From: Stylophora pistillata
Taxonomy: Eukaryota
Assembly: GCF_002571385.2 (NCBI RefSeq)
Contig: NW_019217852.1
Location: forward strand, 340,134-404,133
DNA length: 64,000 bases
Reading direction: 5' to 3'
Shown here: positions 1 through 64,000 of the stretch, piece after piece
Numbering within the stretch: the stretch's first letter is position 1
Layout: each line of letters starts with the position of its first letter
Made by a program: the position numbers and the translations under genes
The notes under the pieces: model-generated
Seen by the model: the letters and a program-made list of their open reading frames with translations, nothing else
Told to the model about the DNA's origin: nothing
The model's database searches: none

Positions 1-439
1 CAAACTTTATTTCAAGCATAAAAGATTGCACTTGATGTAAAATAATGGTTGTGAGGATGTAAAAATAATGTTTTTTCGAGGCACTATTAAGGAATGGTCG
101 TGATCAGGTTTCATGCAGGAATTAGAAAAAAAAATTTCATTTCACAAATCACAAATTTAGAAGGGGAAAACTATAAATCTAGATTTACCATTCCTTTCTT
201 CAAAATTCACATGTCACATGAATCAAGTTTTAAACTTTTTGGCATCTTCTTTAGAAAGTTGAATTTAATTGAAACATTTTGTTATGTGCATTATCCCAAT
301 AGGCAGCAGCTGAAAATGTCACTTTTTGTTATTGTGTGAACTTTGAGAGAGGCTTGAATTATTTGATTACTTAAACTTTGTGAAATACTTTCATTGATGG
401 TGGTTACATAATTGAACTCTTCTTGATATTTATAAATCC

Positions 440-885
440 CTCATGGCACCTTTTATAACATATATGCATTAACTTCTTGGAGAACTGCATCTAAGACCTT
501 GTTAAATAGTATTCTTGTCTCACAAAAACGCGTACTCCGTCTTATCCACTTTGCCCCAGTAAGGGAGCATGCAATACCCTTTTTTTTAAAAGCAAAACTT
601 CTTCCACTAGAATTCCGATATTATGAAAAAATTGCTAATCTAATGAATGACATTAATACTACTTCTGCACCAAGTAATATTTCGAATTTGTTTCTAAAAT
701 TTCCAGCGTTCACTCTTACGGCACACATTCATCAACTTTTGAGCATTTTTATACTAAAAAATCTGCGCTTAATGTTCAAAGTAAGGCTTTTTCACGTATT
801 GGCATTAAAATCTGGAATGGGATATCAACTAGTCTTAAAAACTTATCCAAGAACTCTTTTAAAAAATCCATTAGAACAAAATTGA
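440..885 (+). mobile_element. Degenerate non-LTR retrotransposon (CR1/L2-like) 3' fragment
   Basis: ORF 499..885 reads ILVSQKRVLRLIHFAPVREHAIPFFLKAKLLPL, typical of the region C-terminal to the RT domain; frame-disrupted; boundaries approximate. Confidence 0.7.
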
Positions 886-2679
886 AGTTCTAGAAACTGA
901 AAACTCCTATGTTGAAATAGATACTCTAATTAATAAGATGAAAGTTAACTTCTAACTGTAATTATGTTTAGTCTGTAGTCGACTCCTAGAAAGGTCAAAT
1001 AGATACTTAAATTAATACTTGATGAAAGGTTAATTTCTAACTGTAATTTGTTTAGTCGCTAGTCTCTTTCTAAGTCTGTAGTTTTCCTTTTTCTGCTCTC
1101 ATGTTGTAATTGTATGTGAATATTATTATGTAAAATTGAGTAAAATTACTTTTCAATTGTCTGGCTTGCTGCAACTAGCTCTTCGCTATTTGCAAGCCAG
1201 CATAGTAATAACCACCTGATATTTACTTGGAAATAAAAACTTGGAACTTGGAACATACTCTTATTCTGTTTAAGTATATATCTGTATCCGTCATATCTGT
1301 AGGCATATTCTTGTATTAAATATTTTCTTTGGTACTGAGAAGGAGAATACACATTCAAATTTCTTAGTTTGGCCATCATTTCCTTTATTCTCGTGGTCTT
1401 TATAATGAATCAGAATGATTCAACCGTAGTACTATAAGGAAAAATTAGATACTGATAACTCTTGGGATTTAAAGAAGTAAAAATAAAACTTGCCACAAAG
1501 CACCTTGGTGTCCACTTTGACTGTGTGGTCAGATAATCATATTAGTATACCAGAGCCCAGTTGTTTGAAGGCCAATTAGTGCTAAACCAAGGATGAATTT
1601 TAATGTGGGTTTCTTTATTTTATGTTCAAAAGCCTATTTGGGATTATTTTTCCCTATTCTTTTGCAGCATCCAATTATCAACTTGTAGACAAAAAGAATT
1701 CTACTGAAGTTTCTTTTAAAGTTTTCAGATCTTAAATCAGTTTCCACACTAACCCTGGGTTAACTTGACCCTGCTAATTGAACCATACCAGTACATTAAG
1801 TTTGAAAAAAGTTAATCAGCAACTTTGGTGTTTCTTTAAAGGAGAGTCTCACCAATGAATATTCAAACTTTGCTGCAGGTTTAATATTTTTCTTTGTTTC
1901 AAGCCAGAAGTTTTTTCAATTGTAAAGTTAAGCTAACCCAGATTGTATAATGGATTTAAGTCAAAGTTACAAATAAGTAACAGCAAAGAAAGAAGAAAAC
2001 TCAGAGTAGGGCTTACTGGTCAAGTGGCTTTTATAATTGTAAAATTGGTTTGAGAGAAGGCATAGGGAGATCCACTCTAAATCCAGAAAGAGCAGAAAGT
2101 AATTTTTTTTCTTTGTAGAATATGTTGAATTATCTTTATTCCCACTCCTAACACAGAGGAAATTTTGTTTGAAATCTCCTTCCCCCTTCCCCCTTCCCCC
2201 ATCCTTGGAAAGAGATTTCATTCCAAGTGACCCTCAAGGGATGAGTAGGGAAATTTCCAGGAGTCACAAACAGTGGACAGGTTTTAAGTTCAACTTTACT
2301 CTGTGGCAGTGCAAGTCCCCTGATGAAGATCTCAAGGTTACCTTGGGTCAGTGATGTTCCACTGCATAAGCTCAACAGGGAAGGAATTAATAATTCAGCT
2401 AATTTCAGAAATAAGCTGTACACAAGGAATGTCAAGATCCCTGCCCACCAAGAGTAATAAATTTTGCAATACGTTTTCAGTCTTTGTAATACCCCTGTAT
2501 GATATATTGTCTCTCCATGAAGGTGCTTCCTTCCCCCCAAAGAGAAGATTGATCAGGTAAACAAACTAATTCCCTTCTTGGCAAGCATTATGAAATCTGC
2601 TCCTTCTTTGTGATTAAGTGAATGCCCTGGTTTTGATAAGCCAAATGTTTTCCACTTGATAGGTTTATTTATTAATAAT

Positions 2680-3247
2680 TTTACTACAACGCCAGTACTC
2701 CGATTCAGAATTCAAATCTCTAGTTATTGAAAAAACAATCTGAATCTTAACGTTACTACTAATACTATGTGTTAAGAATCGTGATAGCTCTTCTTTTATC
2801 CACTACTTTTCTGCTGGGAAAGACATCTCGAAACTGAAAGTTGCCGAGAGAGCAGTAATCCATCGTGTACACACTTTTACTACTACGCCGGTACTCCTTC
2901 AGAATTCAAATCGGTAGCTATTGGAAAAACAATCTGTATCTTAATGTTACTACTAATAGTATCAGTCAAGAATCTTGATAGCTAGCACATCACGTGAGCA
3001 CATCACGTGAACCACGTCAGGCTCGACGGACTTTGAACCTGTGGGGGCTTTACACAGGGTAGGGTAGGAAAGGAAAGCGTTTTCCTTTCGGTTTCTCAAT
3101 CCTATGGAAAACTTCTTTCGAAACTAAAAATTGCTGAGAGTGCACTTTCAAATTCCGAACAAATACTTTTAACTGGGGACTTTTCCCGGCCAAGGACACT
3201 CGGCTCCTGGCCAATCAAGCCGGAGTCTTTTATCTAGGGGATTCCCC
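2680..3247 (+). promoter_or_regulatory. STING-1 promoter: ISRE/IRF-like sites, tandem E-boxes, UPRE, CCAAT and two kB sites
   Basis: GAAACTGAAAG 2830-2840; TCACGTGA 2990-2997 and 3003-3010; CCACGTCA (= TGACGTGG on -) 3012-3019; TTTCCTTTCGGTTTC 3081-3095; GGGGACTTTTCCC 3175-3187; CCAAT 3211-3215; GGGGATTCCCC 3237-3247, ending 118 bp before the ATG at 3365. Confidence 0.7.
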
Positions 3248-3364
3248 AAGTAAATTGTGTCGCGAATTAAATCAATCTGCTTTACCCAATTTGCGCATTT
3301 CGGCTTGAACATCTACAAGAGTATCATAAGTATTGCGATAGATAGGAATATATTATTTTCCGCC

Positions 3365-4815
3365 ATGGCTGAGAATCTTCTACCCCGAGGAGATGACTTA
3401 GCTCAGCAAGAGAATAATGGCTTTGGACCACTTTTCAAGCGTCGTGGAAGAACTGCCGCAATCACTTCAGCTATCATAGGTGTGAGTAGTGGCGCGATGC
3501 TATTCTTAGCGGTGAAAGAGGAAGAGAAGAAGACTCACTTCCTGGTATTTACAGCAGCCCTGCTTACCCTCAGTTTCGCTTTCGGGGAGCTATTACGAAG
3601 ATTGTCCCTGGTGTCGGAAGAGATTCAACACAAACACACGCGACACCAAGGAAAGTGGAAGAGTGTTTTTAAGACAACTTTCACTTTCGACCATGGCGGG
3701 TGTATTTCACTCACCGCTATGTTTTCTGCTTTAATCTTGTGTTATCAGCTGTATGAACAATACGAGGTTTTCTCGCGTTCAGATTTCGCCATCTTGTTTT
3801 CAGTGAACTGTCTCGTGGTTCCGCAATTGTTGTTCCTTGTGGGTCTTCGACAGCTCTCTCCTGTGGAAACTTCGGATTTGAACGAAAAAGAAAATAAGAA
3901 CGTGGCCGATGGACTGGCTTGGAGCTACTACTTTGGTTATCTGAAGCTGGTGCTGCCGCATCTGAAAGATCAGATTGCCAAATCAGAGCAATTTCGATAC
4001 AAGATAAAAAAGAAAAAGCTTTTTATTTTATTGCCCAAAACGTGCTTCACCCATGCTGACATCGTTGACGCAGATCCCAGAGTAAAATGGGCGGGCAATC
4101 TGCCAGAGCTTAAGATAAGTAGGGGTGGAATTAAGGACAGAATTTATAAGCATGCGGTTCATAAGATAGAGATGCCCCGCCCAGATGGAACGATGGATGA
4201 GTACCACTTTATTCTGGAGTATGCCACATCTCTGATGACCCTTTATGATATGTCTCAGCATGCAGACGCCCCCTTAAGTCGCAAGGAGCGGGATCATCAG
4301 GTAGGATAATGTGTGGTATGTTCCCTTTGATTTTTTTTTTTTAAGATGATAGAGGACTATGATCTGATTTCTCTAAAGATTTATAAAGAATGTTGTGACT
4401 GGCCATCTTGGATATGATTTTTTGTGGACAGATGCATGTTAAGATATGTGGTTTGTTTACAGTATGCCTTATTTGGTTATCTGCTTAATCAAATATGAAG
4501 TGATTTTACTGCCTCTCAGATTTGCCTCCAACATGGCTTGTCGAGTGTTTTAATACAACACAGAGCAACACAAAACAATGCAGTCTAACTGAAACCTTTC
4601 TTCCATGTAACTTACAGGTGGTGTTGTTCATCCGAAAATTGAGGGAAATTCTGGATAAGTCTGAAGAATGTAGAGGTAGTTACGAGTTGGTGCCAATTTC
4701 AGGAAATGATCCAAATGAGATTGCAAATGTCCTGGTTGGAATGCATAATGCCGCCAACATAGAGGTGCTGGCCGGCAATCATGATCAAGCCAATGGAGTA
4801 ATCAGACCAGAGTAG
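3365..4815 (+). CDS. STING1: Stimulator of interferon genes paralogue 1 (TM-STING, 377 aa, two exons, no vertebrate-type C-terminal tail)
   Basis: Exon 1 3365-4300 (GCCATGG start), GT..AG intron 4301-4617 in phase 0, exon 2 4618-4815 (TAG). N-terminal hydrophobic helices, then [37 protein letters not shown] and ILEYAT motifs of the STING cyclic-dinucleotide-binding domain. Confidence 0.96.
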
Positions 4816-5705
4816 TGACAGTTTTATAAAGCAATGTTAATTCATTGTTGAGAACTCTGTAACATGTTACATAAAATTGCTGATGTATCATAGGTAAATG
4901 TTACATTCATCTAGGAATTGGGCAGAATTACAAGACCCTTACTTATTTATTTTTTTCTTTTCTAAGTTATTATTAAAGTTTATAAAGAAGGATGACTTGC
5001 CATTAAATAGTACTTGTAGAAATACTGATTGTACTCTTTAAACCTTAAACTTCTTGGTTTAATCGACCACCAAAAGGTAAATTGATAATATTTTACCCCT
5101 AATATAAATTTGATTGACACATCATAGTATTTCTGTTGTTCTAAACAATCTGGGAGGCCAAAAAGTTTTATGCATGTTTAAGAGAGAGATCAAGTATCCC
5201 TGTTCTTTATATGACCAAAAGGGACTTGATCTGTAACTTAATCATGTAGAGAGCCCAAACTAGTTGAACTGAATAAATGAAAATACCATATTATCTTCAC
5301 ATGTGAAAATAACACCATTACTATGGTTGCATAATAAATTGCACCTTTGACAGTGAAAGTGAAATGGTTTGATTTTTCATTGGTGTAAATATAATAAATA
5401 GAATATTACATGGCTGCTTAGAAATAGAAAATTTCTCTTCTCATGTTGATATTTTAGCTGTTCGCTTTGCTCACTCATGAAACATTTTTCAACACTTGAA
5501 GAGAAGTTTTGTATCTCTGCATGGCCGTGTAGTATTCTCTTTTTATTGGATGAAGATGGTTGTTGCACTCTAATTCTATGAGCATATTATTAAGAATGAA
5601 ACTCACCACAATGCACTTCATAACTTTGTGCATTCAGTTATTGAATATGGATAATTGTGCTGTTCTGTGCTTCTTTATAATAAAATAATTTATTTGTGTT
5701 TTTCT

Positions 5706-5836
5706 CGTTGCCATGTTCCCACCAACCCACAATTCCTCTATTCGCTCCGACAAAGGGCTAACGCTCGAAACGTCAGCTTTTGTAATCATTATGGTGGCCA
5801 ATTTACCATTTCAACTTTGTCGATATATCCAAATTA
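5706..5836 (+). mobile_element. Penelope-like terminal-repeat fragment with degenerate hammerhead motif
   Basis: cacaattcctctattcgctccgacaaagggctaacgctcgaaacgtcagc...ggtggccaatttaccatttcaac; same family at 18040-18290, 19321-19570 and the end of 22630-23130, the last attached to a GIY-YIG remnant. Confidence 0.65.
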
Positions 5837-7886
5837 TTTCTTTTATAATAAACCCTTGACACCCTAATGTAAGTATGCAGATTCCCCACCGTTTCTATGG
5901 TATAATGACAGGGAGAATTTTTTTGACAATCAGGAACTTCTTAAATTGGTTTAACACCTTTTTCTTTCATATCAGAAGTCCTTTCATGCAGTGTAAGATA
6001 TCTACATTGTACTATCAGTTAAAATTTTCTATTTTCAATAAACAGTAACCACTAAGAAAGATGTAAACTTAGGGAAAGCTTTTAAGTGATCAATTAGCCT
6101 TAATTGTAAGATCGTTTTGAAATAATTCATGCGAAGTCCACTCCCCCCTCCTCAAACCCTGCAGGTGCAGAAATTCTTTAAGCCTGCTGTGGATTATTTT
6201 GAAATATCCTAATCCTTACTGCTCTCACAAAGACAGTTTTGTTTTGGAATCCCTTCTCCCAAAAAGATTTTTCCTTGGAATAGGTTTTCATTTACCTAAT
6301 TTATATTTAAGAAAATTAGGGGTATTCTAGATTTCAAGTGATTGAGATGACCTCAAAATAATCCCTAGGGCTTCAAACAAAACCCCATTAAATCCCTGGA
6401 CCAAACTAAAGTTTGGTTTTATTTTATTCATAGAACTACAAGCCTGGTCAGGTCAATCTTCAGATTGTTTTGAATACCTGAAAAAGCCCTACTCAATTCA
6501 AGCTAACCAAAACAAAAAATACTTGACAGAATTTTATTACCTATAAAATCTAGATATTGAAAAATTTCACTAAATACTTCTTTATTTCACAGTATTCTTT
6601 CAGTCATGTATTTAATGTCCCTGTGTAATTTTTTCTTTAGGAAGGTGCTCCCTTCCTCCCAAGAGAAAAGTGATAACCTTAAATAATTTTAAATCTGAAT
6701 CCTCCTTGTTATCAAGTGAATACCCTTGGTGTTAATGAGCTCTCTGTTTTCTTTTAATCTCCAACTCCCAAGATCTGATTACTACTTCTCTCCTCTAGCT
6801 GCTACACCTGTTAATTAATCACAAGAATTTGGTGTTAGATTAATAATGGTAATTGAACTGAGTGGAGTGCAATTTGGGCTGAAATCATACGCATGATTTG
6901 AAATCACAAGTATGATTTCAGACCAAAATTGCACAACACGAGGTTCAATTACCGCTTTATTACATCCATTTTGAAATCGCCCAAATACAGGACTAATGGT
7001 GGATTAACATATTTTATTGATGCTGTACTGAGCCGGTTTTGAAATAAAAAGAGGAAGCGGAGACGCTTTTGCATCTTATTTTGTATGCAAAACAGAAAGA
7101 CTGACGTCATGTGTCAAAAACTCAGTCAAGCGTAAAATGATGCGATTTAGAGCAAAAAATGGTGCGATTCCTGAATAAACCGCACCAATTAGAGCCAATC
7201 AGATTACAGGGACCACCCGTGATTTAACAACTTCTGCCTCATAGGTTTGAGTATTCTCATCACCTGTTTGCTGGTTAATGGACAGATATTATAGGGAGAA
7301 GTTACATGTTAATAACCTCTGGGAGTTGACGGGTTAAAACGTATGGTTTATTAACAATTTTACTTCAACGCTAATACCCAAAGCAGAATCCAAATCCAAA
7401 GTTATTGCAAAGACAATCTGAATCTGAAGGTTACTAAAAATAACATCGGTCAAGAATCGTGACAAGATGATAAGACTGATAGCACTTCTTTTATCCTAGA
7501 ACACACCTCAAATTGAATTGGTCCACAGTATCACTTGCAGCCCACCCCTGGTATTTTTTCGAAACTCTGAGTCTTTATCATCATTGAAGTCACAATCGTA
7601 ACATTTCATGCCATTCGCCTCGCAAGGTGGCGTGTGCTTCAGGTAAGATCAACAGAAGTATGTGTAGGTGCATTTTCTGGTGGAACTGGGAAACATGATC
7701 CCATTTGGCACTAGAATAAAACGGCTCTTGATGCCCCTCGATTCTCCTCGGTGAAGTGCCGAAGTATAGCGGAGCCAGCAAGCCAATTTTAAATTCCCCT
7801 CAATATTTATGAAAGTATACCAGGTGAGAATACCATTGTAAGCCTGGAAGTGAAGTAATTTGTCTTCTGAATACGGCTATTACACA

Positions 7887-8167
7887 TCACGTGAGAACCA
7901 CATCGTGCTTGACCGACTTTCAACCTGTTGGAGCTCCACTCGGGGGTGGGAAAAGACGTCTTCCTTTCGGTTTCTCATTCCTAAGGGAAAGGTTTTTCAA
8001 AACTGAAAGTTGCTGAGAGAGCACATTTAAACATCGAACAAATAATTCAAACACTGAAGTCCTTTTCTGGGAATTTCCCTTGGGGGCTGAGCCCACTGAG
8101 CCGAAGGACAAACTGATGCTTGGCTCTTGGCCAAACGAGGCCAAAGTCTTTATTGCGGGGATTCCCC
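7887..8167 (+). promoter_or_regulatory. STING-2 promoter: E-box, ISRE-like sites, two kB sites
   Basis: TCACGTGA 7887-7894; TTTCGGTTTC 7965-7974; AAAACTGAAAG 7999-8009; GGGAATTTCC 8069-8078; GGGGATTCCCC 8157-8167, ending 115 bp before the ATG at 8282. Confidence 0.7.
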
Positions 8168-8281
8168 TGTTAAATCATGTCGCTGACTAAATCGATTTGC
8201 TTTACACAGGCTGGTGCATTTCGTTGTAAGCATCTTCACGAGTAAAACAATCGTTACGTCTGAGAGGAACATTTTTTCACC

Positions 8282-10560
8282 ATGGCTGATAATCCTCTTC
8301 CACGAGGGAATGACTTAACTCAGCAAGAGAATAATGGTTTTGGACCACTTTTCAAGCGTCGTGGAAGAACTACCACCGCTACTTCAGCTATCATGGTTGT
8401 AATTAGTGGCGCGATACTATCGCTCGCGGTGGAAGAGAAAGAAAAAAGGGAAGGGATTCATTCCCTGGTGTTTACAGCAGCCCTGCTTACCCTCAGTTTC
8501 GTTTTCGGGGAACTATTTCGAAGATTTTCCTTGGTGTTAGAAGAGATCCAACACATACGCACGAGATACCAAGGAAAGTGGAAAAGTGTTATAAACTAAG
8601 ACAACTTTCACTTTCGATCATGACAAGTGCATTTTAGTCGCGACCATCGCTGCCGCTTTCATCCTGTGTTATCAGTTGTATGAACAATACGAGGTTTTCT
8701 CTCACTCAAACTTCGCTATCTTATTTTCCCTGAACTGTTTCGTGGTTCCGCATTTGTTGTTCCTTGTGGGTCTTCGACAGCTCTCTCCTGTGGAAAAATC
8801 GGATTTGTACGAAAAAGAAAACAAGAATGTGGCCGATGGGTTAGCTAAGGGCTTCTACTTTGGTTATCTGAGGCTGGTGCTGCCGCAACTGAATGAAAAG
8901 ATTGCCGATTCAGTGGAATTTCGATATTTGTTAAACGCGAAAAAGGTTTTCATTTTACTGCCCAAAACGTGCTTCACCTGTGATAGCATCGTTGACGCAG
9001 ATTCCAGGGTAAAGTGGGCCGATGATCTCCCGCCGCTTGAAATAAGTAGAGGTGGAATTCTGAAAAGAATTTACAAGCATGCGGTTTATAAGGTAGAGAT
9101 GCCCTGCCCAGATGGAACGGTGGAAGAGTACCACTTCATTTTGGAGTATGCCATGCCTCTGATGACACTTTACGATATGTCTCAGTATGCAGACCCCCCC
9201 TTAAGTCATGAGGAACGGGGATCATCAGGTAGGCTAGTTTCTAGTACGTCCCATTTGATTTTCAAGATGATAGAGGCACTACAAACAATACTGTGACAGA
9301 TCCTTAGACAAGGTACTAATGGGTCAAGCTTTGCTGTGTATTTCTTGCTAGCCTCTCAGAAACACTACCTCATTCTACTCCATTCTGTGGCCAGTTATAG
9401 ACCCCATTTAAGTAAATTTTGGGTAAATGTAATTTTCACTATCCTAGTGTGACCGAGGCAGGTTCTGATGTTGTTATTTGAACAACGAGACAGACTTATA
9501 GCCACAATAAAATTTATTTATACAGGAAAGTACAAAAGAAATAATACTGATAAAAAGATAGGGTGATTGCAAGCAAATCCTCAGTAAAATAGGTCACTAA
9601 CTTGAGGTTACATGTACTGGAGTTACTTTTTCTGTGACCAAGAGGTTCTGAGCTTGTAAGTGCTGATCTTGACACTCTGAACTACTGAGTTAAACTAACT
9701 AACTGTACTTCTTTTATAAGGAATCGAACAATAGCAGGAAATTCTCTAAAATTTTGGAAGTTAGGTGTGATCATTCTAAAGGAAATTTATGATGCAAATC
9801 CTGTGTGTATGATAATTTGGTTATCATAGGAAATAGTTAGGTGTGATGGTGCAAAAGGAAATTTATGATGCAAATCCTGTGTGTATGATAATTTGGTTAT
9901 CATAGGAAATAGTTTCTGAAAATGTAATTCTAAAATTATAACAAAAAATATTGCAATGTCATGCACAATTGTGAGCCTGGTCACACTAGACTTAGTCACT
10001 TTCTGTTTATGCATCTACCTAACAAAGCCTTTTAAGTTGGTCATCCTAAAGTGAGTAGGCACATTTGACTGCAAATCTTTCCATTTTTAAATCCATACTT
10101 ATCATGATTTGGCTTAACCCCAAAATCCCAAAAATTTGCAATGCCATCATAAGAGCTCAATTGAAAAGCAACCCCATTATAGTAAATCCAGTTATAAAAT
10201 TGTAAATTAACCCATCCATTAGCATGTCCCCAGTAGCCAGCTTTTACTAGGAATTCCCATCTTCTTCCCCCCCCCCCCCACCCTATGTGGACTGGTCCCC
10301 ATTAATATGATTTGTTTAAGGTCAGACACAGCAGTCTCACTGAAACCTTTCTTCCATGTAATTTATAGGTGGTGTTGTTCCTCCAAAAATTGACAGAAAT
10401 TCTGGATAAGTCCGAAGAGTGCAGAGGGACTTATGAGTTAGTACCAATCTCAGGAAATGATCCACATGAGATTTCAAATGTCCTTGTTGGAATGCATAAT
10501 GCTGCCAACATAGAAGTGCACAATCCTGCACCTAATGAACTGCACAGACCAGAACAGTGA
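8282..10560 (+). pseudogene. STING paralogue 2, frameshifted in this sequence
   Basis: Colinear with STING-1: exon 1 8282-9228, intron 9229-10368, exon 2 10369-10560. A net +4 nt at about 8591-8597 (GTT ATAAACT AAG versus GTT TTT AAG) gives TAA at 8597-8599; an extra G in the run 9217-9220 (CGGGG versus CGGG) shifts the frame again just before the donor. Confidence 0.85.
9448..9985. mobile_element. Probable solo LTR inserted in the STING-2 intron
   Basis: Begins TGTGACCGAGGC and ends GCCTGGTCACA (TG...CA with short terminal inverted repeat); flanked by a CTAG duplication (9444-9447, 9986-9989); absent from the STING-1 intron; internal ~60-bp direct repeat in about 9778-9914. Confidence 0.7.
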
Positions 10561-11202
10561 CAGCTCTAAACAAAATAATTCTAACTGAATGTGAAAAAAC
10601 TCTGATATTTTGCAGGACCCCAATATAATAAATCAATAACATTCTTTAGCAATGCATGTGGGACTGAGAAGCCTTTCTTTAACTTTTTTTTTAGTTCTTA
10701 TTAACTGAGCGGGAGGTCTGTATGGGAGAATCTTGACCGAGGTCACCAGTACAGACCAAACGCAGTGAGGTCTGTACCAGCGACCGAGGTCTAGAAAGCA
10801 ACGGAACATTATATTCTTTGTATCTTTTTTTTCTAGACTGCTCTAAATGCCAGTCTAGATGGGAAAATCTAGAACGCTTTCGATATTGATTTCAGCCAAT
10901 CAAATTCGTGAATTCGGTAGTTCCCAGTCCTTGTGAGACACAGCCATATAATAACAGTGAGTATTATAGTTAACCCACAAGATGACTGATGTTAAATAGT
11001 GCTTGTAGAAATGCAGATCATTTTACTCCAAAAACCTCTTGATTTTCATTGACTAAGAAAAAAGAAACTTGTTGAAAATTATTTATTAAATTGAACCCTT
11101 ACAGCTTACTAATTGACAGCTTATAATATTTCTGTTGCTCTGAACAATATGGAATGCCAAAATGTTTTATGGAGGTTTAAGAAAGAGAACCCAGTTGTAT
11201 AT

Positions 11203-11760
11203 AGTAAGTAAGTAAGTAACAACTTTATTTACAGAGGGTAACACATAACAGTTAAAAACTGATGAACCGGTGGCCCTCTATCTTAAGTTAAAATTTTAAA
11301 AACTATTTACACTTACAAGAAAATAAAATAATAATAATAATAATAATAAAAAACCTGGATAAAATCTGGATATGCACAACTAAAAACTAAGCTAAGAGTG
11401 CTTGGATAAAAAATACTTTCGAACAGAAGATTTAAAAGAGCCAATGGAGTCTTTCTTTCGAATGTCTAAAGGAATGCTGATCCATAGTTTTGCTCCACTG
11501 GCCTGAAAAGTTTGCCCTCTTCCATTTTTCTATTATAGGAGGGGCACACTAAGTTATATTTTCTATAGCGACTGTGGTTCTGGTGTGTCGGTCTGAGTTT
11601 TTCGTTAAAAGTTCTTGTTATATAGCTCAGACAATTATTTTCATCTTTGATGTCCCTGAATATTAAACTAGTCTTTTTAAGGTTTAATTCTTCCTTAAGT
11701 GGCACCCAATCAAGTCATCTAAAAAGCATCTCACTTCTTTCACTGATATCAGCATCCAAG
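11203..11760 (-). mobile_element. Degenerate LINE 3' fragment with simple-repeat tail
   Basis: Minus-strand remnant (LDWVPLKEELNLKKTSLIFR...YNLVCPSYNR) resembles a LINE ORF2 C-terminus; followed by AATAAA and a (TTAC)n tail near 11203-11230. Confidence 0.55.
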
Positions 11761-12879
11761 ATTATTTATTATTATCCAAGATTATTAATAATTATTATTG
11801 TGAATAATTTACTGTAATGTAGGGGTTAGGATTCTCATTTCTGCGTTGCCTTTTCTAATGACTGCTTATAATTGAAGATTCTGTCCTCAGTTGTGTGTCT
11901 TTCAGAACAGCCAAGATCCTGTGAATCATCACTTGAAGGACCTACAATTGTAGACTGAGCATGCTCAATTTGCTGGTTGTTGCATTTAAATAAATTTTTG
12001 TCCATCATACCCTCTCTAATCGTTTTGGCATAAAGTAGTTTAAATTTTGGTTTATGTGAACATTTCTTTTTCCTTAACCCCTTCCTCAGAGATAATTGTG
12101 TATAGAATTCCCTTCCATTTTCAAACCCATTGAGAGGAAAAATGACGATCAGAGCTTTTCAAATACCCTCCCTACCCCATAATAATGACCCTTCAAGGGT
12201 GGGTAGGTGGGTGCATTTCCTTACAACACAAGTAGGAATCAGGTTTTCAGTTCAACTTCATTCTGTGGGTATTCACCTTTTTATAACGCAAAATTTGGAT
12301 TAGTTTTAGATGAGCGAAGAAAATTCCTAGAGATGAAAAACTACTTTCTAAGGACTCTTGGTAGCACCCTAAATAAGACATGAGCCGACAGAATCATGGC
12401 TCTGGAATATATTGAGATTTTAGAAAAGGTTCATGAAAATTTAAGTTGTTCGAAGTTCATACCTGCCCCCCGACGCCTCGCTTCCTGGCCAAATATTCTG
12501 TTTTCCGGACGATATCTCAGCTGCGGACATTATCAGCCGACATACCAGTTGCCCAAAGGGTTTTATCTACTAAATATTTTACAACATGTGCCCAGCTGAA
12601 CAGATCCCATGAAACTTAACGACATTTAAAAACTTAACTTGTATTCACATGCCGCAGAGATAAATAACCGCCTCTCTGAGGTATACTTTCCCCGACAATT
12701 TATTACCTCATGCAAATTTAAGTGATGTTTGAATTCTTTCGATTCATTCAAATGACCCTGCTTTGTCAATTTGCTCAAGTTCAGTCCGATATATCAATAG
12801 TAACTGTTCCACGCCGCGCCTGTTCATAAATTTTTCCATAGTTTATAGGTAAGCTTGCGGAGAAAACCGCTGCCAGCCG

Positions 12880-12909
12880 CCAATCAAAATCGTAAGGGGA
12901 TTCCCCTTA
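12880..12909 (+). promoter_or_regulatory. STING-3 promoter CCAAT box and palindromic kB site
   Basis: CCAAT 12880-12884; GGGGATTCCCC 12896-12906 inside the longer palindrome TAAGGGGATTCCCCTTA; ends 142 bp before the ATG at 13048. Confidence 0.7.
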
Positions 12910-13047
12910 AAGCGAACCCAATAAGTTGAAAACAAAATGCCATCTGCCACGCAAGCAATTCGAGATCCCTTTCGAAGGCGCAAAGAAGAAAAAAAAAAAA
13001 AACATTCTGAAAGGGCAAGCACTAGAAGATTCGTCCTCATTTGATGA

Positions 13048-14807
13048 ATGGATCAACAGGAAAATAACGGATTTGGACCGATTTTCAAGCCCCGCGGCAA
13101 GGCTGTCACTTTCGCTTCAGTAGTGATAGCCATTATATCTGGGGCCCTTCTTGTGTTTGCGCTGTGGGAGAGCGAAGATAAGGACGGGATAAACTTTGTG
13201 TTCTTTGCAACAGCCCTTCTTATGCTAAGCGTAATTATAGGTGAACTAATCAGAAGGGTGTCGATGCTAGCTGAAGAAATTCGACACAAGCAGACCAGAT
13301 ATCAAGGGGAATGGAGGCGAGTTTTCAGATCTACTTTCGCATTTGAATATGGTTCTTGCATTTTAGCTGTCGGTACCACTTCCGTTCTGTTTGTGTGTTA
13401 TGCTTTGTTGCAAAACTACGAAGCTTTTTTCCGCCTAGATTATGGCATCTTCTTTATTCTGAACTGTTTTGTGATACCACAACTGGTTTTCATCGTTGGT
13501 ATCAGAGAACCGAACACAGTGGAAGCAACAATGTTGAACGAAAGAAATAACAAGAACGTTGCTGACGGCTTTGCATGGAACTACTACTTCGGCTACCTAA
13601 AGTTGGTTCTTCCTAGGCTTGAGGCTCAGATTGCAAAATCGTCGGAGTTTCGTTACAAGATAACCAAGAAGAAACTTTACATCTTGGTGCCGAAAACATG
13701 TTATGTTTATGATAATATTGCCGACGCAGATCCCAGGGTTACTTGGGCCGGTGATCTTACACCGTGTAAAATCAACAGGGGAGGGATAAAGGAAAGAATT
13801 TACAAACAAGCAGTTTACCGCGTAGCGATGACTGACAAACATGAATACTTCTTCATTTTGGAATACGCTTCCAATCTTATGTCCTTGTATGACATGTCTC
13901 TCCATGAAGACGCTCCCTTGAGTCGCCAAGAGCGGGATGATCAGGTACATAAACATCGACAGTGGTTTAGCTGGGTCTGTACTCTTATCGACAACGATAT
14001 TCGTCAGTACTGTCGTCAAAATATTGTGGACTCACGAGGCGCAGCCGAGTGAGTCAGCAACAAATCAATGTCGATATTATTTTTACCACAACTTCAAATT
14101 GAAATAAAACGACTCTTTCAGTACATGACACGTTGCGTGACGCGTTAACGCGAGCAGCGTTGTCCTTGTTCTTATTGGTCAATCAGACTGCGACATTACT
14201 GCCAATTGTGGAAAAATTCAGTTTTTTCTTAAATGTTTTGCCATCCGAAGGGAAAGGGTTTGTCGGGAACTTCTGAAGGTGGGGAACCCTAGGTAGATGA
14301 GGTAACCCACCAAGCCGAGGTCGAAAAATAGCCCGAGTTTACAAACAATCTTACATCCACCGGATCTCGGGGAGAAGGATCTAGAGGTTGTTGGCATGCT
14401 AGCAAATGTAACATGAACGCGACTCCGGCTAGGTGGGTTACCTCACCTTGAGACGTTTACATGGCAAATTGTGACCCTGACAGGGTTACCCTACCTAGCG
14501 GACAACACTTCCTGCCCAAGCAGGTTACTCCACCCATCATGTAAATATCAAATTAAATCAAAGTAAATAAGAAATTATATGAGAAGGCGTGGTTTGTTTG
14601 TTTGTTTTTTTTTTTTACATGCAAATCGTTTTCTTGTAGGTTGTTCTTTTCATTCGCAAACTGAGGGAAATTCTTGAGGGTTGTAAAGAATGCAGAGGAA
14701 AGTGCGAAATAGTTCCCATTTCAGGAGATGAAAAATCAAAGATAGCAGATGTTCTGGTGGCAATACATAATGCTACTCAAGTGGAGTCAGATGAAGCCGA
14801 CCTTTAG
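13048..14807 (+). CDS. STING paralogue 3 (354 aa, two exons)
   Basis: Exon 1 13048-13944, intron 13945-14639 (same phase-0 position as the other paralogues), exon 2 14640-14807 ([29 protein letters not shown]...ESDEADL*). Motifs [37 protein letters not shown]. Confidence 0.95.
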
Positions 14808-16992
14808 GTTTAAAGAGTGGATGATTGTAACCAACTGTTAATGTCACAAAACAGCTTTTAAATTCAACTCTTTCACTCCCAAGATCGTTTTAGCAATTCT
14901 CCTTACTGTCTGCCATACAATTCTTTTGAAGCAAGTTTGGAGAATTTGGTATCTGATCAACTAATAATCCTCTAATATTAATTATTTTTCTTCATTTTCA
15001 TCACTTGTCTGCTTGACATTGTATTGCTATTGTAAGGAGAAATTCTGTCTTGGTCACTCCTGGGAATTAAAGGGGTTTACCAAATCCGGTGTAGTTCTAG
15101 CCTCATTCAGCCACATTTTGATATTGCAGTACTGTTAGCCTTCACAAGGTGATTACCGGTAATACAATTGGAACAAGAATCTCAAACATGATTGGGTTAT
15201 CAGCAGCCTATGTTGAACACTAAATGGACAGTTTACATATTATACTTGTAATAAGACAGTGTTAATGGCCAGTTTACACATCCTACCTGTGTATGTGGAT
15301 AGTATACAGTACTTTCTCCAATAGGTGCAGTATGCTCAATTAAAATTTCAGCTAATAGGGAGGGAGGGGGCATTCATTGGATGGAGGGTTTTTAATCCAG
15401 GGGGTGCTTATTATTCTCCTATACTGATTCTGCTGCAGTTGAAGCTTAAAAAGTTACAAATTAAGTGGCTGTAGAAACAGGTTTACTTGTATTCCCACCA
15501 TTTAGGAAAGTGAGGGACAGGGTACTTGTTTGACATTATGACGTAGTAGATAGGCACTTATTTGGGGGATGTCTCTTATTTGATTGAATTCCATATGTCA
15601 TTTGCATACAATGTTATTCAAACTATTGCATTCGTTTTCTCTTAAAAGTGTCCATTGAAATATTTCTAATTAACAAATGGTAAACACCACAGCGTACACT
15701 ATTGAGTTATGGATGCACTCGGGAGGTTGCTAAGCACGAAAGAAGCGCGAGAGTTGCTCGAGGCAATAGCCTAGAGCGACTCTAGCTTCTTGAGTAGTAC
15801 ACAATACTCAATAGTGTACACCATACTCAATAGTGTACACCATACTCAATAGTGTACACCACAGTGTACACTTGTATAGTGTACACTGTGGTGTTTACCA
15901 TTTGTTTTATAACATAACATTAATACATATTAGCTATAGAGTTCCCTTTTATTTAACAAATCTTACATGACCAGAAAAAACAAGCGTGCGCAGAAAATAG
16001 TCTTTGCATTTGCTCACGTCAGTAGCGTACACCCATGGGCAAATGGGGGATGCTGAATTGACCAATCAGAGTGTGCGCTTTTCTTTGGTTATGTTATAAA
16101 TTGTCTTAGTCTAGCAAATAAAAATGTTACCTCCAATTCAGCTAGTCTGGTTTGTCAAATGAGCAAAGAGAACAAATTTAATGATCAAAGATCCAGCCCT
16201 TTGTATTAACTTAACCTCGCACAAAGTTGTTATGTATCTTTTCCTTCGAAGGATTCACATGTTTTTTCATTGGTAAACATTACAGTAGTTAAAAAAACTT
16301 ATTATCTCTCCTTTTCTAATTACAATAATTAATTCAAGACCATCAATTCTACAATTTTCCTTTATCTCACAAAATCATGGAAATTCCAGATTTAGGATGA
16401 ATAAAAACTTGGGAATCATGTTTCAATCTTTGATTGGAAAGCAGTCTGTAAAATTTGGATTACTCTTGAGCATTTATAAAAATATCTGATTAAAGACTCC
16501 CTGAGGATGTCTTCACTTTACACAAATGAAAGAATAAAATGGAAATCACAACCTTTCAATATTCATAATTTTTTCAAAAATGGTGGAAAATATGTTCTTT
16601 TTTTTATCTATATGATAAGTGAATTTTTGATGCCTTGTTTTAAAAAAGACCCTTTTCTTAACTCTGAAGATGTAATTGAGGTAAAGAGAGCTCATTGACA
16701 TAACTGTAAAAAGCTCTTTATAAAAATTTTGAAGTAAGGTAATCTTAACACAGATGTTCATGGTTAGTATTTTACTTTCACCATTTGACTAGCATCTTAT
16801 TTCTCATTAACATATCACCCCTGTTTCACACATTAAGGTCATGAGAAAAAAGGAAATAATCACTCACTGAAGAAGCTCTTGATTATTGAAGAAATTCACC
16901 TTGTCGGTGCCTTAGGAAATGTATAGAGAACAATATGGAGAATATGCACACTGATGTTAGTATAAAGGGTTACTGACTATCTCATGTTTCTG

Positions 16993-17475
16993 CTACACTA
17001 CAGGAAATGTCATGTCTACTTTATCCCCAAGACCACAAGCTATAGTTTGTCCAGGCTTGACTTCCGAGACACCTTCCGGAGTCCCTGTCAAAATTAAATC
17101 TCCTTCCTCTAAAGTCATACTCTGACTGATAAAGCTGATCAAATAAGGAATGGTAAAGATCATATCTCGGGTGTTTCCATCTTGTTTTAGTTCTCCATCA
17201 ACTTTCAGCCAAATATGGACATTATCAGGTTCTGGAATCTCTGTCTTGGAGACGAATCTACTGACAGGCAATGCAGTATCAAAACCTTTAGCAAGTGTCC
17301 ATGGTTGACCCAGCTTCTTGGCTTTATTTTGAAGATCTCTTGCAGTCATATCAAGTGCAAGAGCATATCCCCCAACATAATCCATTGCATTGGATTCCGG
17401 AATAGACACGCCTGTCTTACTAATCACAACACCAAGTTCTACTTCATGGTGAAGCTCGTCACAGCCTGGAGGAAG
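16993..17475 (-). CDS. FAHD1-like terminal exon (canonical-type catalytic C-terminal ~160 aa); no private 5' exons found
   Basis: Acceptor ttgcag then LPPGCDELHHEVELGVVI...ALDMTARDLQ...PWTLAKGFD...GDLILTGTPEGV to the stop at 16993-16995; phase 0, compatible with the donor after exon 2 (21288) of the neighbouring copy. Confidence 0.85.
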   Translation of the reverse strand, partial: LPPGCDELHHEVELGVVISKTGVSIPESNAMDYVGGYALALDMTARDLQNKAKKLGQPWTLAKGFDTALPVSRFVSKTEIPEPDNVHIWLKVDGELKQDGNTRDMIFTIPYLISFISQSMTLEEGDLILTGTPEGVSEVKPGQTIACGLGDKVDMTFPVV

Positions 17476-17619
17476 CTGCAAGCAAAACAAATATGTAAAT
17501 GAGAGAATAGAAAATAAAAGTCTATGGATAAGTATGCCGTAGCAATAACGTTCAAAGAGTTCGAAAAAGCCTTAATTCTAGCCTCCAAAGTGTATAAATA
17601 TTTTTTAAAAATTGGGGGT

Positions 17620-17930
17620 CATAAGAATTGGACCAACACTCAAGGTCTTAAAATAATTGAGAAGAATTTGCTACCTTTCTATAACATCAAGAAATGGTTA
17701 GATATTCTAGTCTTCTCGGATAGGGACGAATAAATGGAGGTCCCGTCTCCTGCAGGGTTGGGGGTAGGAGACGTTAATTTCCCACGCACGAGATTACTGT
17801 GTGATGGATGTCCTCCCCTGGGGTGGGATGGGTGGGTTTACTGGGCCCGCAGTAATCGGCGCAAGCTGTTGCGGTGTCCCTGCCGGTTGGCGAAGCTAAA
17901 TAAATCATAAATCATAAATCATAAATCACA
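17620..17930 (+). mobile_element. SINE-like fragment (Nin/Deu-domain-like) with (ATAAATC)n tail
   Basis: cactcaaggtcttaaaataattgag...gtcttctcggatagggacgaataaa resembles recalled cnidarian SINE cores; tandem ATAAATC tail at about 17900-17927. Confidence 0.45.
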
Positions 17931-18039
17931 AACATTTCTTAGCCTAGTATAATTTTTTTATTTCACTTTAACCTCAACCTGATACTAAGAATGTTTGTCC
18001 CTTAGCTGGAAAAAATTTAAAATAATCAATACTTTCCAA

Positions 18040-18290
18040 TGAATAAAGGCTGATAGTTTCAAAAGAAACTGTTTGGGGCTGCGTCGGTAGGAGTAACGAA
18101 ATAATTTGGATATATCAAAAAAGTTGCCATGTTCCCACCAACAACGTAGCTCCATTCTCTGCCTTTAAAAGGACACACAACCCACAATTCCTCTATTCGC
18201 TCCGACGAAGGGCTAACGCTCGAAACGTCAGCTCTTGTAATCGTTACGGTGGCCAATTTACCATTTCAACTTTGTTGATATATCCAAAAT
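18040..18290. mobile_element. Penelope-like terminal repeat with inverted segment and hammerhead-like motif
   Basis: Shares atgaataaaggctgatagtttc...aaataatttggatatatcaa with 19321-19400; motif gctccgacgaagggctaacgctcgaaacgtcagc at 18199-18232. Confidence 0.65.
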
Positions 18291-19320
18291 ACTTTCTAAC
18301 ATATGGAATGTTTGTAACAATGCAGTTAATTTTCAACATTTAGCAATACAAAATTTGGAGCACTTGGTAGGCTTTCATTTTCATGGTACAGGCACGTAGG
18401 GTGGTCATTTTTTCAAGTACACACAAGTACATATAATCTAGAAACCTAAGTAAACTGAGCGAAAAAATAGAAACAATAGGCTATTTTACAGTTGTGTACT
18501 TAGTTGCCAAGCCTTTGATTCAGTGAGGCTAAAGATGACCTTGTTGTGATAGAGACCTGTATCTAGTTAGCATGATAACAAAGTGATTTACATTTGAAAG
18601 GCAGCAAGGTTTGTATCATAACAAGGTCATCCCTTGCCTCACTCCCGTTCAAAGGCTTAGCAACCAAGCACACAACTGTAAAATGGACTATTGCTAAAAA
18701 ATTTCAAAATTTTCTGGTCACTTCAAGTATGCACGTGTATATATGTGTATAGGATGCTACGTGCCTGTGGTAGGGGTTAGAGCTTTTAAAGGTGTGTTAT
18801 GTCACAGATCTGATATAAAGGAGAAACATAATGTTTGTATGTTGTATGATTTGATGACAAAACAGAAAAGAATTGTAAGAACAATATATTTGCAATTGAA
18901 AAAATTCACCCACTCAGGCTTTTTTTTTTTACCCTTTATATCCTTATAACAGTATGCATATGCTGTAAACTGTTCTCTAAACATTTCCGAGAATTCATTC
19001 AGCACTCAAGAACTTCTTCACTTTGTGATCATTATTTTAATTCTCATGACCTTAATGTGTGATTTAGGGATGACTTTGTACTTGGAGAAATTAGATGCTT
19101 GTCAAACTAAGAGGTCAAAGGGTTTATTATCTCATTTGCGCATCTAGATGAAGGTGTACCATCCTCACTGGTGGTATCACATAGAAAGTGAGCTTCCGGT
19201 ACAAGCATGTTTTTGAACATTTTAGAGAGGGACATACCCACTTTTTTAAGGGTGTTACCCCTCTCAAAGAAAAATTTCTTTATTACCCTTTGCATTAGAT
19301 CTGTGAACCTAAAAAATATT

Positions 19321-19570
19321 TATGAATAAAGGCTGATAGTTTCGAAAGAAACTGTTTGGGGCTGTGTCGGAGGGAGTAACGAAATAATTTGGATATATCA
19401 ACAAAGTTGAAGAGGTAAATTGGCCACCGTAACAATTACAAAAGCTGATGTTTCGAGCGTTAGCCCTTCGTCGGAGTTCACTCCAACAAAGGGCTAACGC
19501 TCGAAACGTCAGCTTTTGTAATCGTTACGGTGGCCAATTTACCATTTCAACTTTGTTGATATATCTAAAA
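19321..19570. mobile_element. Inverted pair of Penelope-like terminal repeats
   Basis: Hammerhead-like motif on - at 19444-19476 immediately followed by the same motif on + at 19481-19513; flanking arms are reverse-complementary. Confidence 0.7.
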
Positions 19571-19590
19571 AAAATATTTATCACAGCCCT

Positions 19591-21535
19591 TTAAGATGAC
19601 ACAGGGAAGGTCATTTCTATCTTGTTCCCCAGTCCACAAATTATTGTCTGACCCCTTTTCACTGGGGAACCTCCCTCTGGAGTTCCTGTTAAAATCAAAT
19701 CCCCTTCTTCTAATGTCATGTAACGGCTGACAAAACTGATTAAATGAGGAATCTTATAAATCATATCCTGTGTATTTCCATCCTGCTTTGTTTCACCGTC
19801 AACTTTCAACCACAGATGTACATCGTTTGGGTCTGTAATCGCTGATTTGGGTATAAATTCACTGACTGGTGTTGCTGTGTCAAAGCCTTTGGCAAGTGCC
19901 CATGGGTAGGTAACTTTAATGGCTTCATTCTGAAAATAGAAGGAAACATGACTTATCAGAATCCTATTTAGGATAATTACTTAACCGTTTAGCTCTCAAG
20001 ATCAGATGGTTAAATCTCCCCTCTACCTTCTATACATTTCCTTACAAATAAGTTTCGAGAGTTTGGTGTTAGATCAAGTTAAAAACTTCTACCTGATAAG
20101 TTTGAGTATTCTCATTACCTGTTTGCTGGAAAATGCATAAATACTATGATGAGAAGTTAGGGGCTAATTTAAAATGCAAAATGAGTAAAAGAGCTCAACT
20201 CTTACTTTATTTTTAGTATTCACTACAATAGAACACTTTGCAATACCTTGATAAAAATAAAAGTATATTCTAGATGATAGGAAAGATATACAGTCAATAT
20301 CTCGAGGTACTCATGAGCCTTGACAAAATTCACAATGTTTTAACAGTTATTGAGGTAGCATGATGTAAAAGGCTGAAAAAAAATCAGGGAAATAGTCACT
20401 GAGGTGTTAATAACCTATGAGCAGGCCTTCTTTTTCAAGAAGGGGGGGGGGTAATAAAAGCTTGAGGCTCTCTTCTCACGAGGACCAACAACTTTTACAT
20501 TGATCACTAACTTCCAACTAACTCCTAAAAATATGCATAATTGCACATTTGGTAAGTGATCACTGCTTTTTGAGCCAAAAGGCTAAAAAAGACTTACTTT
20601 TTCAGTTATAAGATCAAAATCAGTCATGTCTAGAGCCAGAGCATATCCTCCAACATGCTCCATAGCTTGAGACTCTGTAATAGTTTTGCCAGTTTTGCCA
20701 ATCACAACTCCAAGCTCTACTTCATGATAAATCTGATCACGACCCACTGGAATCTGTTGAAAGTGTTAAAAAATCATGATTTTGCGTGTGCTTGAGGATC
20801 ACAAGGTTTTATAAAACACTTCTTTGAACAACTAGTTAGTGTTAGCATCCTGTAGGGATTATGAAGGTTTGTGGGTACCATTTAATTCACATGCAACACC
20901 TGTCAAGAGTCAACTTCCAACACTATTAATGACATGGCCGACTCCATAAATGTTTATGACGTAAATCCCCTCTTCTGATTGGTTACTAGGGGTGCAAAAT
21001 ATTCAAAACAGGCCCCATTTTAACCTGTCTGATTTGCGATCATATATGTTGGCTACTTTAAACACAAATGTCTTACGCTTTGGCGTGAAACGTAATCACC
21101 ACGCTTTTCACATGAACAAGTGACCATTGAACCTCAACTCCTCCACAAAGGAGGTGCCACATAACCGTGTAGGGAATCCCCAAGCCAGGACTAAACTCTA
21201 ATTCTAAACAAAACACATTATCGCCAGTCGATATCTTTTTCAAGTCTCGATCCCACTGATACCTTTTACGCTATCTCGAGAACTTACCTTAATTTTTTCC
21301 CCCGGACTCAAATATGTTGACGTTGGTTTTAAAAAAATCAAGGGATCTTGAGCAGGAGGGGGCTGTTGTGGCGATCCGTTGGGCCTGAATTAACGAAAGG
21401 AGTCTACAAATAAGACACTGAAAAAGGTTTAAAAAAATAAATAAAAAAACAGACTAACCTGTAGTTTTTACCCACGCCGATAATTTTGCGTCCAAATTCC
21501 ACAAACCTTCTGAGATCTCGTCCTTGGGAAGCCAT
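19591..21535 (-). CDS. FAHD1: FAHD1-like fumarylacetoacetate-hydrolase-family protein, divergent copy (222 aa, four exons)
   Basis: Exons 21535-21459, 21384-21288, 20753-20598, 19929-19591; all GT-AG and phase-consistent. MASQGRDLRRFVEFGRKIIGVGKNY...PLIFLKPTSTY...YHEVELGVVIG...ALDMT...PWALAKGFD...GDLILTGTP. Confidence 0.9.
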
Positions 21536-22629
21536 TTTTGCTTTGCAAATAAAAGAGACTGGGGATAGTGTACGCGTGGTCTTTCAGGGTACTCCGGTCG
21601 AAATGCACGTGGGGGAGCCCGTTGGTCGTCCTTTGCAGTCACGATGTCCAGTCTGTTCAGATTTATGGAAAATTTTCCGCAAACGGAATGTTTATTTCTT
21701 ATGGTAGCGTTTTTCTTTTATTTCTCTTTTTTTGTATTTGTTTTTGTTTCCTTTGTTTATTTTTTTTTATTTTTCTAACGAGAGATTGGTTTTTTCTTGG
21801 CCTCTGACAAGATACCAAGCTATTCAGAATGCGAATACTTCGATTAGTACCACCCAGCATCCTGCAGTTTCTGGCGAACTAGTGTCCATGAAAAAAAATT
21901 GCTGAGGCAGTATGTTACGATACTTAATGCATGAAAAAAAAAAATAATAAAATAAAATAAAATAAAATAAAATGCAATCAGCTACTGGCAACTGAGTTGT
22001 AGTTTTCGTTTGCGTGGTTCTGTGAATTCAGTAGTTTCTTAAAGAAACCACATTATTTTTAAATGTGCAGTTTTTCCAGTTCTCGCCCCCCTCCCTGCTA
22101 AATAATAGATAATGGACTGCCCCTATCTACAGCTAAATTTCGACAGTCACTTTTGAGGAGGGAAGAGCTTGTAGAGAGGAACTTATTTGTGGTGGGGAAT
22201 CCTTTAAATGATTTAAGACAACTAAATCATTTTCTACAATATTTGTCATACTGCAAAAATAATCTGCTTTAATAGCCAAGAAAATTTGCATAAACGTGAT
22301 TTGGTAAGTCAGAAAGTCAACTTGAAATCACCAGCAGTTGCAGAATCTCCTGGTTATCACGGGTTGGGGCGGGGTTTTACGATGAGAAGCTTAAAAGGGA
22401 CTCGAGGAGACTTGGGAAGAAAATTTCGCTGTGTTGAGTCGTCGGAAAGAAAAAAAGTAAAGACCAATTAGTTGCAGAAGTAACTTTTTTCACACCGGAG
22501 ATAACGAAGTATAGAAACAGTCTACGCACTAGTGTGTACTACAACACAATAGATTCTCATAGCAACTTGTCGTATTCATCTTCGCATCAATCTTACGTCA
22601 AGAATTGCGGCCATTTTCTCCGGTAGTTT

Positions 22630-23130
22630 CTTGGACTTAATCGTTTATCTAATGATAAATCTGATTTTTCCAACAAATCAGAGGCATCTATCGCAAAAAG
22701 GTATACATTGGCGAAACAGAAAGACGACTAGGAGACCGATTTCGAGAACAACTTCGTGACATAAAAAGTACTAACAAGGACGCATCAAAACCAGTAGACA
22801 GACACTTTAATCTCCCAAATCGTTCTAAGCAGTCCAGAAACCCAAAAACTCTAGAACAAAAATTTATTCTTTAAATCGGCACTCTTAATTTCCACGGTAT
22901 CAACGAACAATTTTCATTCAACTAAGTTTATTCTTGTCTTCCTTATTACTATGTTCCCATCGATAGCGAAGCTCCATTTTCTGGATATAAAACACACGCA
23001 ACCCAAAATTCCTCTTTACGCTCTGACGAAGGGCTAACGTCCGAAATATCAGCTTTAAAAACTCTTTACGGTGGCCAACTTTTATCATCAACTCATTTGC
23101 TCAGCAGCACTACAGTTTCTTTAGAGACTT
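22630..23130 (+). mobile_element. Penelope-like retroelement 3' remnant (GIY-YIG endonuclease fragment plus terminal repeat)
   Basis: From 22701 reads VYIGETERRLGDRFREQLRD...KDASKPVDRHFNLPN (GIY-YIG YIG-x-T motif); downstream hammerhead core CTGACGA-AGGGCTAACGTCC-GAAA at 23023-23046. Confidence 0.8.
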
Positions 23131-23144
23131 ACCCCCTTTATTCA

Positions 23145-23550
23145 CCTGGGCCCAGTTGTTCAAAGAGCGGATAACACTATCCAACGGATAAATCGCTATC
23201 CAGCGGATAAGCGTTAACAAAACCAGGGCTGTAGCCAGATTTCAGGACAAGACGAGACAAGTTTCGAGCGCCGAAGGCGCGAGCCGCTAGAGGGGTCTGG
23301 GGGCGTGCCCCCCAGAAAACTTTGACATCTAGAAGTTTACAAATGCTCTTTTAAGGATTTTCCGTGGCACTTTTCTTCAGAAAAGTCAATCTTTAAGAAA
23401 AAAAATTAAAAAAGGCCAAAATTAAGACGAGCCAATTGCCTCGTCTTGCCTCATGCTAGCTACGGCCCTGAAAACGTACTGCGCTATTTACCGGATAGAG
23501 ATTTTATCCAGTGAATAGCATCATCCATCCTTCGAACAAACGGAGCCTGA
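23145..23550. mobile_element. MITE with a second MITE nested inside
   Basis: Outer ends cctgggcccagttgttcaaa / ttcgaacaaacggagcctg; inner element cagggctgtagccag (about 23224) to ctagctacggccctg (about 23470). Confidence 0.55.
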
Positions 23551-23626
23551 AGTATAGAAGTCTTTGTCTGCTTTTAGGATTTTCTCTGGCAACAACAATA
23601 ATAATACTGTCATTCACAATTCGTGA

Positions 23627-23975
23627 AGCGGGAAGCAGCGGATAACTGCAGTCACAAATAAACTACGGCACCATAAATGATGCATACTCCTGCGATGAAA
23701 CATTTTTAAAATCAGTGTTTATGCTTATCAGTAAAGCAGCGGATAACTGCAGTCACAAATAAACTACGGCACCATAAATAAACTACGGCACCATAAACTA
23801 ATATGGCCATAAACAGCCATATTAGTTTAAAATGACTGCCAACTCATATTTGCTTGGCTCAAGCTAGCAGTTATGCTTATCAGGGAAGCAGCGGATAACT
23901 GCAGTCACAAATAAAAGACGGCACCATAAATGATGCATACTCCTGCGATGAAACATTTTTAAAATCAGTGTTTAC
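23627..23975. repeat. Complex local tandem duplication with templated inserts
   Basis: Three copies of aagcagcggataactgcagtcacaaataaa; 23806-23883 is an identical 78-bp copy of 26217-26294. Confidence 0.85.
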
Positions 23976-24497
23976 TTTTACTTACTCTTCTCGACCACAT
24001 GCATCAGGAGACCTTCTTTTTAATCTCAGTCCTGGTCAATTGGCTACAAGCCAAGTTCTTTGCATTGAATTATGAATTATGATCGAGTTAAATCTTATGA
24101 CGTACGGAAGAGACACTTCTGCACTCTGTCATGAAAAAATGAACTGTCAGAACTGAACTGTGCTCAGTAATGCTGTGCAATTTTTTCTTGGAGTTCATCA
24201 TTTATTCTTTAGAAACTAGATTTCTACGGTTTATAAAACCTCATGAAATTTAACAGTATTCCAACATTTTCTAAGTAAGAATGAAATGGATAAATAACCG
24301 AAAGAAAAAAGAGAGATGGAGAGGAAGGGACGATTCGAATAATACGTCAATTGTATCTAGACGCTAGATGAACCAATGATAACGTAGATTAGTTAACCTC
24401 AATCGGATTCATTTCTTATCCAATGATTGCCATTGTTATAAATTACGTCAACATTTTCCCGCGCTTTCAACGCGTGAGACAATGTGAAGCGTTAACG

Positions 24498-24689
24498 ATG
24501 GCCGAAACTTTGATAGAGGAAGGCGAACGTCCAACTACAGAAAGACCAGAGCGACAAGTGATCGTTCGTCAGGTCACCCCTGATTTTCCAATACATTTAA
24601 AACTCCTATTGGCATCAACAATTGTCCTAGTTGTGCTCGTCTTAGGGACGATAGTTTATTTTATATACGCTAAATATGCAAACGAATGA
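24498..24689 (+). CDS. 63-aa single-pass (tail-anchored-like) microprotein ORF
   Basis: MAETLIEEGERPTTERPERQVIVRQVTPDFPIHLKLLLASTIVLVVLVLGTIVYFIYAKYANE*; hydrophilic N-terminus, ~24-residue hydrophobic stretch, short C-tail; ATG context ACGATGG. Confidence 0.6.
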   Translation: MAETLIEEGERPTTERPERQVIVRQVTPDFPIHLKLLLASTIVLVVLVLGTIVYFIYAKYANE

Positions 24690-27086
24690 CAGCAGCGAGA
24701 ACTACGGGCCACATACAGGTGTCTGCTCACAGGTAGGCTGATAAATATGCTTGTTTTATTCTACATGCCGCTCGATTTTAATTCAGACTCAGCTCAAAAA
24801 GGAGACGACTTCAGACTTTTAGTAGAAAACTTCACAATTTTAAGCGTTAACATATAACTTGAACTGTTGAAAATGATTATTTACACTTCGGTTTTTGTTA
24901 CCAATGCCGATATGCTTAGATGATATTTTTCCGAGATTTCAAATTAAACACACACTCATGTAATGTATCCGTACAACTGCAATTTTACATTTCCATCCAG
25001 AAAAAAATTAGGGAAATAGTTTCAACTTTGAAAATGAATTTGCATTCGGGAATAAATAATATTTCATTTTCTGGGAGCTTACATTGACGTGTATTTCAAA
25101 ATGAAAAGCGATAATTTTGGCAAGTTTTGAAAACCTTCTCATTAAATATTCACATGAAAAGCAGGTTCTTTCCGAATATTTATTTCGTGTTTGTATATTT
25201 TATTTTTCCTTATGAAAACAGAAGTTTGAAGCTCAGCCTTCACGTTCGCTACACAAAATTAACCTTTATTTATTTTTTAATTTCCTTTCTGTCAGTTTTC
25301 TAGTGAAGAAGCAAGAAACGACTTAGACTTTACCGGAAAACAGATGTTTTGCAATGATGAAGAATTTTGGTAATATCATAGAAAATAACCATAAATGTCC
25401 TTGACTCTAATTAACTCTTCTGAAGGGAAAAAAGCTCATTTGGAATGTCATTAAATAAGACAGACGGATTTGACGCGGAGAAAACATATTTTGTCGAATT
25501 TTTCGGTAACCATGTTAACATTTATGCTAATTTTATTCTAACAAAGATGAGTTCTCGCGTTTTATTTTGACTCAGTATGGTTTCCGCTTCAACCCAGAAT
25601 TTGGCAATCAATTAGTTTCACGTGAAAAAAAAAAAGAAAGAAAAAAGAAGAAAAAAGATAAAACGTAGGAAGAGAAAGTGTTTTCTTTTTTTTTCAACAT
25701 CGACAATTCGTCACCTCTGGCCAGCTGTCATATATTCCGTTCAGTATATCTAGTTTATCAACTCCAGGATATAATGAGCTGCTTCGGAATTTAGTAAAAT
25801 GTACTTTGAAAACCAACGAGACTAAACAATGTAACAGCAGTATTAATTAACCATGACGAGAAAAGGATATTACAGCTTATGATACACACATTTCTATTAT
25901 CTTAATTGATAGTACCACGGAAAAAGCCCACAAGCATGCGAATGGCTCGCCACAAACCAAGACGCAATGGAATGTAAGCAGATTATGTTCCGTTTTCATG
26001 ATTCAAACCATATTAGTTTACATACATACTTGAATGCTGAATGTTCAAACATTTTAAAGGCTCTTTTAAAAAATGCTTTTATGTCCGAAAGTTGAACTAT
26101 GTTTGAAAAAGAAGAGTCTTTTTAAAGAACAATACATTTCCATTTCTTTGAATTTGTTCTTAGAACACCACTTTCGACAATGACGATCCAGATCACACAA
26201 GTGAAAGCAACAGTAAGCCATAAACAGCCATATTAGTTTAAAATGACTGCCAACTCATATTTGCTTGGCTCAAGCTAGCAGTTATGCTTATCAGTAAATA
26301 TAAAAATGTGTCAGAGTGGAAAGGTTAAACCCACTCATGACAATTCAAGTGTTCTGAGAAAAGTGAACCCTCCCCTTGATAACAAACAGTTATGCAAAAG
26401 AAATTAAAAGCCATTGTGGAGAGAGTATGGTTTGAGCTAGACTCCACTAAAAACCCACGGAGATAATGTTGTTAATCTTTCAATCAGCCTTTGTTTCATC
26501 TGGTGGGTTTCATTTTCAATGTGCTTTCTAAACTACCAGCCTCTGATTTTGCGATGAAAATGCTGCCAAGGTTGAACTGGTGCGTCAATTTACTTGGCAA
26601 TGTATTCTTAGAGAGAATAATATACGAGTCTTCATTTATGCAAAAGGACACTAAAGATTTTTCTTTGTGGTCAAAGGTTTCATGTCACCTTTCTTAACCA
26701 GTTAATTGTATCTCTTCAACCTACTACTCTACAAATCATATTAAGAAAATAAACATTTCCTTCACCAGCAGTATGTCCTGATACCTATGAAAACATGATA
26801 TCAAGGATGGGTGAGATTGAGAAGGCTTTGGCAACTGTTAAAGAAACAATATCCACAGCAAGTGGTTAGTATGAAACAGACAAAACTAAGGATGAATGAA
26901 TACAGAAAAGCATAGAAACTAATTTAATGATATTTCTCTTTTTCCCCAACAGTGCGTTGCCATCTGCTTAATGTTGATGTTGTTACAATGTTCAGTCCAG
27001 AAATGCTAGACACCCTGAACAAAACAAAGGAACAGTGTGACAACTGTATAAAAGCAATGGAGACTTTGTCTGCTGAGGACTACTGA
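24676..27086 (+). CDS. Six-exon 156-aa protein with SYCE3-like C-terminal helical domain
   Basis: Exons 24676-24732, 25296-25369, 25913-25973, 26164-26212, 26769-26864, 26953-27086; all GT-AG with matching phases 0,2,0,1,1 and no internal stop. C-terminus CPDTYENMISRMGEIEKALATVKETISTASVRCHLLNVDVVTMFSPEMLDTLNKTKEQCDNCIKAMETLSAEDY*. Confidence 0.75.
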
Positions 27087-27877
27087 CAAAAAAATATACT
27101 AAAAGCAAAGGCTCAAGAGTACTCTTCAAAATTCTTAAAATGTATTTGGAAGAGGCAACTGAATAGCTATTCCTCGTTTAAAACACAAAACATTACTGTG
27201 CCATGTGTAAATTGTCTGTAAGAATAACATGGCATAGAGGATAAAGACAATTTGACAGCTAGACTTTGATTATGCAAATTGCAGGGTACACAATTTTCAA
27301 AAATGTTTGGATTGTTGAAAATTGAAGTGGCACAAAAGCCCTTGTTCAATACCATTTCAGTTTGAAATGGATGATTTAAATTAATTTCGATTTTTAGAGA
27401 AGAGTTATAAAATTGAGGAACTGCTCCATTTAATACTTTTATACACAACAATGAGTTGTTCATACTGTTTAATTCTGATTAACTATTCATCTTGCAACTG
27501 CTTTTTTACAATGTTGCTGTTTATACAATAAACAAGTGAAATCAAAATCCAAGAATTTTAGCATGTTTGTCTGATTGCTAATAAATAACTTGCCATATGT
27601 ACATTTTTGTCTAAACTCTATATACATTTTTCATAATACAAAAATATCCCTTAAAAAATTCATCATTTCACAATGAACTATGCCTGAAATGGAATTCTAC
27701 TAATGCAACTGATGCCTACAAAATGTCCACAATTTTTAAATTTCTACAGTATGAACCTGTAACATTAGCTTCTTTACCAATGAAGGTTATTTTCCCATAG
27801 GATTTATTCCCCTTTCAAATCCAGAGGTTTGGCACAAACTTTGACATTACTAGTGAAGATTAACCTTCTTTGTCTTG

Positions 27878-30800
27878 TTATCTATTGGGGTTTTCTGAAA
27901 CCTTGTGTTTTATCTCGCTGAGAATATGACTCTTCTTAACTTCTGTGGCATTTGGTCTTGCTTTTGGTATGGCAGACAATAACCACTGCACCAATTCCGA
28001 CTAAAAGAAAACAAGAACCAAAAAAAATGTGATTATAAAGAACCTATTCAGGTAAAGGTAAAGAATCCGATCCTACCCACGTGTTGGCCAACGCATCGCC
28101 CGACACAGGAAGACAAACTTCTTGGGATTATCATTCACGAAAATTTGTCCTAGAAACCACATATCTCTGCTGTCTGTGATAAAGTCTCTAGAGTAACAGG
28201 AGTCTTGTGCAAGTTAAGGCGATACTTTCCTTTGAATACTTTGAAAACCTTATATAGTTCTCTTTTCTTACCTTACATAAACTATGGCAGTTTAATATGG
28301 GCATCTACTTATGCTTCTTACCTAAAACCCCTTTATGTACTTCAAAAGAAAGCCGTTCGTATAATTACTTTTTCTCCTCCTCCTCTGCACATCCTCTAAA
28401 CCCCTTTTTTCTAAGCATAATATTCTTTCATTTTACTCTATTTATAAATTCCGTGTTGCCTGTTTTGTATTCTCACATTTTAATAACCTTTTACCTGCTC
28501 CTGTTTCCTCGATGCTTCATTTTAATTCTGAATATCACAATTATTTGACTCGTTCGTGTTTTAACCTGCATAAAACCTGTCATAAGTATCAATTTGTTAT
28601 CACTTGGCAAGCTCTTATTATTTGGAACGATATTCCGTTATCTGTGCGCAAAAATCTCACAGCAAGCAACTATAAAAAAAGCTTAAGACTGTATTTTTCT
28701 CTGAGTAGTTAATTAGCCTGCGCATAATCTGCATACCTTATGGGACTATATTAAGTGTATTTGTTTATATTTGTTAGTGTGGTTTATAGGAATTTATTAT
28801 TAGTCGTTTAAATATTTAAACTAGTTGCCAAGTATTGTATCTCAATTGTAAGTTTTCTGACTGACCTTTTTCTTTCTTGGTTTCATTGTATTGTAATTAT
28901 TTTAGTTAAAACTTTCTTCTACTCTTGTAAATTCTTCTCGTCTTTTGCTAACCTTAAGCCATTTAAGCCCCTGGCTTTGGCTGTTCTTGCGTATTTTTTT
29001 TCTTTCAATGTGTGAATAGCAGGAATAAAATAATACTACCGAAACACTACTGATGCATTGGTAAGATCAACCAACGCGTCGCCCAACTTGTCGGCTAATC
29101 TAACGTGTCGGCCGACAGACTACCGACACATTGGTAAGAATGACTGGATAAGAAAAGGAACTCTAAATCATTGCCATTTTGAGAACGAAACACTAGTACC
29201 TATGTCTTCTCTTAGTTCTTTTTTTCTTTTTTTTTTTTAAGGGTCGGATACCGAGGGAGTTAGCACGTTAGGCGTTGCAAGATTGACCAACACGTCACCA
29301 AGGAGCCACCAGTTTGAAAAAGTCAGTGTCCTACGTAATAGAATTGCAGTGTGATAAACATTTGAAAACCCCAACGATGCGTGTCAGTTTAGAATAGTTT
29401 TAAGGTATCCTTGTAGAAAATATATAAAATGTTCATCTATATTTAATCTTCAGTCAGTCAGGATAAGTAACTGAGTGGGAACTGGGTTCCAAGAACATGA
29501 CAAACAAGATGGTGGCCAAAAGGAAATTATTCATTTTCATATCATGAGTGAAAGTTTAGCATTGCTTAACATAAATAAGGCCCAAACTAAGTCACTGATG
29601 CACCGCCGACAGACCACCGCATCTCGTACATTAGAGGGATAGATGGTGGCCAATGTGCCAGTAGGATCGGATTCTTTACCTTTACTGATATTAAATAGAA
29701 ATAAAACAAATAAACAATTAAACAAAACTTACCTATTAAATAAATTAATGGCATCAGCCTTCCAATTACATCTCCTTATAGCTCAAAGCATACCCCCCCC
29801 AAATTCTCAAGTAAGAAATATAGACCGGTACATGTGCCAAGGGCTAACAAAGGGACATAAAATATGTTTTATTATACTGCACCTGTAGAGGCATTTTTTC
29901 TTGAAAGTAATTTGGGATGACCCTCTGTTTGACACCACACATAACCTATAATTGACAGTAACAAATACACAGTGAGTCCAAAAGAAATATTCTTAAAAGC
30001 CTATTTTCCACTGATGGTGGAAGCATTAACCAATGCAAAGGGGAAAGTACAGAAATCCTTCCAAGTGTTTCATTCTTTTGCTAAATTTCAGCCTAAACAT
30101 GTGTCAGTTTTAGTATGTTTCCAGAATCAAACCTAAATCTTTTTCGTACTTAACCACAGCTTTCACTCAAGCAATAGCCTTTGATACTGAATTCTACAGG
30201 AAAATTCATCACCTGGCAAGGAATTCCATGTTAAATTGCACAAAATTTGATTTTCCTTGAATCGCATAATTAAATATATAAAAGAAAAAAAGATAACAGC
30301 AATGACATAGTTTGTTTTTATCCTGAGTTTGAAACATGACATGCAAAGCAATATCATAAAGGTGAAGGTGTAGTCTGATCGTCACTTGACTCTGATGATG
30401 ACTTCTGCACAGGTTGTCAAAACGTCAGTCACTACCACCGCTCACCCGGACGATCAGACTACACCTTCACATGTTACCCCCGGGTTCAAGCCATTTACTG
30501 CAATATCATAAAGCCTTGTTTGCAATAGTCCATTTTTCAGTTGTGTGCTTGGTTGCCAAGCCTTTGAATAGGAGTGAGGCTAGGGTTGACCTTGCTGCCT
30601 TTCAAATGTAAATCACTTTGTTATCATACTAAGTAGATACAGGTCTCTATCACATCAAGGTCACCTTCAGCCTCACTATGAATCAAAGGCTTGGCAACTA
30701 AGTACACAACTGTAAAATGGCCTATTTGCAATTCCATACTAAATACCTAACTTCTTTAACCAATGCAAGATTTTATTCAATTATGCAATTCTGTATTAAA

Positions 30801-33800
30801 TACATACTCCAAAGCCTATTAATGCATTTTAACCAAACAATCGGAAAGAGATATTGAACTTTAGAATATAGAGTAAATGGAGAGGAAGTGGCGATGTCAA
30901 AGGCTTCAAGCTCTTTAAAAACCCGCTAACAACAACCTTTCAGTCAAGTAAAAGAAGTCATTCCCTCAGCATTGCAATAGTTGGAATTACATAAGGAGCT
31001 CACTACTTCAGACTTAGTCAACTTGTTTATGAGTAATCAAGAAAGAATTTCTCCTTAGAATATCAATGCAATATCAAGCAGAAAACTAACAAGAATAAGG
31101 AAAAGAGAGGATCAGGTGATAATCAGGGCGGGGTTATTCAAAGCTGCGTTAAGTTAACCTAGTGTTAGCATGAAATTTGATTTCAGATCTGAAAGCTTTA
31201 GGAGAAAGTTCAGTTTAATTATTTTGTGTCTACAATTTGACGATCGGATGCTCTAAAAAGAACAGGGAAAATTATCTCATAAAGGTTCTTGAATAGAGAA
31301 ATTAGGAAACCTGAATCAAAATTCAACCCTGGATTAGTGCTAATCGGCCTTTGAACAACTGGACCCAGATCAGTTGATCCAATACCAAATTCTCCAAACT
31401 AACATAAGAATTGTATGGCAGACAGTAAGGAGAATTACAGATGAGATCTTGGGAGTGAAAGGGTTAATGACCAGTCCACCCTGCCCCTCTTACCTTAATC
31501 CTTTCCATTTGAGTACTAAATGGACAAAACAGCTCAAAAAATATGAGTCCAAGGGAAAAGATGTCTACCTTGTGGGAATATGGCTTTCCCTCCATCTGAA
31601 AGTAGTTAAGAAGAATGAAATGAAGGTCGGTTTGTACTGCACACAATAATGCTTTCTGTGCAGTCTTTGGGTAACCTCTCTTAAAGTAACTGTTAAATAA
31701 AAGTACAAAACTTGTTTTCATAAGCAGTAGTTTTGTAACATGGGCATTCCTTTCAAGTACAGGAACTGATCTATCACAATGAAGAACGAGTCCTTCAATT
31801 TTTTCGTTTAATAAATAAATTACCTCTACTAATTACAATTCAACAACTGTACAAAACTTACTGCTTAAAAAGCATTTCACAGAAAAAGTGTGTAACTTAA
31901 ACTTGACAAGCTACCAGTACTTACACTCAGTACACCTATGAGCTAATTTACACATTTAGCACCACAAGCAAGCTTCGCTGATTGTGCTAAAACTGGACAA
32001 TAGTTTTGTCACCTGTTCTGGGCTCATGTACAACTGTGTTCCAACTTGGCTTGTATGATTTGTGTCATCCATTAGAGAATCTACGCATACACCAAAGCAC
32101 AATTTTAAAAATGTAGTCTGATCATCACAATGCTGACCTAATAAATAACTTTCATGTACCAACAAAATCTTACTTTTTTCAAGCAAGACATAATTTACAA
32201 TTAGTAATGGATGATGCGTGACTTGGTCATCTCTAATCATGCTCCTAATAGTCCAGTTTGGTTTGACCCCTTGACCCATAACATAATAAACATGGTATGC
32301 ATCATCTGATTGGTCAATTCAGTTTCCAAACAGATACTTTATGAGGTTATAGGGCCCGCATGTCATTAGTTATGTCATAAAAGCAGTAGAATGCATTTTT
32401 CCAGGCTCTATACTCACAGTGATGAAGCCACTCACAAAGGTTATCAATCACTCACCTTTGGCTCACCATTTTTAAGCTTTCCCCATGTTCTCCCAACATC
32501 CCACATGGCTTAATCACATTACACAGCGCAGAAAAATGTGCACTATTACTTGACTAGCACATTATTTCTCCTTACAAAGCCACCCCCCGAATCACACATT
32601 CTGGCCAGGAAAATGAAGGAAATGATCACCAACTAAAGAAGCTCTACATGGTTAAACAAATTCTCCTTGTCAGCACGTTACAGAATGTATTAATGCGATG
32701 AATAAGCATACGGAAGTTGGGGTGTGAAGGGCTAACTGTTGCCATACCTTTAATGGGTGTGTCCAGGTTGTTTTCTGATGTGTGGGCTGTCACTAATCCA
32801 AAATCACCAACTTTCACTGAACCATCCAGTGAAAAGAAAATATTGGATGGCTGTGAAATAGAATAAAGAGATTGCGGCATAATTTAAACAACATAATTAC
32901 TTTGTTAATATTTTAAATTTGCTAAAGCTCTAACTGGAGGCAATATTTTTATTTAAAGTAAACTGGCCTGGCTGAAAGCAAATATATGAAAAAAGGGATT
33001 ACAAAGCTACCAGCCAGATATTTCATAAACCTGATATAGCAAATGACTCACTGCATCTGTAAACTTGTGCAATTACAAATTAAAATGAAACATTGCCTAA
33101 AAAGCCAGTTTGGTAGGACTCTTAATTACAAGCTGACTTTACGACACTCCTACCATTTTATCTCTTTTTATATGATTTGTAGAATTTCTCTTACCTTTAA
33201 ATCTCTATGCATAAGTCCTCTTCCATGAAAGTACTCAACAGCACCTAGGATCTGTAACAAGCACTTAATAATCAAATTTTCTATAAATAAAATATTAGAG
33301 TGCCATCATCATGGAAGAATGCATTTTACAGAAAGAATGCATTTTACAGAAATAGAAAGGTCTCTTTTCTCACATAACAACCTTGTTGGCACTTTTCCAA
33401 GTTCTAATCATGAACTAGTATTTTTCAATCCAGAGATTTTACTTTACATTTAGAGTAGATACTCAATTCATTGAAAATAGGCATCATAAACCAAGTCTTC
33501 AATTTGTCTGTTTGTTGCAATCATCACTAATTTAAAAGTAAAATGATACCTCTTCAAAGACATTCAGGCAGTATTTATGGTTCCTTTCATGATTAGCTTT
33601 GAGCCAGTCTTTCAGGCTTTCTTTCTGACAAAGCTGCATCTGGATAAACAGGTACAATGGTGCTGACAGCTTATCAGTATTGCACTGCTTATCCTGACAC
33701 TTATGTTTTTCTCCTAAAATAAAAACATATTAATAACATTTTAAGTCAGATAAGCAAAAACACCAAGAACTCATTTAGTGAGTTGAGCATTTGAAACTTG

Positions 33801-36800
33801 AAGCTCCTGGTCATTACAGCGATCAAATTTTAAATCTACCATCCCTGTAAAGCACATTTTAATGTGCTTACCTGGAATTGGCACTACACAAATTGCAGTA
33901 ATTATCATCATTTCATACACCAAACAATCTGTGATCTTAAGACACTTAACAAACACCTTGTCAGGGTTTTGTCAGATATAAAAAACTCTTCTACAAACTT
34001 TTGTAAGGAGGAAATTTAAATAAAAGCATTTAAATTGAATTTTAAAATCAAGGTCAGTTTTTATTCCAAATACAAAAATGAAAATATTTGTCTTTAGGAC
34101 AAACTTTTAGATAGCCTCCAATCATCCTCACCTTTATAAAGGACTAGACTTCACAGTTGGTAGCAACAAAGGAAAAAAGAAACAATTATCTGGTACATTT
34201 ATCAGTTCAAAATCTCTCAGGTTAGGTATGCTTCACTTTCTTCTAATGAGTAATATATCATTCCATGACAGAAATCGAAAAATTATAATTTTCTAGTTTG
34301 GATATACTTTTATTATAGATACTGATGAAATACCAGGATTTCTCCTTTTACTAAAAAATCATATCTTCACCTCGCGCAGTGAAGATACTATTTTTATCTT
34401 TCTCTTCTGGTGTGGCCATGGTTACCAACATAATTACTCAATTACAATAGAGCTTCTCGCTCAGGTGCGCAGTCGGTTGATTTGAGATTTCATCAGCATC
34501 TATATAATAAACAGAACATTATATGGCCACTTGGGGATACGAATTTTATCTTCTTGTGCTGAAAGTATCTCTCACCCGTTTGCTGCGCTCACTCGTGAGA
34601 GATACTTTCAGCACAAGAAGATAAAATTCGTATCCCCGCACGGCCATGTAATATCCGCTATATACAAAATGTGCTCATCTCACTTGAAAGTAAAGAGTGA
34701 TGTGAAGAGGTTAAACAGAGTTCCTCTGAGGAGCTAGTTTCCTTGGATACGGAATCCTGTGTGTTGTCAGATGATGGTAGTGATCCAACGTTGCTTGTGT
34801 TTACATCCTACCAAGAAAATTACACTAAAAATTTTAGAAAGGGTTGATTCAGATTTTGTCCCCCTCACATTATAGTAATCTGAGCTCATGATTGAATTAT
34901 TTTCACAACAACAACAAAATTTATTCATTTTTAGCAATTAAAACACATCCCTAACAATCCCTACCCACAAACTACTGCAACTAATCAAGGCAGGAGGGAA
35001 ACAAACATGCATTAACACATACTCTTCAATAACAAGTTTGACTGAACAGAGGGTATGATTTCAAAGTAACTGGTCAATGTGGACTGATGCGCATCTAAGC
35101 TGCAAAGAATGTATGCTAAATAATTGACTCTTGGTTCAACAGTTTCAGCAAAACATCTCCAGTTCATTTTGAAGAGCTTTTTTTTTCTCAAAATACAGCA
35201 GGTCAAAAAGGGAAAAATGAAACTTAGCACAACTTTTTGAGCTTTACAGTCCATCTATGAACAACACTGTATCAAGCACAATATTATTCCTATCATTTCA
35301 CAAACCTTTTGACTTAAGCTAGAGTCTGAATGTCTGAAGACGATGCTGTCTGATGTACTTTCCTCCAAAGCATTGAGATGAAATCCATTTCTGGGTTTTG
35401 TCAGTTCTTTGTTACTTGATGAAACAAATTCTATACTGAAAGAATCACTAATTTCATTTTCATCTAGGAATGCTTCATTCTCTAACTGATAGACATCAAT
35501 TATCTCGCCATTAATTTTTCCATCATCCTCGTCTGGATTTGAGTGATAAGATGAATGCCTGGATCGGCTGCTGGAAGTTGTTTTCCTCCTTCTTCTGGCC
35601 TTCTTTTCTTCACCAAGGCCTACAGATTTGCATAAAGATTGCAAGACATGAAGGTTCTTTATGTAAGTTTCTTACCTAGCTATTCAACCCCTTGACCTCT
35701 TACAGTAACTACCATCTAATTTCCCCTTGAAATATGATCTCGAAATCATAAATGAAGGTCACAAAAATAAAGGAAATGATTAGCAACTAAATAAGCTCTT
35801 GACTGATTAAAAAATTCACCTTGTAAGCACCTAAGGAAATGTATAGAGTATAGCATGGAGACTATGCTTATTGATGTGTAAAAGGGTTGGTTCATTTTTT
35901 TTTTTCATTTAATTTCCTTTTGGTACTTTTCTATTTCATTCTTATTGCCAAAATAATATAAAATTTACGTTCCACAAAGTATGCTGAGAAATATTTTTAA
36001 TTAAATTAATTCCATAATGACAACTAGAGAGTTGCAGAAATCAGATAGGAGACATTCAGCAGTTCATATCAGTCCGCCCGTCTCTTGCAATCATCATCTT
36101 TCTTATCCTAAAAAATTAAGAACATGGCCCTAAACAACAGCAACAAAATAACCTCATGAAGCCTCACCATTTTGCGAGTACGATGCATCATTTGGTAATG
36201 CATGCATTACAATCCCTGAGCCAAGTGATGGTGCTTCTGATGGCAGTTCGCATAATTCCCTTAAAATCAGATGAACAAATAATTGTTATCAATAAAACAA
36301 ATAATCAGACATACTGATTAATTTTAATTAGTAATTTTTCACTGGAAAAGCTGTTGCACTCAGGGTGTTTGCCTTTAGTCTGAGCTGGTAGCCAGACCTG
36401 TGTATTAATACTGAAAAAAAGAAGTTCAACCAGTAGGGCCCCACACTAACGGTAGCCCACTAGCCACAAACTAGTCTTGGCTAGTGGTGTTACAATTTGC
36501 ACTGTCCAGTTTGGCTTGTAAACAAACTGAAATTGTCATAACACCTAAGATCTCACTAGCTGTTTTACTCAGGGTGTTTACCTTTGGTCTGAGCTGGTAG
36601 CCAGACCTGTGTATAAATACTGCAAAAAATGTTTAACCAGCAGGGCTCAACACTAACAGTAGCCCACTAGCAACAGACTAGTTTTGGCTAGCGGTGTTTC
36701 AATTTCCACTGGCCAGTTTGACTAATCTAGTAAACAAACTGAAATTGTCATAACATCTACAGATGTCACTAGCTGTTGTACTCAGGGTGTTTGCCTTTGG

Positions 36801-39800
36801 TCTGAACTGGTAGCCAGACCTGTGTATAAATACTGCAAAAATGTTTAACCAGCAGGGCTCGACACTAACAGTAGCCCACTAGCAACAGACTAGTTTTGGC
36901 TAGTGGTTTTTCAATTTTCACTGGCCAGTTTGGCTAGTAAACAAACTGAAATTGTCATAACATCTAAGATGTCACTAGGCACTTGGCCAGTACTGGTAGG
37001 TTGAACAGTTAATGTCAAGCCCTAAACCAGAGCTGCAGTCAATAAGAAAAAATAACACTTGATCTGTAAAAAAATTACACATTCTCATAGCAAGGCCAAA
37101 ATGGCTAACTGTTGTCCATACAATTATGACATCCATCACTAACAAAACAAGTCTATAATGGAGCTGACTCTGCTTGGGAGAAAATAAATTACTAACTCTT
37201 TTTACAAACCTTTTACTATATCAGCCCACTATTAATAACATTTCCATCAGAAAGAATTAATGATCTTATTAACTGCTTTCCAGTATTTTGATTGCCTTAA
37301 TTTTCCATGGAATGACATGAAACACTATGAATTTAACACTGATGAGTTTATACCCTTGTTCAAACATTTGTGCATCAACTTCATCCTGCCAGCCAACTGG
37401 TGGTTCCTCAAACCATGAGTTGTAATATCGTACTATGCCAGGATGTTCAAGTTTTGCCAAGGCTTTCACTTCCCGCATGACTTTTTCCATGGCCTCATTA
37501 CTTTAGAAAGAGAATAAATTAATAGTTAAAGCCTCTTTAAAGAGAAGTATTGAATTAAATTAATAAATTAAAGTAATTTATGTGTTCTAATAAGCCTCTA
37601 AGTGCTCATTACCAGAAACTATAAAACCAAAAACAAACAGGAAAATAAATTTAACACTCACTCACTGATTAATTTTACATTATTGCAATATTGAAGTATT
37701 TTTAATACCTGTTCTGGGTAACAGTTTTAATTATTGAAACTAAATCTAATTTCTATTAAAATCAAAGCATATGTAATATCACAATGAGAAAACCACTCAA
37801 TAGTATTCTTAAGTATTAATGTTTGTTAGTTAAAATTTCACCCAATTACCAGTTTGGCAAACTTATCCTCTTGACAGCGTATCTACAGTCATCCACTTTC
37901 TTCCTCGCTTGAAACACAAGGCCAAAGCCACCCTTGCCAAGGCACAGTTCATGATCGAAATCATATAAATATCTATAAATGTGGAATAAATTAAAGAAGT
38001 AACCATTTACTGGTGAAAATAAATAAAATTCTTAATCTAAAAACCAGGCATGTTTGAAACATAATATGATCATCCTCAGTTGTAAGTAATGTTGAAGCAT
38101 TGAAAAGGTGGGGGGAGGGGAGACTGGCAAAAAGAAAACAGTGCGGAACAGAGTGTAAAGAATGGGTAAAGAGGATCAAACAACTTGTAAACACACAGGT
38201 GACGCAAAATCTTCTCTTTCCCCTTTCACCAATAAAACTCAGTCAAGCACAACAATTCTTGGGTTTTGTTCATCACTTTCCAAAAGTAATTAATAAGTAA
38301 CTAAGATTACAAGCTTGGTGACTCACCTTGAGACAAAAGAGTTGGACTGTGACAGACAATCTGATGAGGATGGAGTTAATGGTTCCTATGAGTGAGAAAA
38401 AGAATATAATTGTATGAGACACTACAAGTCATGCAAAAACAACTTATTAGTGTATTAAAACTGTTTGCAGGATGAGACTGTCATCTCAAGAGAGAAGCCT
38501 TTCTTGGGAAGTTGCTTACTAATAGAACATTTTTTCAGTGAGTGTTTAAATTAGTCAGGAACAACTAGCATTACAAGAACCTGGTCAGAAATCATTGTTA
38601 TGTGAAAAGTTTCTTAGGCCAATGTTATCAGTCTGGTTTGTGGAAACTGACTGGTCTGTTTTTCTGTGAAGTCATGGGCTGTAAAGCTTGAAAAGCAATT
38701 CTGTAAATTTAAATCAATTAAAATTTTCCTTGGAGGCAGTTGTAACAGTATAAGTTCAGCATGGTTTTGCAACCATCTTTTGCCCTCTACACCTGTTGAA
38801 TGACATAGGTAAGCTACCTTCCATCATACATGTACAGGGCTTGACACTAACTTTTCAACTTACTAGCCAAGTGGCTAGTGACAACTTCCATATTACGACA
38901 ACTTCAGTTTGTTTACAAGCTTAATCGGGCCAATAGAAATAAAAAACCACCAACCAAAACTGAATAATTATTTCTACTAGTCTGTAGCTAGTTGGCTACC
39001 ATTAGAGTCCAGCCCTGATGTAACAGCACAAGAAACTGAACACATTAAGATAATTTTCTATATACCTTGATAGTCTCCAATGATGCAGTAGATGTATGTG
39101 TGGATGATGGTAACGAAGCAGAAGACAACCTCTGGTATTTTGTTACTGCTTCACACTAAAATAAAAAGAGAGATTCATATCAATCAATTAACTATTCAGT
39201 AAGGAATCTTACATTCCTGACACTGTTGTTTTCCTTCAAAACCAAATTCTGGGGAAGCTAGATAAAAAAAAAAAAACAGCCAGAAGGGAGAAGGTAAAAA
39301 TGAAGATGTTCAGGTCAAAAGGTTTAAAATACTCACATTTCTCTTACTGGATTCACGGAAGAAACGCAGAACAAACTGAGCCATGACAGCAAAAGTAACT
39401 GTTACAAACACAGCACCATGCCTTACAAGGAAAAAAATTCATGATTATAATTCCATCAATATACTGTAGGTGTATTAAGTAGATAACCACTGTTATTGAA
39501 ACAATACCAGCAAGAATTAGCCTTGCTCCTAATATTCCATCCTATGTTCACCCCTAAAAGTACTTTTTTAAAAACACAGAATAATTTTTTAAGAAAGGAA
39601 AGTTACCTTCTGTCAGTGCCCAAAGAAAGTGCCATAATTTGGAATAATTAATAATTATAGTGATATATTTCTAAGTTACAAAAATTTTAATACAAACTCT
39701 AGTTCTTAAATGTAGTTTTGTGCCCCTGTTGTGAATCCAGTTCTTAAACAATAACAACAGTTTTGAAGTTGATTAAAATGTTTACCAGTCTTGTCTGTGC

Positions 39801-42800
39801 TGTTGTAGTATTGTATGGCAGTATTGTTAGCATAGATTTTACATTAAGTTCATGAGTGAAGTTTTATACTTTTATTTTTAAGATTGATTTGCAGACACCA
39901 TAGACTACCCTTACCACCATCCTGAAATATCATTACGATTCAAAGCTGTTTCAGCAGAGCTCTTGTTATTTCTGGCAAAAACATCATCAGAATCCGCTGG
40001 AGGAAGCTGTTTGGCCTTGGCATGTGGGGGAACCACTGGCATCACTTCACCATAAAAGTAATAGCCATTATCTATAAATTAATAGGATACCAAAATTAAG
40101 AGAGGTTCATTGTGTTCATAACCTTCAAACCACATCTCATCCAGGTAGAGTTAAATCTGCACCAGTTGCTTCAACATGGTCATCACAAACATCAGTCTTA
40201 AAAGTTCCCTGTGAGTTTTTCATGACTTGCCCTTCTCAAAATAGAGTTTCCCTGCCTAATTATATGCAAATTGTAACAAATAGCAGTTATATATAGCCTC
40301 CCCATGTGAGCTTTCTTTCCAAACATTCATACATTTTCCACAATGATGATCAACAAATGTAAATTATTATTTTCTGTTAATTGAAAGATTATGTTTTCAT
40401 TGAATAACACAAAAAAATTTCAATTTACCAAATGGATATTCTAAAGGATTCCACACAGCTAACTCCTTTGAGACCACAGTTGGTGTGCGTGATGGTGAAC
40501 TTGTCAAATAAGGCCTCCATGTCACCTGCCTGTGTCTTTGTGCCACAGTTTTACCACTTACATCTGCATCAAGTCTAGATGCTATGTTTTCCTGAGCTGG
40601 GTTAAATGGCTCTGATGTCTGAATGTAAACTTGACCATCATATTTGCCTGGATAAGAGGGAAACAAACTCAATTTCTCACCAAAAGCAATTGAGCCAGCC
40701 ACATGAAAAATTGTGGCAGATAAAATCTAAAGCCTCTGCTGTTGCTTTAGAGAAATTTGGCCTTTGGTGGTCAAAATGTCAAGTTTTACAATGTGGTTGT
40801 TTTTTTAGTTTTATTCCTTTGAACTTTCAATAAGTGCATCTGTATATCAAATTTCACTACAGTTATTAATAAATTATAATAATTACAAATGTTAATTGTG
40901 TCCAGCTTGGAGCAAGAGAGACATTGCTATGTATCCGAAGGTAGCATCAAGAGTGTCAATCCAATATCCAGTAATTCTAATGCAAAGACACAGAGTTATT
41001 GCTACATTACATGTACCATTCTAACGTGTCTTATTTCTCAATTTGTGACCACAGTAAAGCCTTAATTGTGGGAGGTAACGAACAAAAACCAAAAGATTCA
41101 AAACTACAGTGTATGTACAGGTGAAGAAATGGGGAGTGAGGTTACATTTGCCCATGTGAGGCAGTTGTTTGCTGTGTAAAAAAATCTTTATGAGAACATT
41201 TAATATGTAACTGTATTTTGTGAATTGCATTTGGCATAAGACACATTGTGAACAAAGAATTTACGAAACAGAGAAATATTAGAAGTTAGCACCAACAGAT
41301 GTTTTGCGTGCTAAAATAAACCAGGGACAAATAATATGTGAATAGCAAAATTCTCTTAGCTGTGCCAATCTACAGCAGACAATTACAAATTCTACATCAA
41401 ACACTGTTCTTATAGCATCAGAGGTTCAGAAAAAAAAAACACCCAGGATAGCATGGAATGCATGTATATGTATTTTAATAATTACACAGTGATGTAAAAA
41501 GACCATATTGGAAAGACTTATTACAAACATTAACAAATCACTGACCCAAACCTTTAGCTGCCAAGATCTGATTACTAATTCTCCCCTCTAGCTGCTAGAT
41601 ATTTCCTTGTAAATTAGTTATGACAAGTTGGTGTTGGATCCAAATAACAACTTCTATCTGATGTGTTTGGGTATTCTCATCAATTGGTTGCTGGATAATT
41701 TAGATATTATTAGGAGAAGTTACATGTTCCTCACTCCTGCAGGTAGTTATAGGGTTATGTCTTACCCATATACATGACAGGTCCCGGCGGAAATGAAACT
41801 TTGTCAGATGAGGGAGCCAATTCTGGTGTAACTTCTTTTGTGAGTAATTTTACTGGTTGTACAAAACCCCCATTCAACCTCCACACTGCTGCTATGGGGG
41901 AATCAAACTGGTGGCTCCATAACACAACTTCAGTCTCTGTTGCATCAAGAGTGTTTACTGCTGCTACAAGCCCACTGGGAATGGACACACGCAGATTCCA
42001 TTCTGTAAACACTTCAGCGTCCTCAACAGAAGAGTGGGCATCATTGTCTTCATTGAAAATAGCTTCCAAGAAGCTAACATCATGTTGTCCAACAGAAAAA
42101 TTCCATCTTAAAATAACAGAAAACAGGCTTCAGTAATGACGGAGTGAAGCATAATTAATGGAATCAAAGCATATTGAGTCTTCATTAATTATTTTAATGT
42201 GTGAGCAGCACAACACAAAGTGTTAATGTCTGTGAAAGTTGGGAGAGGCACTTGTAAAACCTCTGGTTGCACAAATGTACATTTGTTCATTAATGAACAT
42301 GAAATCCTTCACCTAACAATCTAGAGTTAGGTTATTGATCAATTTTATTGACAACTGAATTTCAACTGCTACGCTGTTAATCTCATATCACTGGACTAGC
42401 AGTTAGATAGCAGTTAGGACCTTGCAATCAATAAAATAGGGAGCCTGACTCTACGTTGTTGAGACAAACTATCAAATGTTCATTTATCTTCAAAACAAGG
42501 ATGAATGACAACATTTTCTTTGAGGTACATTTACATTTTTTTAGTTGTGTTGCAAATTTCCCTCACCCCTGTTTACTTCAGTTCTCTTTTAAAACTACTT
42601 TGATTTTTATTTACCTCTTTATCAAACAATGACAAGGAATACTAAAGAGAAGGAATGCAAATCATTGTACTCTAAAAATTTGAACTGAGGGAAAATTGAA
42701 ACTCAGCATATGTAAACTACTGCATGACTGACAAGAACAAATTATGACAAGATAACAGAGCCACAAATTGCAGGTGAGTACCTTTCAATGCCACTTCTCT

Positions 42801-45800
42801 GATCAACAGCACGGATTGTCTGTTGTGTTCTTTTGAGTACAAGAACATCGCTGCCTTGGACATGCTGCTCATCGGAATCCTTTAACTGACAGCCATCCGC
42901 TGAACAGACATACTGTACCTATTATGACACAAAAATTGTTATCATAATCACATTGAACATTGAAGTGGAGGAATTATACCAAACACTGCTGACTAAAAAA
43001 CAATCTATCGAAGAAATTATTTTTTTGAAAAGTTACCTCAACCTTTTCACTTCTGATCTAAGATCAGATTAATTTCAGTCATTCTCCCCTCTCCTCTAGA
43101 TACTAAATTTCTTTAAAACCTGGGTTTAAAATTTGATGCTTAACAAATATTACCGTATTTACCCGTGTGTAAGTTGACCTTTCAAGACCTAAAAATCAGC
43201 CAAAAAATTTGCCCTCGACTTGTACATGGGTCAAAACTTGAGATCCAAGCGCCAGTCAAATAATTAGCATAATAATTGTCTTTCAATGTTAAAACAAACA
43301 TGTAACAAACAGCAGCACAGTTTACAGCATACATTCGCTTAACGATCTGTTTCACTATACGACTCACAGAAGAAGAGTGGCAAAACTTGTTTGGCACGAG
43401 TGATGACGAGGACGACTTCGATGGCTTTTAGCGAGCAGGGACTGTGCTTGCTTACAAAACAGCTCCTTTAGGAGCCACCAAATAAGGCAAAAGTCAATGA
43501 CCAACTGTAGAATTGTTTTTTTTTTTTTTTATTGTTTTCTTCTAACGTTCTGCATGCATGCAGTCAAATATGAAATTTACAAGAACTTTAGTTTTATTTC
43601 AGTTACCAATACTCAACTGATTCTGAGGCTTGGCTACCAAGTTCCCCAACACACGCTTTGCACTTTGTTTATTGAGTCATGTGGAAAGAGTCCTGCGCTT
43701 CTTTGGTATTTTGCCTGTCTTATAAAGCCACTTTTTACTTCTGCACACTTAAATGGTTCGTTTGAAATCATTATGTTTGATTTTGTGAGCATTTTTCACA
43801 AATTATCGTCAAAAAGCCCGCACATACATGTGTTGCTAAATTGGGTACTACGCTCGTGTACGTGCCATAATAAGCTGATTAAAACTTCACGTTGAAACTT
43901 GCTGTGATCTGTTCACATATCCATACAAGATAACTTTTCCAAGAAATTCTTACCTGGAAATTAAGAAAATCTAGTTTTTGACCTAAGAAATTGGGGCTCG
44001 ACTTATACATGGGTAAATACAGTACATACTCCAGCTGACAGGAAACTATCTCTAACATCTAACAATGAATTTCCCTGTTGTTAACAATCAGATCAGCTTA
44101 CCTGTTTCCATACATGAGAAAGAAAATAAAACCACCAAGGGTACCGGTTTATCGGTACATCAATTTACCGGTTTTGAGTACCGGTAAATTGAGACATTAC
44201 AGAACTGAAATAATATACACAATGTATATAATACTGGTAATAAACTCTAACAAAGACTGAAGTGAGCTGAAAGAAATAACTAATGTTATAATTCAAGGAC
44301 TCCCTAGAAAAACAAGCTAACCTTCCCAGAATAGGGATTAAGTCCACATGACGTGGCTTCCTTGCCACCAACTAAAATTGAACCATCAGGAAGCTTTAGG
44401 AAGGAACCAAGGAGTGTGTCTGCAGTGAAAGGAATGGGCTGTGGATAGAAAATTACAAACTGAAATCAGTAGTTGAAAAACTTAAAACATATCCATTAAA
44501 ACTAGGACTATTCTGACAATAAAAACAGTGCAGATAACTTTCCTACTTCATTTTTTTTTTTCATTTTCTTTCTCTTCTTTCTTTTCTTTCTTACTCATGG
44601 TAGCCCATGCACTTTTTCTGGCCATACAGGCACTATTTCATATGACTCTCATATAGGAATTTTTTAATAATGTTTTTTCCAAAAAGCACACTGGGCTAAA
44701 CAGGTCACATATAAAAAGTGGTAGTAAAATTTCAAGAGAATCATTCACAACTACTTCAGAAAAATTCTACAAATTATTGTACGGATTATATAGACTTAAA
44801 CAGATCATCACAATAAAAAAAGCATTATTACAGTCTACATTTGAAAAACATAAGCCCCAAAATGAAAATGAAGTTTGAAGACAAAAAAAAGAGTTAGCTT
44901 TTACAGTCTGATTCTATTTAACATATTAAAACAAATAACATACCAAGTAATTACATACAGTATCACTAATTACCAGCGCTCCCAGTTGCACTAATATTGA
45001 TCTCCATGGCAGGAAGAATTAAAGTGGGTAACTAAATAGGCCATTTCTGAGTTGCACTTGGCCTCTTTTTCAATATAAGGCCTATAGTGATCAACCATTC
45101 ATGTGAAAATAAGTTAGGATTTGCATGGGAACGAAAACCTGTTATCATATCAAAGGATGAGCCCCAGGACTCCCTTTGAAGAAGAGGCTGAAGGTAATTC
45201 AGAAATGGGCCATTATCAGTGAATATCATTACCTGGGCCAACTTTGTCTGCTAGTTATTACATGCTGTAACATTTTTTTAAACTTGTTTTTAGTTTGAAA
45301 GTACTTAAGCTGGGACCCTGCATTTGATTTAACTATAAATGCTTACCTCAACTTTGTCTCCATTGACTTGATACAATCCACCATCTAATGAGGGTATTAG
45401 ACGCACGTGTTTTGCCATCTGATAAAATATGATGACAAAGCACAACTTGAACAATTACCTGTCATACAGCAAAAATCACCGCCTAATTTACCCTTTGATT
45501 GAGGAAGAGTTGGGCACAATGATAGAGCCAGTATTCCAATAGACCTAGTTTGGTTCACACGGATGTTAGCATAAAGAAAATCAAAAGCAAATATTCAGGC
45601 TTTTCGCTCTGGGGATTCCCTCGCCTTTCGCTCAGATTTATTCCATTGATGATTCTTCCGTTTGTTGTAATTCACATCAGGAGCTAACAGTGTTACTTTT
45701 CACCACCCACAATGAAAGATCAAGAAAACCTACATTTCTAGAAAAAAAAAAAAACCTTTATTTGTGAAATACCTGAACCGAACTGAGGCTGGATGACAAC

Positions 45801-46105
45801 AGAGGTCCGTGGAAAGCTGGTAAACTCCACAGTAACTTGCCATTATCTCGTGTATCCAATGCGCTTAATTTCCCATCCAACGTACTCACTATTACAAGTG
45901 AACTAAAAACGCCAGCAGAATCAGTGATGACAAGGAAATTCAATAAGGCGTTCTAAAAATCGTTTTCTACTTACCAAGAGCTACTCCGAGCAGACAAACC
46001 ACTGGGTTTTTCATCGTTCAATTTCCCATTCCCTTCCATAGAAATTATCCCTGCCATTAAAGTGACAAATTGCAAAGCTACCGACGCTTTAAAAGGACTT
46101 CTCAT
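27878..46105 (-). CDS. EIF2AK3: PERK, eIF2-alpha kinase 3 (about 1005 aa, 23 exons)
   Basis: Exons 46105-45975, 45902-45773, 45418-45347, 44438-44322, 42918-42782, 42106-41766, 40647-40429, 40071-39915, 39421-39337, 39155-39066, 38385-38327, 37972-37850, 37500-37354, 36259-36168, 35619-35306, 34807-34684, 33713-33550, 33251-33195, 32850-32748, 32080-32013, 31595-31494, 29945-29883, 28000-27878 (3018 nt, phases consistent). Signal peptide; luminal [20 protein letters not shown]; [22 protein letters not shown]; kinase LGKGGFG, YAVKRI, long insert, [40 protein letters not shown]. Confidence 0.95.
28052..29685. mobile_element. Non-autonomous DNA transposon with a nested LINE fragment, in the last PERK intron
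   Basis: 25-bp terminal inverted repeats gtaaaggtaaagaatccgatcctac (28052-28076) and gtaggatcggattctttacctttac (29661-29685). The internal + strand LINE remnant spans about 28115-29030 ([23 protein letters not shown]...LQKKAVRII) and ends in AATAAA. Confidence 0.8.
30362..30499 (+). mobile_element. Short Penelope-type insertion with degenerate hammerhead motif and 14-bp target duplication
   Basis: TSD gcaatatcataaag at 30348-30361 and 30500-30513; inverted repeat gtgaaggtgtagtctgatcgtc / gacgatcagactacaccttcac; CTGATGA...AAAACGTC at 30392-30426. Confidence 0.7.
36349..37023. repeat. Three ~210-bp tandem units derived from a MITE end plus flank (PERK intron 13)
   Basis: Units start near 36349, 36558 and 36771 (agctgtt..actcagggtgtt..cctttggtctgagctggtagccagacctgtg); ends in gtcaagccct; related MITE ends at 38835-39017 and 53555-53696. 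Confidence 0.8.
43151..44024. mobile_element. Tc1/pogo-type MITE
   Basis: Termini taccgtatttacccgtgtgtaagttgac and ctcgacttatacatgggtaaatacagta are imperfect inverted repeats bounded by TA. Confidence 0.75.
45611..45620 (+). promoter_or_regulatory. kB-like site in PERK intron 2
   Basis: GGGGATTCCC, the same core as the three STING promoter sites, 485 bp downstream of the PERK ATG. Confidence 0.45.
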
Positions 46106-46221
46106 CTTTCTACTGAAACATCATTAGGCCTGCTCCAACGGAAAAGAGGAAATTCTCCTTCCCTCTCGGCAAACCTAAGCGAAATTGCCCTTTGCATTCC
46201 TGCATGCGCGTTTCCGCACAA

Positions 46222-46290
46222 CGGCCGCCATATTGTTGTCTTTTTTTCTAATCGCCTTTATGATTGGTTCAGGAATATGAATGACGTAAC
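46222..46290 (-). promoter_or_regulatory. Probable PERK core promoter elements
   Basis: YY1-like ATGGCGGCC (46231-46223 on -), CCAATCA (46267-46261 on -), ATF/CRE-like TGACGTAA 46282-46289. Confidence 0.5.
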
Positions 46291-46920
46291 TCTTTTCATG
46301 ATAAATGCAAACAAATACTTCTCTCGTGTCCACTGCGCATATACAAACAAACGTGGCGCTCTTGCACAGTACTCTCGCATATTATGCTGAGGTAGCACAA
46401 CTGATGTTCCGCTATCTGTACAAAAACTTTTCCAGAACTTTCTAGAAGGATCCTCTTAAAATTAGTTTCAGCTATGTTTTTTCAGTCCGCCAAGGCCGCT
46501 AGGAGAAGAAATAATTTTTGAATCTGGCGGATTAAAATCCCATACGCCGATGTAACGCGATAGAGGAAATGTCGCGAGGAGAAATTCATTTATTTTGATG
46601 AACCGTGCAGTTTTACTTTATTTTTAGTTCATTATGAAACCGGAAACAGAATATCAGATTCTGCTTTATCGGTTCCGCATGGGGAAGGTCTTACAAGATC
46701 AGTGACTACAGCTACAAGGAGTGAATGGGGTTAACAGACTTGCGACAAAGGGCGAAAAATACTACCGACTACCGACAAAACGAGAAAAAAATTACCGACT
46801 ACCGACAGAAAAAAAAAATTAACCTACTACCGACATGGGCAAACACTATCGATATTTGTTTCAGAAAGATGAGATCAGAAGAGCACATCGTATTTTTCTA
46901 GTTTACGAAGTAACCGCATA

Positions 46921-47232
46921 GGGCCTGAAAAAAATCCCGTACAGGCCTGAAAAAAATCAGGCCTGTACGGGATTCGAACCACTGACCCCTGCGATACTAG
47001 TGCAGCGCTCTACCAATTGAGCTAACAAGCCAACTGGGAGCAGGTTGTTAAGTTGATTCGTAATAAACCCGTGATGATAAATCAGATACAATGAATATAT
47101 GAAGTACATATATTTTGAACTGCGGTATTAAATATGTATGATGCACGATTCTTCGCAGTAGATAGCGCTATTTATGCAATAGCGAAAATCAGACCGGAAA
47201 AAAATCAGGCCTGTACGGGTTTATTACGAAAC
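46921..47232. mobile_element. tRNA-derived repeat element (same family as 62121-62503)
   Basis: ggcctgtacgggattcgaaccactgacccctgcgatactagtgcagcgctctaccaattgagctaacaagcc is a tRNA-like sequence on - (about 46960-47031) embedded in family flanks. Confidence 0.75.
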
Positions 47233-49828
47233 AGGAAATTCGATGTTACTCACACGAGTCCATCCCTTTAGAAATCAAAGTTTTTTCTATACCCTTGGTT
47301 TACCTTCGTTACTTGCGAAACTTCTATTATTTTTGCAGCTGTTTTGTTTAATTTTTTTTTAACTATTTTGTGTGTGTGTGTGTGTGTGATCCCTGTAACG
47401 CAATGAAGTAATGCTAGACAGAAAAAAAAAGGTTTTAAAAAATCTTTGTCATCACCGGAAGACGAAAAAAAATCTTTGTCAGTTCCCCATAAGGAATCAA
47501 AGTGGTTCTATGAATCCAGGGTTTCAAAGCGTTTTATTTTAATACTGATTCCCCAGATTGAAATCGAAAACACCAAGCACATTTATTTTGAACTTATCTA
47601 ATCCGAATAAGCGGACTATTCAGAGACGAAAACAAATTACTCCCAGAAGAGAAAGAAGAATTTGAGAGGCGAATTAAAACAGTCTGTGATATTTTTATTT
47701 ATCTTTTCCTTTTGAAAGAAAGATACGTTTAAATAAGAGAGTTGATATATTTATTTTTATCAAGAACATTATGTAAAGAAACGTTTAATTGGCTATATTT
47801 GCGTTGTTTATACCTATTAGGAACCAGGTTTCTCTTGCGAAAAGAAAGTCTGTTGATCTATTGACATAAACATAGACAGAGTACAAGCTTTGAATCAAGC
47901 TTATCGGTGGTCTTCGTTTACCGGTTGAAACATACAACCCGCGGAAAATTTTTGGGGATTCCATTTTTCTCCGATTCATTTTCATGGTAAAGTTTAGATT
48001 TAGATCATCACTATCAACGAAAATAGATACTGCTTTAACTATAGCAGTTAAACTATTTTGTTATTAATTCCTTTATCCGCAAGGTCGTACTTTGGGAAAG
48101 ATCCCTTCCATCTTTTTTATTCAAAGTCTTGTGATCAAGGTAAACCCCTTTACTTGAGAAGTGCTTGTACTCTCGTCTTTTGCTTGTGGAAAAATGTATC
48201 GATGCTTTGGGGAGAAGGTATTAGTTCATTGTTAATAATTTTCGCCATTGGAAGGAAGAAGTAGGAGAATCGAGGGGATTGTCGATGAGAAAAAAACAAT
48301 AAGACTTTTGATTTTTTTTTTCTTTTTTGAGGTACGGGAAAGTGACCATAACTGTTGTTGTGAGCAGGGGTGGTTTACACGGCTTGGCCGCACATAGGAC
48401 TGGAACAGCAGTAATAGTTATTTTTTGCGATTAATTTTTTTTTTTAGAGTAAATAGATTTGACTCTAATTTCGCTGAGATCTTTCAAAGTTCGCAGGTTT
48501 CACAAATTGGGTCTAAAGCTTTATTTTTCATCCAGTAGATAAAAGGAGCCTTAATCATTTTACAGTCAAGATTTCGTTCCAAGCCTTTTATTGTTTAGGT
48601 CAAACACTGTGTAGTTGAATTGAAAGTCGCGATGGACGTTACAGAGTATCCTTTACGTTAACTCTCTATTGACATATCTTTTTGGGGGATTATTGATTCT
48701 TTATAATCTTCGCTGACAAAAATTATTATTCTTTTAATGCTAGCTCAGCAATAAACGATTGTAAAATCTTCCTATTTAATTTTGATCATAGGACTGGACT
48801 TAGCTGCAAGTTAGCGAGTAAGATACTATACTAACGGATGGAGTTTCATTTAATGCAGACACGCTACATTAGCAGAATCGTAAACTAAAACAAAAATTAA
48901 TGTAGAAAGTGAGCGAGCCAAGGAATGACTAGATCCTCAAGTAAAATGTCTCTCTTCAAAACGTCGTCGTCGTGAAAACTTTATCTAAAGAAGGTAGAAA
49001 TACTTGCTAGAGAATTGTGTACCCTTGATCCTAGCAGGTGTGTATATTTATCAGTACAAAACAAAGAAACAGGATGTTTTGAGAATTAATAGCCCACCCT
49101 TGGTTTTGAGACAGGTGAGCACAATTAGTGGGAAGATTTTTTGCAATCGCTTATTCTTGAGCTCGGGGAAAATTAATGAAAAATTAAATCAATTTCGTTG
49201 TTATCTATCAGTTGTGTGGAAAATGTTTCAAAATGGAGGTCTCCTATTAAAGTTTCTTCAAAGGAAAAAAAAAGTTTTCAATTTGATGGTGAAAATTATC
49301 GAAAAGAAAATGTTGAAGAATTGTCACGAGCGTGAGAAGTAGAAAAAAAACTGAGATCTCTGTGAAGGTGAGGATCTCAGCCAGCTTTAAACTGAATCGA
49401 TGTTGGATACTTTGCCATCTTAGAACTTGTTTGTGAACAAGTTCATATATCGGCTGTAAATCTAAAAGTGATCACCAAAAAAGTGAATATGAAGTTCAGA
49501 ATAAATCTCCCGCACTAGCCATATGTATCAGTGAATGAACTGAGAACGAAGACGGCACGGTTCGCATACGAGGAAAAAGAAATACTTTATTTGACCTATA
49601 TGACCATTTATCAAGTCACATTATCTGGAAAAAAAAAATTCTCTTCTTTGCCTTTTCTTAAAAATTAAAGTAATAACTTGTTGCAAAGTTGCTAGACGGC
49701 GAGAAGGGTGGGGTATGGAAAGTGGGTGATTCAGTCCACTCCCCGCCCCCGCCCCCAAAAAAAGATTCTACTTCCTAGTAAAGCTAAAACTCACAATTCT
49801 CTAAATCTGATCATTCTTTCGATTGTAG

Positions 49829-51987
49829 ATGGGTGACATTAGAACAGAGGCGTTTCCGACTAAAAAGCTGGACTCGCGACAAGATTCAGAACTGGATCGT
49901 CCGGTTATTGAGTCTCGATTGGATTCCAGAATGGACTACTACGCCAGCAAGTTGGCTCTACGCGCGAGCCTGCGCTACACTGGAGAGGATGACCAGTGGC
50001 AGACCAGTCGCAGTTCTCTTCGTGAAAGAAATGAATACATGTTCAACCGCGAGTTGTTTAGTGATGTGCGTTTCCTGGTTGGCAGGACAGAGAAAACATC
50101 CATTCCTGCCCATCGGTATATACTGGCCATTAGTAGTCCAGTGTTTTCTTCTCTTTTTTACGCGTTTGGGGCACTTCAGACTGAAGTAACTTCGCGAGAG
50201 CAGGTAAACAAAAATATAAATAAACACATAGACAAATTAACAAAACAACTCAAACTATTAAAGTTTTAATTTGTTTATATTTTGTGGTCTTGTTGATTGT
50301 CGGATGTGATGCCAAATTGTGGAAGCAATGTCAATCTATGAACGAGGATCGGTTTAAATTTTAGAGAGGACAAGCTCACTTTTATGCAGGGTGGGGAACC
50401 ATGTCGACTTCGTAAAAGCACTCGCCAGTCACTAGCCAAGATTCAAGGTGTCACGTGCCTAAACTAAAACCAACTCAACAATGTTTATTTCCCAATAGCG
50501 AGTACAAAACTACTGCCGGTACCAGTGTGGGGAGTAGGCCAACCTAAAAAAAAAAAAGAATTGTAATCGCTTCATATTCATGGTCAGGATTCCTCAGGAA
50601 ATGGCTTCCCTCATACTATCAGTTAATTGGCAGTCAATTTTCTTTAGTTCCTCCTTTGTACTCTGTTGGCGACGACTGACCCCCCTTCCCCACTCCAATC
50701 CCCCTGAAAACCTTGTGATCCCCCAACATCCTCCGCTCTCCCCTCCCACGCGATCAATAATGACTGATCCTTTGTCAACTTCTAGTTGATAGCCAACTGT
50801 GTTTCCACTAGTACTGACCTAGCGCCTGAAATTTGTCGTTTTAGGTAGAAATATCAGAGTGTGAACCGGAATCGTTTCTGGAGATGCTCAGGTATATGTA
50901 CTACGACGAAGTGCAGCTGACCATAGATAACGCACCAGAAGTCTTGTTCTTAGCCCGGAAGTACCTTATTCCAAGCTTGGCGGAGATCTGCACTGAATTC
51001 ATCGCAAGTAACTTAACTGTAGCGAATGCTCTTCCCGTATTGGACCATTGTTGTCTGCTTGGAGTCAGCAAAGGCCTGGAGAAGCAATGTTGGACTATCA
51101 TCGACCAACATGCTTCGGAAGTAGCTCAGGACCACCAATTCGTAAATATCGACCACGGCACACTTACAGCTCTCTTGAAACGCGACACCTTAGTTGCCAA
51201 GGAAACAGTACTTTTCCAAGCAGCTGTGAAGTGGGCGGGGCGAGAATGCCAGCGCTTGTCACTTCCGGTGACAGTTGAGAATAAACGCGAGGTTCTGGGG
51301 GATGCGTTCTATTCCATTCGTTTCCCATTAATGAACATGAAAGAATTCACTGAGAATGTGGCTCAGTCATCTTATCTGAGCCACGAAGAAGTTGCAAATA
51401 TGTACGTCGGTTTCAACTCCAATTTCCAGTCATGTAAAGTGAGATTTCCAACAGAGCCTCGTGGTGGTTTTACCCGCGCTGAGCATCGTCAAGAGCCAGT
51501 CTTTCGCTGCACGCGTTTCGAATCAACAGCGGTGCGCCCAAAGTGGACGGCAGTCACGCCGCAGCAATCCACCGTGAAATTCAAGGTTAACCAGCCGATC
51601 AGCTTAACAGGCGTAGCCCTGTATACGCCTGTCATGCAATCAGCCTCGTCGCGTTTTAAAATTGAGCTGCGTGACTGCAACGATTCTATGCTAACGTCAC
51701 ATCAAGCAGATCTTGATAACCGGGACGATGATAGTGACACGCAAGACGTCATATTTTCAGAAGGGATAAAATTACAAAATGATGTGATCTATTCAATCAC
51801 TGTTACGTCAGAAGAAGTCTTGGAGCGCTTTGGAGAGGGGCAGAGGAGTGATATCCGCTGTGAAGGCGTCGATTTTGAGTTCTTTGAGGAATCAGGGGAT
51901 GAAGAAGTGACAGGACAAATACCAGAACTTTTGTTTCAGCCTTTCAAAGAGGCACCATTATCAAAGGCTTTTGCTGAAGACTATTAG
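49829..51987 (+). CDS. BTB-BACK-PHR protein (BTBD3/BTBD6-like Cullin-3 adaptor), about 505 aa
   Basis: Exon 49829-50203, intron 50204-50844, exon 50845-51987. BTB (FSDVRFLVG, IPAHRYILAISSPVF, FLEMLRYMY, LARKY), BACK (LFQAAVKWA, IRFPLM), PHR end GQIPELLF. The ATG directly follows an AG acceptor, so further 5' exons may exist. Confidence 0.92.
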
Positions 51988-52416
51988 AAATTTGCTGACC
52001 TAATGCCGGACTACTAAACTGGAATTTATGTTGTCAAGTAGGGTATTTACTTTAAAACTCTTTAACAGGGTTTGCTTCGACTTGGTGAAAACTTAAAATA
52101 AGCAACGAGCCAAAGAATTTGTAAAGAATACAACACGTTTGCTGGGCGATCAATTGCGGGTTAGAGAACGGCGTAATCTCTTTGGGAATTGAACTCAGGG
52201 GAACGCAGTTTGGAAGTTTCAGGCCCAAAGCCGGAGTCGAGTCGATTGAGACTTTTAGTCATGCCAACCAAAGAAAATAACGTTTAAAAGACCAGACTTA
52301 TAGACTGTATTTAGGTAATAAAGTTGAGATTAAGTTACTGATCATTTCCTACAACATCAGGTCGCATTAACAGTGAAATTTCACTATTGCACTCTATTCT
52401 AAATTTTACACTAGTA

Positions 52417-55400
52417 TCAACTTGGGCTGGGATCTTGCACTTGTGACAATACTTTTCTCATTCGTTCAAACATCTTTGGTATCAGTTCCAAGTGTGTTGT
52501 ACAACACTGATCCACACACACATCCAGTTCAGCCTGATACTTTTTCAAATCAGACTGCGTTGTAGTTGGGTCAACATTGTCTTGGATTTTGTCTTGGCAC
52601 TGTTGAGCACATCGCCCCAGGCGATCCTAGGTAAAGAAAACAATTAACAGTTAACCGCAACCCTCGAGAGTCACATATTATACTTCCTGATACTCTCAGA
52701 GCAGAGCCACGTAAAAGCATCCTTTTTTCATGGTAGCATTTTTGAGCGGGTGTAAGGTAATAACATGATTTTGAGTGAAATTTGGCATTAATGAGCACAG
52801 GTAATTTTCTCAAAGACGACAAAATTGCAGTTTGTAGTCTTTGAAAAAATGTAAAAGTGCTTAAACCAAATTGGACTAAAAATCATGTTACAAATTTGTA
52901 AATAATATACATGAAAAAAGGATCACACAAAGTAACGACAGTTCAAATTTTGACAGCATGCACACAATTTGTAATTTGCACTTGTGTTACAACTTTAAAC
53001 TTGGGTTTCATGAAAAATGCATTCCTTTTCAGCCAATCAGATTTATGTACTTGTTTCATCATATCATTAACATAATATACCATAAAAACCTGTAGATAAG
53101 CCGCACCCTGAATTTAGCAGGTCAAATTTTGGAAAAAAAGTTTTTTGAAAGAAATCAAAAGAAATCCAAAGTCAAGTCTTGAGAAGTCTTCTTCATCATT
53201 GTACATCATTGACATTGCAATGGAAAATACTTCAGTCTTACCCACAATTTTAGCACTTTAATATAATGAACATTGTTTCTACCAATTTTGACATATAATT
53301 GATCTTTTTCTGGCATTTTTAGGAATTTCTTCATACAACACAGTTTTTCCATAGACTTTTGCATTACAACAAGAATGTTAGCAGAACATTTGAAGCTTAG
53401 TAACCAGGCATTAGATTGGATGTGAAAATAGAAAACTGGACACCTTTCTGACGATGAATTTTGGAAAAAAGGTGTGGTTTATCTGCGTGTTTTTACAGTA
53501 TATCTATAGTTATGTAAGACAGGTTTTCAATGTAATAAATGTCAGACATGTAACAGACCAGTAGAAATTCAGTTTTTGTCAGTGGTTTTTGATTTCCACA
53601 AGCCAGTTTAGCTAGTAAACAAACTGAAATTGTTGTAACATCTAAGTTGTCACAGGTCACTTGGCTAGTAAGTTGAAAAGTTAGTGTCAAGCCCTGGACC
53701 CTAAATTAATTTCCTTGCTTCAACTCCAAACCAAAGGAATCGCCTCCTAACCCAACTTAAAGTCTATTCACCTGAAATCCAGTAAGTTCTTTACCAAGGT
53801 ATTCTTGAATTTGCTGGATGGGTACAAAACACCTGTTCATACATTGCTGTACTTCCTCCTTACTTGATGTTAAATTCTCACAACATTTAGCTGCACACGA
53901 GTGAGACTTGGCCTGTTTAGAAAGACAACAAAGAGAAAGTGAATTATACAGATTTCTTTGACACTTTGACCTCTAGGAGCCATTAACATCCAATTTCCCC
54001 TTGCAATATCAGCCCTGAATCACATGTCAAGGTCTCAAGGTTAAAAGAAATGATCAACAATTTGAGTTACTCTTGATTTTTATACAAATTATGCTTTTCA
54101 GCACCTTAGGAAATGCATATAAAACAGTATGGATATTATCTACACTGATGCTAGAGTGTAAAGACTTAATTGCGATTCACTGGAAAGTATCATTTTGCTC
54201 CTTGCTACTATCTGCATGTCAAAATATGACTTAATTCATTTAAATGTAAACAGAATCCTTTATCAGAAAAAGCGCCCCCCCAACATTTACCACGCTCACC
54301 AGAAAAGCATCATATGTACACAGCTTGCTTTGTGCTCTTTTTAATTTGCTGCTTTTTATCATCCCAGTATAGCCAATTCATTATTGTTCTCGTTGTTTAA
54401 AAAAGTTCCATGAGCAAATTTTCTGTAATTGAGCTTTATTCCAATTAATCCCACAAAATAAAACAAAACAAAAAATGGTGGCCAAACTTTCTGTATGCTA
54501 CAGTTCACTATTACAGAGGTAACTAAAATTTGTATTCTTGGATATAAACTGAAGTACTCTTTGATACCAAATTAAATTTTTGCCTTCATTTTGCATAATA
54601 CTATATTTCTTTAGTTTTCGTTTTAATTCCTGCTTGGATTCTAGGTATCATTTCTTTATTAACCCATTCATTCACTATTCCAGGTGTTCTTCTGTTTTTG
54701 TCTGTACTTTTTGACTGGTTTCTCATGCATTTCCCTGGATTCACTGAGAATCAGCAAAATGATCACAAAGTAGATGATAAATCTATTTTTCCCTCTGCTA
54801 AACCTAATTTACGAGTATGTCAAAACAAACAGCAACCATATCACTCGGCTGCCTAAAGCACAATCTTCCATCTCAGTGCAACTGTAATAATTTCAGAAAG
54901 TTTCAAAATTTGTGAATGCAACAGATTATCCAAATCAGGTCCCTTGGAAACCGCACCTGTAGTAGCCCATTTGCAAGAAGAGCTAGGGCATTCCAAAAGA
55001 TATTTTAGAATTCACAATAAACCCTTGAGACAGGTCGCTTCATTTTGGAAAATTCTAATATTAGCCATCCCGTCAACACAGAATAAGGAACATCATGTTA
55101 AAGCAGATTTTATAGGGGGTGTGACTGGCCGAACAAAATTTTCGTGGATTTGTTTTGGCAAAACAGCGTGCATTCTAGAACATTTGAACCATTACTACAT
55201 TTTTTCGGCTAATGTCAGTATAAATAAACATTGTAACAGAGAAATCGTTTAAAGAAATGCCAGGATCGGGGTTTAATCAGGCGGAATGGTGGGAAAGCCG
55301 ATATTTATTTTACGTACCTCTCAGAGTCGACACAGATCATGGCAAAATAACTCATATTTCAACAGAAAATTTCGTTAAAACACACTTAATTGCTACATAT

Positions 55401-55531
55401 ATATCTATATAGATATATATATCAGTTTATTTTTTACTGACCTGAAGCCCTCTCAGCTTTTCTTTTTCTAGCTTTTCTATCGATCTCTCCACTTCTTCTT
55501 TCACACGTGTTTGAGAAGCACTGGCAGCCAT
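52417..55531 (-). CDS. FAM136A: FAM136A-like mitochondrial intermembrane-space protein (146 aa, three exons)
   Basis: Exons 55531-55442, 53912-53772, 52626-52417, all phase 0. MAASASQTRVKEEVERSIEKLEKEKLRGLQ / AKSHSCAAKCCE...VQQCMNRC...ELTGFQ / DRLGRCAQQCQDK...CVDQCCTTHLELIPKM; the repeated Cx3C pattern matches recalled FAM136A. Not visible in the ORF track. Confidence 0.9.
53078..53500. mobile_element. TA-flanked MITE in a FAM136A intron
   Basis: taccataaaaacctgtagataagccgcacc and ggtgtggtttatctgcgtgtttttacagta form imperfect TIRs. Confidence 0.65.
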
Positions 55532-55658
55532 ATTGGAAAATATAGTGGAGAGAAGACTGGATCCAAGACAGCCGAGCGTCCTCTCCTCTGATCGAATCTG
55601 GTGTAAAGCTTTGGAGGCTTAGATATCCTTGTACGATGGTCGTGGTCCACAAAGGAAA

Positions 55659-56354
55659 TACCGTGATTATTCGAATACACGCCTCCCTCGAATAAACGCC
55701 GCCTTCGAATAAACGTCGCAGGGACAAGCAAAAATATCATTAAACGCCGCCCTCGAATAAACGCCGCAATCTTTCTCGACATTGCGGCGTTTATTATAAC
55801 CAATGTAAGTAATTCAAGTACCTATCTTTAAAAACAAAAGACAACATTCAATCTAAACCAGTCGTGGAAATTTATTTTTCTCGGTTGTAATGTTATACAG
55901 TTCAAAGTGGCTATACTGCACAGCTTTGCTGCTAGCTGCTTAGCTCTCTCTAAAACTTCTGCGATACGCAATTCCATGGTAACAGTCGAGAATCTTGCCG
56001 GTACAACTAGTTCGATTTCTCTCTTTCTTTTGCCAGTGACTTTCGCAAATAAGTTGTTCTCAGTGTTTGCGCGTAGGAAGTTGTTTAATAAGCGAGACAG
56101 CTCAATTGCGTTTTTATCGTGTACTCCGCTTCTGTGCGAGTATCTTGCTCACATTCGAGTATTTCATCAACTACGGGCGTCCACACAGACTTGTAAACAT
56201 GGTGACGTTTAAATGACACAATAAGTTCACAGTTTTTGTTACAAGGTTTTCAATAAACGCCTCCCTCGAATAAACGCCGCCCTCAAATAAACGCCGCATC
56301 TTCAGTGCCAAAAATTTAATAAATGCCGCGGCGTTTATTCGAATAGTTGCGATA
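55659..56354. mobile_element. MITE with repeated CGAATAAACGCC subterminal motifs, ~130 bp upstream of FAM136A
   Basis: Termini taccgtgattattcgaatacacgcc and gcggcgtttattcgaatagttgcgata; multiple tcgaataaacgcc copies at both ends. Confidence 0.7.
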
Positions 56355-56670
56355 ACCTCGCGGCAAAAAGGTAAAGACTCAGAGCAAAAGAAAAAACCTC
56401 ACGGCAAAAGAAATAATCTCACGGCAAAAAGAAAAAGACTCACGGAAAAAGAAATAACCTTACGACAGAAAAAAATAACCTTAAGGCAGAAAAAATAACC
56501 TCACGGCAAAAAGAAATAACTCTACGGCAAAAGAAATAACTCGTCCCAGCCCCCACCCTCTCTTTTATGCCGTTTATTTCTTTTGCCGTGCGGTAGTGTT
56601 TCTTTTGCCGTGAGGTTTTTTATTTTTCCGCGAGATTATTTCTTTTGCCGCGAGGTTATTTCTTTTGCCA
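56355..56670. repeat. Foldback-like minisatellite (AACCTCACGGCAAAAGAAAT units in inverted arrays)
   Basis: About nine degenerate ~20-bp units on + (56355-56542) then four to five on - (56567-56670) around a short spacer. Confidence 0.8.
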
Positions 56671-57947
56671 TGACAGTTGTGGGCCACCGTATCCTTGGTT
56701 CATCTGTTAAACAGCTGTGAAGGCTCCTGAAATGTTTGACAAATAAGGGGGGCGTTCTGTTGCCTTTTAGTGACATCCTTCTCGTAAACGCACGTGCAGC
56801 TGTTTGTGCGAGAAAAAAAAAGCTATGACTTAGCAGTGAAGTTAACTTTTCTCGGAAATAGCATAGTACGGTTGCACTGTTGAATCCGCTCATTCAGTTC
56901 GCATTCTTCAACTTTTCATCCCCAATACTGATATTTAGTTAATCAAAAGTATTTTTTGCGAACTTTAGTTAGCGTTAAATTGTAACTTTCTAGTCCCATC
57001 TAGTCCCGTTGGTTCCCGCACACTGTTTCCGACGTTCTGATAGCTAACAATTTTTCAGAAGAGGTATAGAGGTTTAATTCTTTTTGAAGGCTATTCAGCG
57101 TGATACTGCAACCTCGTTCTCAGGGCTTTTCCCGCCCTGCTCTTGCCTGTCGCAGTGTTTTGCCCCCCCCCCCATACGAGGAAAAAAATCCCTGGGAACG
57201 GGGTTGATGAAGCTGCAATGATAATGATGACGAATTTTATCTCAGGAAGATAAAAAGAATAAAACACTTTACAATAAACAGCCTGTCATAACTGTGGCCT
57301 TCTTGTCTTTCCCGCCGCCGGTGAGTCGCAGGTGGTGAAGAGTTTTCTCTGATGATCGCGTTTTGATGTTGCGGAATTCGCCGTTCCCAAACAAGGTTTC
57401 GATTTTACTTGCTCTGCGTTGTGGGAAGGCCGTGAGTACCCCATGCAGGAAGCTATAGATCGTAATCACGAACCGACTCTCGCTCCTGAATTTTCTAGAT
57501 GTAAATCGGTGCCTTGTGTGCAGAGCGTGTAATTACGGAATTCTTTGTAATTTTATTGATCAACTGGAAGATGAAAGTGTTGGGTAGAACTTTGGCGATT
57601 AACGATAAAATGTAGGAGCTAATGCTTCACTATGTTTAACCAACGTAGAAACCTGGATATTTTGGTAGCAATGACACATGTATAAAACGATAAAATGTGC
57701 AATGTGAAAGGGTGAACTGAAGGTTCTTTTTTTATTTTTACTGCTATGTCTTCTAAGGGATCGGAGGGAAAAAAGGAAACGGAACAGAGCCTACTTTATC
57801 AATAAGAAGCAAACTGGTTAATATCTGCAATTATTTTTATTGGCACTTTAATGACATCGACAGAGTTAAAATTTGGGTGTTAACTGGTTTGTCCAAATTA
57901 AGACATACATGTAAAATGCCACCGACTTAAGAATGCCTAGCGTGTCT

Positions 57948-59414
57948 TCAGCTACACTTACAATGCGTTGCTGGACAATTTCCCTTGGCACAATTTGAAG
58001 CACACCAAGCATTCATTCCTGCATTGCCAGTCCACGGACCAGCAGCGACACACTTTCCACCTGCACCCCCTCCCCCTGGAGTTGTGGTGGGACCCACTGG
58101 AGGTGGAGCTTCGGTAGTGACAGGAGGAGGCGGAGGCGCTTGTGTAGTATCTGGGTTAGGGGGTGGGGCTTGCGTTGTTAGAGGAGGAGGATTGGTAACT
58201 GGAGGTGGTTGTACCCCAGAGGTAAGGTATTCCTTGACGGCGTTCATCAGTGGGTACTTGCCTTGTCCGCAGTGCTCTCCAGAAAAGTCATCCAAGTCAA
58301 TCGCCCAGAACATAACACCTCGTAGTGCGTTCTTCATTACCACGTTATCAATCTTGTATATCAGGCTTGCCGGGTTGTCGTAACCCACCCAGTCCTTATC
58401 CTTGTAACCGTACGGCGCCATGGCCTTGTTTTCTTCTACCACCGTCAGTCCCATTTTGCAGATCTCGTAATAAGCCAAGAACCCCTCTGCGCCTGTGTAC
58501 TGTCCTTTAGGAGTGTATTGGTAATCACGAGCAGCATCAAGACCATTCGTTCCCGGGCTTGCTAACCCAAACGCACGTCCGTATGTGGCCAGACCGAGGA
58601 CAATCTTGTTAGCTGGCATCCCTTTCCTGATTCCTGGCTTTTCCCATGTGTCTCTGTTGTTCATCCAGTACCACACAGCGAAGGGGAGGGTCAACTTGTC
58701 ACCTTCTGGCCCCATAGCAGCGTGGTGCCCTGTCTTGTATTCCCATGTACCGTGAAGATCATACGTCATCAAATTGATCCAGTCAAGGGGCTCAGCAATA
58801 GCAGCAATGTCGTATGCACCTTTGATGGTCCAAAGTCCTGCAGCCACCGCTGCAGTTAACAGCAAGCGCTCTTTCCCAGTCGCTTTAGCTTCTGCCTCGA
58901 ATGCAGCTCTTAGCTCTTTACAAAGAAGAGTAAATCGTCCCTTATCACTTTTGGGAGATCCACCGCGCATGCCAGGGTACTCCCAGTCTAGGTCCAGACC
59001 ATCGAATCCAAACCATCTCAGAGTGTCAATGGACGACTTGATAAAGATCGCTCGCTTCTCCTTCGTCGCCACCATCATAGAAAATGGGCTGTCTTTCTCT
59101 TCATGAGTCCATCCACCAACAGCGATTTGAGTCTTCAGCTTTGGGTTGGCTTTCTTGAGTGCATTGATTCTTTCGTACAGATCGTGATCGTTCTCTTCGT
59201 AGATCTCCAATGTGTGAGTTGTTTTGCTGACCTGTGCAAAGGAGAAGAGTACATGAGTACATAGGAATGGATCGATGTCTTCAGGCCAGAACGTTCCTCC
59301 TTTGGGTCGATACTGGGACCAATTGGTGTAGTAACATCCACGGATGTATTCTGAAACCGCAGGCTGGAAAACAAGTACACAGCCAAGGAGCAGAGAGATC
59401 AACACCAATTTCAT
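57948..59414 (-). CDS. Secreted GH18 chitinase, intronless, 488 aa, with Pro/Thr linker and Cys-rich C-terminal module
   Basis: Signal peptide; [15 protein letters not shown], catalytic [11 protein letters not shown] (DxDxE intact), [24 protein letters not shown]; TATATAAA on - at 59486-59479. Confidence 0.96.
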
Positions 59415-62120
59415 CGTTAATACTCAGTGATGTTCTGGCAGGAAACTATCTTGCGAGGTATTTGAATACTAATGGTGTTTTTATATAGGCTAAGCCCCAA
59501 GAAAGGTTGGATTGTATGCAACACCTGTTGTTTGTATTTTTGCAAGGTGCACGTTTCCGTTGACAGCTATCCATCGGAAGTAGCATCAGTTGTTCAAGCA
59601 TGTCCTTCACTTGCGCGCATGCAAAAATAGTTGTTCAGCGGTCAGCGTCATTTTCGCCAAACACTGTACTATGTTTCAGTTTATGCGTCTCGCCCCCACT
59701 ATAAGTGCCAAAAATTGCGCATTATTTCTAGACACACAAAGGGATTTTTGAACTGCATTTAATGACAATGTCTAAATAAAGTTTATCCCAGGAGCATGGA
59801 CGCGCGGGATGTCTCGAGACGTGTAAAAGAGCCAGACATCGCGAGTTTTGCTTAAATACAACGCAAATGAATTTCAACTGACCTGAGAACCGGGTTTTCT
59901 TTCAGAAATATTCCGCATCACTGTGATCTACAGTAAATATTGTAAACTTATTCACTCCAGGGATTTAAAGCACCCAGCATTTGACTATCTTATCATATTT
60001 ACACTCCATTATCTGTCAATGAATGGGCAATAAAATTTTATTGTATTGTAGTGTATCTGCAAACTTTTAGTTGGTTCTCAGCTGTTACCTGTTTACCAAA
60101 CACAGCATGCCAAGATGTTGGTTATTTGCACAAGTATTGAATTTTCTTTCTGCGATAGGTGAAGTGAGAGTAAACTAACACTGCTTCTGAAAAATGGTGT
60201 TGTTGACCTGTCTGCAGGTGTTGGCCGCTGATCCTGTGAAAAGTTTTCAGATTTTTTTTTACCATCTCTATGACTGAGCGTTTTTTCTTCTTCATAGTCG
60301 TAGCTTTGTCGTCAGGGAATAAAATGAATAATATAAAAATGTTTTATTACAAGCTTAAACCAGGTCGTTGCACAAAATAGAACCGAAGTTCCATCCAAGT
60401 ACCGTTTCAAATGTACCCGCACTTATAATTTTACGGATTTAATTTTTTTTCTCTTTATTGTAGTAAATTATTTTTGGAAGGCGTTTGTGAAAAGAAAAAG
60501 TATTAGTCAGCAGAATATTTCAAGAGGAATCAGAAATTTAACGCAGGGGTAAATTCATAACTTTGAGTTAGAGTTCTTTTGAGATTGTTATAGGTTAATT
60601 TTATTGAGATTCTCTGAGAAAATGATCAGACCTCAAATTTAAATGGTAAGGGATTGCTGGCGATAATAAACTGATTTGACCATCTAATTAAGCTTGGCAC
60701 ACATGTATTCACTGTTTGCCGATAAGAAGCGGTGAGCTACAGTTTCGTCATCCACACAGCTGATGGATTTGGTGTCGAAAGTAAAACAATAATGAAATTT
60801 CTCTGAATTTTTTGTCGAGATGAGAAGAAAAGGAAAATGAGAAAAAGGAGAGAATGGCATTGGAAAGCAAGCAAAGAAAAGCTTTAAGTTTGATTAGTTT
60901 TATCATGGCAGTGCTACCAAACAGATTTTAGTTTTCTTCAAAATTCGGTGTTAACCGTCTAACAGCACACCAACGACTTTTTGTTAAAATGAAACGCCCC
61001 TTAATTAAAAAAAAAGGCGTTGAACTCTTTGCTGTACTCTCCTGCAAATGTGTAACAATTTTTTTCAACGCCGAAACTGGTCCATATTTGCATTAAGTAC
61101 GTTTGCTATGCATAGGTAAGTGATTTCAGCTGGGTGGACTGCCTGTATCAAAGAAAGTCTCGATTTGTCGTTACATGGAAAAATACAGTTTTCTTTGAAA
61201 AGATCATTTAAAAAGACGCTCTGAGATGGAAACAACCGGACTTTGAATAAGTAAACAGATTTTTCCTCGACTTGTGTGAAAAGAACGTCACACTCAAGGC
61301 AGTATTAGTGTACGAACCTGCATCCCGTGGACGAAAACGAAGAACAAAGGATTTGAAAAGCACTGAGTTTTAACGAGATCCGAAAATTCATCACTATGCA
61401 ACTCAGGGAGGTAAAACCAGATAAACTGTGAGTTTTTTCACAACCTAAGATAACTGACTGAGGTTCTCTCATTCAGAGGTAAGCCAGCTGAAAACACCCT
61501 ATGCGACTAACTAAACCAACAAAGGAAACATGTATCTCTTCCATTTCCACCGTTCAAATTGAAAGCAAGAATAATTATTCCCCGAACTACTTACTTAGTG
61601 CAGTCTAATTTCCTTGTGGTGATTTAACTGTGGAGTAAATTTTTGGTCTCATCAAAGAAAGACTCAGCGAGCCCCTCATCTTATCTTTGTATTACTGCCA
61701 CGGGCGACTAATTCTAACAAGCACGATTTTAACACGGCGACACGACACGAAACAACACGGTTAAAACTGCAAATAAAACAGCAAACGAAAACTTATTATA
61801 ATATAAACTGCAGTAAATACCCAAGGAAAGCTACAAAGAAAACGACGATGAAAACTACATAATACAAACTTAAATATGTTGCGATGTAGTGAATCCTGCC
61901 TCGTGGCGAACAAGCTACACGAAGCGAAAAGAACGAATATATAAACTACACTTGACAAAATTGCACTCGAAAAACTGCACAAACTACGATGAACAATACG
62001 GTTTAATTACATGCTACGTTACGTAATGACACAAAGAAAGCGCACGCAAAACTTTACTACAGTTAGCACTACTGAACAAGAAACAATAGACAAAAAATAA
62101 TGCGTAGAGATCTACACATT

Positions 62121-62503
62121 ATATGAGAACGATCCTTCGCAGTAAAGCACTATTTGAGCAATAGTGAAAATCAGACCTGAAAAAAATTTCAGGCCTGTAC
62201 GGGATTCGAACCACTGACCTCTGCGATACTAGTGCAGCGCTCTACCAATTGAGCTAACAAGCCAACTGGGAGCAGGCCATCGAATTAATTTGATGGCCTG
62301 CTCCCAGTTGGCTTGTTAGCTCAATTGGTAGAGCGCTGCACTAGTATCGCAGAGGTCAGTGGTTCGAATCCCGTACAGGCCTGAAATTTTTTTCAGGTCT
62401 GATTTTCACTATTGCTCAAATAGTGCTTTACTGCGAAGGATCGTTCTCATATACGTCTCATAACCGCAGTTCACACATATGTTTCATATGTTTGTTGTTG
62501 TTT
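62121..62503. mobile_element. tRNA-derived retroelement forming a 334-bp palindrome, with 12-bp target-site duplication
   Basis: Arms 62120-62286 and 62287-62453 are reverse complements except one G/T pair; TSD GATCTACACATT at 62109-62120 and 62504-62515; (TTG)n tail; tRNA-like cloverleaf 62310-62381. Confidence 0.88.
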
Positions 62504-63826
62504 GATCTACACATTGTTAGGATTAAAGATATCTTCTACAACAACGCTTGACCATTAGTTAAAGTAAAACGAGCAAGATACAAAATGAATACGCAACACC
62601 CTTAAATAAATCCCTAAAGTACATGATGAATAAACCTTCAATGAACCCCAAAGAATACGTTGATAAGTGAAGCCACTAACCCCAAATAAGAATTGAACCA
62701 CACTTTTGGAAGAAAAATTTAGACGTTCTTTGTTTCCCGTTATCTTGTCTTTAGGTAAAAAAGTATCGTTCGTTTAATGTATGTTGTGTGATTGGATTCA
62801 TTTCGGGATTTAGAGAAAGCATCAAAATTTGTCTTGCTGCCAAAATAGTGCTTTGTAATTTGTATACCGTGGTATATACCGATTAAGGAAACTCCAACGA
62901 TAAGTTAGCCTCGTTTCACTGGGCACCTGTGCCAACCAGGGGGTCTGGAAACCAATACAGTAGTTTTTCGCGGGAAAACTTGACCCGCGCGGCCAAACTG
63001 TGAGCGCTGGGCAAACTGTGAGGCAAAACTATAGTTTTTTAATTTTTTTTCAGGCGAGTTACAAGTCTGTCATGTTGAGAGACAAGCGCTATAAACTTTT
63101 GACGAAATATTTCAACATATTCACTCTTGCTTCTGTGTAAAAGCGTTGAATTTTCAAGCAACAGATGAATGATAACAACAACAATCCAGATGTGCTCCTT
63201 ATAACATCACTTGCGCTGGTCAAACCTAGATATAGATGGAAATTTTTAAAAGAAACCATTTGTGTTTCATAAACTGAGACCTAACTGAGGCCCGAGGCTG
63301 TGCAAACCAGGATCTCGATAACTCTGGGTATTGATAAACTGGAGGTACTTCAGGTCAGCTCTCATTGTTGGGAGCTCTCCTTGTTGGGGGTCAAATAGAG
63401 TCAAAGACAGTTTGTCCATAAGCTAAGTTTTCAAGGTCTCTAAGGTCTTAGTTCTCGAGACACCCCAGAAATTATTCTGACCACTGCTAATGTAATAGAG
63501 TTCTGGACGTGAATGTTAACTCTAGCATAACTGAATCAGAAGTTTTCACTGATTCTTGTAAGGCATTATTATTGAACTTCACGATCGTATTAATTATTCA
63601 CCATTCTTGCTGCCGTACAATTTCGAGCAAGTGATACTAACTGAGAATTTGATAATTTACTGGGTAATTAGTGAACTTGTGAGAAATTAAATATGAATCA
63701 CTTCTAGGAATGAAATGGTTGATATTTTTTTTTAGTAATAGTCTCTGTAAACAGCAGACCATGTCCACTAAAATCCTCCCATTTTGGCATGAAAATGCCT
63801 GTTTACATGTACCAGGAGCAGGGTTG

Positions 63827-64000
63827 GTGAGCAGGGTTGGCGTAGTGGTGAGAGCGCTCGCCTTCCACCAATGTGTCCCGGGTTCGATTCCCGGACCCGG
63901 CGTCATAAGTGGATTGAGTTTGTTGGTTCTCTACTCTACTCCGAGAGGTTTTTCTCCGGGTACTCTGGTTTTCCCCTCGATCTCCTCAAAAACCATCATC
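63827..64000 (+). mobile_element. tRNA-derived SINE head with conserved central domain, running off the window
   Basis: A-box tggcgtagtgg, B-box ggttcgattcc, then ggtttttctccgggtactctggttttcc typical of metazoan SINE cores. Confidence 0.8.

What the first reader, a model, noticed from the sequence alone, without database searches (positions are those of the whole stretch)
3237..12909. Identical palindromic kB site at a near-fixed position in all three STING promoters
Seen: GGGGATTCCCC at 3237-3247, 8157-8167 and 12896-12906, ending 118, 115 and 142 bp before the ATGs. It is kept even in STING-3, whose proximal promoter otherwise does not visibly align with the other two, and a CCAAT box precedes it in copies 1 and 3. 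Second kB sites occur at 3175-3187 and 8069-8078. Established: this 11-mer is a high-affinity p50-type NF-kB site. Inference: a positive-feedback loop (STING to NF-kB to STING) older than the duplications.
Basis: partly seen in the sequence, partly recalled or inferred. Interest (0 to 1): 0.7.

Follow-up and report, generated by a model that had tools for sequence, protein, structure and literature searches.

The report
Conserved NF-kB site in coral STING
Three neighbouring immune-sensor (STING) genes of a reef coral share a short DNA site of the kind the immune regulator NF-kB binds strongly; distant corals keep it too, so it is probably a real, old control element, though a self-amplifying loop is not yet shown.

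Summary
GGGGATTCCCC occurs exactly three times in the window, once before each STING gene. The window is Stylophora pistillata: copy 1 is Sp-STING7, copy 3 is Sp-STING3 (PDB 8EFN), and copy 2 is a transcribed frameshifted pseudogene.

The footprinting test supports the site. The exact 11-mer lies within 1 kb upstream in 5 of 13 distinct STING genes from other corals, including one that groups with Acropora/Montipora. It is the only 11-mer shared by five non-alignable promoter groups and is absent from 94 kb of background. Published arrays show strong binding of its two 10-mers by anemone NF-kB.

The feedback loop is only partly supported. It is known in Drosophila. However, Nematostella STING is not among NF-kB-knockdown-dependent genes, and copies 1 and 3 respond oppositely to heat.

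Verdict: an old NF-kB input within a composite promoter; a known kind of regulation, apparently unreported in corals.

The parts
3237..3247 (+). Main kB site, STING copy 1
   Evidence: array binding
8157..8167 (+). Main kB site, STING copy 2 (pseudogene)
12896..12906 (+). Main kB site, STING copy 3
3211..3215 (+). CCAAT box, 21 nt before the copy 1 site (within GCCAATCAA, shared with copy 3)
12880..12884 (+). CCAAT box, 11 nt before the copy 3 site
3175..3187 (+). Second, non-canonical kB-like site of copy 1; aligns with the second site of copy 2
8069..8079 (+). Second kB site of copy 2 (fits the consensus; weaker on arrays)
3120..3135 (+). IRF-type element of copy 1 (label from recalled consensus GAAANNGAAA)
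   Evidence: rank 3 of 127,970 positions with a matrix built from other corals only
2830..2845 (+). Upstream duplicate of the IRF-type element, copy 1
   Evidence: rank 4; blastn match to the copy 2 element
7999..8014 (+). IRF-type element of copy 2
   Evidence: rank 5
3082..3098 (-). ISRE-like block of copy 1 (GAAACCGAAA on the minus strand); longest identical run between promoters 1 and 2
7961..7977 (-). ISRE-like block of copy 2
3365..4815 (+). STING copy 1 = Sp-STING7 / Spis6024; exons 3365-4300 and 4618-4815; intact, spliced in RNA
8282..10560 (+). STING copy 2 = Spis6025; frameshifts at about 8593-8596 (+4, early stop) and about 9217 (+1); spliced transcript seen
13048..14807 (+). STING copy 3 = Sp-STING3 / Spis6026 (PDB 8EFN), the receptor preferring 3'3'-linked dinucleotides; exons 13048-13944 and 14640-14807

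Best explanation
The 11-mer is an ancestral NF-kB binding site kept by purifying selection in the proximal promoter of this scleractinian STING family. It is one input of a composite immune-inducible promoter: an IRF-type element about 70-150 nt upstream, often a CCAAT box, then the kB site. When the single p50-like coral NF-kB enters the nucleus (after cyclic-dinucleotide signalling, but also after other immune or heat cues) it binds here and, together with the IRF-type input, raises STING transcription and primes the pathway. Autoregulation is therefore likely but partial and context-dependent, not a dominant switch common to all three copies. SHOWN here: the site, its position, its conservation in other corals, the co-conserved IRF-type element and its absence in copy 3. 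SHOWN in papers: in-vitro binding of its 10-mers by anemone NF-kB; cGAMP-driven nuclear NF-kB and STING induction in Nematostella. INFERRED: occupancy in the coral, activating sign, cooperation with IRF, and STING as the upstream trigger.
For: (1) Only 11-mer, and the source of every 8- to 11-mer, shared by all five non-alignable promoter groups; 0 hits in 94,242 bp of background; Markov expectation 1.4-2.4e-4 per kb. (2) Exact site in 5 of 13 distinct non-window STING genes (9 of 18 loci); a consensus 10-mer in 7 of 13. (3) L008 carries it at -121 and groups with Acropora palmata and Montipora at 100/100; forcing it to the other side is rejected, p-AU 1.9e-88. That split is dated at 245 My or more (PMC5730576). 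(4) Array z-scores: GGGATTCCCC 13.9 Aiptasia, 13.2/15.4 Nematostella; GGGAATCCCC 14.7, 13.7/14.6; the standard probe GGGAATTCCC scores 12.0, 12.7/11.4 (PMC5700166 supplement). (5) Nematostella NF-kB activates a native kB-site promoter (TRAF3) in a site-dependent way (PMC10329013). (6) Copy 1 rises with NFKB1 and TRAF3 genes under heat: log2FC 2.25 against NFKB1 1.80 at 32 C (PMC12530282 supplement). (7) S. pistillata immune cells co-express STING and IRF1/2 (PMC8162421). (8) No consensus 10-mer in 1 kb upstream of 5 of 5 other start codons tested in the window.
Against: (1) 6 of 13 related genes have no consensus kB 10-mer in the upstream DNA held; one of them has only 101 nt. (2) Three of the five exact hits are distal (-390, -440, -843) and belong to one alignable family, so the outside evidence is three groups, not five. 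(3) nvSTING is absent from the NF-kB knockdown list, and the paper could not show STING-dependence of the cGAMP response. (4) Copy 3 falls (log2FC -3.27, base mean 6) in the 30 vs 36 C contrast where NFKB1 rises by 1.79, and all three copies fall in Table S12. (5) The pseudogene keeps the site. (6) Array probes have non-native flanks and use anemone, not coral, NF-kB. (7) The tree has no outgroup and the taxon of L008 is inferred from the tree alone. (8) The IRF label is a recalled consensus, with no binding data.
Confidence: 0.7

Rival explanations
1. One reading: a dominant positive-feedback loop, STING to NF-kB to STING, acting alike on all three copies through this site alone.
For: Identical site and position in all three copies. 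The loop exists in Drosophila, where a 200-bp Sting promoter reporter needs dSTING and Relish (PMC13144350). cGAMP drives nuclear NF-kB and STING induction in Nematostella.
Against: nvSTING is not in the NF-kB knockdown list, although knockdown was partial. Copies 1 and 3 behave differently under heat. Copy 2 cannot encode an intact receptor.
Confidence: 0.13
2. The site is functional but not an activating NF-kB input: it is held by NF-kB homodimers as a repressor or basal-level setter, or by another kB-site binder such as a HIVEP/Schnurri zinc-finger protein (recalled, not tested).
For: Cnidarian NF-kB binds like p50, and p50 homodimers often repress in mammals (recalled). Copy 3, which has only CCAAT plus kB, falls while NFKB1 rises. 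Conservation does not give the sign or the binder.
Against: Nematostella NF-kB activates a kB-site reporter and is needed for induction of 98 cGAMP-induced genes. Copy 1 rises with NFKB1.
Confidence: 0.14
3. Neutral inheritance or chance: copies 1 and 2 share the site by recent duplication and copy 3 by coincidence.
For: Promoters 1 and 2 are 75% identical, and four other identical runs of 10-17 nt exist.
Against: The site recurs in three further promoter groups with no blastn similarity to the window promoters, against an expectation of about 2e-4 per kb.
Confidence: 0.03

Closest known systems
Drosophila Sting promoter (200-bp reporter dependent on dSTING and Relish; PMC13144350 passages; 10.1101/852319 passages)
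   Same: A STING gene whose proximal promoter reads NF-kB; STING mRNA is induced by cyclic dinucleotides.
   Different: The loop is shown functionally in flies and only inferred here. Here the promoter also carries an IRF-type element and belongs to a duplicated family with different ligand preferences.
Nematostella TRAF3 promoter kB sites (PMC10329013 passages)
   Same: Cnidarian immune gene with proximal kB sites; bound in EMSA, site-dependent reporter activation.
   Different: Three sites in one species with functional tests; here one site with cross-species footprinting and no functional test.
Nematostella STING induction by 2'3'-cGAMP (PMC8713801, section 6, passages and Dataset rows)
   Same: Related cnidarian STING, strongly induced by its own ligand.
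   Different: No promoter element was found in the passages searched, and induction was not listed as NF-kB-dependent. I could not fetch the Nematostella promoter.
Mammalian MHC class I enhancer A kB site (recalled, no call)
   Same: As I recall, the same 11-mer, a classic p50-homodimer site that sits beside an ISRE.
   Different: Unrelated gene; resemblance from memory only, most likely convergence on the optimal p50 site.

Membership tests
NF-kB (p50-type) binding site | Fits the kB consensus | tested here: met
   GGGRNNYYCC in both registers and on both strands; GGGRNNNYCCC
NF-kB (p50-type) binding site | Bound strongly by cnidarian NF-kB in vitro | tested here: met
   Looked up in published array data: both 10-mers score above the standard probe for Aiptasia and Nematostella NF-kB. 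The 11-mer was not found in 2 of 3 supplementary files of PMC3630861; file 1 could not be searched.
NF-kB (p50-type) binding site | Occupied by NF-kB in coral cells | not testable with these tools
   Needs ChIP or CUT&Tag
Conserved cis-regulatory element | Kept in related promoters whose flanks have diverged | tested here: met
   5 of 5 non-alignable groups, 5 of 13 outside genes, 0 in 94 kb background
Conserved cis-regulatory element | Lies upstream of the transcription start | tested here: inconclusive
   Only contigs were available; they cannot show starts
STING-NF-kB positive-feedback loop (Drosophila type) | STING mRNA induced by pathway ligand | tested here: inconclusive
   Met in Nematostella.
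STING-NF-kB positive-feedback loop (Drosophila type) | Induction depends on NF-kB | tested here: inconclusive
   Not met in the only cnidarian knockdown data, where nvSTING is absent from sheet S1H, but knockdown was partial and the species differs; untested in coral
STING-NF-kB positive-feedback loop (Drosophila type) | STING activates NF-kB in this organism | not testable with these tools
   cGAMP activates NF-kB in Nematostella; STING-dependence was not shown
IRF element / ISRE | GAAANNGAAA-type motif, conserved | tested here: met
   ISRE pattern in 10 of 15 promoters against 0.26 per 500 bp in background; leave-out matrix ranks; not met for copy 3
IRF element / ISRE | Bound by a coral IRF | not testable with these tools
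   No binding data found
STING genes | STING TM and ligand-binding domains in one frame | tested here: met
   Copies 1 and 3; not met for copy 2, which is frameshifted

The most novel reading that the evidence does not exclude
Stony-coral STING promoters carry a 245-My-old dual IRF plus NF-kB module, the same pair of factor families that drives vertebrate interferon responses, wired directly onto the sensor itself in an animal without interferons. After duplication the module was partitioned: the Sp-STING7 promoter kept both inputs, while Sp-STING3, the receptor that prefers bacterial-type 3'3' dinucleotides, lost the IRF element and kept only the NF-kB (antibacterial-arm) input. Redundancy of the two inputs would explain why single NF-kB or IRF knockdowns did not block STING and antiviral gene induction in Nematostella.
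Probability: 0.25. Interest if true: 0.72.

Novelty: new member of a known kind. Interest (0 to 1): 0.48.

Why it matters
Which factors induce STING and the interferon-like gene set in cnidarians is open: NF-kB, IRF and STAT knockdowns each left most of the cGAMP response intact. These promoters give defined, footprinted elements that can be mutated singly and together. They also give a natural comparison: two paralogs with the same kB site, one with and one without the IRF-type element, which differ at the pocket residues that set ligand preference and in heat response. NF-kB rises in heat-stressed corals, so a direct NF-kB input to STING would link thermal stress to nucleic-acid sensing. The loop itself is not surprising because Drosophila has it; its depth of conservation and composite structure in corals are the new part.

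Tried and rejected
No whole genome is held, so there is no genome-wide count of the 11-mer at promoters. Viral contigs gave no STING relative. Genome contigs gave one coral-like contig inside a MAG, L018, without the site; it is counted as a miss but was fetched after the k-mer test.

TSS mapping failed: all 24 runs listed were contigs, and contigs cannot show starts. The low RNA depth over 2927-3353 and the RNA pieces of copy 3 starting at 13010-13022 are not used as evidence.

Helical phasing of CCAAT and kB (21 vs 11 nt) was considered and dropped, because other corals have 23-24 nt. Residual homology of the copy 3 leader is weak: p 0.016 to copy 1, 0.26 to copy 2. GAS-like motifs (7 of 15 promoters) and TGACGT (7 of 15, two of them just before the anchor in coding DNA) were not convincing against background. 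Synteny with FAHD1 neighbours gave no hit in the short flanks held. The first IRF matrix had a mis-registered copy 2 site; only the leave-out matrix is cited. The control promoters used wrong coordinates for two genes and were redone. The tree was the quick fallback; one search is the careful tree on 23 rows (copy 2 and several near-duplicate loci left out).

Literature: paper searches listed no report of kB or IRF sites in coral STING promoters, judged from listings and the passages read; subscription papers are not covered. The Cell version of Li et al. 2023 was not held and the Kozlovski data archive was too large; both may say whether these genes are cGAMP-induced. Three look-ups of earlier scan findings returned nothing.
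Full report
OBSERVATION. The 11-mer GGGGATTCCCC is at 3237-3247, 8157-8167 and 12896-12906 and at no other place in the window. With one mismatch there are 8 strand-hits at 5 places, against a shuffle mean of 0.37. The ATGs are 118, 115 and 142 nt from the site end. Copy 3 starts about 11 codons later in the homologous frame; from the shared QQENNG anchor the site ends at -157, -154 and -148. CCAAT precedes it in copies 1 and 3 (21 and 11 nt). The second site of copy 2 fits the kB consensus and that of copy 1 does not.

WHAT THE GENES ARE. Copies 1 and 3 carry STING TM and ligand-binding domains. Copy 3 is identical over the 185 residues of PDB 8EFN, which is Sp-STING3 of Stylophora pistillata, the receptor preferring 3'3'-linked dinucleotides (10.1101/2023.02.22.529553, passages). 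Copy 1 is identical to the 377-aa protein named STING protein 7 of S. pistillata and has the S and T pocket residues of the 2'3'-preferring type (preference inferred). Copy 2 has a +4 and a +1 frameshift relative to copy 1. The +1 is covered without gaps by spliced RNA contigs in 2 of 3 RNA-like runs; the +4 is not covered by a listed piece. Published gene models Spis6024, Spis6025 and Spis6026 match copies 1-3. Contigs of a fourth run with even, DNA-like depth span all three sites with no difference, so they are not assembly artefacts.

IS IT MORE THAN SHARED ANCESTRY? Promoters 1 and 2 align at 75% outside the site, so keeping 11 of 11 has p about 0.044, and other identical runs of 10-17 nt exist. 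That pair is weak evidence. Promoter 3 shows no similarity upstream of the site (z -0.5 and 0.2), so the within-window case rests on one independent comparison.

FOOTPRINTING. A metagenome scan gave 17 loci encoding relatives at 60-68% identity, and a genome scan one more. They collapse to 13 distinct genes or alleles.
- The exact 11-mer is within 1 kb upstream in 5 of 13: L001 at -80, L006-8 at -121, L012/13/16 at -390, L002 at -440, L015 at -843.
- A consensus 10-mer is present in 7 of 13; L002, L003, L010 and L015 have a proximal GGGGTTTTCC at -143 to -151.
- Six of 13 have none: L004 (101 nt held), L005, L009, L011/14, L017 and L018. L009 and L017 show degenerate versions at the aligned position.
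By blastn the promoters form five groups with no mutual similarity. Counting all k-mers without prior choice, the site is the only 11-mer in all five groups, and every shared 8- to 10-mer is part of it. It has 0 hits in 94,242 bp of other DNA, and Markov models expect 1.4-2.4e-4 per kb. The outside evidence is three groups, two of which look weakly homologous in a multiple alignment. No consensus 10-mer lies in 1 kb upstream of 5 of 5 other start codons in the window.

AGE. In a careful tree of 23 proteins, L008 groups with Acropora palmata and Montipora at 100/100, apart from the Stylophora, Orbicella, Oculina and Desmophyllum sequences. Moving it across is rejected (p-AU 1.9e-88). Copies 1 and 3 fall on one side of a branch with support 78/88 only. 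Stylophora is robust and Acropora complex, a split of at least 245 My (PMC5730576, passages); the clade membership of the other genera is recalled. The root is a midpoint and the taxon of L008 is inferred from the tree. The simplest reading is that the site predates the window's duplications.

BINDING. In the arrays of Mansfield et al. (PMC5700166, passages and supplement rows), anemone NF-kB binds like human p50. The two 10-mers of the site score z 13.9 and 14.7 for Aiptasia and 13.2-15.4 for Nematostella. The standard EMSA probe scores 12.0 and 11.4-12.7. The second sites and the GGGGTTTTCC variant score 6.3-8.2 for Aiptasia. I saw 7 rows, not the whole distribution, and the flanks are not native.

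A SECOND ELEMENT. Other corals have GAAAGTGAAA-like DNA 69-83 nt before the kB site. A matrix built from seven non-window promoters ranks 3120, 2830 and 7999 third, fourth and fifth of 127,970 window positions; ranks 1-2 lie in STING exon 1 of copies 1 and 2. The best position in the 500 nt before copy 3 ranks 260. Copies 1 and 2 also share a 17-nt ISRE-like block, their longest identical run. The IRF label rests on a recalled consensus. S. pistillata immune cells co-express STING and IRF1/2 (PMC8162421, passages).

THE LOOP. For: in Drosophila a 200-bp Sting promoter reporter needs dSTING and Relish (PMC13144350, passages). In Nematostella, cGAMP moves NF-kB to the nucleus and induces STING by log2FC 8.06 in polyps and 3.9 in embryos (PMC8713801, section 6 and dataset rows). 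Nematostella NF-kB activates a native promoter through its kB sites (PMC10329013, passages). Copy 1 rises under heat with NFKB1 and TRAF3 genes: 2.25 at 32 C, 2.87 at 34.5 C, 1.42 at 33 C (PMC12530282, section 14 and supplement).

Against: both Nematostella STING ids are absent from the NF-kB knockdown sheet, which does list the control gene GBP-806. The authors could not show STING-dependence of the response. Copy 3 falls by 3.27 where NFKB1 rises by 1.79, at a base mean of 6, and all three copies fall in Table S12. mRNA of NFKB1 is not NF-kB activity, and heat is not cGAMP, so these data limit rather than refute the loop.

MECHANISM. Most likely the site is an NF-kB input within an IRF + CCAAT + kB promoter that primes STING expression, with autoregulation partial and dependent on context (0.7). 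Rivals are a dominant uniform loop (0.13), a repressive or non-NF-kB use of the site (0.14), and neutrality (0.03).

NOVELTY. NF-kB control of a STING promoter is known in flies, and kB-site promoters are known in Nematostella. Eight paper searches listed nothing on coral STING promoter elements. Also consulted by passages, without direct bearing on the site: PMC13319465, PMC10917227, PMC5298905, PMC3630861, PMC13042239 and 10.1101/852319. The Cell paper with coral cGAMP RNA-seq was not seen, and bioRxiv supplements were closed. I file this as a new member of a known kind, interest 0.48. The bolder case, an ancient IRF plus NF-kB module partitioned between STING paralogs of different ligand preference, has probability 0.25 and interest 0.72.

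Noticed in passing
window 8282-10560: STING copy 2 is a spliced, transcribed pseudogene with two frameshifts and a changed pocket motif (LAKGFYFGY against LAWSYYFGY). The public model Spis6025 skips the broken part, so counts of seven S. pistillata STING receptors may deserve a check.
   Followed up: partly
window 2990-2997, 3003-3010, 7887-7894: TCACGTGA E-boxes about 400 nt upstream of copies 1 (two) and 2 (one); only one other occurrence in the window (25618). MITF/TFEB/USF-type by recalled consensus; not seen in the other corals' promoters.
   Followed up: partly
window 3673-3688 and 8600-8615, minus strand: The two best IRF-matrix hits of the window lie inside exon 1 of STING copies 1 and 2 (codons TTFTF); coincidence or an exonic element.
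   Followed up: no
window 21171-21181 and 45611-45621: One-mismatch kB sites (GGGGATTCCCT) about 350-440 nt downstream of the start codons of an FAHD1-like gene and a PERK-like gene, apparently intronic.
   Followed up: no
window about 31400-46057, minus strand: A PERK/EIF2AK3-like kinase gene (best PDB match EIF2AK3 for one exon) lies about 17 kb from the STING trio; a STING-PERK pathway is described in mammals (recalled).
   Followed up: partly
window 2679-2789 and 2875-2983; 7347-7462: A 111-nt direct repeat (86% identical) upstream of copy 1, with a homologous single copy upstream of copy 2; the second IRF-type element lies between the two repeat units.
   Followed up: partly
L002 330-775, L012 2520-2900, L015 720-1555: These promoters seem to hold the module twice in tandem: a distal copy with the exact 11-mer and a proximal copy with a weaker variant. 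L003 has unrelated, repeat-like DNA where L002 has the distal copy, and L005 lacks the whole module that its relative L001 has.
   Followed up: partly
L013 and L017: Two STING genes on one contig, so tandem STING arrays occur in other corals too; L013 has the exact site and L017 does not.
   Followed up: partly
L018: A coral-like STING gene sits in a contig of a bacterial MAG in the genome collection, probably host contamination.
   Followed up: no
window 16993-21535, minus strand: Two tandem FAHD1-like (FAA hydrolase) genes follow the STING trio.
   Followed up: no

Follow-up and report, generated by a model that had tools for sequence, protein, structure and literature searches.

STING receptors of the coral Stylophora pistillata have already been described in a 2023 preprint (Li et al., 10.1101/2023.02.22.529553), for which STING1, 2, 3 and 5 were purified. 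There, Sp-STING1, 2 and 5 prefer 2'3'-linked dinucleotides, and a preference of Sp-STING3 for 3'3'-linked dinucleotides via N178 and S275 is reported from EMSA and crystal structures. Asn178 reaches the phosphate of 3'3'-cGAMP and Ser275 reads free 2'-OH groups, while STING1 and human STING have Ser/Thr there and use them to read 2'3'-cGAMP. The tuning of STING paralogues through Asn/Ser exchanges in the floor of the pocket is thus known for one of the proteins encoded here, and the present finding is mainly a rediscovery, because binding assays and crystal structures of that protein were already published. What the window (the whole stretch of 64,000 nucleotides analysed) adds is modest: the layout of an array with STING1, 2, 7 and 3, and an intact paralogue with a P264S change.

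We consider it about 80% probable that the three copies studied close a tandem coral STING array at its 3' end and have different fates: copy 3 is Sp-STING3, already published as preferring 3'3'-linked dinucleotides; copy 1 is intact, with a predicted preference for 2'3'-linked messengers; and copy 2, although transcribed, is disrupted by two frameshifts, its unusual residues likely being due to relaxed selection. The features are the following:

3237..3247, no strand: palindromic kB-type site GGGGATTCCCC, 128 bp before the start codon (ATG) of copy 1
3365..4300, + strand: copy 1 coding exon 1, encoding the transmembrane domain and the larger part of the ligand-binding domain; canonical at S162, Y163 and T263
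4229-4231, + strand: copy 1 P264S codon
4618..4815, + strand: copy 1 coding exon 2, with the end of the ligand-binding domain, then a short tail
8157..8167, no strand: kB-type site, 125 bp before the start codon (ATG) of copy 2
8282..9228, + strand: disrupted exon 1 of copy 2, in which the frame opened by the ATG closes after 105 aa
8591..8599, + strand: first frameshift of copy 2, which has four bases more than copy 1 here; TAA stop at 8597-8599
8847..8855, + strand: copy 2 codons for K161, G162 and F163
9153..9155, + strand: copy 2 M263 codon ATG, which is ACG in three upstream paralogues
9217..9220, + strand: second frameshift of copy 2, an additional G, after which exon 2 is read in the wrong frame as far as a stop at 10407-10409
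10369..10560, + strand: exon 2 of copy 2; two RNA runs show it joined at 9228/10369, though not in frame
12896..12906, no strand: kB-type site, 152 bp before the start codon (ATG) of copy 3
13048..13944, + strand: copy 3 (Sp-STING3) coding exon 1
13579-13581, + strand: copy 3 N178 (S162N) codon
13870-13872, + strand: copy 3 S275 (T263S) codon
13873-13875, + strand: copy 3 N276 (P264N) codon
14640..14807, + strand: copy 3 coding exon 2; the 8EFN chain is an exact substring of the spliced product

Each locus consists of two coding exons separated by a phase-0 intron, and the three copies lie at the 3' end of an eight-locus STING array. The gene of Sp-STING1 is found in the same array, 27 kb upstream of copy 1 (G000:C69:316612); STING1, 2, 7 and 3 fall within one 40-kb array that includes broken and duplicated copies. 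An upstream duplicate of copy 1 is putative, the assembly having a gap at G000:C69:338808-340133. The products of copies 1 and 3 (377 and 354 aa) both carry the PF23417 transmembrane domain in the same reading frame as the PF15009 ligand-binding domain, which scores 177 bits in copy 1 and 178 bits in copy 3 (cut-off 27 bits). In copy 2 no single open frame joins the transmembrane domain to a complete ligand-binding domain; a fragment scores 114.5 bits to PF15009 but covers only profile positions 1-128 of 182, the last 54 being missing. Such an array would evolve by birth and death, and one annotated "STING" being a pseudogene affects gene counts. The kB-type site has three exact matches in 64 kb against 0.03 expected, one before each copy. 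This shared predicted site would make the paralogues co-inducible by NF-kB, in which case ligand choice and not expression would separate them. A literature search for a description of the STING cluster or of the copy 2 pseudogene turned up only the preprint and a review, and we regard the physical clustering, the pseudogene status of copy 2 and the presence of Asn162 in four separate coral lineages as modestly new.

The ligand-binding domain of copy 3 (residues 170-354 of the spliced product) is identical to the PDB 8EFN chain over 185/185 aa, and UniRef names it "STING protein 3". The supplements of Li et al., as far as available, gave no mapping of Sp-STING numbers to accessions; the residue numbers N178, Y183, R250 and S275 of copy 3 agree with those in the preprint, where the 3'3' preference and a closed structure are published for the identical protein. 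The pair Asn162 plus Ser263 that defines the STING3 type is present in copy 3 and in neither copy 1 nor copy 2, and N162 with S263/N264 recurs in 13 of the 15 sequences listed for an orthologue cluster that has 311 members at 90% identity. The domain omega on the copy 3 branch is 0.15. The initial annotation had stated correctly that Drosophila STING carries an Asn (N159) at the equivalent site (PMC8410604). However, the 3'2' preference suggested by this likeness does not hold for copy 3, whose Asn accompanies a 3'3' preference in the published data; we set aside a 3'2'-cGAMP-preferring copy 3, the assays reported in the part of the preprint available including none with a 3'2' ligand. Its broader proposal, an array of receptors tuned to different messengers, stands for the species and for copy 3, where it had been shown experimentally before, and gains no evidence from copy 2.

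Copy 1 corresponds to the UniRef entry "STING protein 7", its spliced product being identical to P0004. An identity with Sp-STING1 was considered and rejected, STING1 being the separate gene upstream. The two proteins (Sp-STING1 as in PDB 8EFM and 8GJZ) share S162, Y163, T263 and the core stacking and lid residues, with about 71% identity over the domain, and differ in S264, I239 and T267 of copy 1, which are P, S and S in Sp-STING1. Because S162/Y163/T263 are kept, we infer that copy 1 is STING1-like, and its residues predict a preference for 2'3'-linked messengers. The description of copy 1 as canonical is correct for these three positions but not for 264, where it has Ser and 153/163 homologue representatives have Pro; P264S is a putative modifier of its ligand preference.

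The pocket motifs quoted earlier for copies 1-3 are all present, the three loci lie at the coordinates given for them, and the equivalents of Y167, R232, R238, Y240 and E260 are retained in the three copies. Human numbering for 158-167 was checked on a full-length PDB chain of 379 aa. The other human numbers in 232-267 were set by offset and by what we take the correspondence to be. For R238 and S162 we followed the structural equivalences of Li et al. W161, K236 and D237, which had been counted as pocket positions, are absent from the two literature ligand-contact lists compared, and W161 is placed in the literature at the hydrophobic dimer interface. The claim that the paralogues differ specifically at pocket residues found no support either, since there is no excess of differences at 12 literature-defined contact sites: copies 1 and 2 differ at 4/12 pocket sites vs 39/166 in the rest of the domain (p=0.32), and copies 1 and 3 at 4/12 vs 51/163 (p=0.56). 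Among the 93 domain sites common to four paralogues, 11 carry an amino acid private to copy 2 (for copy 1 the figure is 2/84), and two of the 11 are pocket sites (p=0.19). Enrichment was sought in raw pairwise differences, with conservation weighting (three thresholds) and in private residues, and none of these was significant, the power with 12 sites being low. A lack of enrichment in copy 2 had been named beforehand as a result that would count against the initial annotation, and it is what we found. Still, tuning can hardly be excluded in this way, because copy 3, for which tuning is proven, fails the test too.

Copy 2 is a transcribed unprocessed pseudogene by its lesions, its retained intron and promoter, its transcription and its relaxed dN/dS. 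Splicing of its transcript is seen in two polyA RNA runs, each from a different study, and one RNA run carries a further 5-base insertion at 8772. The public gene models (201 and 261 aa) lack a match to STING_TM and reach only position 128/182 of the Pfam domain. Omega on the copy 2 branch is 0.60 vs 0.33 in the background for the whole gene (p=0.010) and 0.66 vs 0.27 for the domain (p=0.004), the latter value being indistinguishable from 1 (p=0.22). The whole-gene value is just below 1 (p=0.047), hence part of the branch was constrained and some of the changes may predate the breaks; copy 2 would have kept working during an initial period of divergence and decayed later. Given the double frameshift and the relaxed constraint, copy 2 offers no evidence of a third tuned receptor, and its odd pocket residues likely reflect decay or relaxed selection. 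Gene conversion from a paralogue is unsupported as the source of its codons, no other copy in the genome having K161, F163 or M263.

A more adaptive view of the locus is possible, although we think it doubtful: the pocket floor (162/263/264) would be a switch reset many times in corals, with the ancestor of copy 2, and copy 1 with its S264, as further tuned receptors for coral messengers such as 3'3'-cUA, all induced via one shared kB site. Asn162 is found on the STING tree at four separate points (a single clade is rejected, AU p=0.0004), twice accompanied by the loss of Thr263-Pro264, and both Asn/Ser162 and Arg/Thr263 vary inside single 90% clusters. Independent N162 proteins are P0083/P0116, with V263-Q264, P0261, and P0272/P0306 of Porites. 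The natural N162, V263 and R263 variants of other corals could be used for testing the published rule.

Rather unlikely, and somewhat less probable still, is that copy 2 was a receptor retuned for a different messenger (a G162/F163/M263 floor and an L236/K237 lid) that lost its frame recently. Its changes look clustered at 161-163 and 236-237, with two-base changes at 161 and 236, but this is not borne out as pocket enrichment, and W161K, seen in none of the other sequences compared, affects a site described at the dimer interface that is invariant in 163/163 homologue representatives. Most of its other residues occur in further coral STINGs (G162 in 43, L236 in 53, K237 in 74, F163 in 4 and M263 in 2 of the 163 representatives), so these may represent working variants and not damage. 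M263 is found in 5/5 members of one cluster, but the representative of that cluster also has R232W, and only 1/15 members of an Acropora cluster carry it; moreover, because the paralogue codon is ACG, M263 is a single CpG transition away. The five core residues, the promoter kB site, splicing and a whole-gene omega below 1 agree with a retuned receptor. Against it, no intact orthologue was found among the matches listed (the best 120 of 230, 120 of 124, these being 113-363 aa proteins only, and 120 of 138), no intact copy-2-like protein was present among 341 proteins fetched, and a metagenome scan (24 loci, at most 65% identity) found none.

Truncated dominant-negative STING isoforms occur in mammals, and copy 2 could similarly act as a decoy or regulatory transcript (a membrane fragment of 105 aa, or a domain truncated at ~70% of its length) damping the intact paralogues. 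The spliced polyA transcript and the conserved kB site would fit such a role, but the extra frameshifting insertion and the raised omega suggest no constraint, and the intron by which the public models bypass the first break is not among the joints that the two RNA runs show, although contigs can reveal a joint but not its absence. We therefore consider this role improbable. Least credible of all are assembly errors or a private allele, with three working receptors in the species: one break does lie in a G run and the gene is transcribed and spliced, but both public models are truncated and both frameshifts sit inside gap-free contigs in 4/4 sequencing runs, including the two polyA runs (frameshift 1 being spanned by contigs covering 8472-8783 or longer), so that this explanation is largely refuted. 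The runs come from at most 3 studies and may stem from related colonies, and contigs drop rare alleles.

Compared with described systems, copy 3 has the same N178/S275 determinants as Sp-STING3 (8EFN), with no difference at the protein level, and the tandem genomic arrangement seen here is absent from the available part of the Sp-STING3 paper (10.1101/2023.02.22.529553). Drosophila STING and copy 3 both have an Asn replacing human S162 at the pocket floor; in Drosophila it reads the adenosine 3'-OH of 3'2'-cGAMP, with R229 displaced (PMC8410604), whereas in copy 3 it contacts the 3'3'-cGAMP phosphate together with S275. The STING of another cnidarian, Nematostella vectensis, has no extended C-terminal tail, is induced by 2'3'-cGAMP and by infection, and is treated in the accessible part of its description as a single receptor of high 2'3'-cGAMP affinity (PMC8713801), in contrast to the expanded array of intact and broken copies in S. 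pistillata.

Copy 3 is a protein whose structure has already been solved: its spliced product contains the chain of PDB 8EFN (185 aa) without a mismatch, and the whole protein is the UniRef entry "STING protein 3" from Stylophora pistillata. According to the available text of Li et al. (bioRxiv 10.1101/2023.02.22.529553), this coral has seven STING genes, four of which were purified (1, 2, 3, and 5); three of these favour 2'3'-linked dinucleotides and STING3 favours 3'3'-linked ones. The structural basis given there is twofold: N178 touches the phosphate of 3'3'-cGAMP, and the free 2'-OH groups are recognised by S275. The numbering of copy 3 agrees with the published N178, Y183, R250, and S275 (the published Y253 is its Y252), and the S162N and T263S changes picked out by the initial annotation are the published determinants N178 and S275. 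Its core claim, STING paralogues with differing messenger preference, is already known.

The three STING loci of the window are built alike, a single phase-0 intron separating a long coding exon 1 from a short exon 2:
3365-4815, plus strand: copy 1, STING locus, 377 aa
8282-10560, plus strand: copy 2, STING locus
13048-14807, plus strand: copy 3, STING locus, 354 aa

All the motifs previously quoted were found in the three copies by a sequence check, and the equivalents of Y167, R232, R238, Y240, and E260 are retained in each. The description of copy 1 as canonical holds for these core residues but not at 264, where it has Ser (LEYATS) in place of the Pro found in 153 of 163 homologue representatives. 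Human numbering for 158-167 matches a 379-aa PDB chain, and outside that stretch and R238 we assumed residue numbers by offset. The S162 and R238 equivalences come from Li et al. (bioRxiv 10.1101/2023.02.22.529553, available text). Copy 1 equals UniRef "STING protein 7," which rules it out as the published STING1; if UniRef numbers follow those of Li et al., as they do for STING1 and STING3, it lies outside the purified set.

Copy 2 is broken. At two places it is longer than copy 1: by four bases near 8591, so that the frame ends after 105 aa, and by a single G at 9217-9220, so that exon 2 is out of frame. Contigs span both breaks gap-free in all four runs used (of 24 listed), two of which are polyA RNA from different studies; both RNA runs show the splice from 9228 to 10369, and one has an extra 5-base insertion at 8772. 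Both public gene models, 201 and 261 aa long, still stop at profile position 128 of 182, neither has a STING_TM match, and their intron skipping the first break is absent from the splice joints seen in the RNA runs. No intact copy-2-like protein was found among the 341 proteins compared. The intron of copy 2 also contains an inserted high-copy repeat (9447-9985) with depth far above its flanks.

The codon model comprised 16 sequences, seven from the S. pistillata genome and nine metagenome loci; five intact frames were left out as near-duplicate or too distant, and five more loci yielded no frame. On the copy 2 branch, omega was 0.60 versus 0.33 for the whole gene (p=0.010), just below 1 (p=0.047), and 0.66 versus 0.27 for the domain (p=0.004), indistinguishable from 1 (p=0.22). 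Domain values were 0.11 for copy 1 and 0.15 for copy 3. Such values would be expected if selection had held the gene for some of its past and had later relaxed, and copy 2 is most likely a transcribed pseudogene without function.

The paralogues had been said to differ specifically at pocket residues. Over 12 contact sites (162, 163, 167, 232, 238-241, 260, 263, 264, and 267, from the available portions of PMC4680857 and PMC10519070), which give little power, copies 1 and 2 differ at 4/12 pocket sites and 39/166 elsewhere (p=0.32), and copies 1 and 3 at 4/12 and 51/163 (p=0.56); conservation-weighted pocket-enrichment tests gave no significance either. We drop the word "specifically," but the copies may still be tuned, since power is low and even copy 3, the proven case of tuning, does not stand out by this measure. 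Among the six changes listed for copy 2, those at 162, 163, and 263 are pocket sites, and those at 161, 236, and 237 fall outside these contact lists; W161 is placed at the hydrophobic dimer interface in the available text of PMC13392436. Residues of the copy 2 type recur among the 163 of 166 cluster representatives that cover the sites (G162 in 43, L236 in 53, K237 in 74, F163 in 4, and M263 in 2), and none has a residue other than W at 161. A single CpG transition in the ACG codon that three paralogues carry would give T263M. At the 93 sites where four paralogues agree, private residues number 11 in copy 2, with two at pocket sites (p=0.19), and copy 1 has two in 84 sites in the same comparison. 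That copy 2 was retuned as a receptor before breaking appears unlikely, if not negligibly so.

The most likely picture would be an array evolving by birth and death. A genome search found at least 10 STING loci, eight of them in tandem at 316.6-355 kb of contig G000:C69, in the order STING1 (identical to PDB 8EFM), STING2, fragment, STING2 near-twin, copy 1 duplicate, copy 1, copy 2, and copy 3; outside the array lie one broken locus on C69 and one intact gene on contig C33. Several of these loci, in contig coordinates, are:
G000:C69:322123 and 333847: STING2 and near-twin, 99% identical in the domain, with an R232-Ala-Gly-Ile-Leu lid and Q241
G000:C69:327846-329133: STING1-like fragment, ligand-binding part without the membrane part, a short stretch duplicated ahead of the NVADG motif
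G000:C69:335325-338807 versus 341421-344900: copy 1 duplicate, 99.3% identical overall, cut by an N gap
L015:4712-6439 (locus at about 781 kb of G000:C69): isolated broken STING copy, membrane part with stops and frameshifts, altered lid

Because the final 2,888 bases of the copy 1 duplicate, intron included, are identical to copy 1 and it adjoins the gap, it may be an assembly duplication or a very recent copy. In the assembled proteins P0124 and P0129, another paralogue's N-terminus is fused to a copy 1 body, reflecting either chimeric assembly or gene conversion. We found no description of the tandem cluster or of the copy 2 pseudogene in the literature searched, most subscription papers being outside it. 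Neighbouring genes in the window, the last two presumed from motifs, are:
16993-21500, minus strand: FAHD-like (fumarylacetoacetate-hydrolase-domain) gene pair in tandem, next to the end of the array
49829-51987, plus strand: presumably a BTB/BACK/PHR-type gene
57948-59423, minus strand: presumably a GH18 chitinase-like gene

In other corals, N162 and S263-N264 are retained in 13 of the 15 listed members of the 311-member orthologue cluster (90% identity to copy 3). On a tree of 56 rows, picked to include all pocket variants and with three trait columns removed, N162 falls in four separate places, and the eight N162 rows as one group are rejected (AU p=0.0004); an earlier tree had already separated two of these groups, and one group carries V263-Q264. 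A Porites cluster has N162 in 3/6 members and S162 in 3/6, and a Pocillopora cluster has R263 in 3/12. The four placements and the within-cluster variation suggest, at the sequence level, that the pocket floor may have been reset repeatedly among corals. In the 90% cluster of protein P0016, which includes P0317 from Pocillopora meandrina, 238 is Arg, Lys, or Glu and 263 is Thr or Arg.

The palindrome GGGGATTCCCC, a putative NF-kB site by consensus, precedes the ATG of each copy by 125-152 bases, and these are its three occurrences in the window, against 0.03 expected:
window 3237-3247, 8157-8167, and 12896-12906: kB-type palindrome before copies 1, 2, and 3
G000:C69:322011, 333723, and 337277: the same palindrome before other array genes

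All six occurrences in the 104 kb examined precede an array gene. In front of STING1 a variant of it is present, and the site lies upstream of 6/9 metagenome STING loci checked from other corals. A CCAAT-like box usually stands just before it, and ISRE-like GAAANNGAAA/TTTCNNTTTC motifs lie farther upstream in most cases, copy 3 excepted. The receptors of the array would probably be co-inducible. In the available texts, Nematostella STING is induced by both 2'3'-cGAMP and infection (PMC8713801), and STING is expressed in coral immune cells (PMC8162421).

Within such an array, STING3 takes 3'3'-linked messengers and STING1 and STING2 2'3'-linked ones, as shown in print, and copy 1 probably takes 2'3'-linked messengers. 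The Drosophila Asn invoked as a precedent for position 162 is real, but its ligand differs: in the available text of PMC8410604, the fly N159 serves 3'2'-cGAMP, whereas N178 of copy 3 contacts the phosphate of 3'3'-cGAMP, the linkage that STING3 prefers.

What the first reader, a model, noticed from the sequence alone, without database searches (positions are those of the whole stretch)
24676..27086. Hidden six-exon gene encoding a SYCE3-like synaptonemal-complex protein in a cnidarian
Seen: six small phase-consistent exons, invisible to the ORF track, give 156 aa. The last ~70 residues (YENMISRMGEIEKALATVKETISTASVRCHLLNVDVVTMFS-PEMLDTLNKTKEQCDNCIKAME) align with one gap to recalled human SYCE3 (YDNMLKMLSDLNKDLEKLLEEMEKISVQATWMAYDMVVMRTNPTLAESMRRLEDAFVNCKEEME). 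That gives about 16 identities, including YxNM, SV, DxVxM, the loop Pro and NCxxxME, with matching hydrophobic periodicity. Established as I recall: SYCE3 was regarded as a vertebrate addition, while SYCP1, SYCP3, SYCE2 and TEX12 trace to cnidarians. Inference: SYCE3 may predate the cnidarian-bilaterian split, here with an ~85-aa polar N-terminal extension.
Basis: partly seen in the sequence, partly recalled or inferred. Interest (0 to 1): 0.8.

Follow-up and report, generated by a model that had tools for sequence, protein, structure and literature searches.

The report
Coral SYCE3-like meiotic gene, second cistron
A small six-exon coral gene, so far annotated only as "uncharacterized", is a real, spliced gene. 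Its C-terminal half is a distant but statistically supported relative of SYCE3, the one chromosome-pairing (synaptonemal complex) protein still thought to be missing from cnidarians.

Summary
RNA from four studies shows all five GT-AG introns exactly as described. The spliced frame from ATG 24676 to the stop at 27084-27086 gives 156 aa. That product is identical to Stylophora pistillata RefSeq LOC111325190, "uncharacterized protein", so the gene is annotated but not identified.

The SYCE3 reading is supported at profile level. The protein alone hits mouse SYCE3 (PDB 4R3Q/6H86) and Pfam PF15191 first, but weakly (E 0.05 and 0.009, below Pfam's cut-off). Profiles of its relatives hit SYCE3 as the only clear PDB match (E 1.2e-5). 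These relatives are corals, Nematostella, molluscs and a hemichordate. Cnidarian-only and bilaterian-only profiles each do so too. The hemichordate member reaches 25.6 bits against a cut-off of 27. The three nearest ESM Atlas clusters are SYCE3.

The family shares a phase-1 intron and a PERK-like kinase neighbour across three phyla. A 2026 preprint states that Nematostella lacks SYCE3, yet its LOC5520931 belongs to this family.

Untested: meiotic expression, dimer formation, SYCP1 binding, and the intron site in vertebrates. The Trp41/Tyr44 assembly patch of mammalian SYCE3 is not kept.

Exon 1 also carries a conserved overlapping upstream ORF for a 63-aa membrane microprotein.

The parts
24437..24443 (+). 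TATA-like box about 40-45 nt upstream of the first RNA-covered base. CCAAT motifs lie at about 24375 and 24421.
   Evidence: Read directly from the sequence. RNA coverage starts at about 24483 and there are no reads or joints upstream. The promoter role is an inference.
24483..24732 (+). Exon 1, with an approximate 5' end. It holds both the upstream ORF and the first 19 codons of the SYCE3-like ORF.
   Evidence: Contigs start at 24483, 24490 and 24508 and are joined to exon 2. The donor GT is at 24733.
24498..24689 (+). Upstream ORF of 63 codons plus stop, encoding a single-pass membrane microprotein. Its ATG has a strong Kozak context (A at -3, G at +4). It overlaps the main ATG by 14 nt in another frame.
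   Evidence: It is conserved from start to stop in Porites, a further coral and Nematostella, and the part captured in the Orbicella contig is conserved too. The overlap is kept in all four. dN/dS is 0.17-0.35. Its 20 relatives are all unnamed.
24676..24732 (+). Start of the SYCE3-like CDS: 19 codons, ending in phase 0.
   Evidence: The N-terminal motif from this ATG is conserved in corals of several families.
25296..25369 (+). Exon 2 (74 nt), part of the polar N-terminal extension.
   Evidence: RNA joints in four runs.
25913..25973 (+). Exon 3 (61 nt), part of the polar N-terminal extension. A T>C variant sits at 25973.
   Evidence: RNA joints (tables 5 and 5c).
26164..26212 (+). Exon 4 (49 nt), the end of the disordered extension.
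   Evidence: RNA joints. pLDDT is below 50 for residues 8-80.
26769..26864 (+). Exon 5, encoding most of helix 1 of the SYCE3-like domain, including Tyr87, which aligns to SYCE3 Tyr11. A tandem CAG|CAG acceptor probably explains the 155-aa isoform X2.
26953..27086 (+). Coding part of exon 6. It starts with the last two bases of the split Val113 codon and encodes the end of helix 1 (the V-R-C-H-L-L-N-V-D motif), the Ser-Pro loop, helix 2 with C-x-x-C, and the stop at 27084-27086.
   Evidence: This exon alone finds 34 representatives with E up to 0.001.
27087..27458 (+). 3' UTR with an approximate end. It abuts the 3' end of the convergent kinase gene on the - strand.
   Evidence: In the stranded run, depth switches strand at about 27458-27475 (tables 2 and 6).

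Best explanation
The locus is a real, expressed six-exon gene, identical to Stylophora pistillata LOC111325190. Its product has a disordered polar N-terminal half of about 80 aa and a C-terminal helix-loop-helix of about 70 aa. That C-terminal domain is a divergent homolog, most likely the cnidarian ortholog, of vertebrate SYCE3. By inference it acts as SYCE3 does in mouse. There, a small helical hairpin pairs into a four-helix dimer, self-assembles, binds the SYCP1 transverse filament and recruits SYCE1-SIX6OS1 and SYCE2-TEX12 to build the central element of the synaptonemal complex. Shown here: the gene structure, transcription, family membership across Cnidaria, Mollusca and Hemichordata, and profile-level similarity to SYCE3. 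Inferred: dimerisation, SYCP1 binding and a meiotic role. My odds are about 0.85 for homology to SYCE3 and about 0.55 for a synaptonemal-complex central-element function.
For: Gene: joints in 4 RNA runs, an open 156-aa frame, and identity to RefSeq P0133. Homology, single protein: PDB phmmer puts mouse SYCE3 first at E 0.049, and Pfam puts PF15191 first at E 0.0094. Homology, profiles: A1 hits SYCE3 at E 1.2e-5 with the next hit at 0.35, and A2 at 5.2e-5. The cnidarian-only profile gives 0.0046 and the bilaterian-only profile 0.0015, each with SYCE3 first. In the reverse direction, PF15191 hits 12 of 18 members. The deuterostome member, Ptychodera P0013, scores best at 25.6 bits and E 1.1e-5. 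The three top ESM Atlas clusters are all PF15191, with scores 0.91, 0.89 and 0.87. All alignments are colinear over the whole domain with one gap at the loop. Tyr87, Ile91 and Pro128 align with the SYCE3 assembly determinants Tyr11, Leu15 and Pro53 (PMC6556580). Predicted helices 87-125 and 128-154 correspond to SYCE3 10-48 and 55-85. Orthology within the invertebrate family rests on two features. A phase-1 intron in the Val/Ile codon after 'AS' is shared by the coral, Nematostella, Ptychodera and Solemya. A convergent PERK-like kinase neighbour is seen in Porites, Nematostella, Ptychodera and Solemya, and a weak kinase-like exon lies at the same place in the window. An FAA-hydrolase neighbour is seen in the window, Porites and Nematostella. 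The mouse Syce3 CDS also lies in two exons (PMC3102746).
Against: The protein itself scores 16.3 bits against Pfam's cut-off of 27, and no member reaches the cut-off. Nematostella P0058 does not hit PF15191 at all. Exon-by-exon Pfam and PDB searches and the six-frame genome scan with PF15191 did not pick up this locus. Mammalian Trp41/Tyr44, needed for SYCE3 self-assembly and fertility, align to Leu117/Val120. The family's own invariant residues, His116 and Cys141-x-x-Cys144, are absent from mouse SYCE3 except the last Cys. Fold searches were uninformative and the homodimer job gave no verdict. There is no tissue information. The transcript is present in many colony RNA runs at a level like the neighbouring kinase gene, which does not point to meiosis-restricted expression. 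From memory only, human SYCE3 is not next to EIF2AK3, so synteny does not reach vertebrates.
Confidence: 0.7

Rival explanations
1. The gene is homologous to SYCE3 but does not act in the synaptonemal complex. The family would be an older or parallel branch of small helical-hairpin proteins with another role, possibly metal-dependent through its conserved His and Cys-x-x-Cys. The vertebrate central-element function would then have arisen later.
For: The family-invariant His116, Cys141 and Cys144 are not kept in mouse SYCE3, and the SYCE3 Trp41/Tyr44 patch is not kept here (PMC6556580). The transcript is found in many colony RNA runs at moderate depth. The long disordered N-terminal extension is absent from the 88-aa vertebrate protein.
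Against: Cnidarians have the other central-element partners: SYCP1, SYCE1, SYCE2, TEX12 and SIX6OS1 (preprint 10.64898/2026.01.18.699972). SYCE3 is the only one missing there, and this is the only SYCE3-like gene found in the coral genome. Transcript abundance says little, because the same mRNA also carries the microprotein ORF.
Confidence: 0.18
2. The resemblance to SYCE3 is convergent: two amphipathic helices with a proline loop, with weak HMM scores arising from coiled-coil-like composition.
For: All scores are below Pfam's curated threshold. Identity is about 25%. Structure searches gave only generic long-helix matches.
Against: Among 177,635 PDB sequences, including thousands of coiled coils, SYCE3 alone reaches 26-29 bits and the next hits score 13-14.5. 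The result repeats with two disjoint sub-profiles. It also holds in the reverse direction with Pfam and with an alignment-free language-model search. Scores rise towards the deuterostome member, as descent predicts.
Confidence: 0.1
3. The main product of this mRNA is the upstream 63-aa membrane microprotein, and the 156-aa ORF is translated little or not at all.
For: The upstream ATG comes first and has the stronger Kozak context, and that ORF is under purifying selection.
Against: The 156-aa ORF is conserved across three phyla, spans five introns with its stop in the last exon, and its N-terminal residues are conserved from the ATG onward. In four corals there is no ATG between the upstream start and the start of the main frame, and the leader is only about 15-30 nt. 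Both favour leaky scanning to the second ORF.
Confidence: 0.05

Closest known systems
Vertebrate SYCE3 (Pfam PF15191 Synaptonemal_3; mouse structure 4R3Q, human 6H86)
   Same: Both have a helix-loop-helix of about 70-75 aa with colinear similarity over the whole domain and one gap at the loop. The loop proline (Pro53/Pro128), Tyr11/Tyr87, hydrophobic Leu15/Ile91, the Ser-Val at the intron site, Asp45/Asp121 and the Asn-Cys in helix 2 are kept. In the coral the domain is split by one intron. The whole mouse coding sequence lies in two exons.
   Different: The coral protein has an extra disordered N-terminal half of about 80 aa. Trp41/Tyr44 are replaced by Leu/Val. It has a conserved His plus Cys-x-x-Cys, placed where they could face each other across the hairpin, which mammals lack. 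Helix 2 ends about 9 residues earlier. It scores below Pfam's cut-off. In hexacorals it is encoded downstream of an overlapping microprotein ORF.
Invertebrate 'uncharacterized' proteins of the same family: Nematostella LOC5520931 (A7RIB9), Orbicella LOC110054711, Pocillopora LOC113674082, Porites, Montipora, Ptychodera XP_070540928, oyster K1QER4, Aplysia LOC101846124, Solemya, Littorina, Batillaria
   Same: They share the domain and the phase-1 intron. The PERK-like kinase neighbour is shared by the loci that were fetched. Cnidarian members share the six-exon layout and, in hexacorals, the upstream ORF.
   Different: Bilaterian members have shorter or different N-termini, and some have long C-terminal tails. 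No upstream microprotein ORF was found near the Ptychodera or Solemya genes.
Other small central-element proteins (TEX12, SYCE2)
   Same: They are small helical meiotic proteins already traced to cnidarians.
   Different: There was no sequence signal to them. Among synaptonemal-complex families, Pfam and PDB searches gave only SYCE3.

Membership tests
SYCE3 (PF15191 Synaptonemal_3) | Score at or above Pfam's gathering threshold (27 bits) | tested here: not met
   P0133, the window's own protein, scores 16.3 bits at E 0.0094 and PF15191 is its top family. The best relative, P0013, scores 25.6 bits. This is an operational criterion, not a biological one.
SYCE3 (PF15191 Synaptonemal_3) | Significant sequence similarity over the whole domain to a solved SYCE3 | tested here: met
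   Family profiles against PDB give 4R3Q/6H86 at E 1.2e-5 and 5.2e-5, covering chain residues 7-80, with the next hits at 0.35 or worse. Two disjoint sub-profiles give 0.0046 and 0.0015.
SYCE3 (PF15191 Synaptonemal_3) | Two alpha-helices (10-48 and 55-85) joined by a short loop with Pro53 | tested here: met
   AlphaFold2 predicts helices 87-125 and 128-154 with a break at Ser127-Pro128, with pLDDT about 90 in the helix cores. Pro128 is invariant in the family and aligns to Pro53. These are predictions only.
SYCE3 (PF15191 Synaptonemal_3) | Compact dimeric antiparallel four-helix bundle | tested here: inconclusive
   The homodimer job gave no verdict, with a score of 0.02. The monomer models matched only generic long helices in the fold searches.
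SYCE3 (PF15191 Synaptonemal_3) | [quoted passage not shown] | tested here: met
   Tyr87 is invariant in cnidarians and Ile91 is hydrophobic. They align to Tyr11 and Leu15 (PMC6556580).
SYCE3 (PF15191 Synaptonemal_3) | Surface aromatic patch Trp41/Tyr44 required for higher-order assembly | tested here: not met
   The aligned residues are Leu117 and Val120, hydrophobic but not aromatic (PMC6556580, PMC7614228).
SYCE3 (PF15191 Synaptonemal_3) | Meiosis-specific expression and localisation to the central element; binding to SYCP1, SYCE1-SIX6OS1 and SYCE2-TEX12 | not testable with these tools
   The RNA runs carry no tissue labels. No paper mentions any of the gene ids.
SYCE3 (PF15191 Synaptonemal_3) | Shared intron position within the domain | not tested
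   The phase-1 intron in the Val codon is conserved in the coral, Nematostella, Ptychodera and Solemya. The mouse CDS is in two exons (PMC3102746), but the exact vertebrate site could not be read, because no vertebrate SYCE3 record could be reached with the tools.

The most novel reading that the evidence does not exclude
SYCE3 is not a vertebrate invention. The full mammalian-type central element (SYCE1, SYCE2, SYCE3, TEX12, SIX6OS1) would then already have existed in the cnidarian-bilaterian ancestor. In hexacorals, SYCE3 would be the second cistron of an anciently conserved overlapping dicistronic mRNA whose first cistron is a 63-aa membrane microprotein. SYCE3 output would then be set at translation, by leaky scanning from a very short leader or by a germline start site inside the upstream ORF. 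The ancestral protein may have been stapled by a His/Cys metal site that vertebrates lost.
Probability: 0.35. Interest if true: 0.75.

Novelty: new member of a known kind. Interest (0 to 1): 0.62.

Why it matters
The literature traces SYCP1-3, SYCE2 and TEX12 to early metazoans, and since 2026 also SYCE1 and SIX6OS1. SYCE3 has been left as a vertebrate addition, and the 2026 Nematostella study states it is the one central-element protein cnidarians lack. In mouse, SYCE3 is the adapter that remodels the SYCP1 lattice and recruits the other central-element complexes. Its supposed absence therefore implied a different assembly logic in cnidarians.

A named candidate now exists in Nematostella (LOC5520931), corals, molluscs and a hemichordate. 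This makes the question directly testable by antibody staining, yeast two-hybrid with SYCP1 and SYCE1, and CRISPR knockout in a tractable cnidarian. It also removes the main argument for stepwise, late completion of the central element.

The conserved overlapping microprotein ORF is a second, independent curiosity.

Tried and rejected
- **Exon-by-exon searches.** Pfam and PDB searches of exons 5 and 6 gave no SYCE3 signal because the pieces are too short. The ESM Atlas search with exon 6 alone gave no usable hit.
- **Six-frame scan of the genome with PF15191.** It found only a chance-level 24-aa match on another contig, C19 (E 4.1). That match sits in a 29-aa ORF with no follow-on exon, so I dismissed it.
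- **Paralog search.** Exon 6 found no credible second copy in the genome. The only other match has E 0.44.
- **Fold searches.** Foldseek and VIA-align searches with two AlphaFold2 models gave only generic long-helix or coiled-coil matches (Z about 6) or nothing. SYCE3 was not singled out.
- **Homodimer prediction.** The job on residues 80-156 of P0051 (a 96%-identical relative of the window's protein) gave no verdict, with a score of 0.02 against a mark of 0.32. This is neither support nor evidence against.
- **Second iterative word search.** The search with alignment A3 reached only Aplysia and fragments, and no vertebrate SYCE3. As a result I could build no vertebrate alignment for hhalign and could read no vertebrate intron.
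- **Paper searches.** Searches for the gene and protein ids found nothing. One broad paper search was uninformative.
- **Genome scans for partners.** Exon-wise scans gave an SCP-1 exon over its cut-off, but nothing usable for TEX12 or SYCE1. The method is insensitive for short multi-exon genes.
- **Joined-model search.** Exons were searched by reference. The splice product was built only inside scripts, to check the frame and to compare it with database proteins. Full-length work used the identical database protein P0133 and its relatives.
Full report
**Observation**

The region was read and public RNA was laid on 23800-28200. Four runs from four studies were used: three sets of contigs and one stranded raw-read run. 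All four show the same five joints, and all are GT..AG. After the stated cut shifts they are 24732/25296, 25369/25913, 25973/26164, 26212/26769 and 26864/26953. In the stranded run every joint read has its first mate on the - strand, so the RNA is + strand. RNA cover begins at about 24483 and ends at about 27458. There a convergent - strand transcript takes over.

A script confirmed GT and AG at every border. It also confirmed that the frame from ATG 24676 stays open for 156 codons to TGA 27084-27086.

The product is identical to database protein P0133, which is Stylophora pistillata XP_022784678.1, LOC111325190 isoform X1, "uncharacterized protein". The window is thus very probably S. pistillata. 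The gene is annotated but unnamed, so it is not truly hidden.

**How the spliced model was handled**

The splice product was built only inside scripts, for the frame check and for the identity check against database proteins. All full-length analyses used P0133 and its relatives, which the tools returned.

**Relatives**

Exon by exon, Pfam and PDB gave nothing for SYCE3 because the pieces are too short.

Exon 6 alone, searched against 1.84 billion representatives, found 34 proteins with E up to 0.001. A profile word search found more. Named members, all "uncharacterized" or "hypothetical", are:
- corals: Stylophora, Pocillopora, Porites, Montipora, Orbicella, Oculina and Desmophyllum;
- the sea anemone Nematostella (LOC5520931 / A7RIB9);
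- molluscs: oyster K1QER4, Solemya, Aplysia, Littorina and Batillaria;
- the hemichordate Ptychodera flava.

Many short hits are ORFs that read out of the intron straight into the last exon. Their homologous part begins exactly at the Val of the V-R-C-H motif.

Mapping proteins on genomic loci shows the same phase-1 intron in that Val/Ile codon in Nematostella, Ptychodera and Solemya, as in the coral. The downstream convergent neighbour is a kinase of about 1000 aa with a split kinase domain. In Solemya it also has a PQQ-like propeller, so it is PERK-like. This neighbour is seen in Porites, Nematostella, Ptychodera and Solemya. In the window only a weak kinase-like exon (Pkinase, 17.6 bits, below its cut-off) lies at the corresponding place. 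An FAA-hydrolase gene lies upstream in the window, Porites and Nematostella. These invertebrate genes are therefore orthologs of one another.

**Is it SYCE3?**

Single protein. A phmmer search of P0133 against all PDB sequences puts mouse SYCE3 (4R3Q/6H86) first at E 0.049. Pfam puts PF15191 first at E 0.0094 and 16.3 bits, below the 27-bit cut-off.

Profiles. A 7-member profile hits SYCE3 at E 1.2e-5 (28.8 bits) with the next hit at 0.35. An 18-member profile gives 5.2e-5. A cnidarian-only profile gives 0.0046 and a bilaterian-invertebrate-only profile 0.0015. SYCE3 is first in each.

Reverse direction. PF15191 is hit by 12 of 18 members, and the next family by 6. The deuterostome member P0013 scores best, at 25.6 bits and E 1.1e-5. 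It also carries PF15191 in the precomputed tables.

Alignment-free check. An ESM Atlas search with residues 80-156 of the close relative P0051 returns three PF15191 clusters as its top three hits, with scores 0.91, 0.89 and 0.87.

Structure prediction. AlphaFold2 gives a disordered N-terminal stretch of about 80 residues and two helices, 87-125 and 128-154, broken at Ser-Pro. This matches the SYCE3 helices 10-48 and 55-85 described in PMC6556580.

Assembly determinants. Of those defined in that paper, Tyr11, Leu15 and Pro53 align to Tyr87, Ile91 and the invariant Pro128. Trp41/Tyr44 align to Leu117/Val120.

I conclude that homology is well supported. Family membership in the strict Pfam sense is not met. 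The mammalian aromatic assembly patch is not conserved.

**What could not be shown**

- Fold searches returned only generic long helices, and the homodimer job gave no verdict.
- No tissue information is available. The transcript occurs in many colony RNA runs at a depth similar to the neighbouring kinase gene, which does not suggest strict meiotic restriction. This mRNA also carries a second ORF, so its abundance says little about the SYCE3-like protein.
- The vertebrate intron position could not be read. The mouse coding sequence is only known to lie in two exons (PMC3102746). No vertebrate SYCE3 record could be reached, because the word-based searches do not bridge to vertebrates.

**Differences from vertebrate SYCE3**

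- The coral protein has a polar, disordered extension of about 80 aa, conserved among corals from the initiator Met.
- His116 and Cys141-x-x-Cys144 are invariant in the family, and Cys115 nearly so. They lie about equally far on either side of the loop, so they should face each other across the hairpin. This suggests a metal site or disulfide staple, which is an inference. Mouse keeps only the last Cys.
- Helix 2 is about 9 residues shorter.

**The upstream ORF**

Exon 1 holds an ATG at 24498 in a strong Kozak context. It opens a 63-codon ORF that ends at 24689, 14 nt past the main ATG and in another frame. It encodes a polar N-terminus, one transmembrane helix and a short tail.

Gene callers found the same 63-aa ORF with the same 14-nt overlap on transcripts of another coral. 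tblastn and direct reading show it conserved from start to stop in Porites and Nematostella. The Orbicella contig holds only its last 31 residues, which are 94% identical, with the same overlap. dN/dS among corals is 0.17-0.35. All 20 database relatives are unnamed.

In four corals there is no ATG between the upstream start and the start of the main frame, and the leader is only about 15-30 nt. This fits leaky scanning, which is an inference.

The conservation tests here support it.

**Literature**

Fraune et al., as cited in PMC4132317, hold SYCE3 to be vertebrate-specific. The 2026 Nematostella preprint (10.64898/2026.01.18.699972) reports SYCE1, SIX6OS1 and TEX12 in Nematostella and states that only HORMAD2 and SYCE3 are lacking. 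Nematostella P0058 does not hit PF15191 on its own, which explains the miss. SYCE3's role as the SYCP1-remodelling adapter is from PMC7614228.

**Verdict**

This is a real gene and a well-supported remote SYCE3 homolog. It is probably the missing cnidarian and invertebrate SYCE3, and it is testable in Nematostella. Its function in the synaptonemal complex remains an inference.

Noticed in passing
window 24498-24689 (+): A conserved upstream ORF for a 63-aa single-pass membrane microprotein overlaps the SYCE3-like start by 14 nt. Start, stop and overlap are kept in Porites and Nematostella, and stop and overlap in the partial Orbicella and other-coral contigs. dN/dS is 0.17-0.35. It is unnamed in every database, and no ATG lies between the two starts in corals. 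This looks like a conserved dicistronic mRNA.
   Followed up: yes
window about 27458-32300 (-): A convergent neighbour gene has its 3' end abutting the SYCE3-like 3' UTR and splices on beyond 28002. Kinase-like exons lie at 31467-31721 and 31959-32279. In Solemya the syntenic gene is PERK-like (propeller plus split kinase). The pairing is also seen in Porites, Nematostella, Ptychodera and Solemya, so it spans three phyla.
   Followed up: partly
window 19594-19809 (-): An exon of an FAA-hydrolase (FAHD-like) gene scores Pfam E 1.1e-17. The same upstream neighbour is seen in Porites and Nematostella.
   Followed up: partly
window 26766-26771 (+): A tandem CAG|CAG acceptor at exon 5 probably gives the 155-aa RefSeq isoform X2. 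Only the 26769 acceptor was seen in the reads laid.
   Followed up: no
window 26825, 27042, 24560, 24712: Common variants appear in the RNA runs: G>A (Ala100Thr), A>G (Asn143Asp), and two in exon 1. The same substitutions occur in database alleles P0051 and P0140. They look like population polymorphism, not editing.
   Followed up: partly
window 28205-28712 (+): ORFs here carry motifs typical of the C-terminal end of a reverse transcriptase from a non-LTR retroelement, lying in or near an intron of the kinase gene. I did not examine them.
   Followed up: no
G000:C34:511043-511222 (+): An exon-level hit to Pfam SCP-1 (SYCP1) scores 23.6 bits, over its cut-off.
   Followed up: partly
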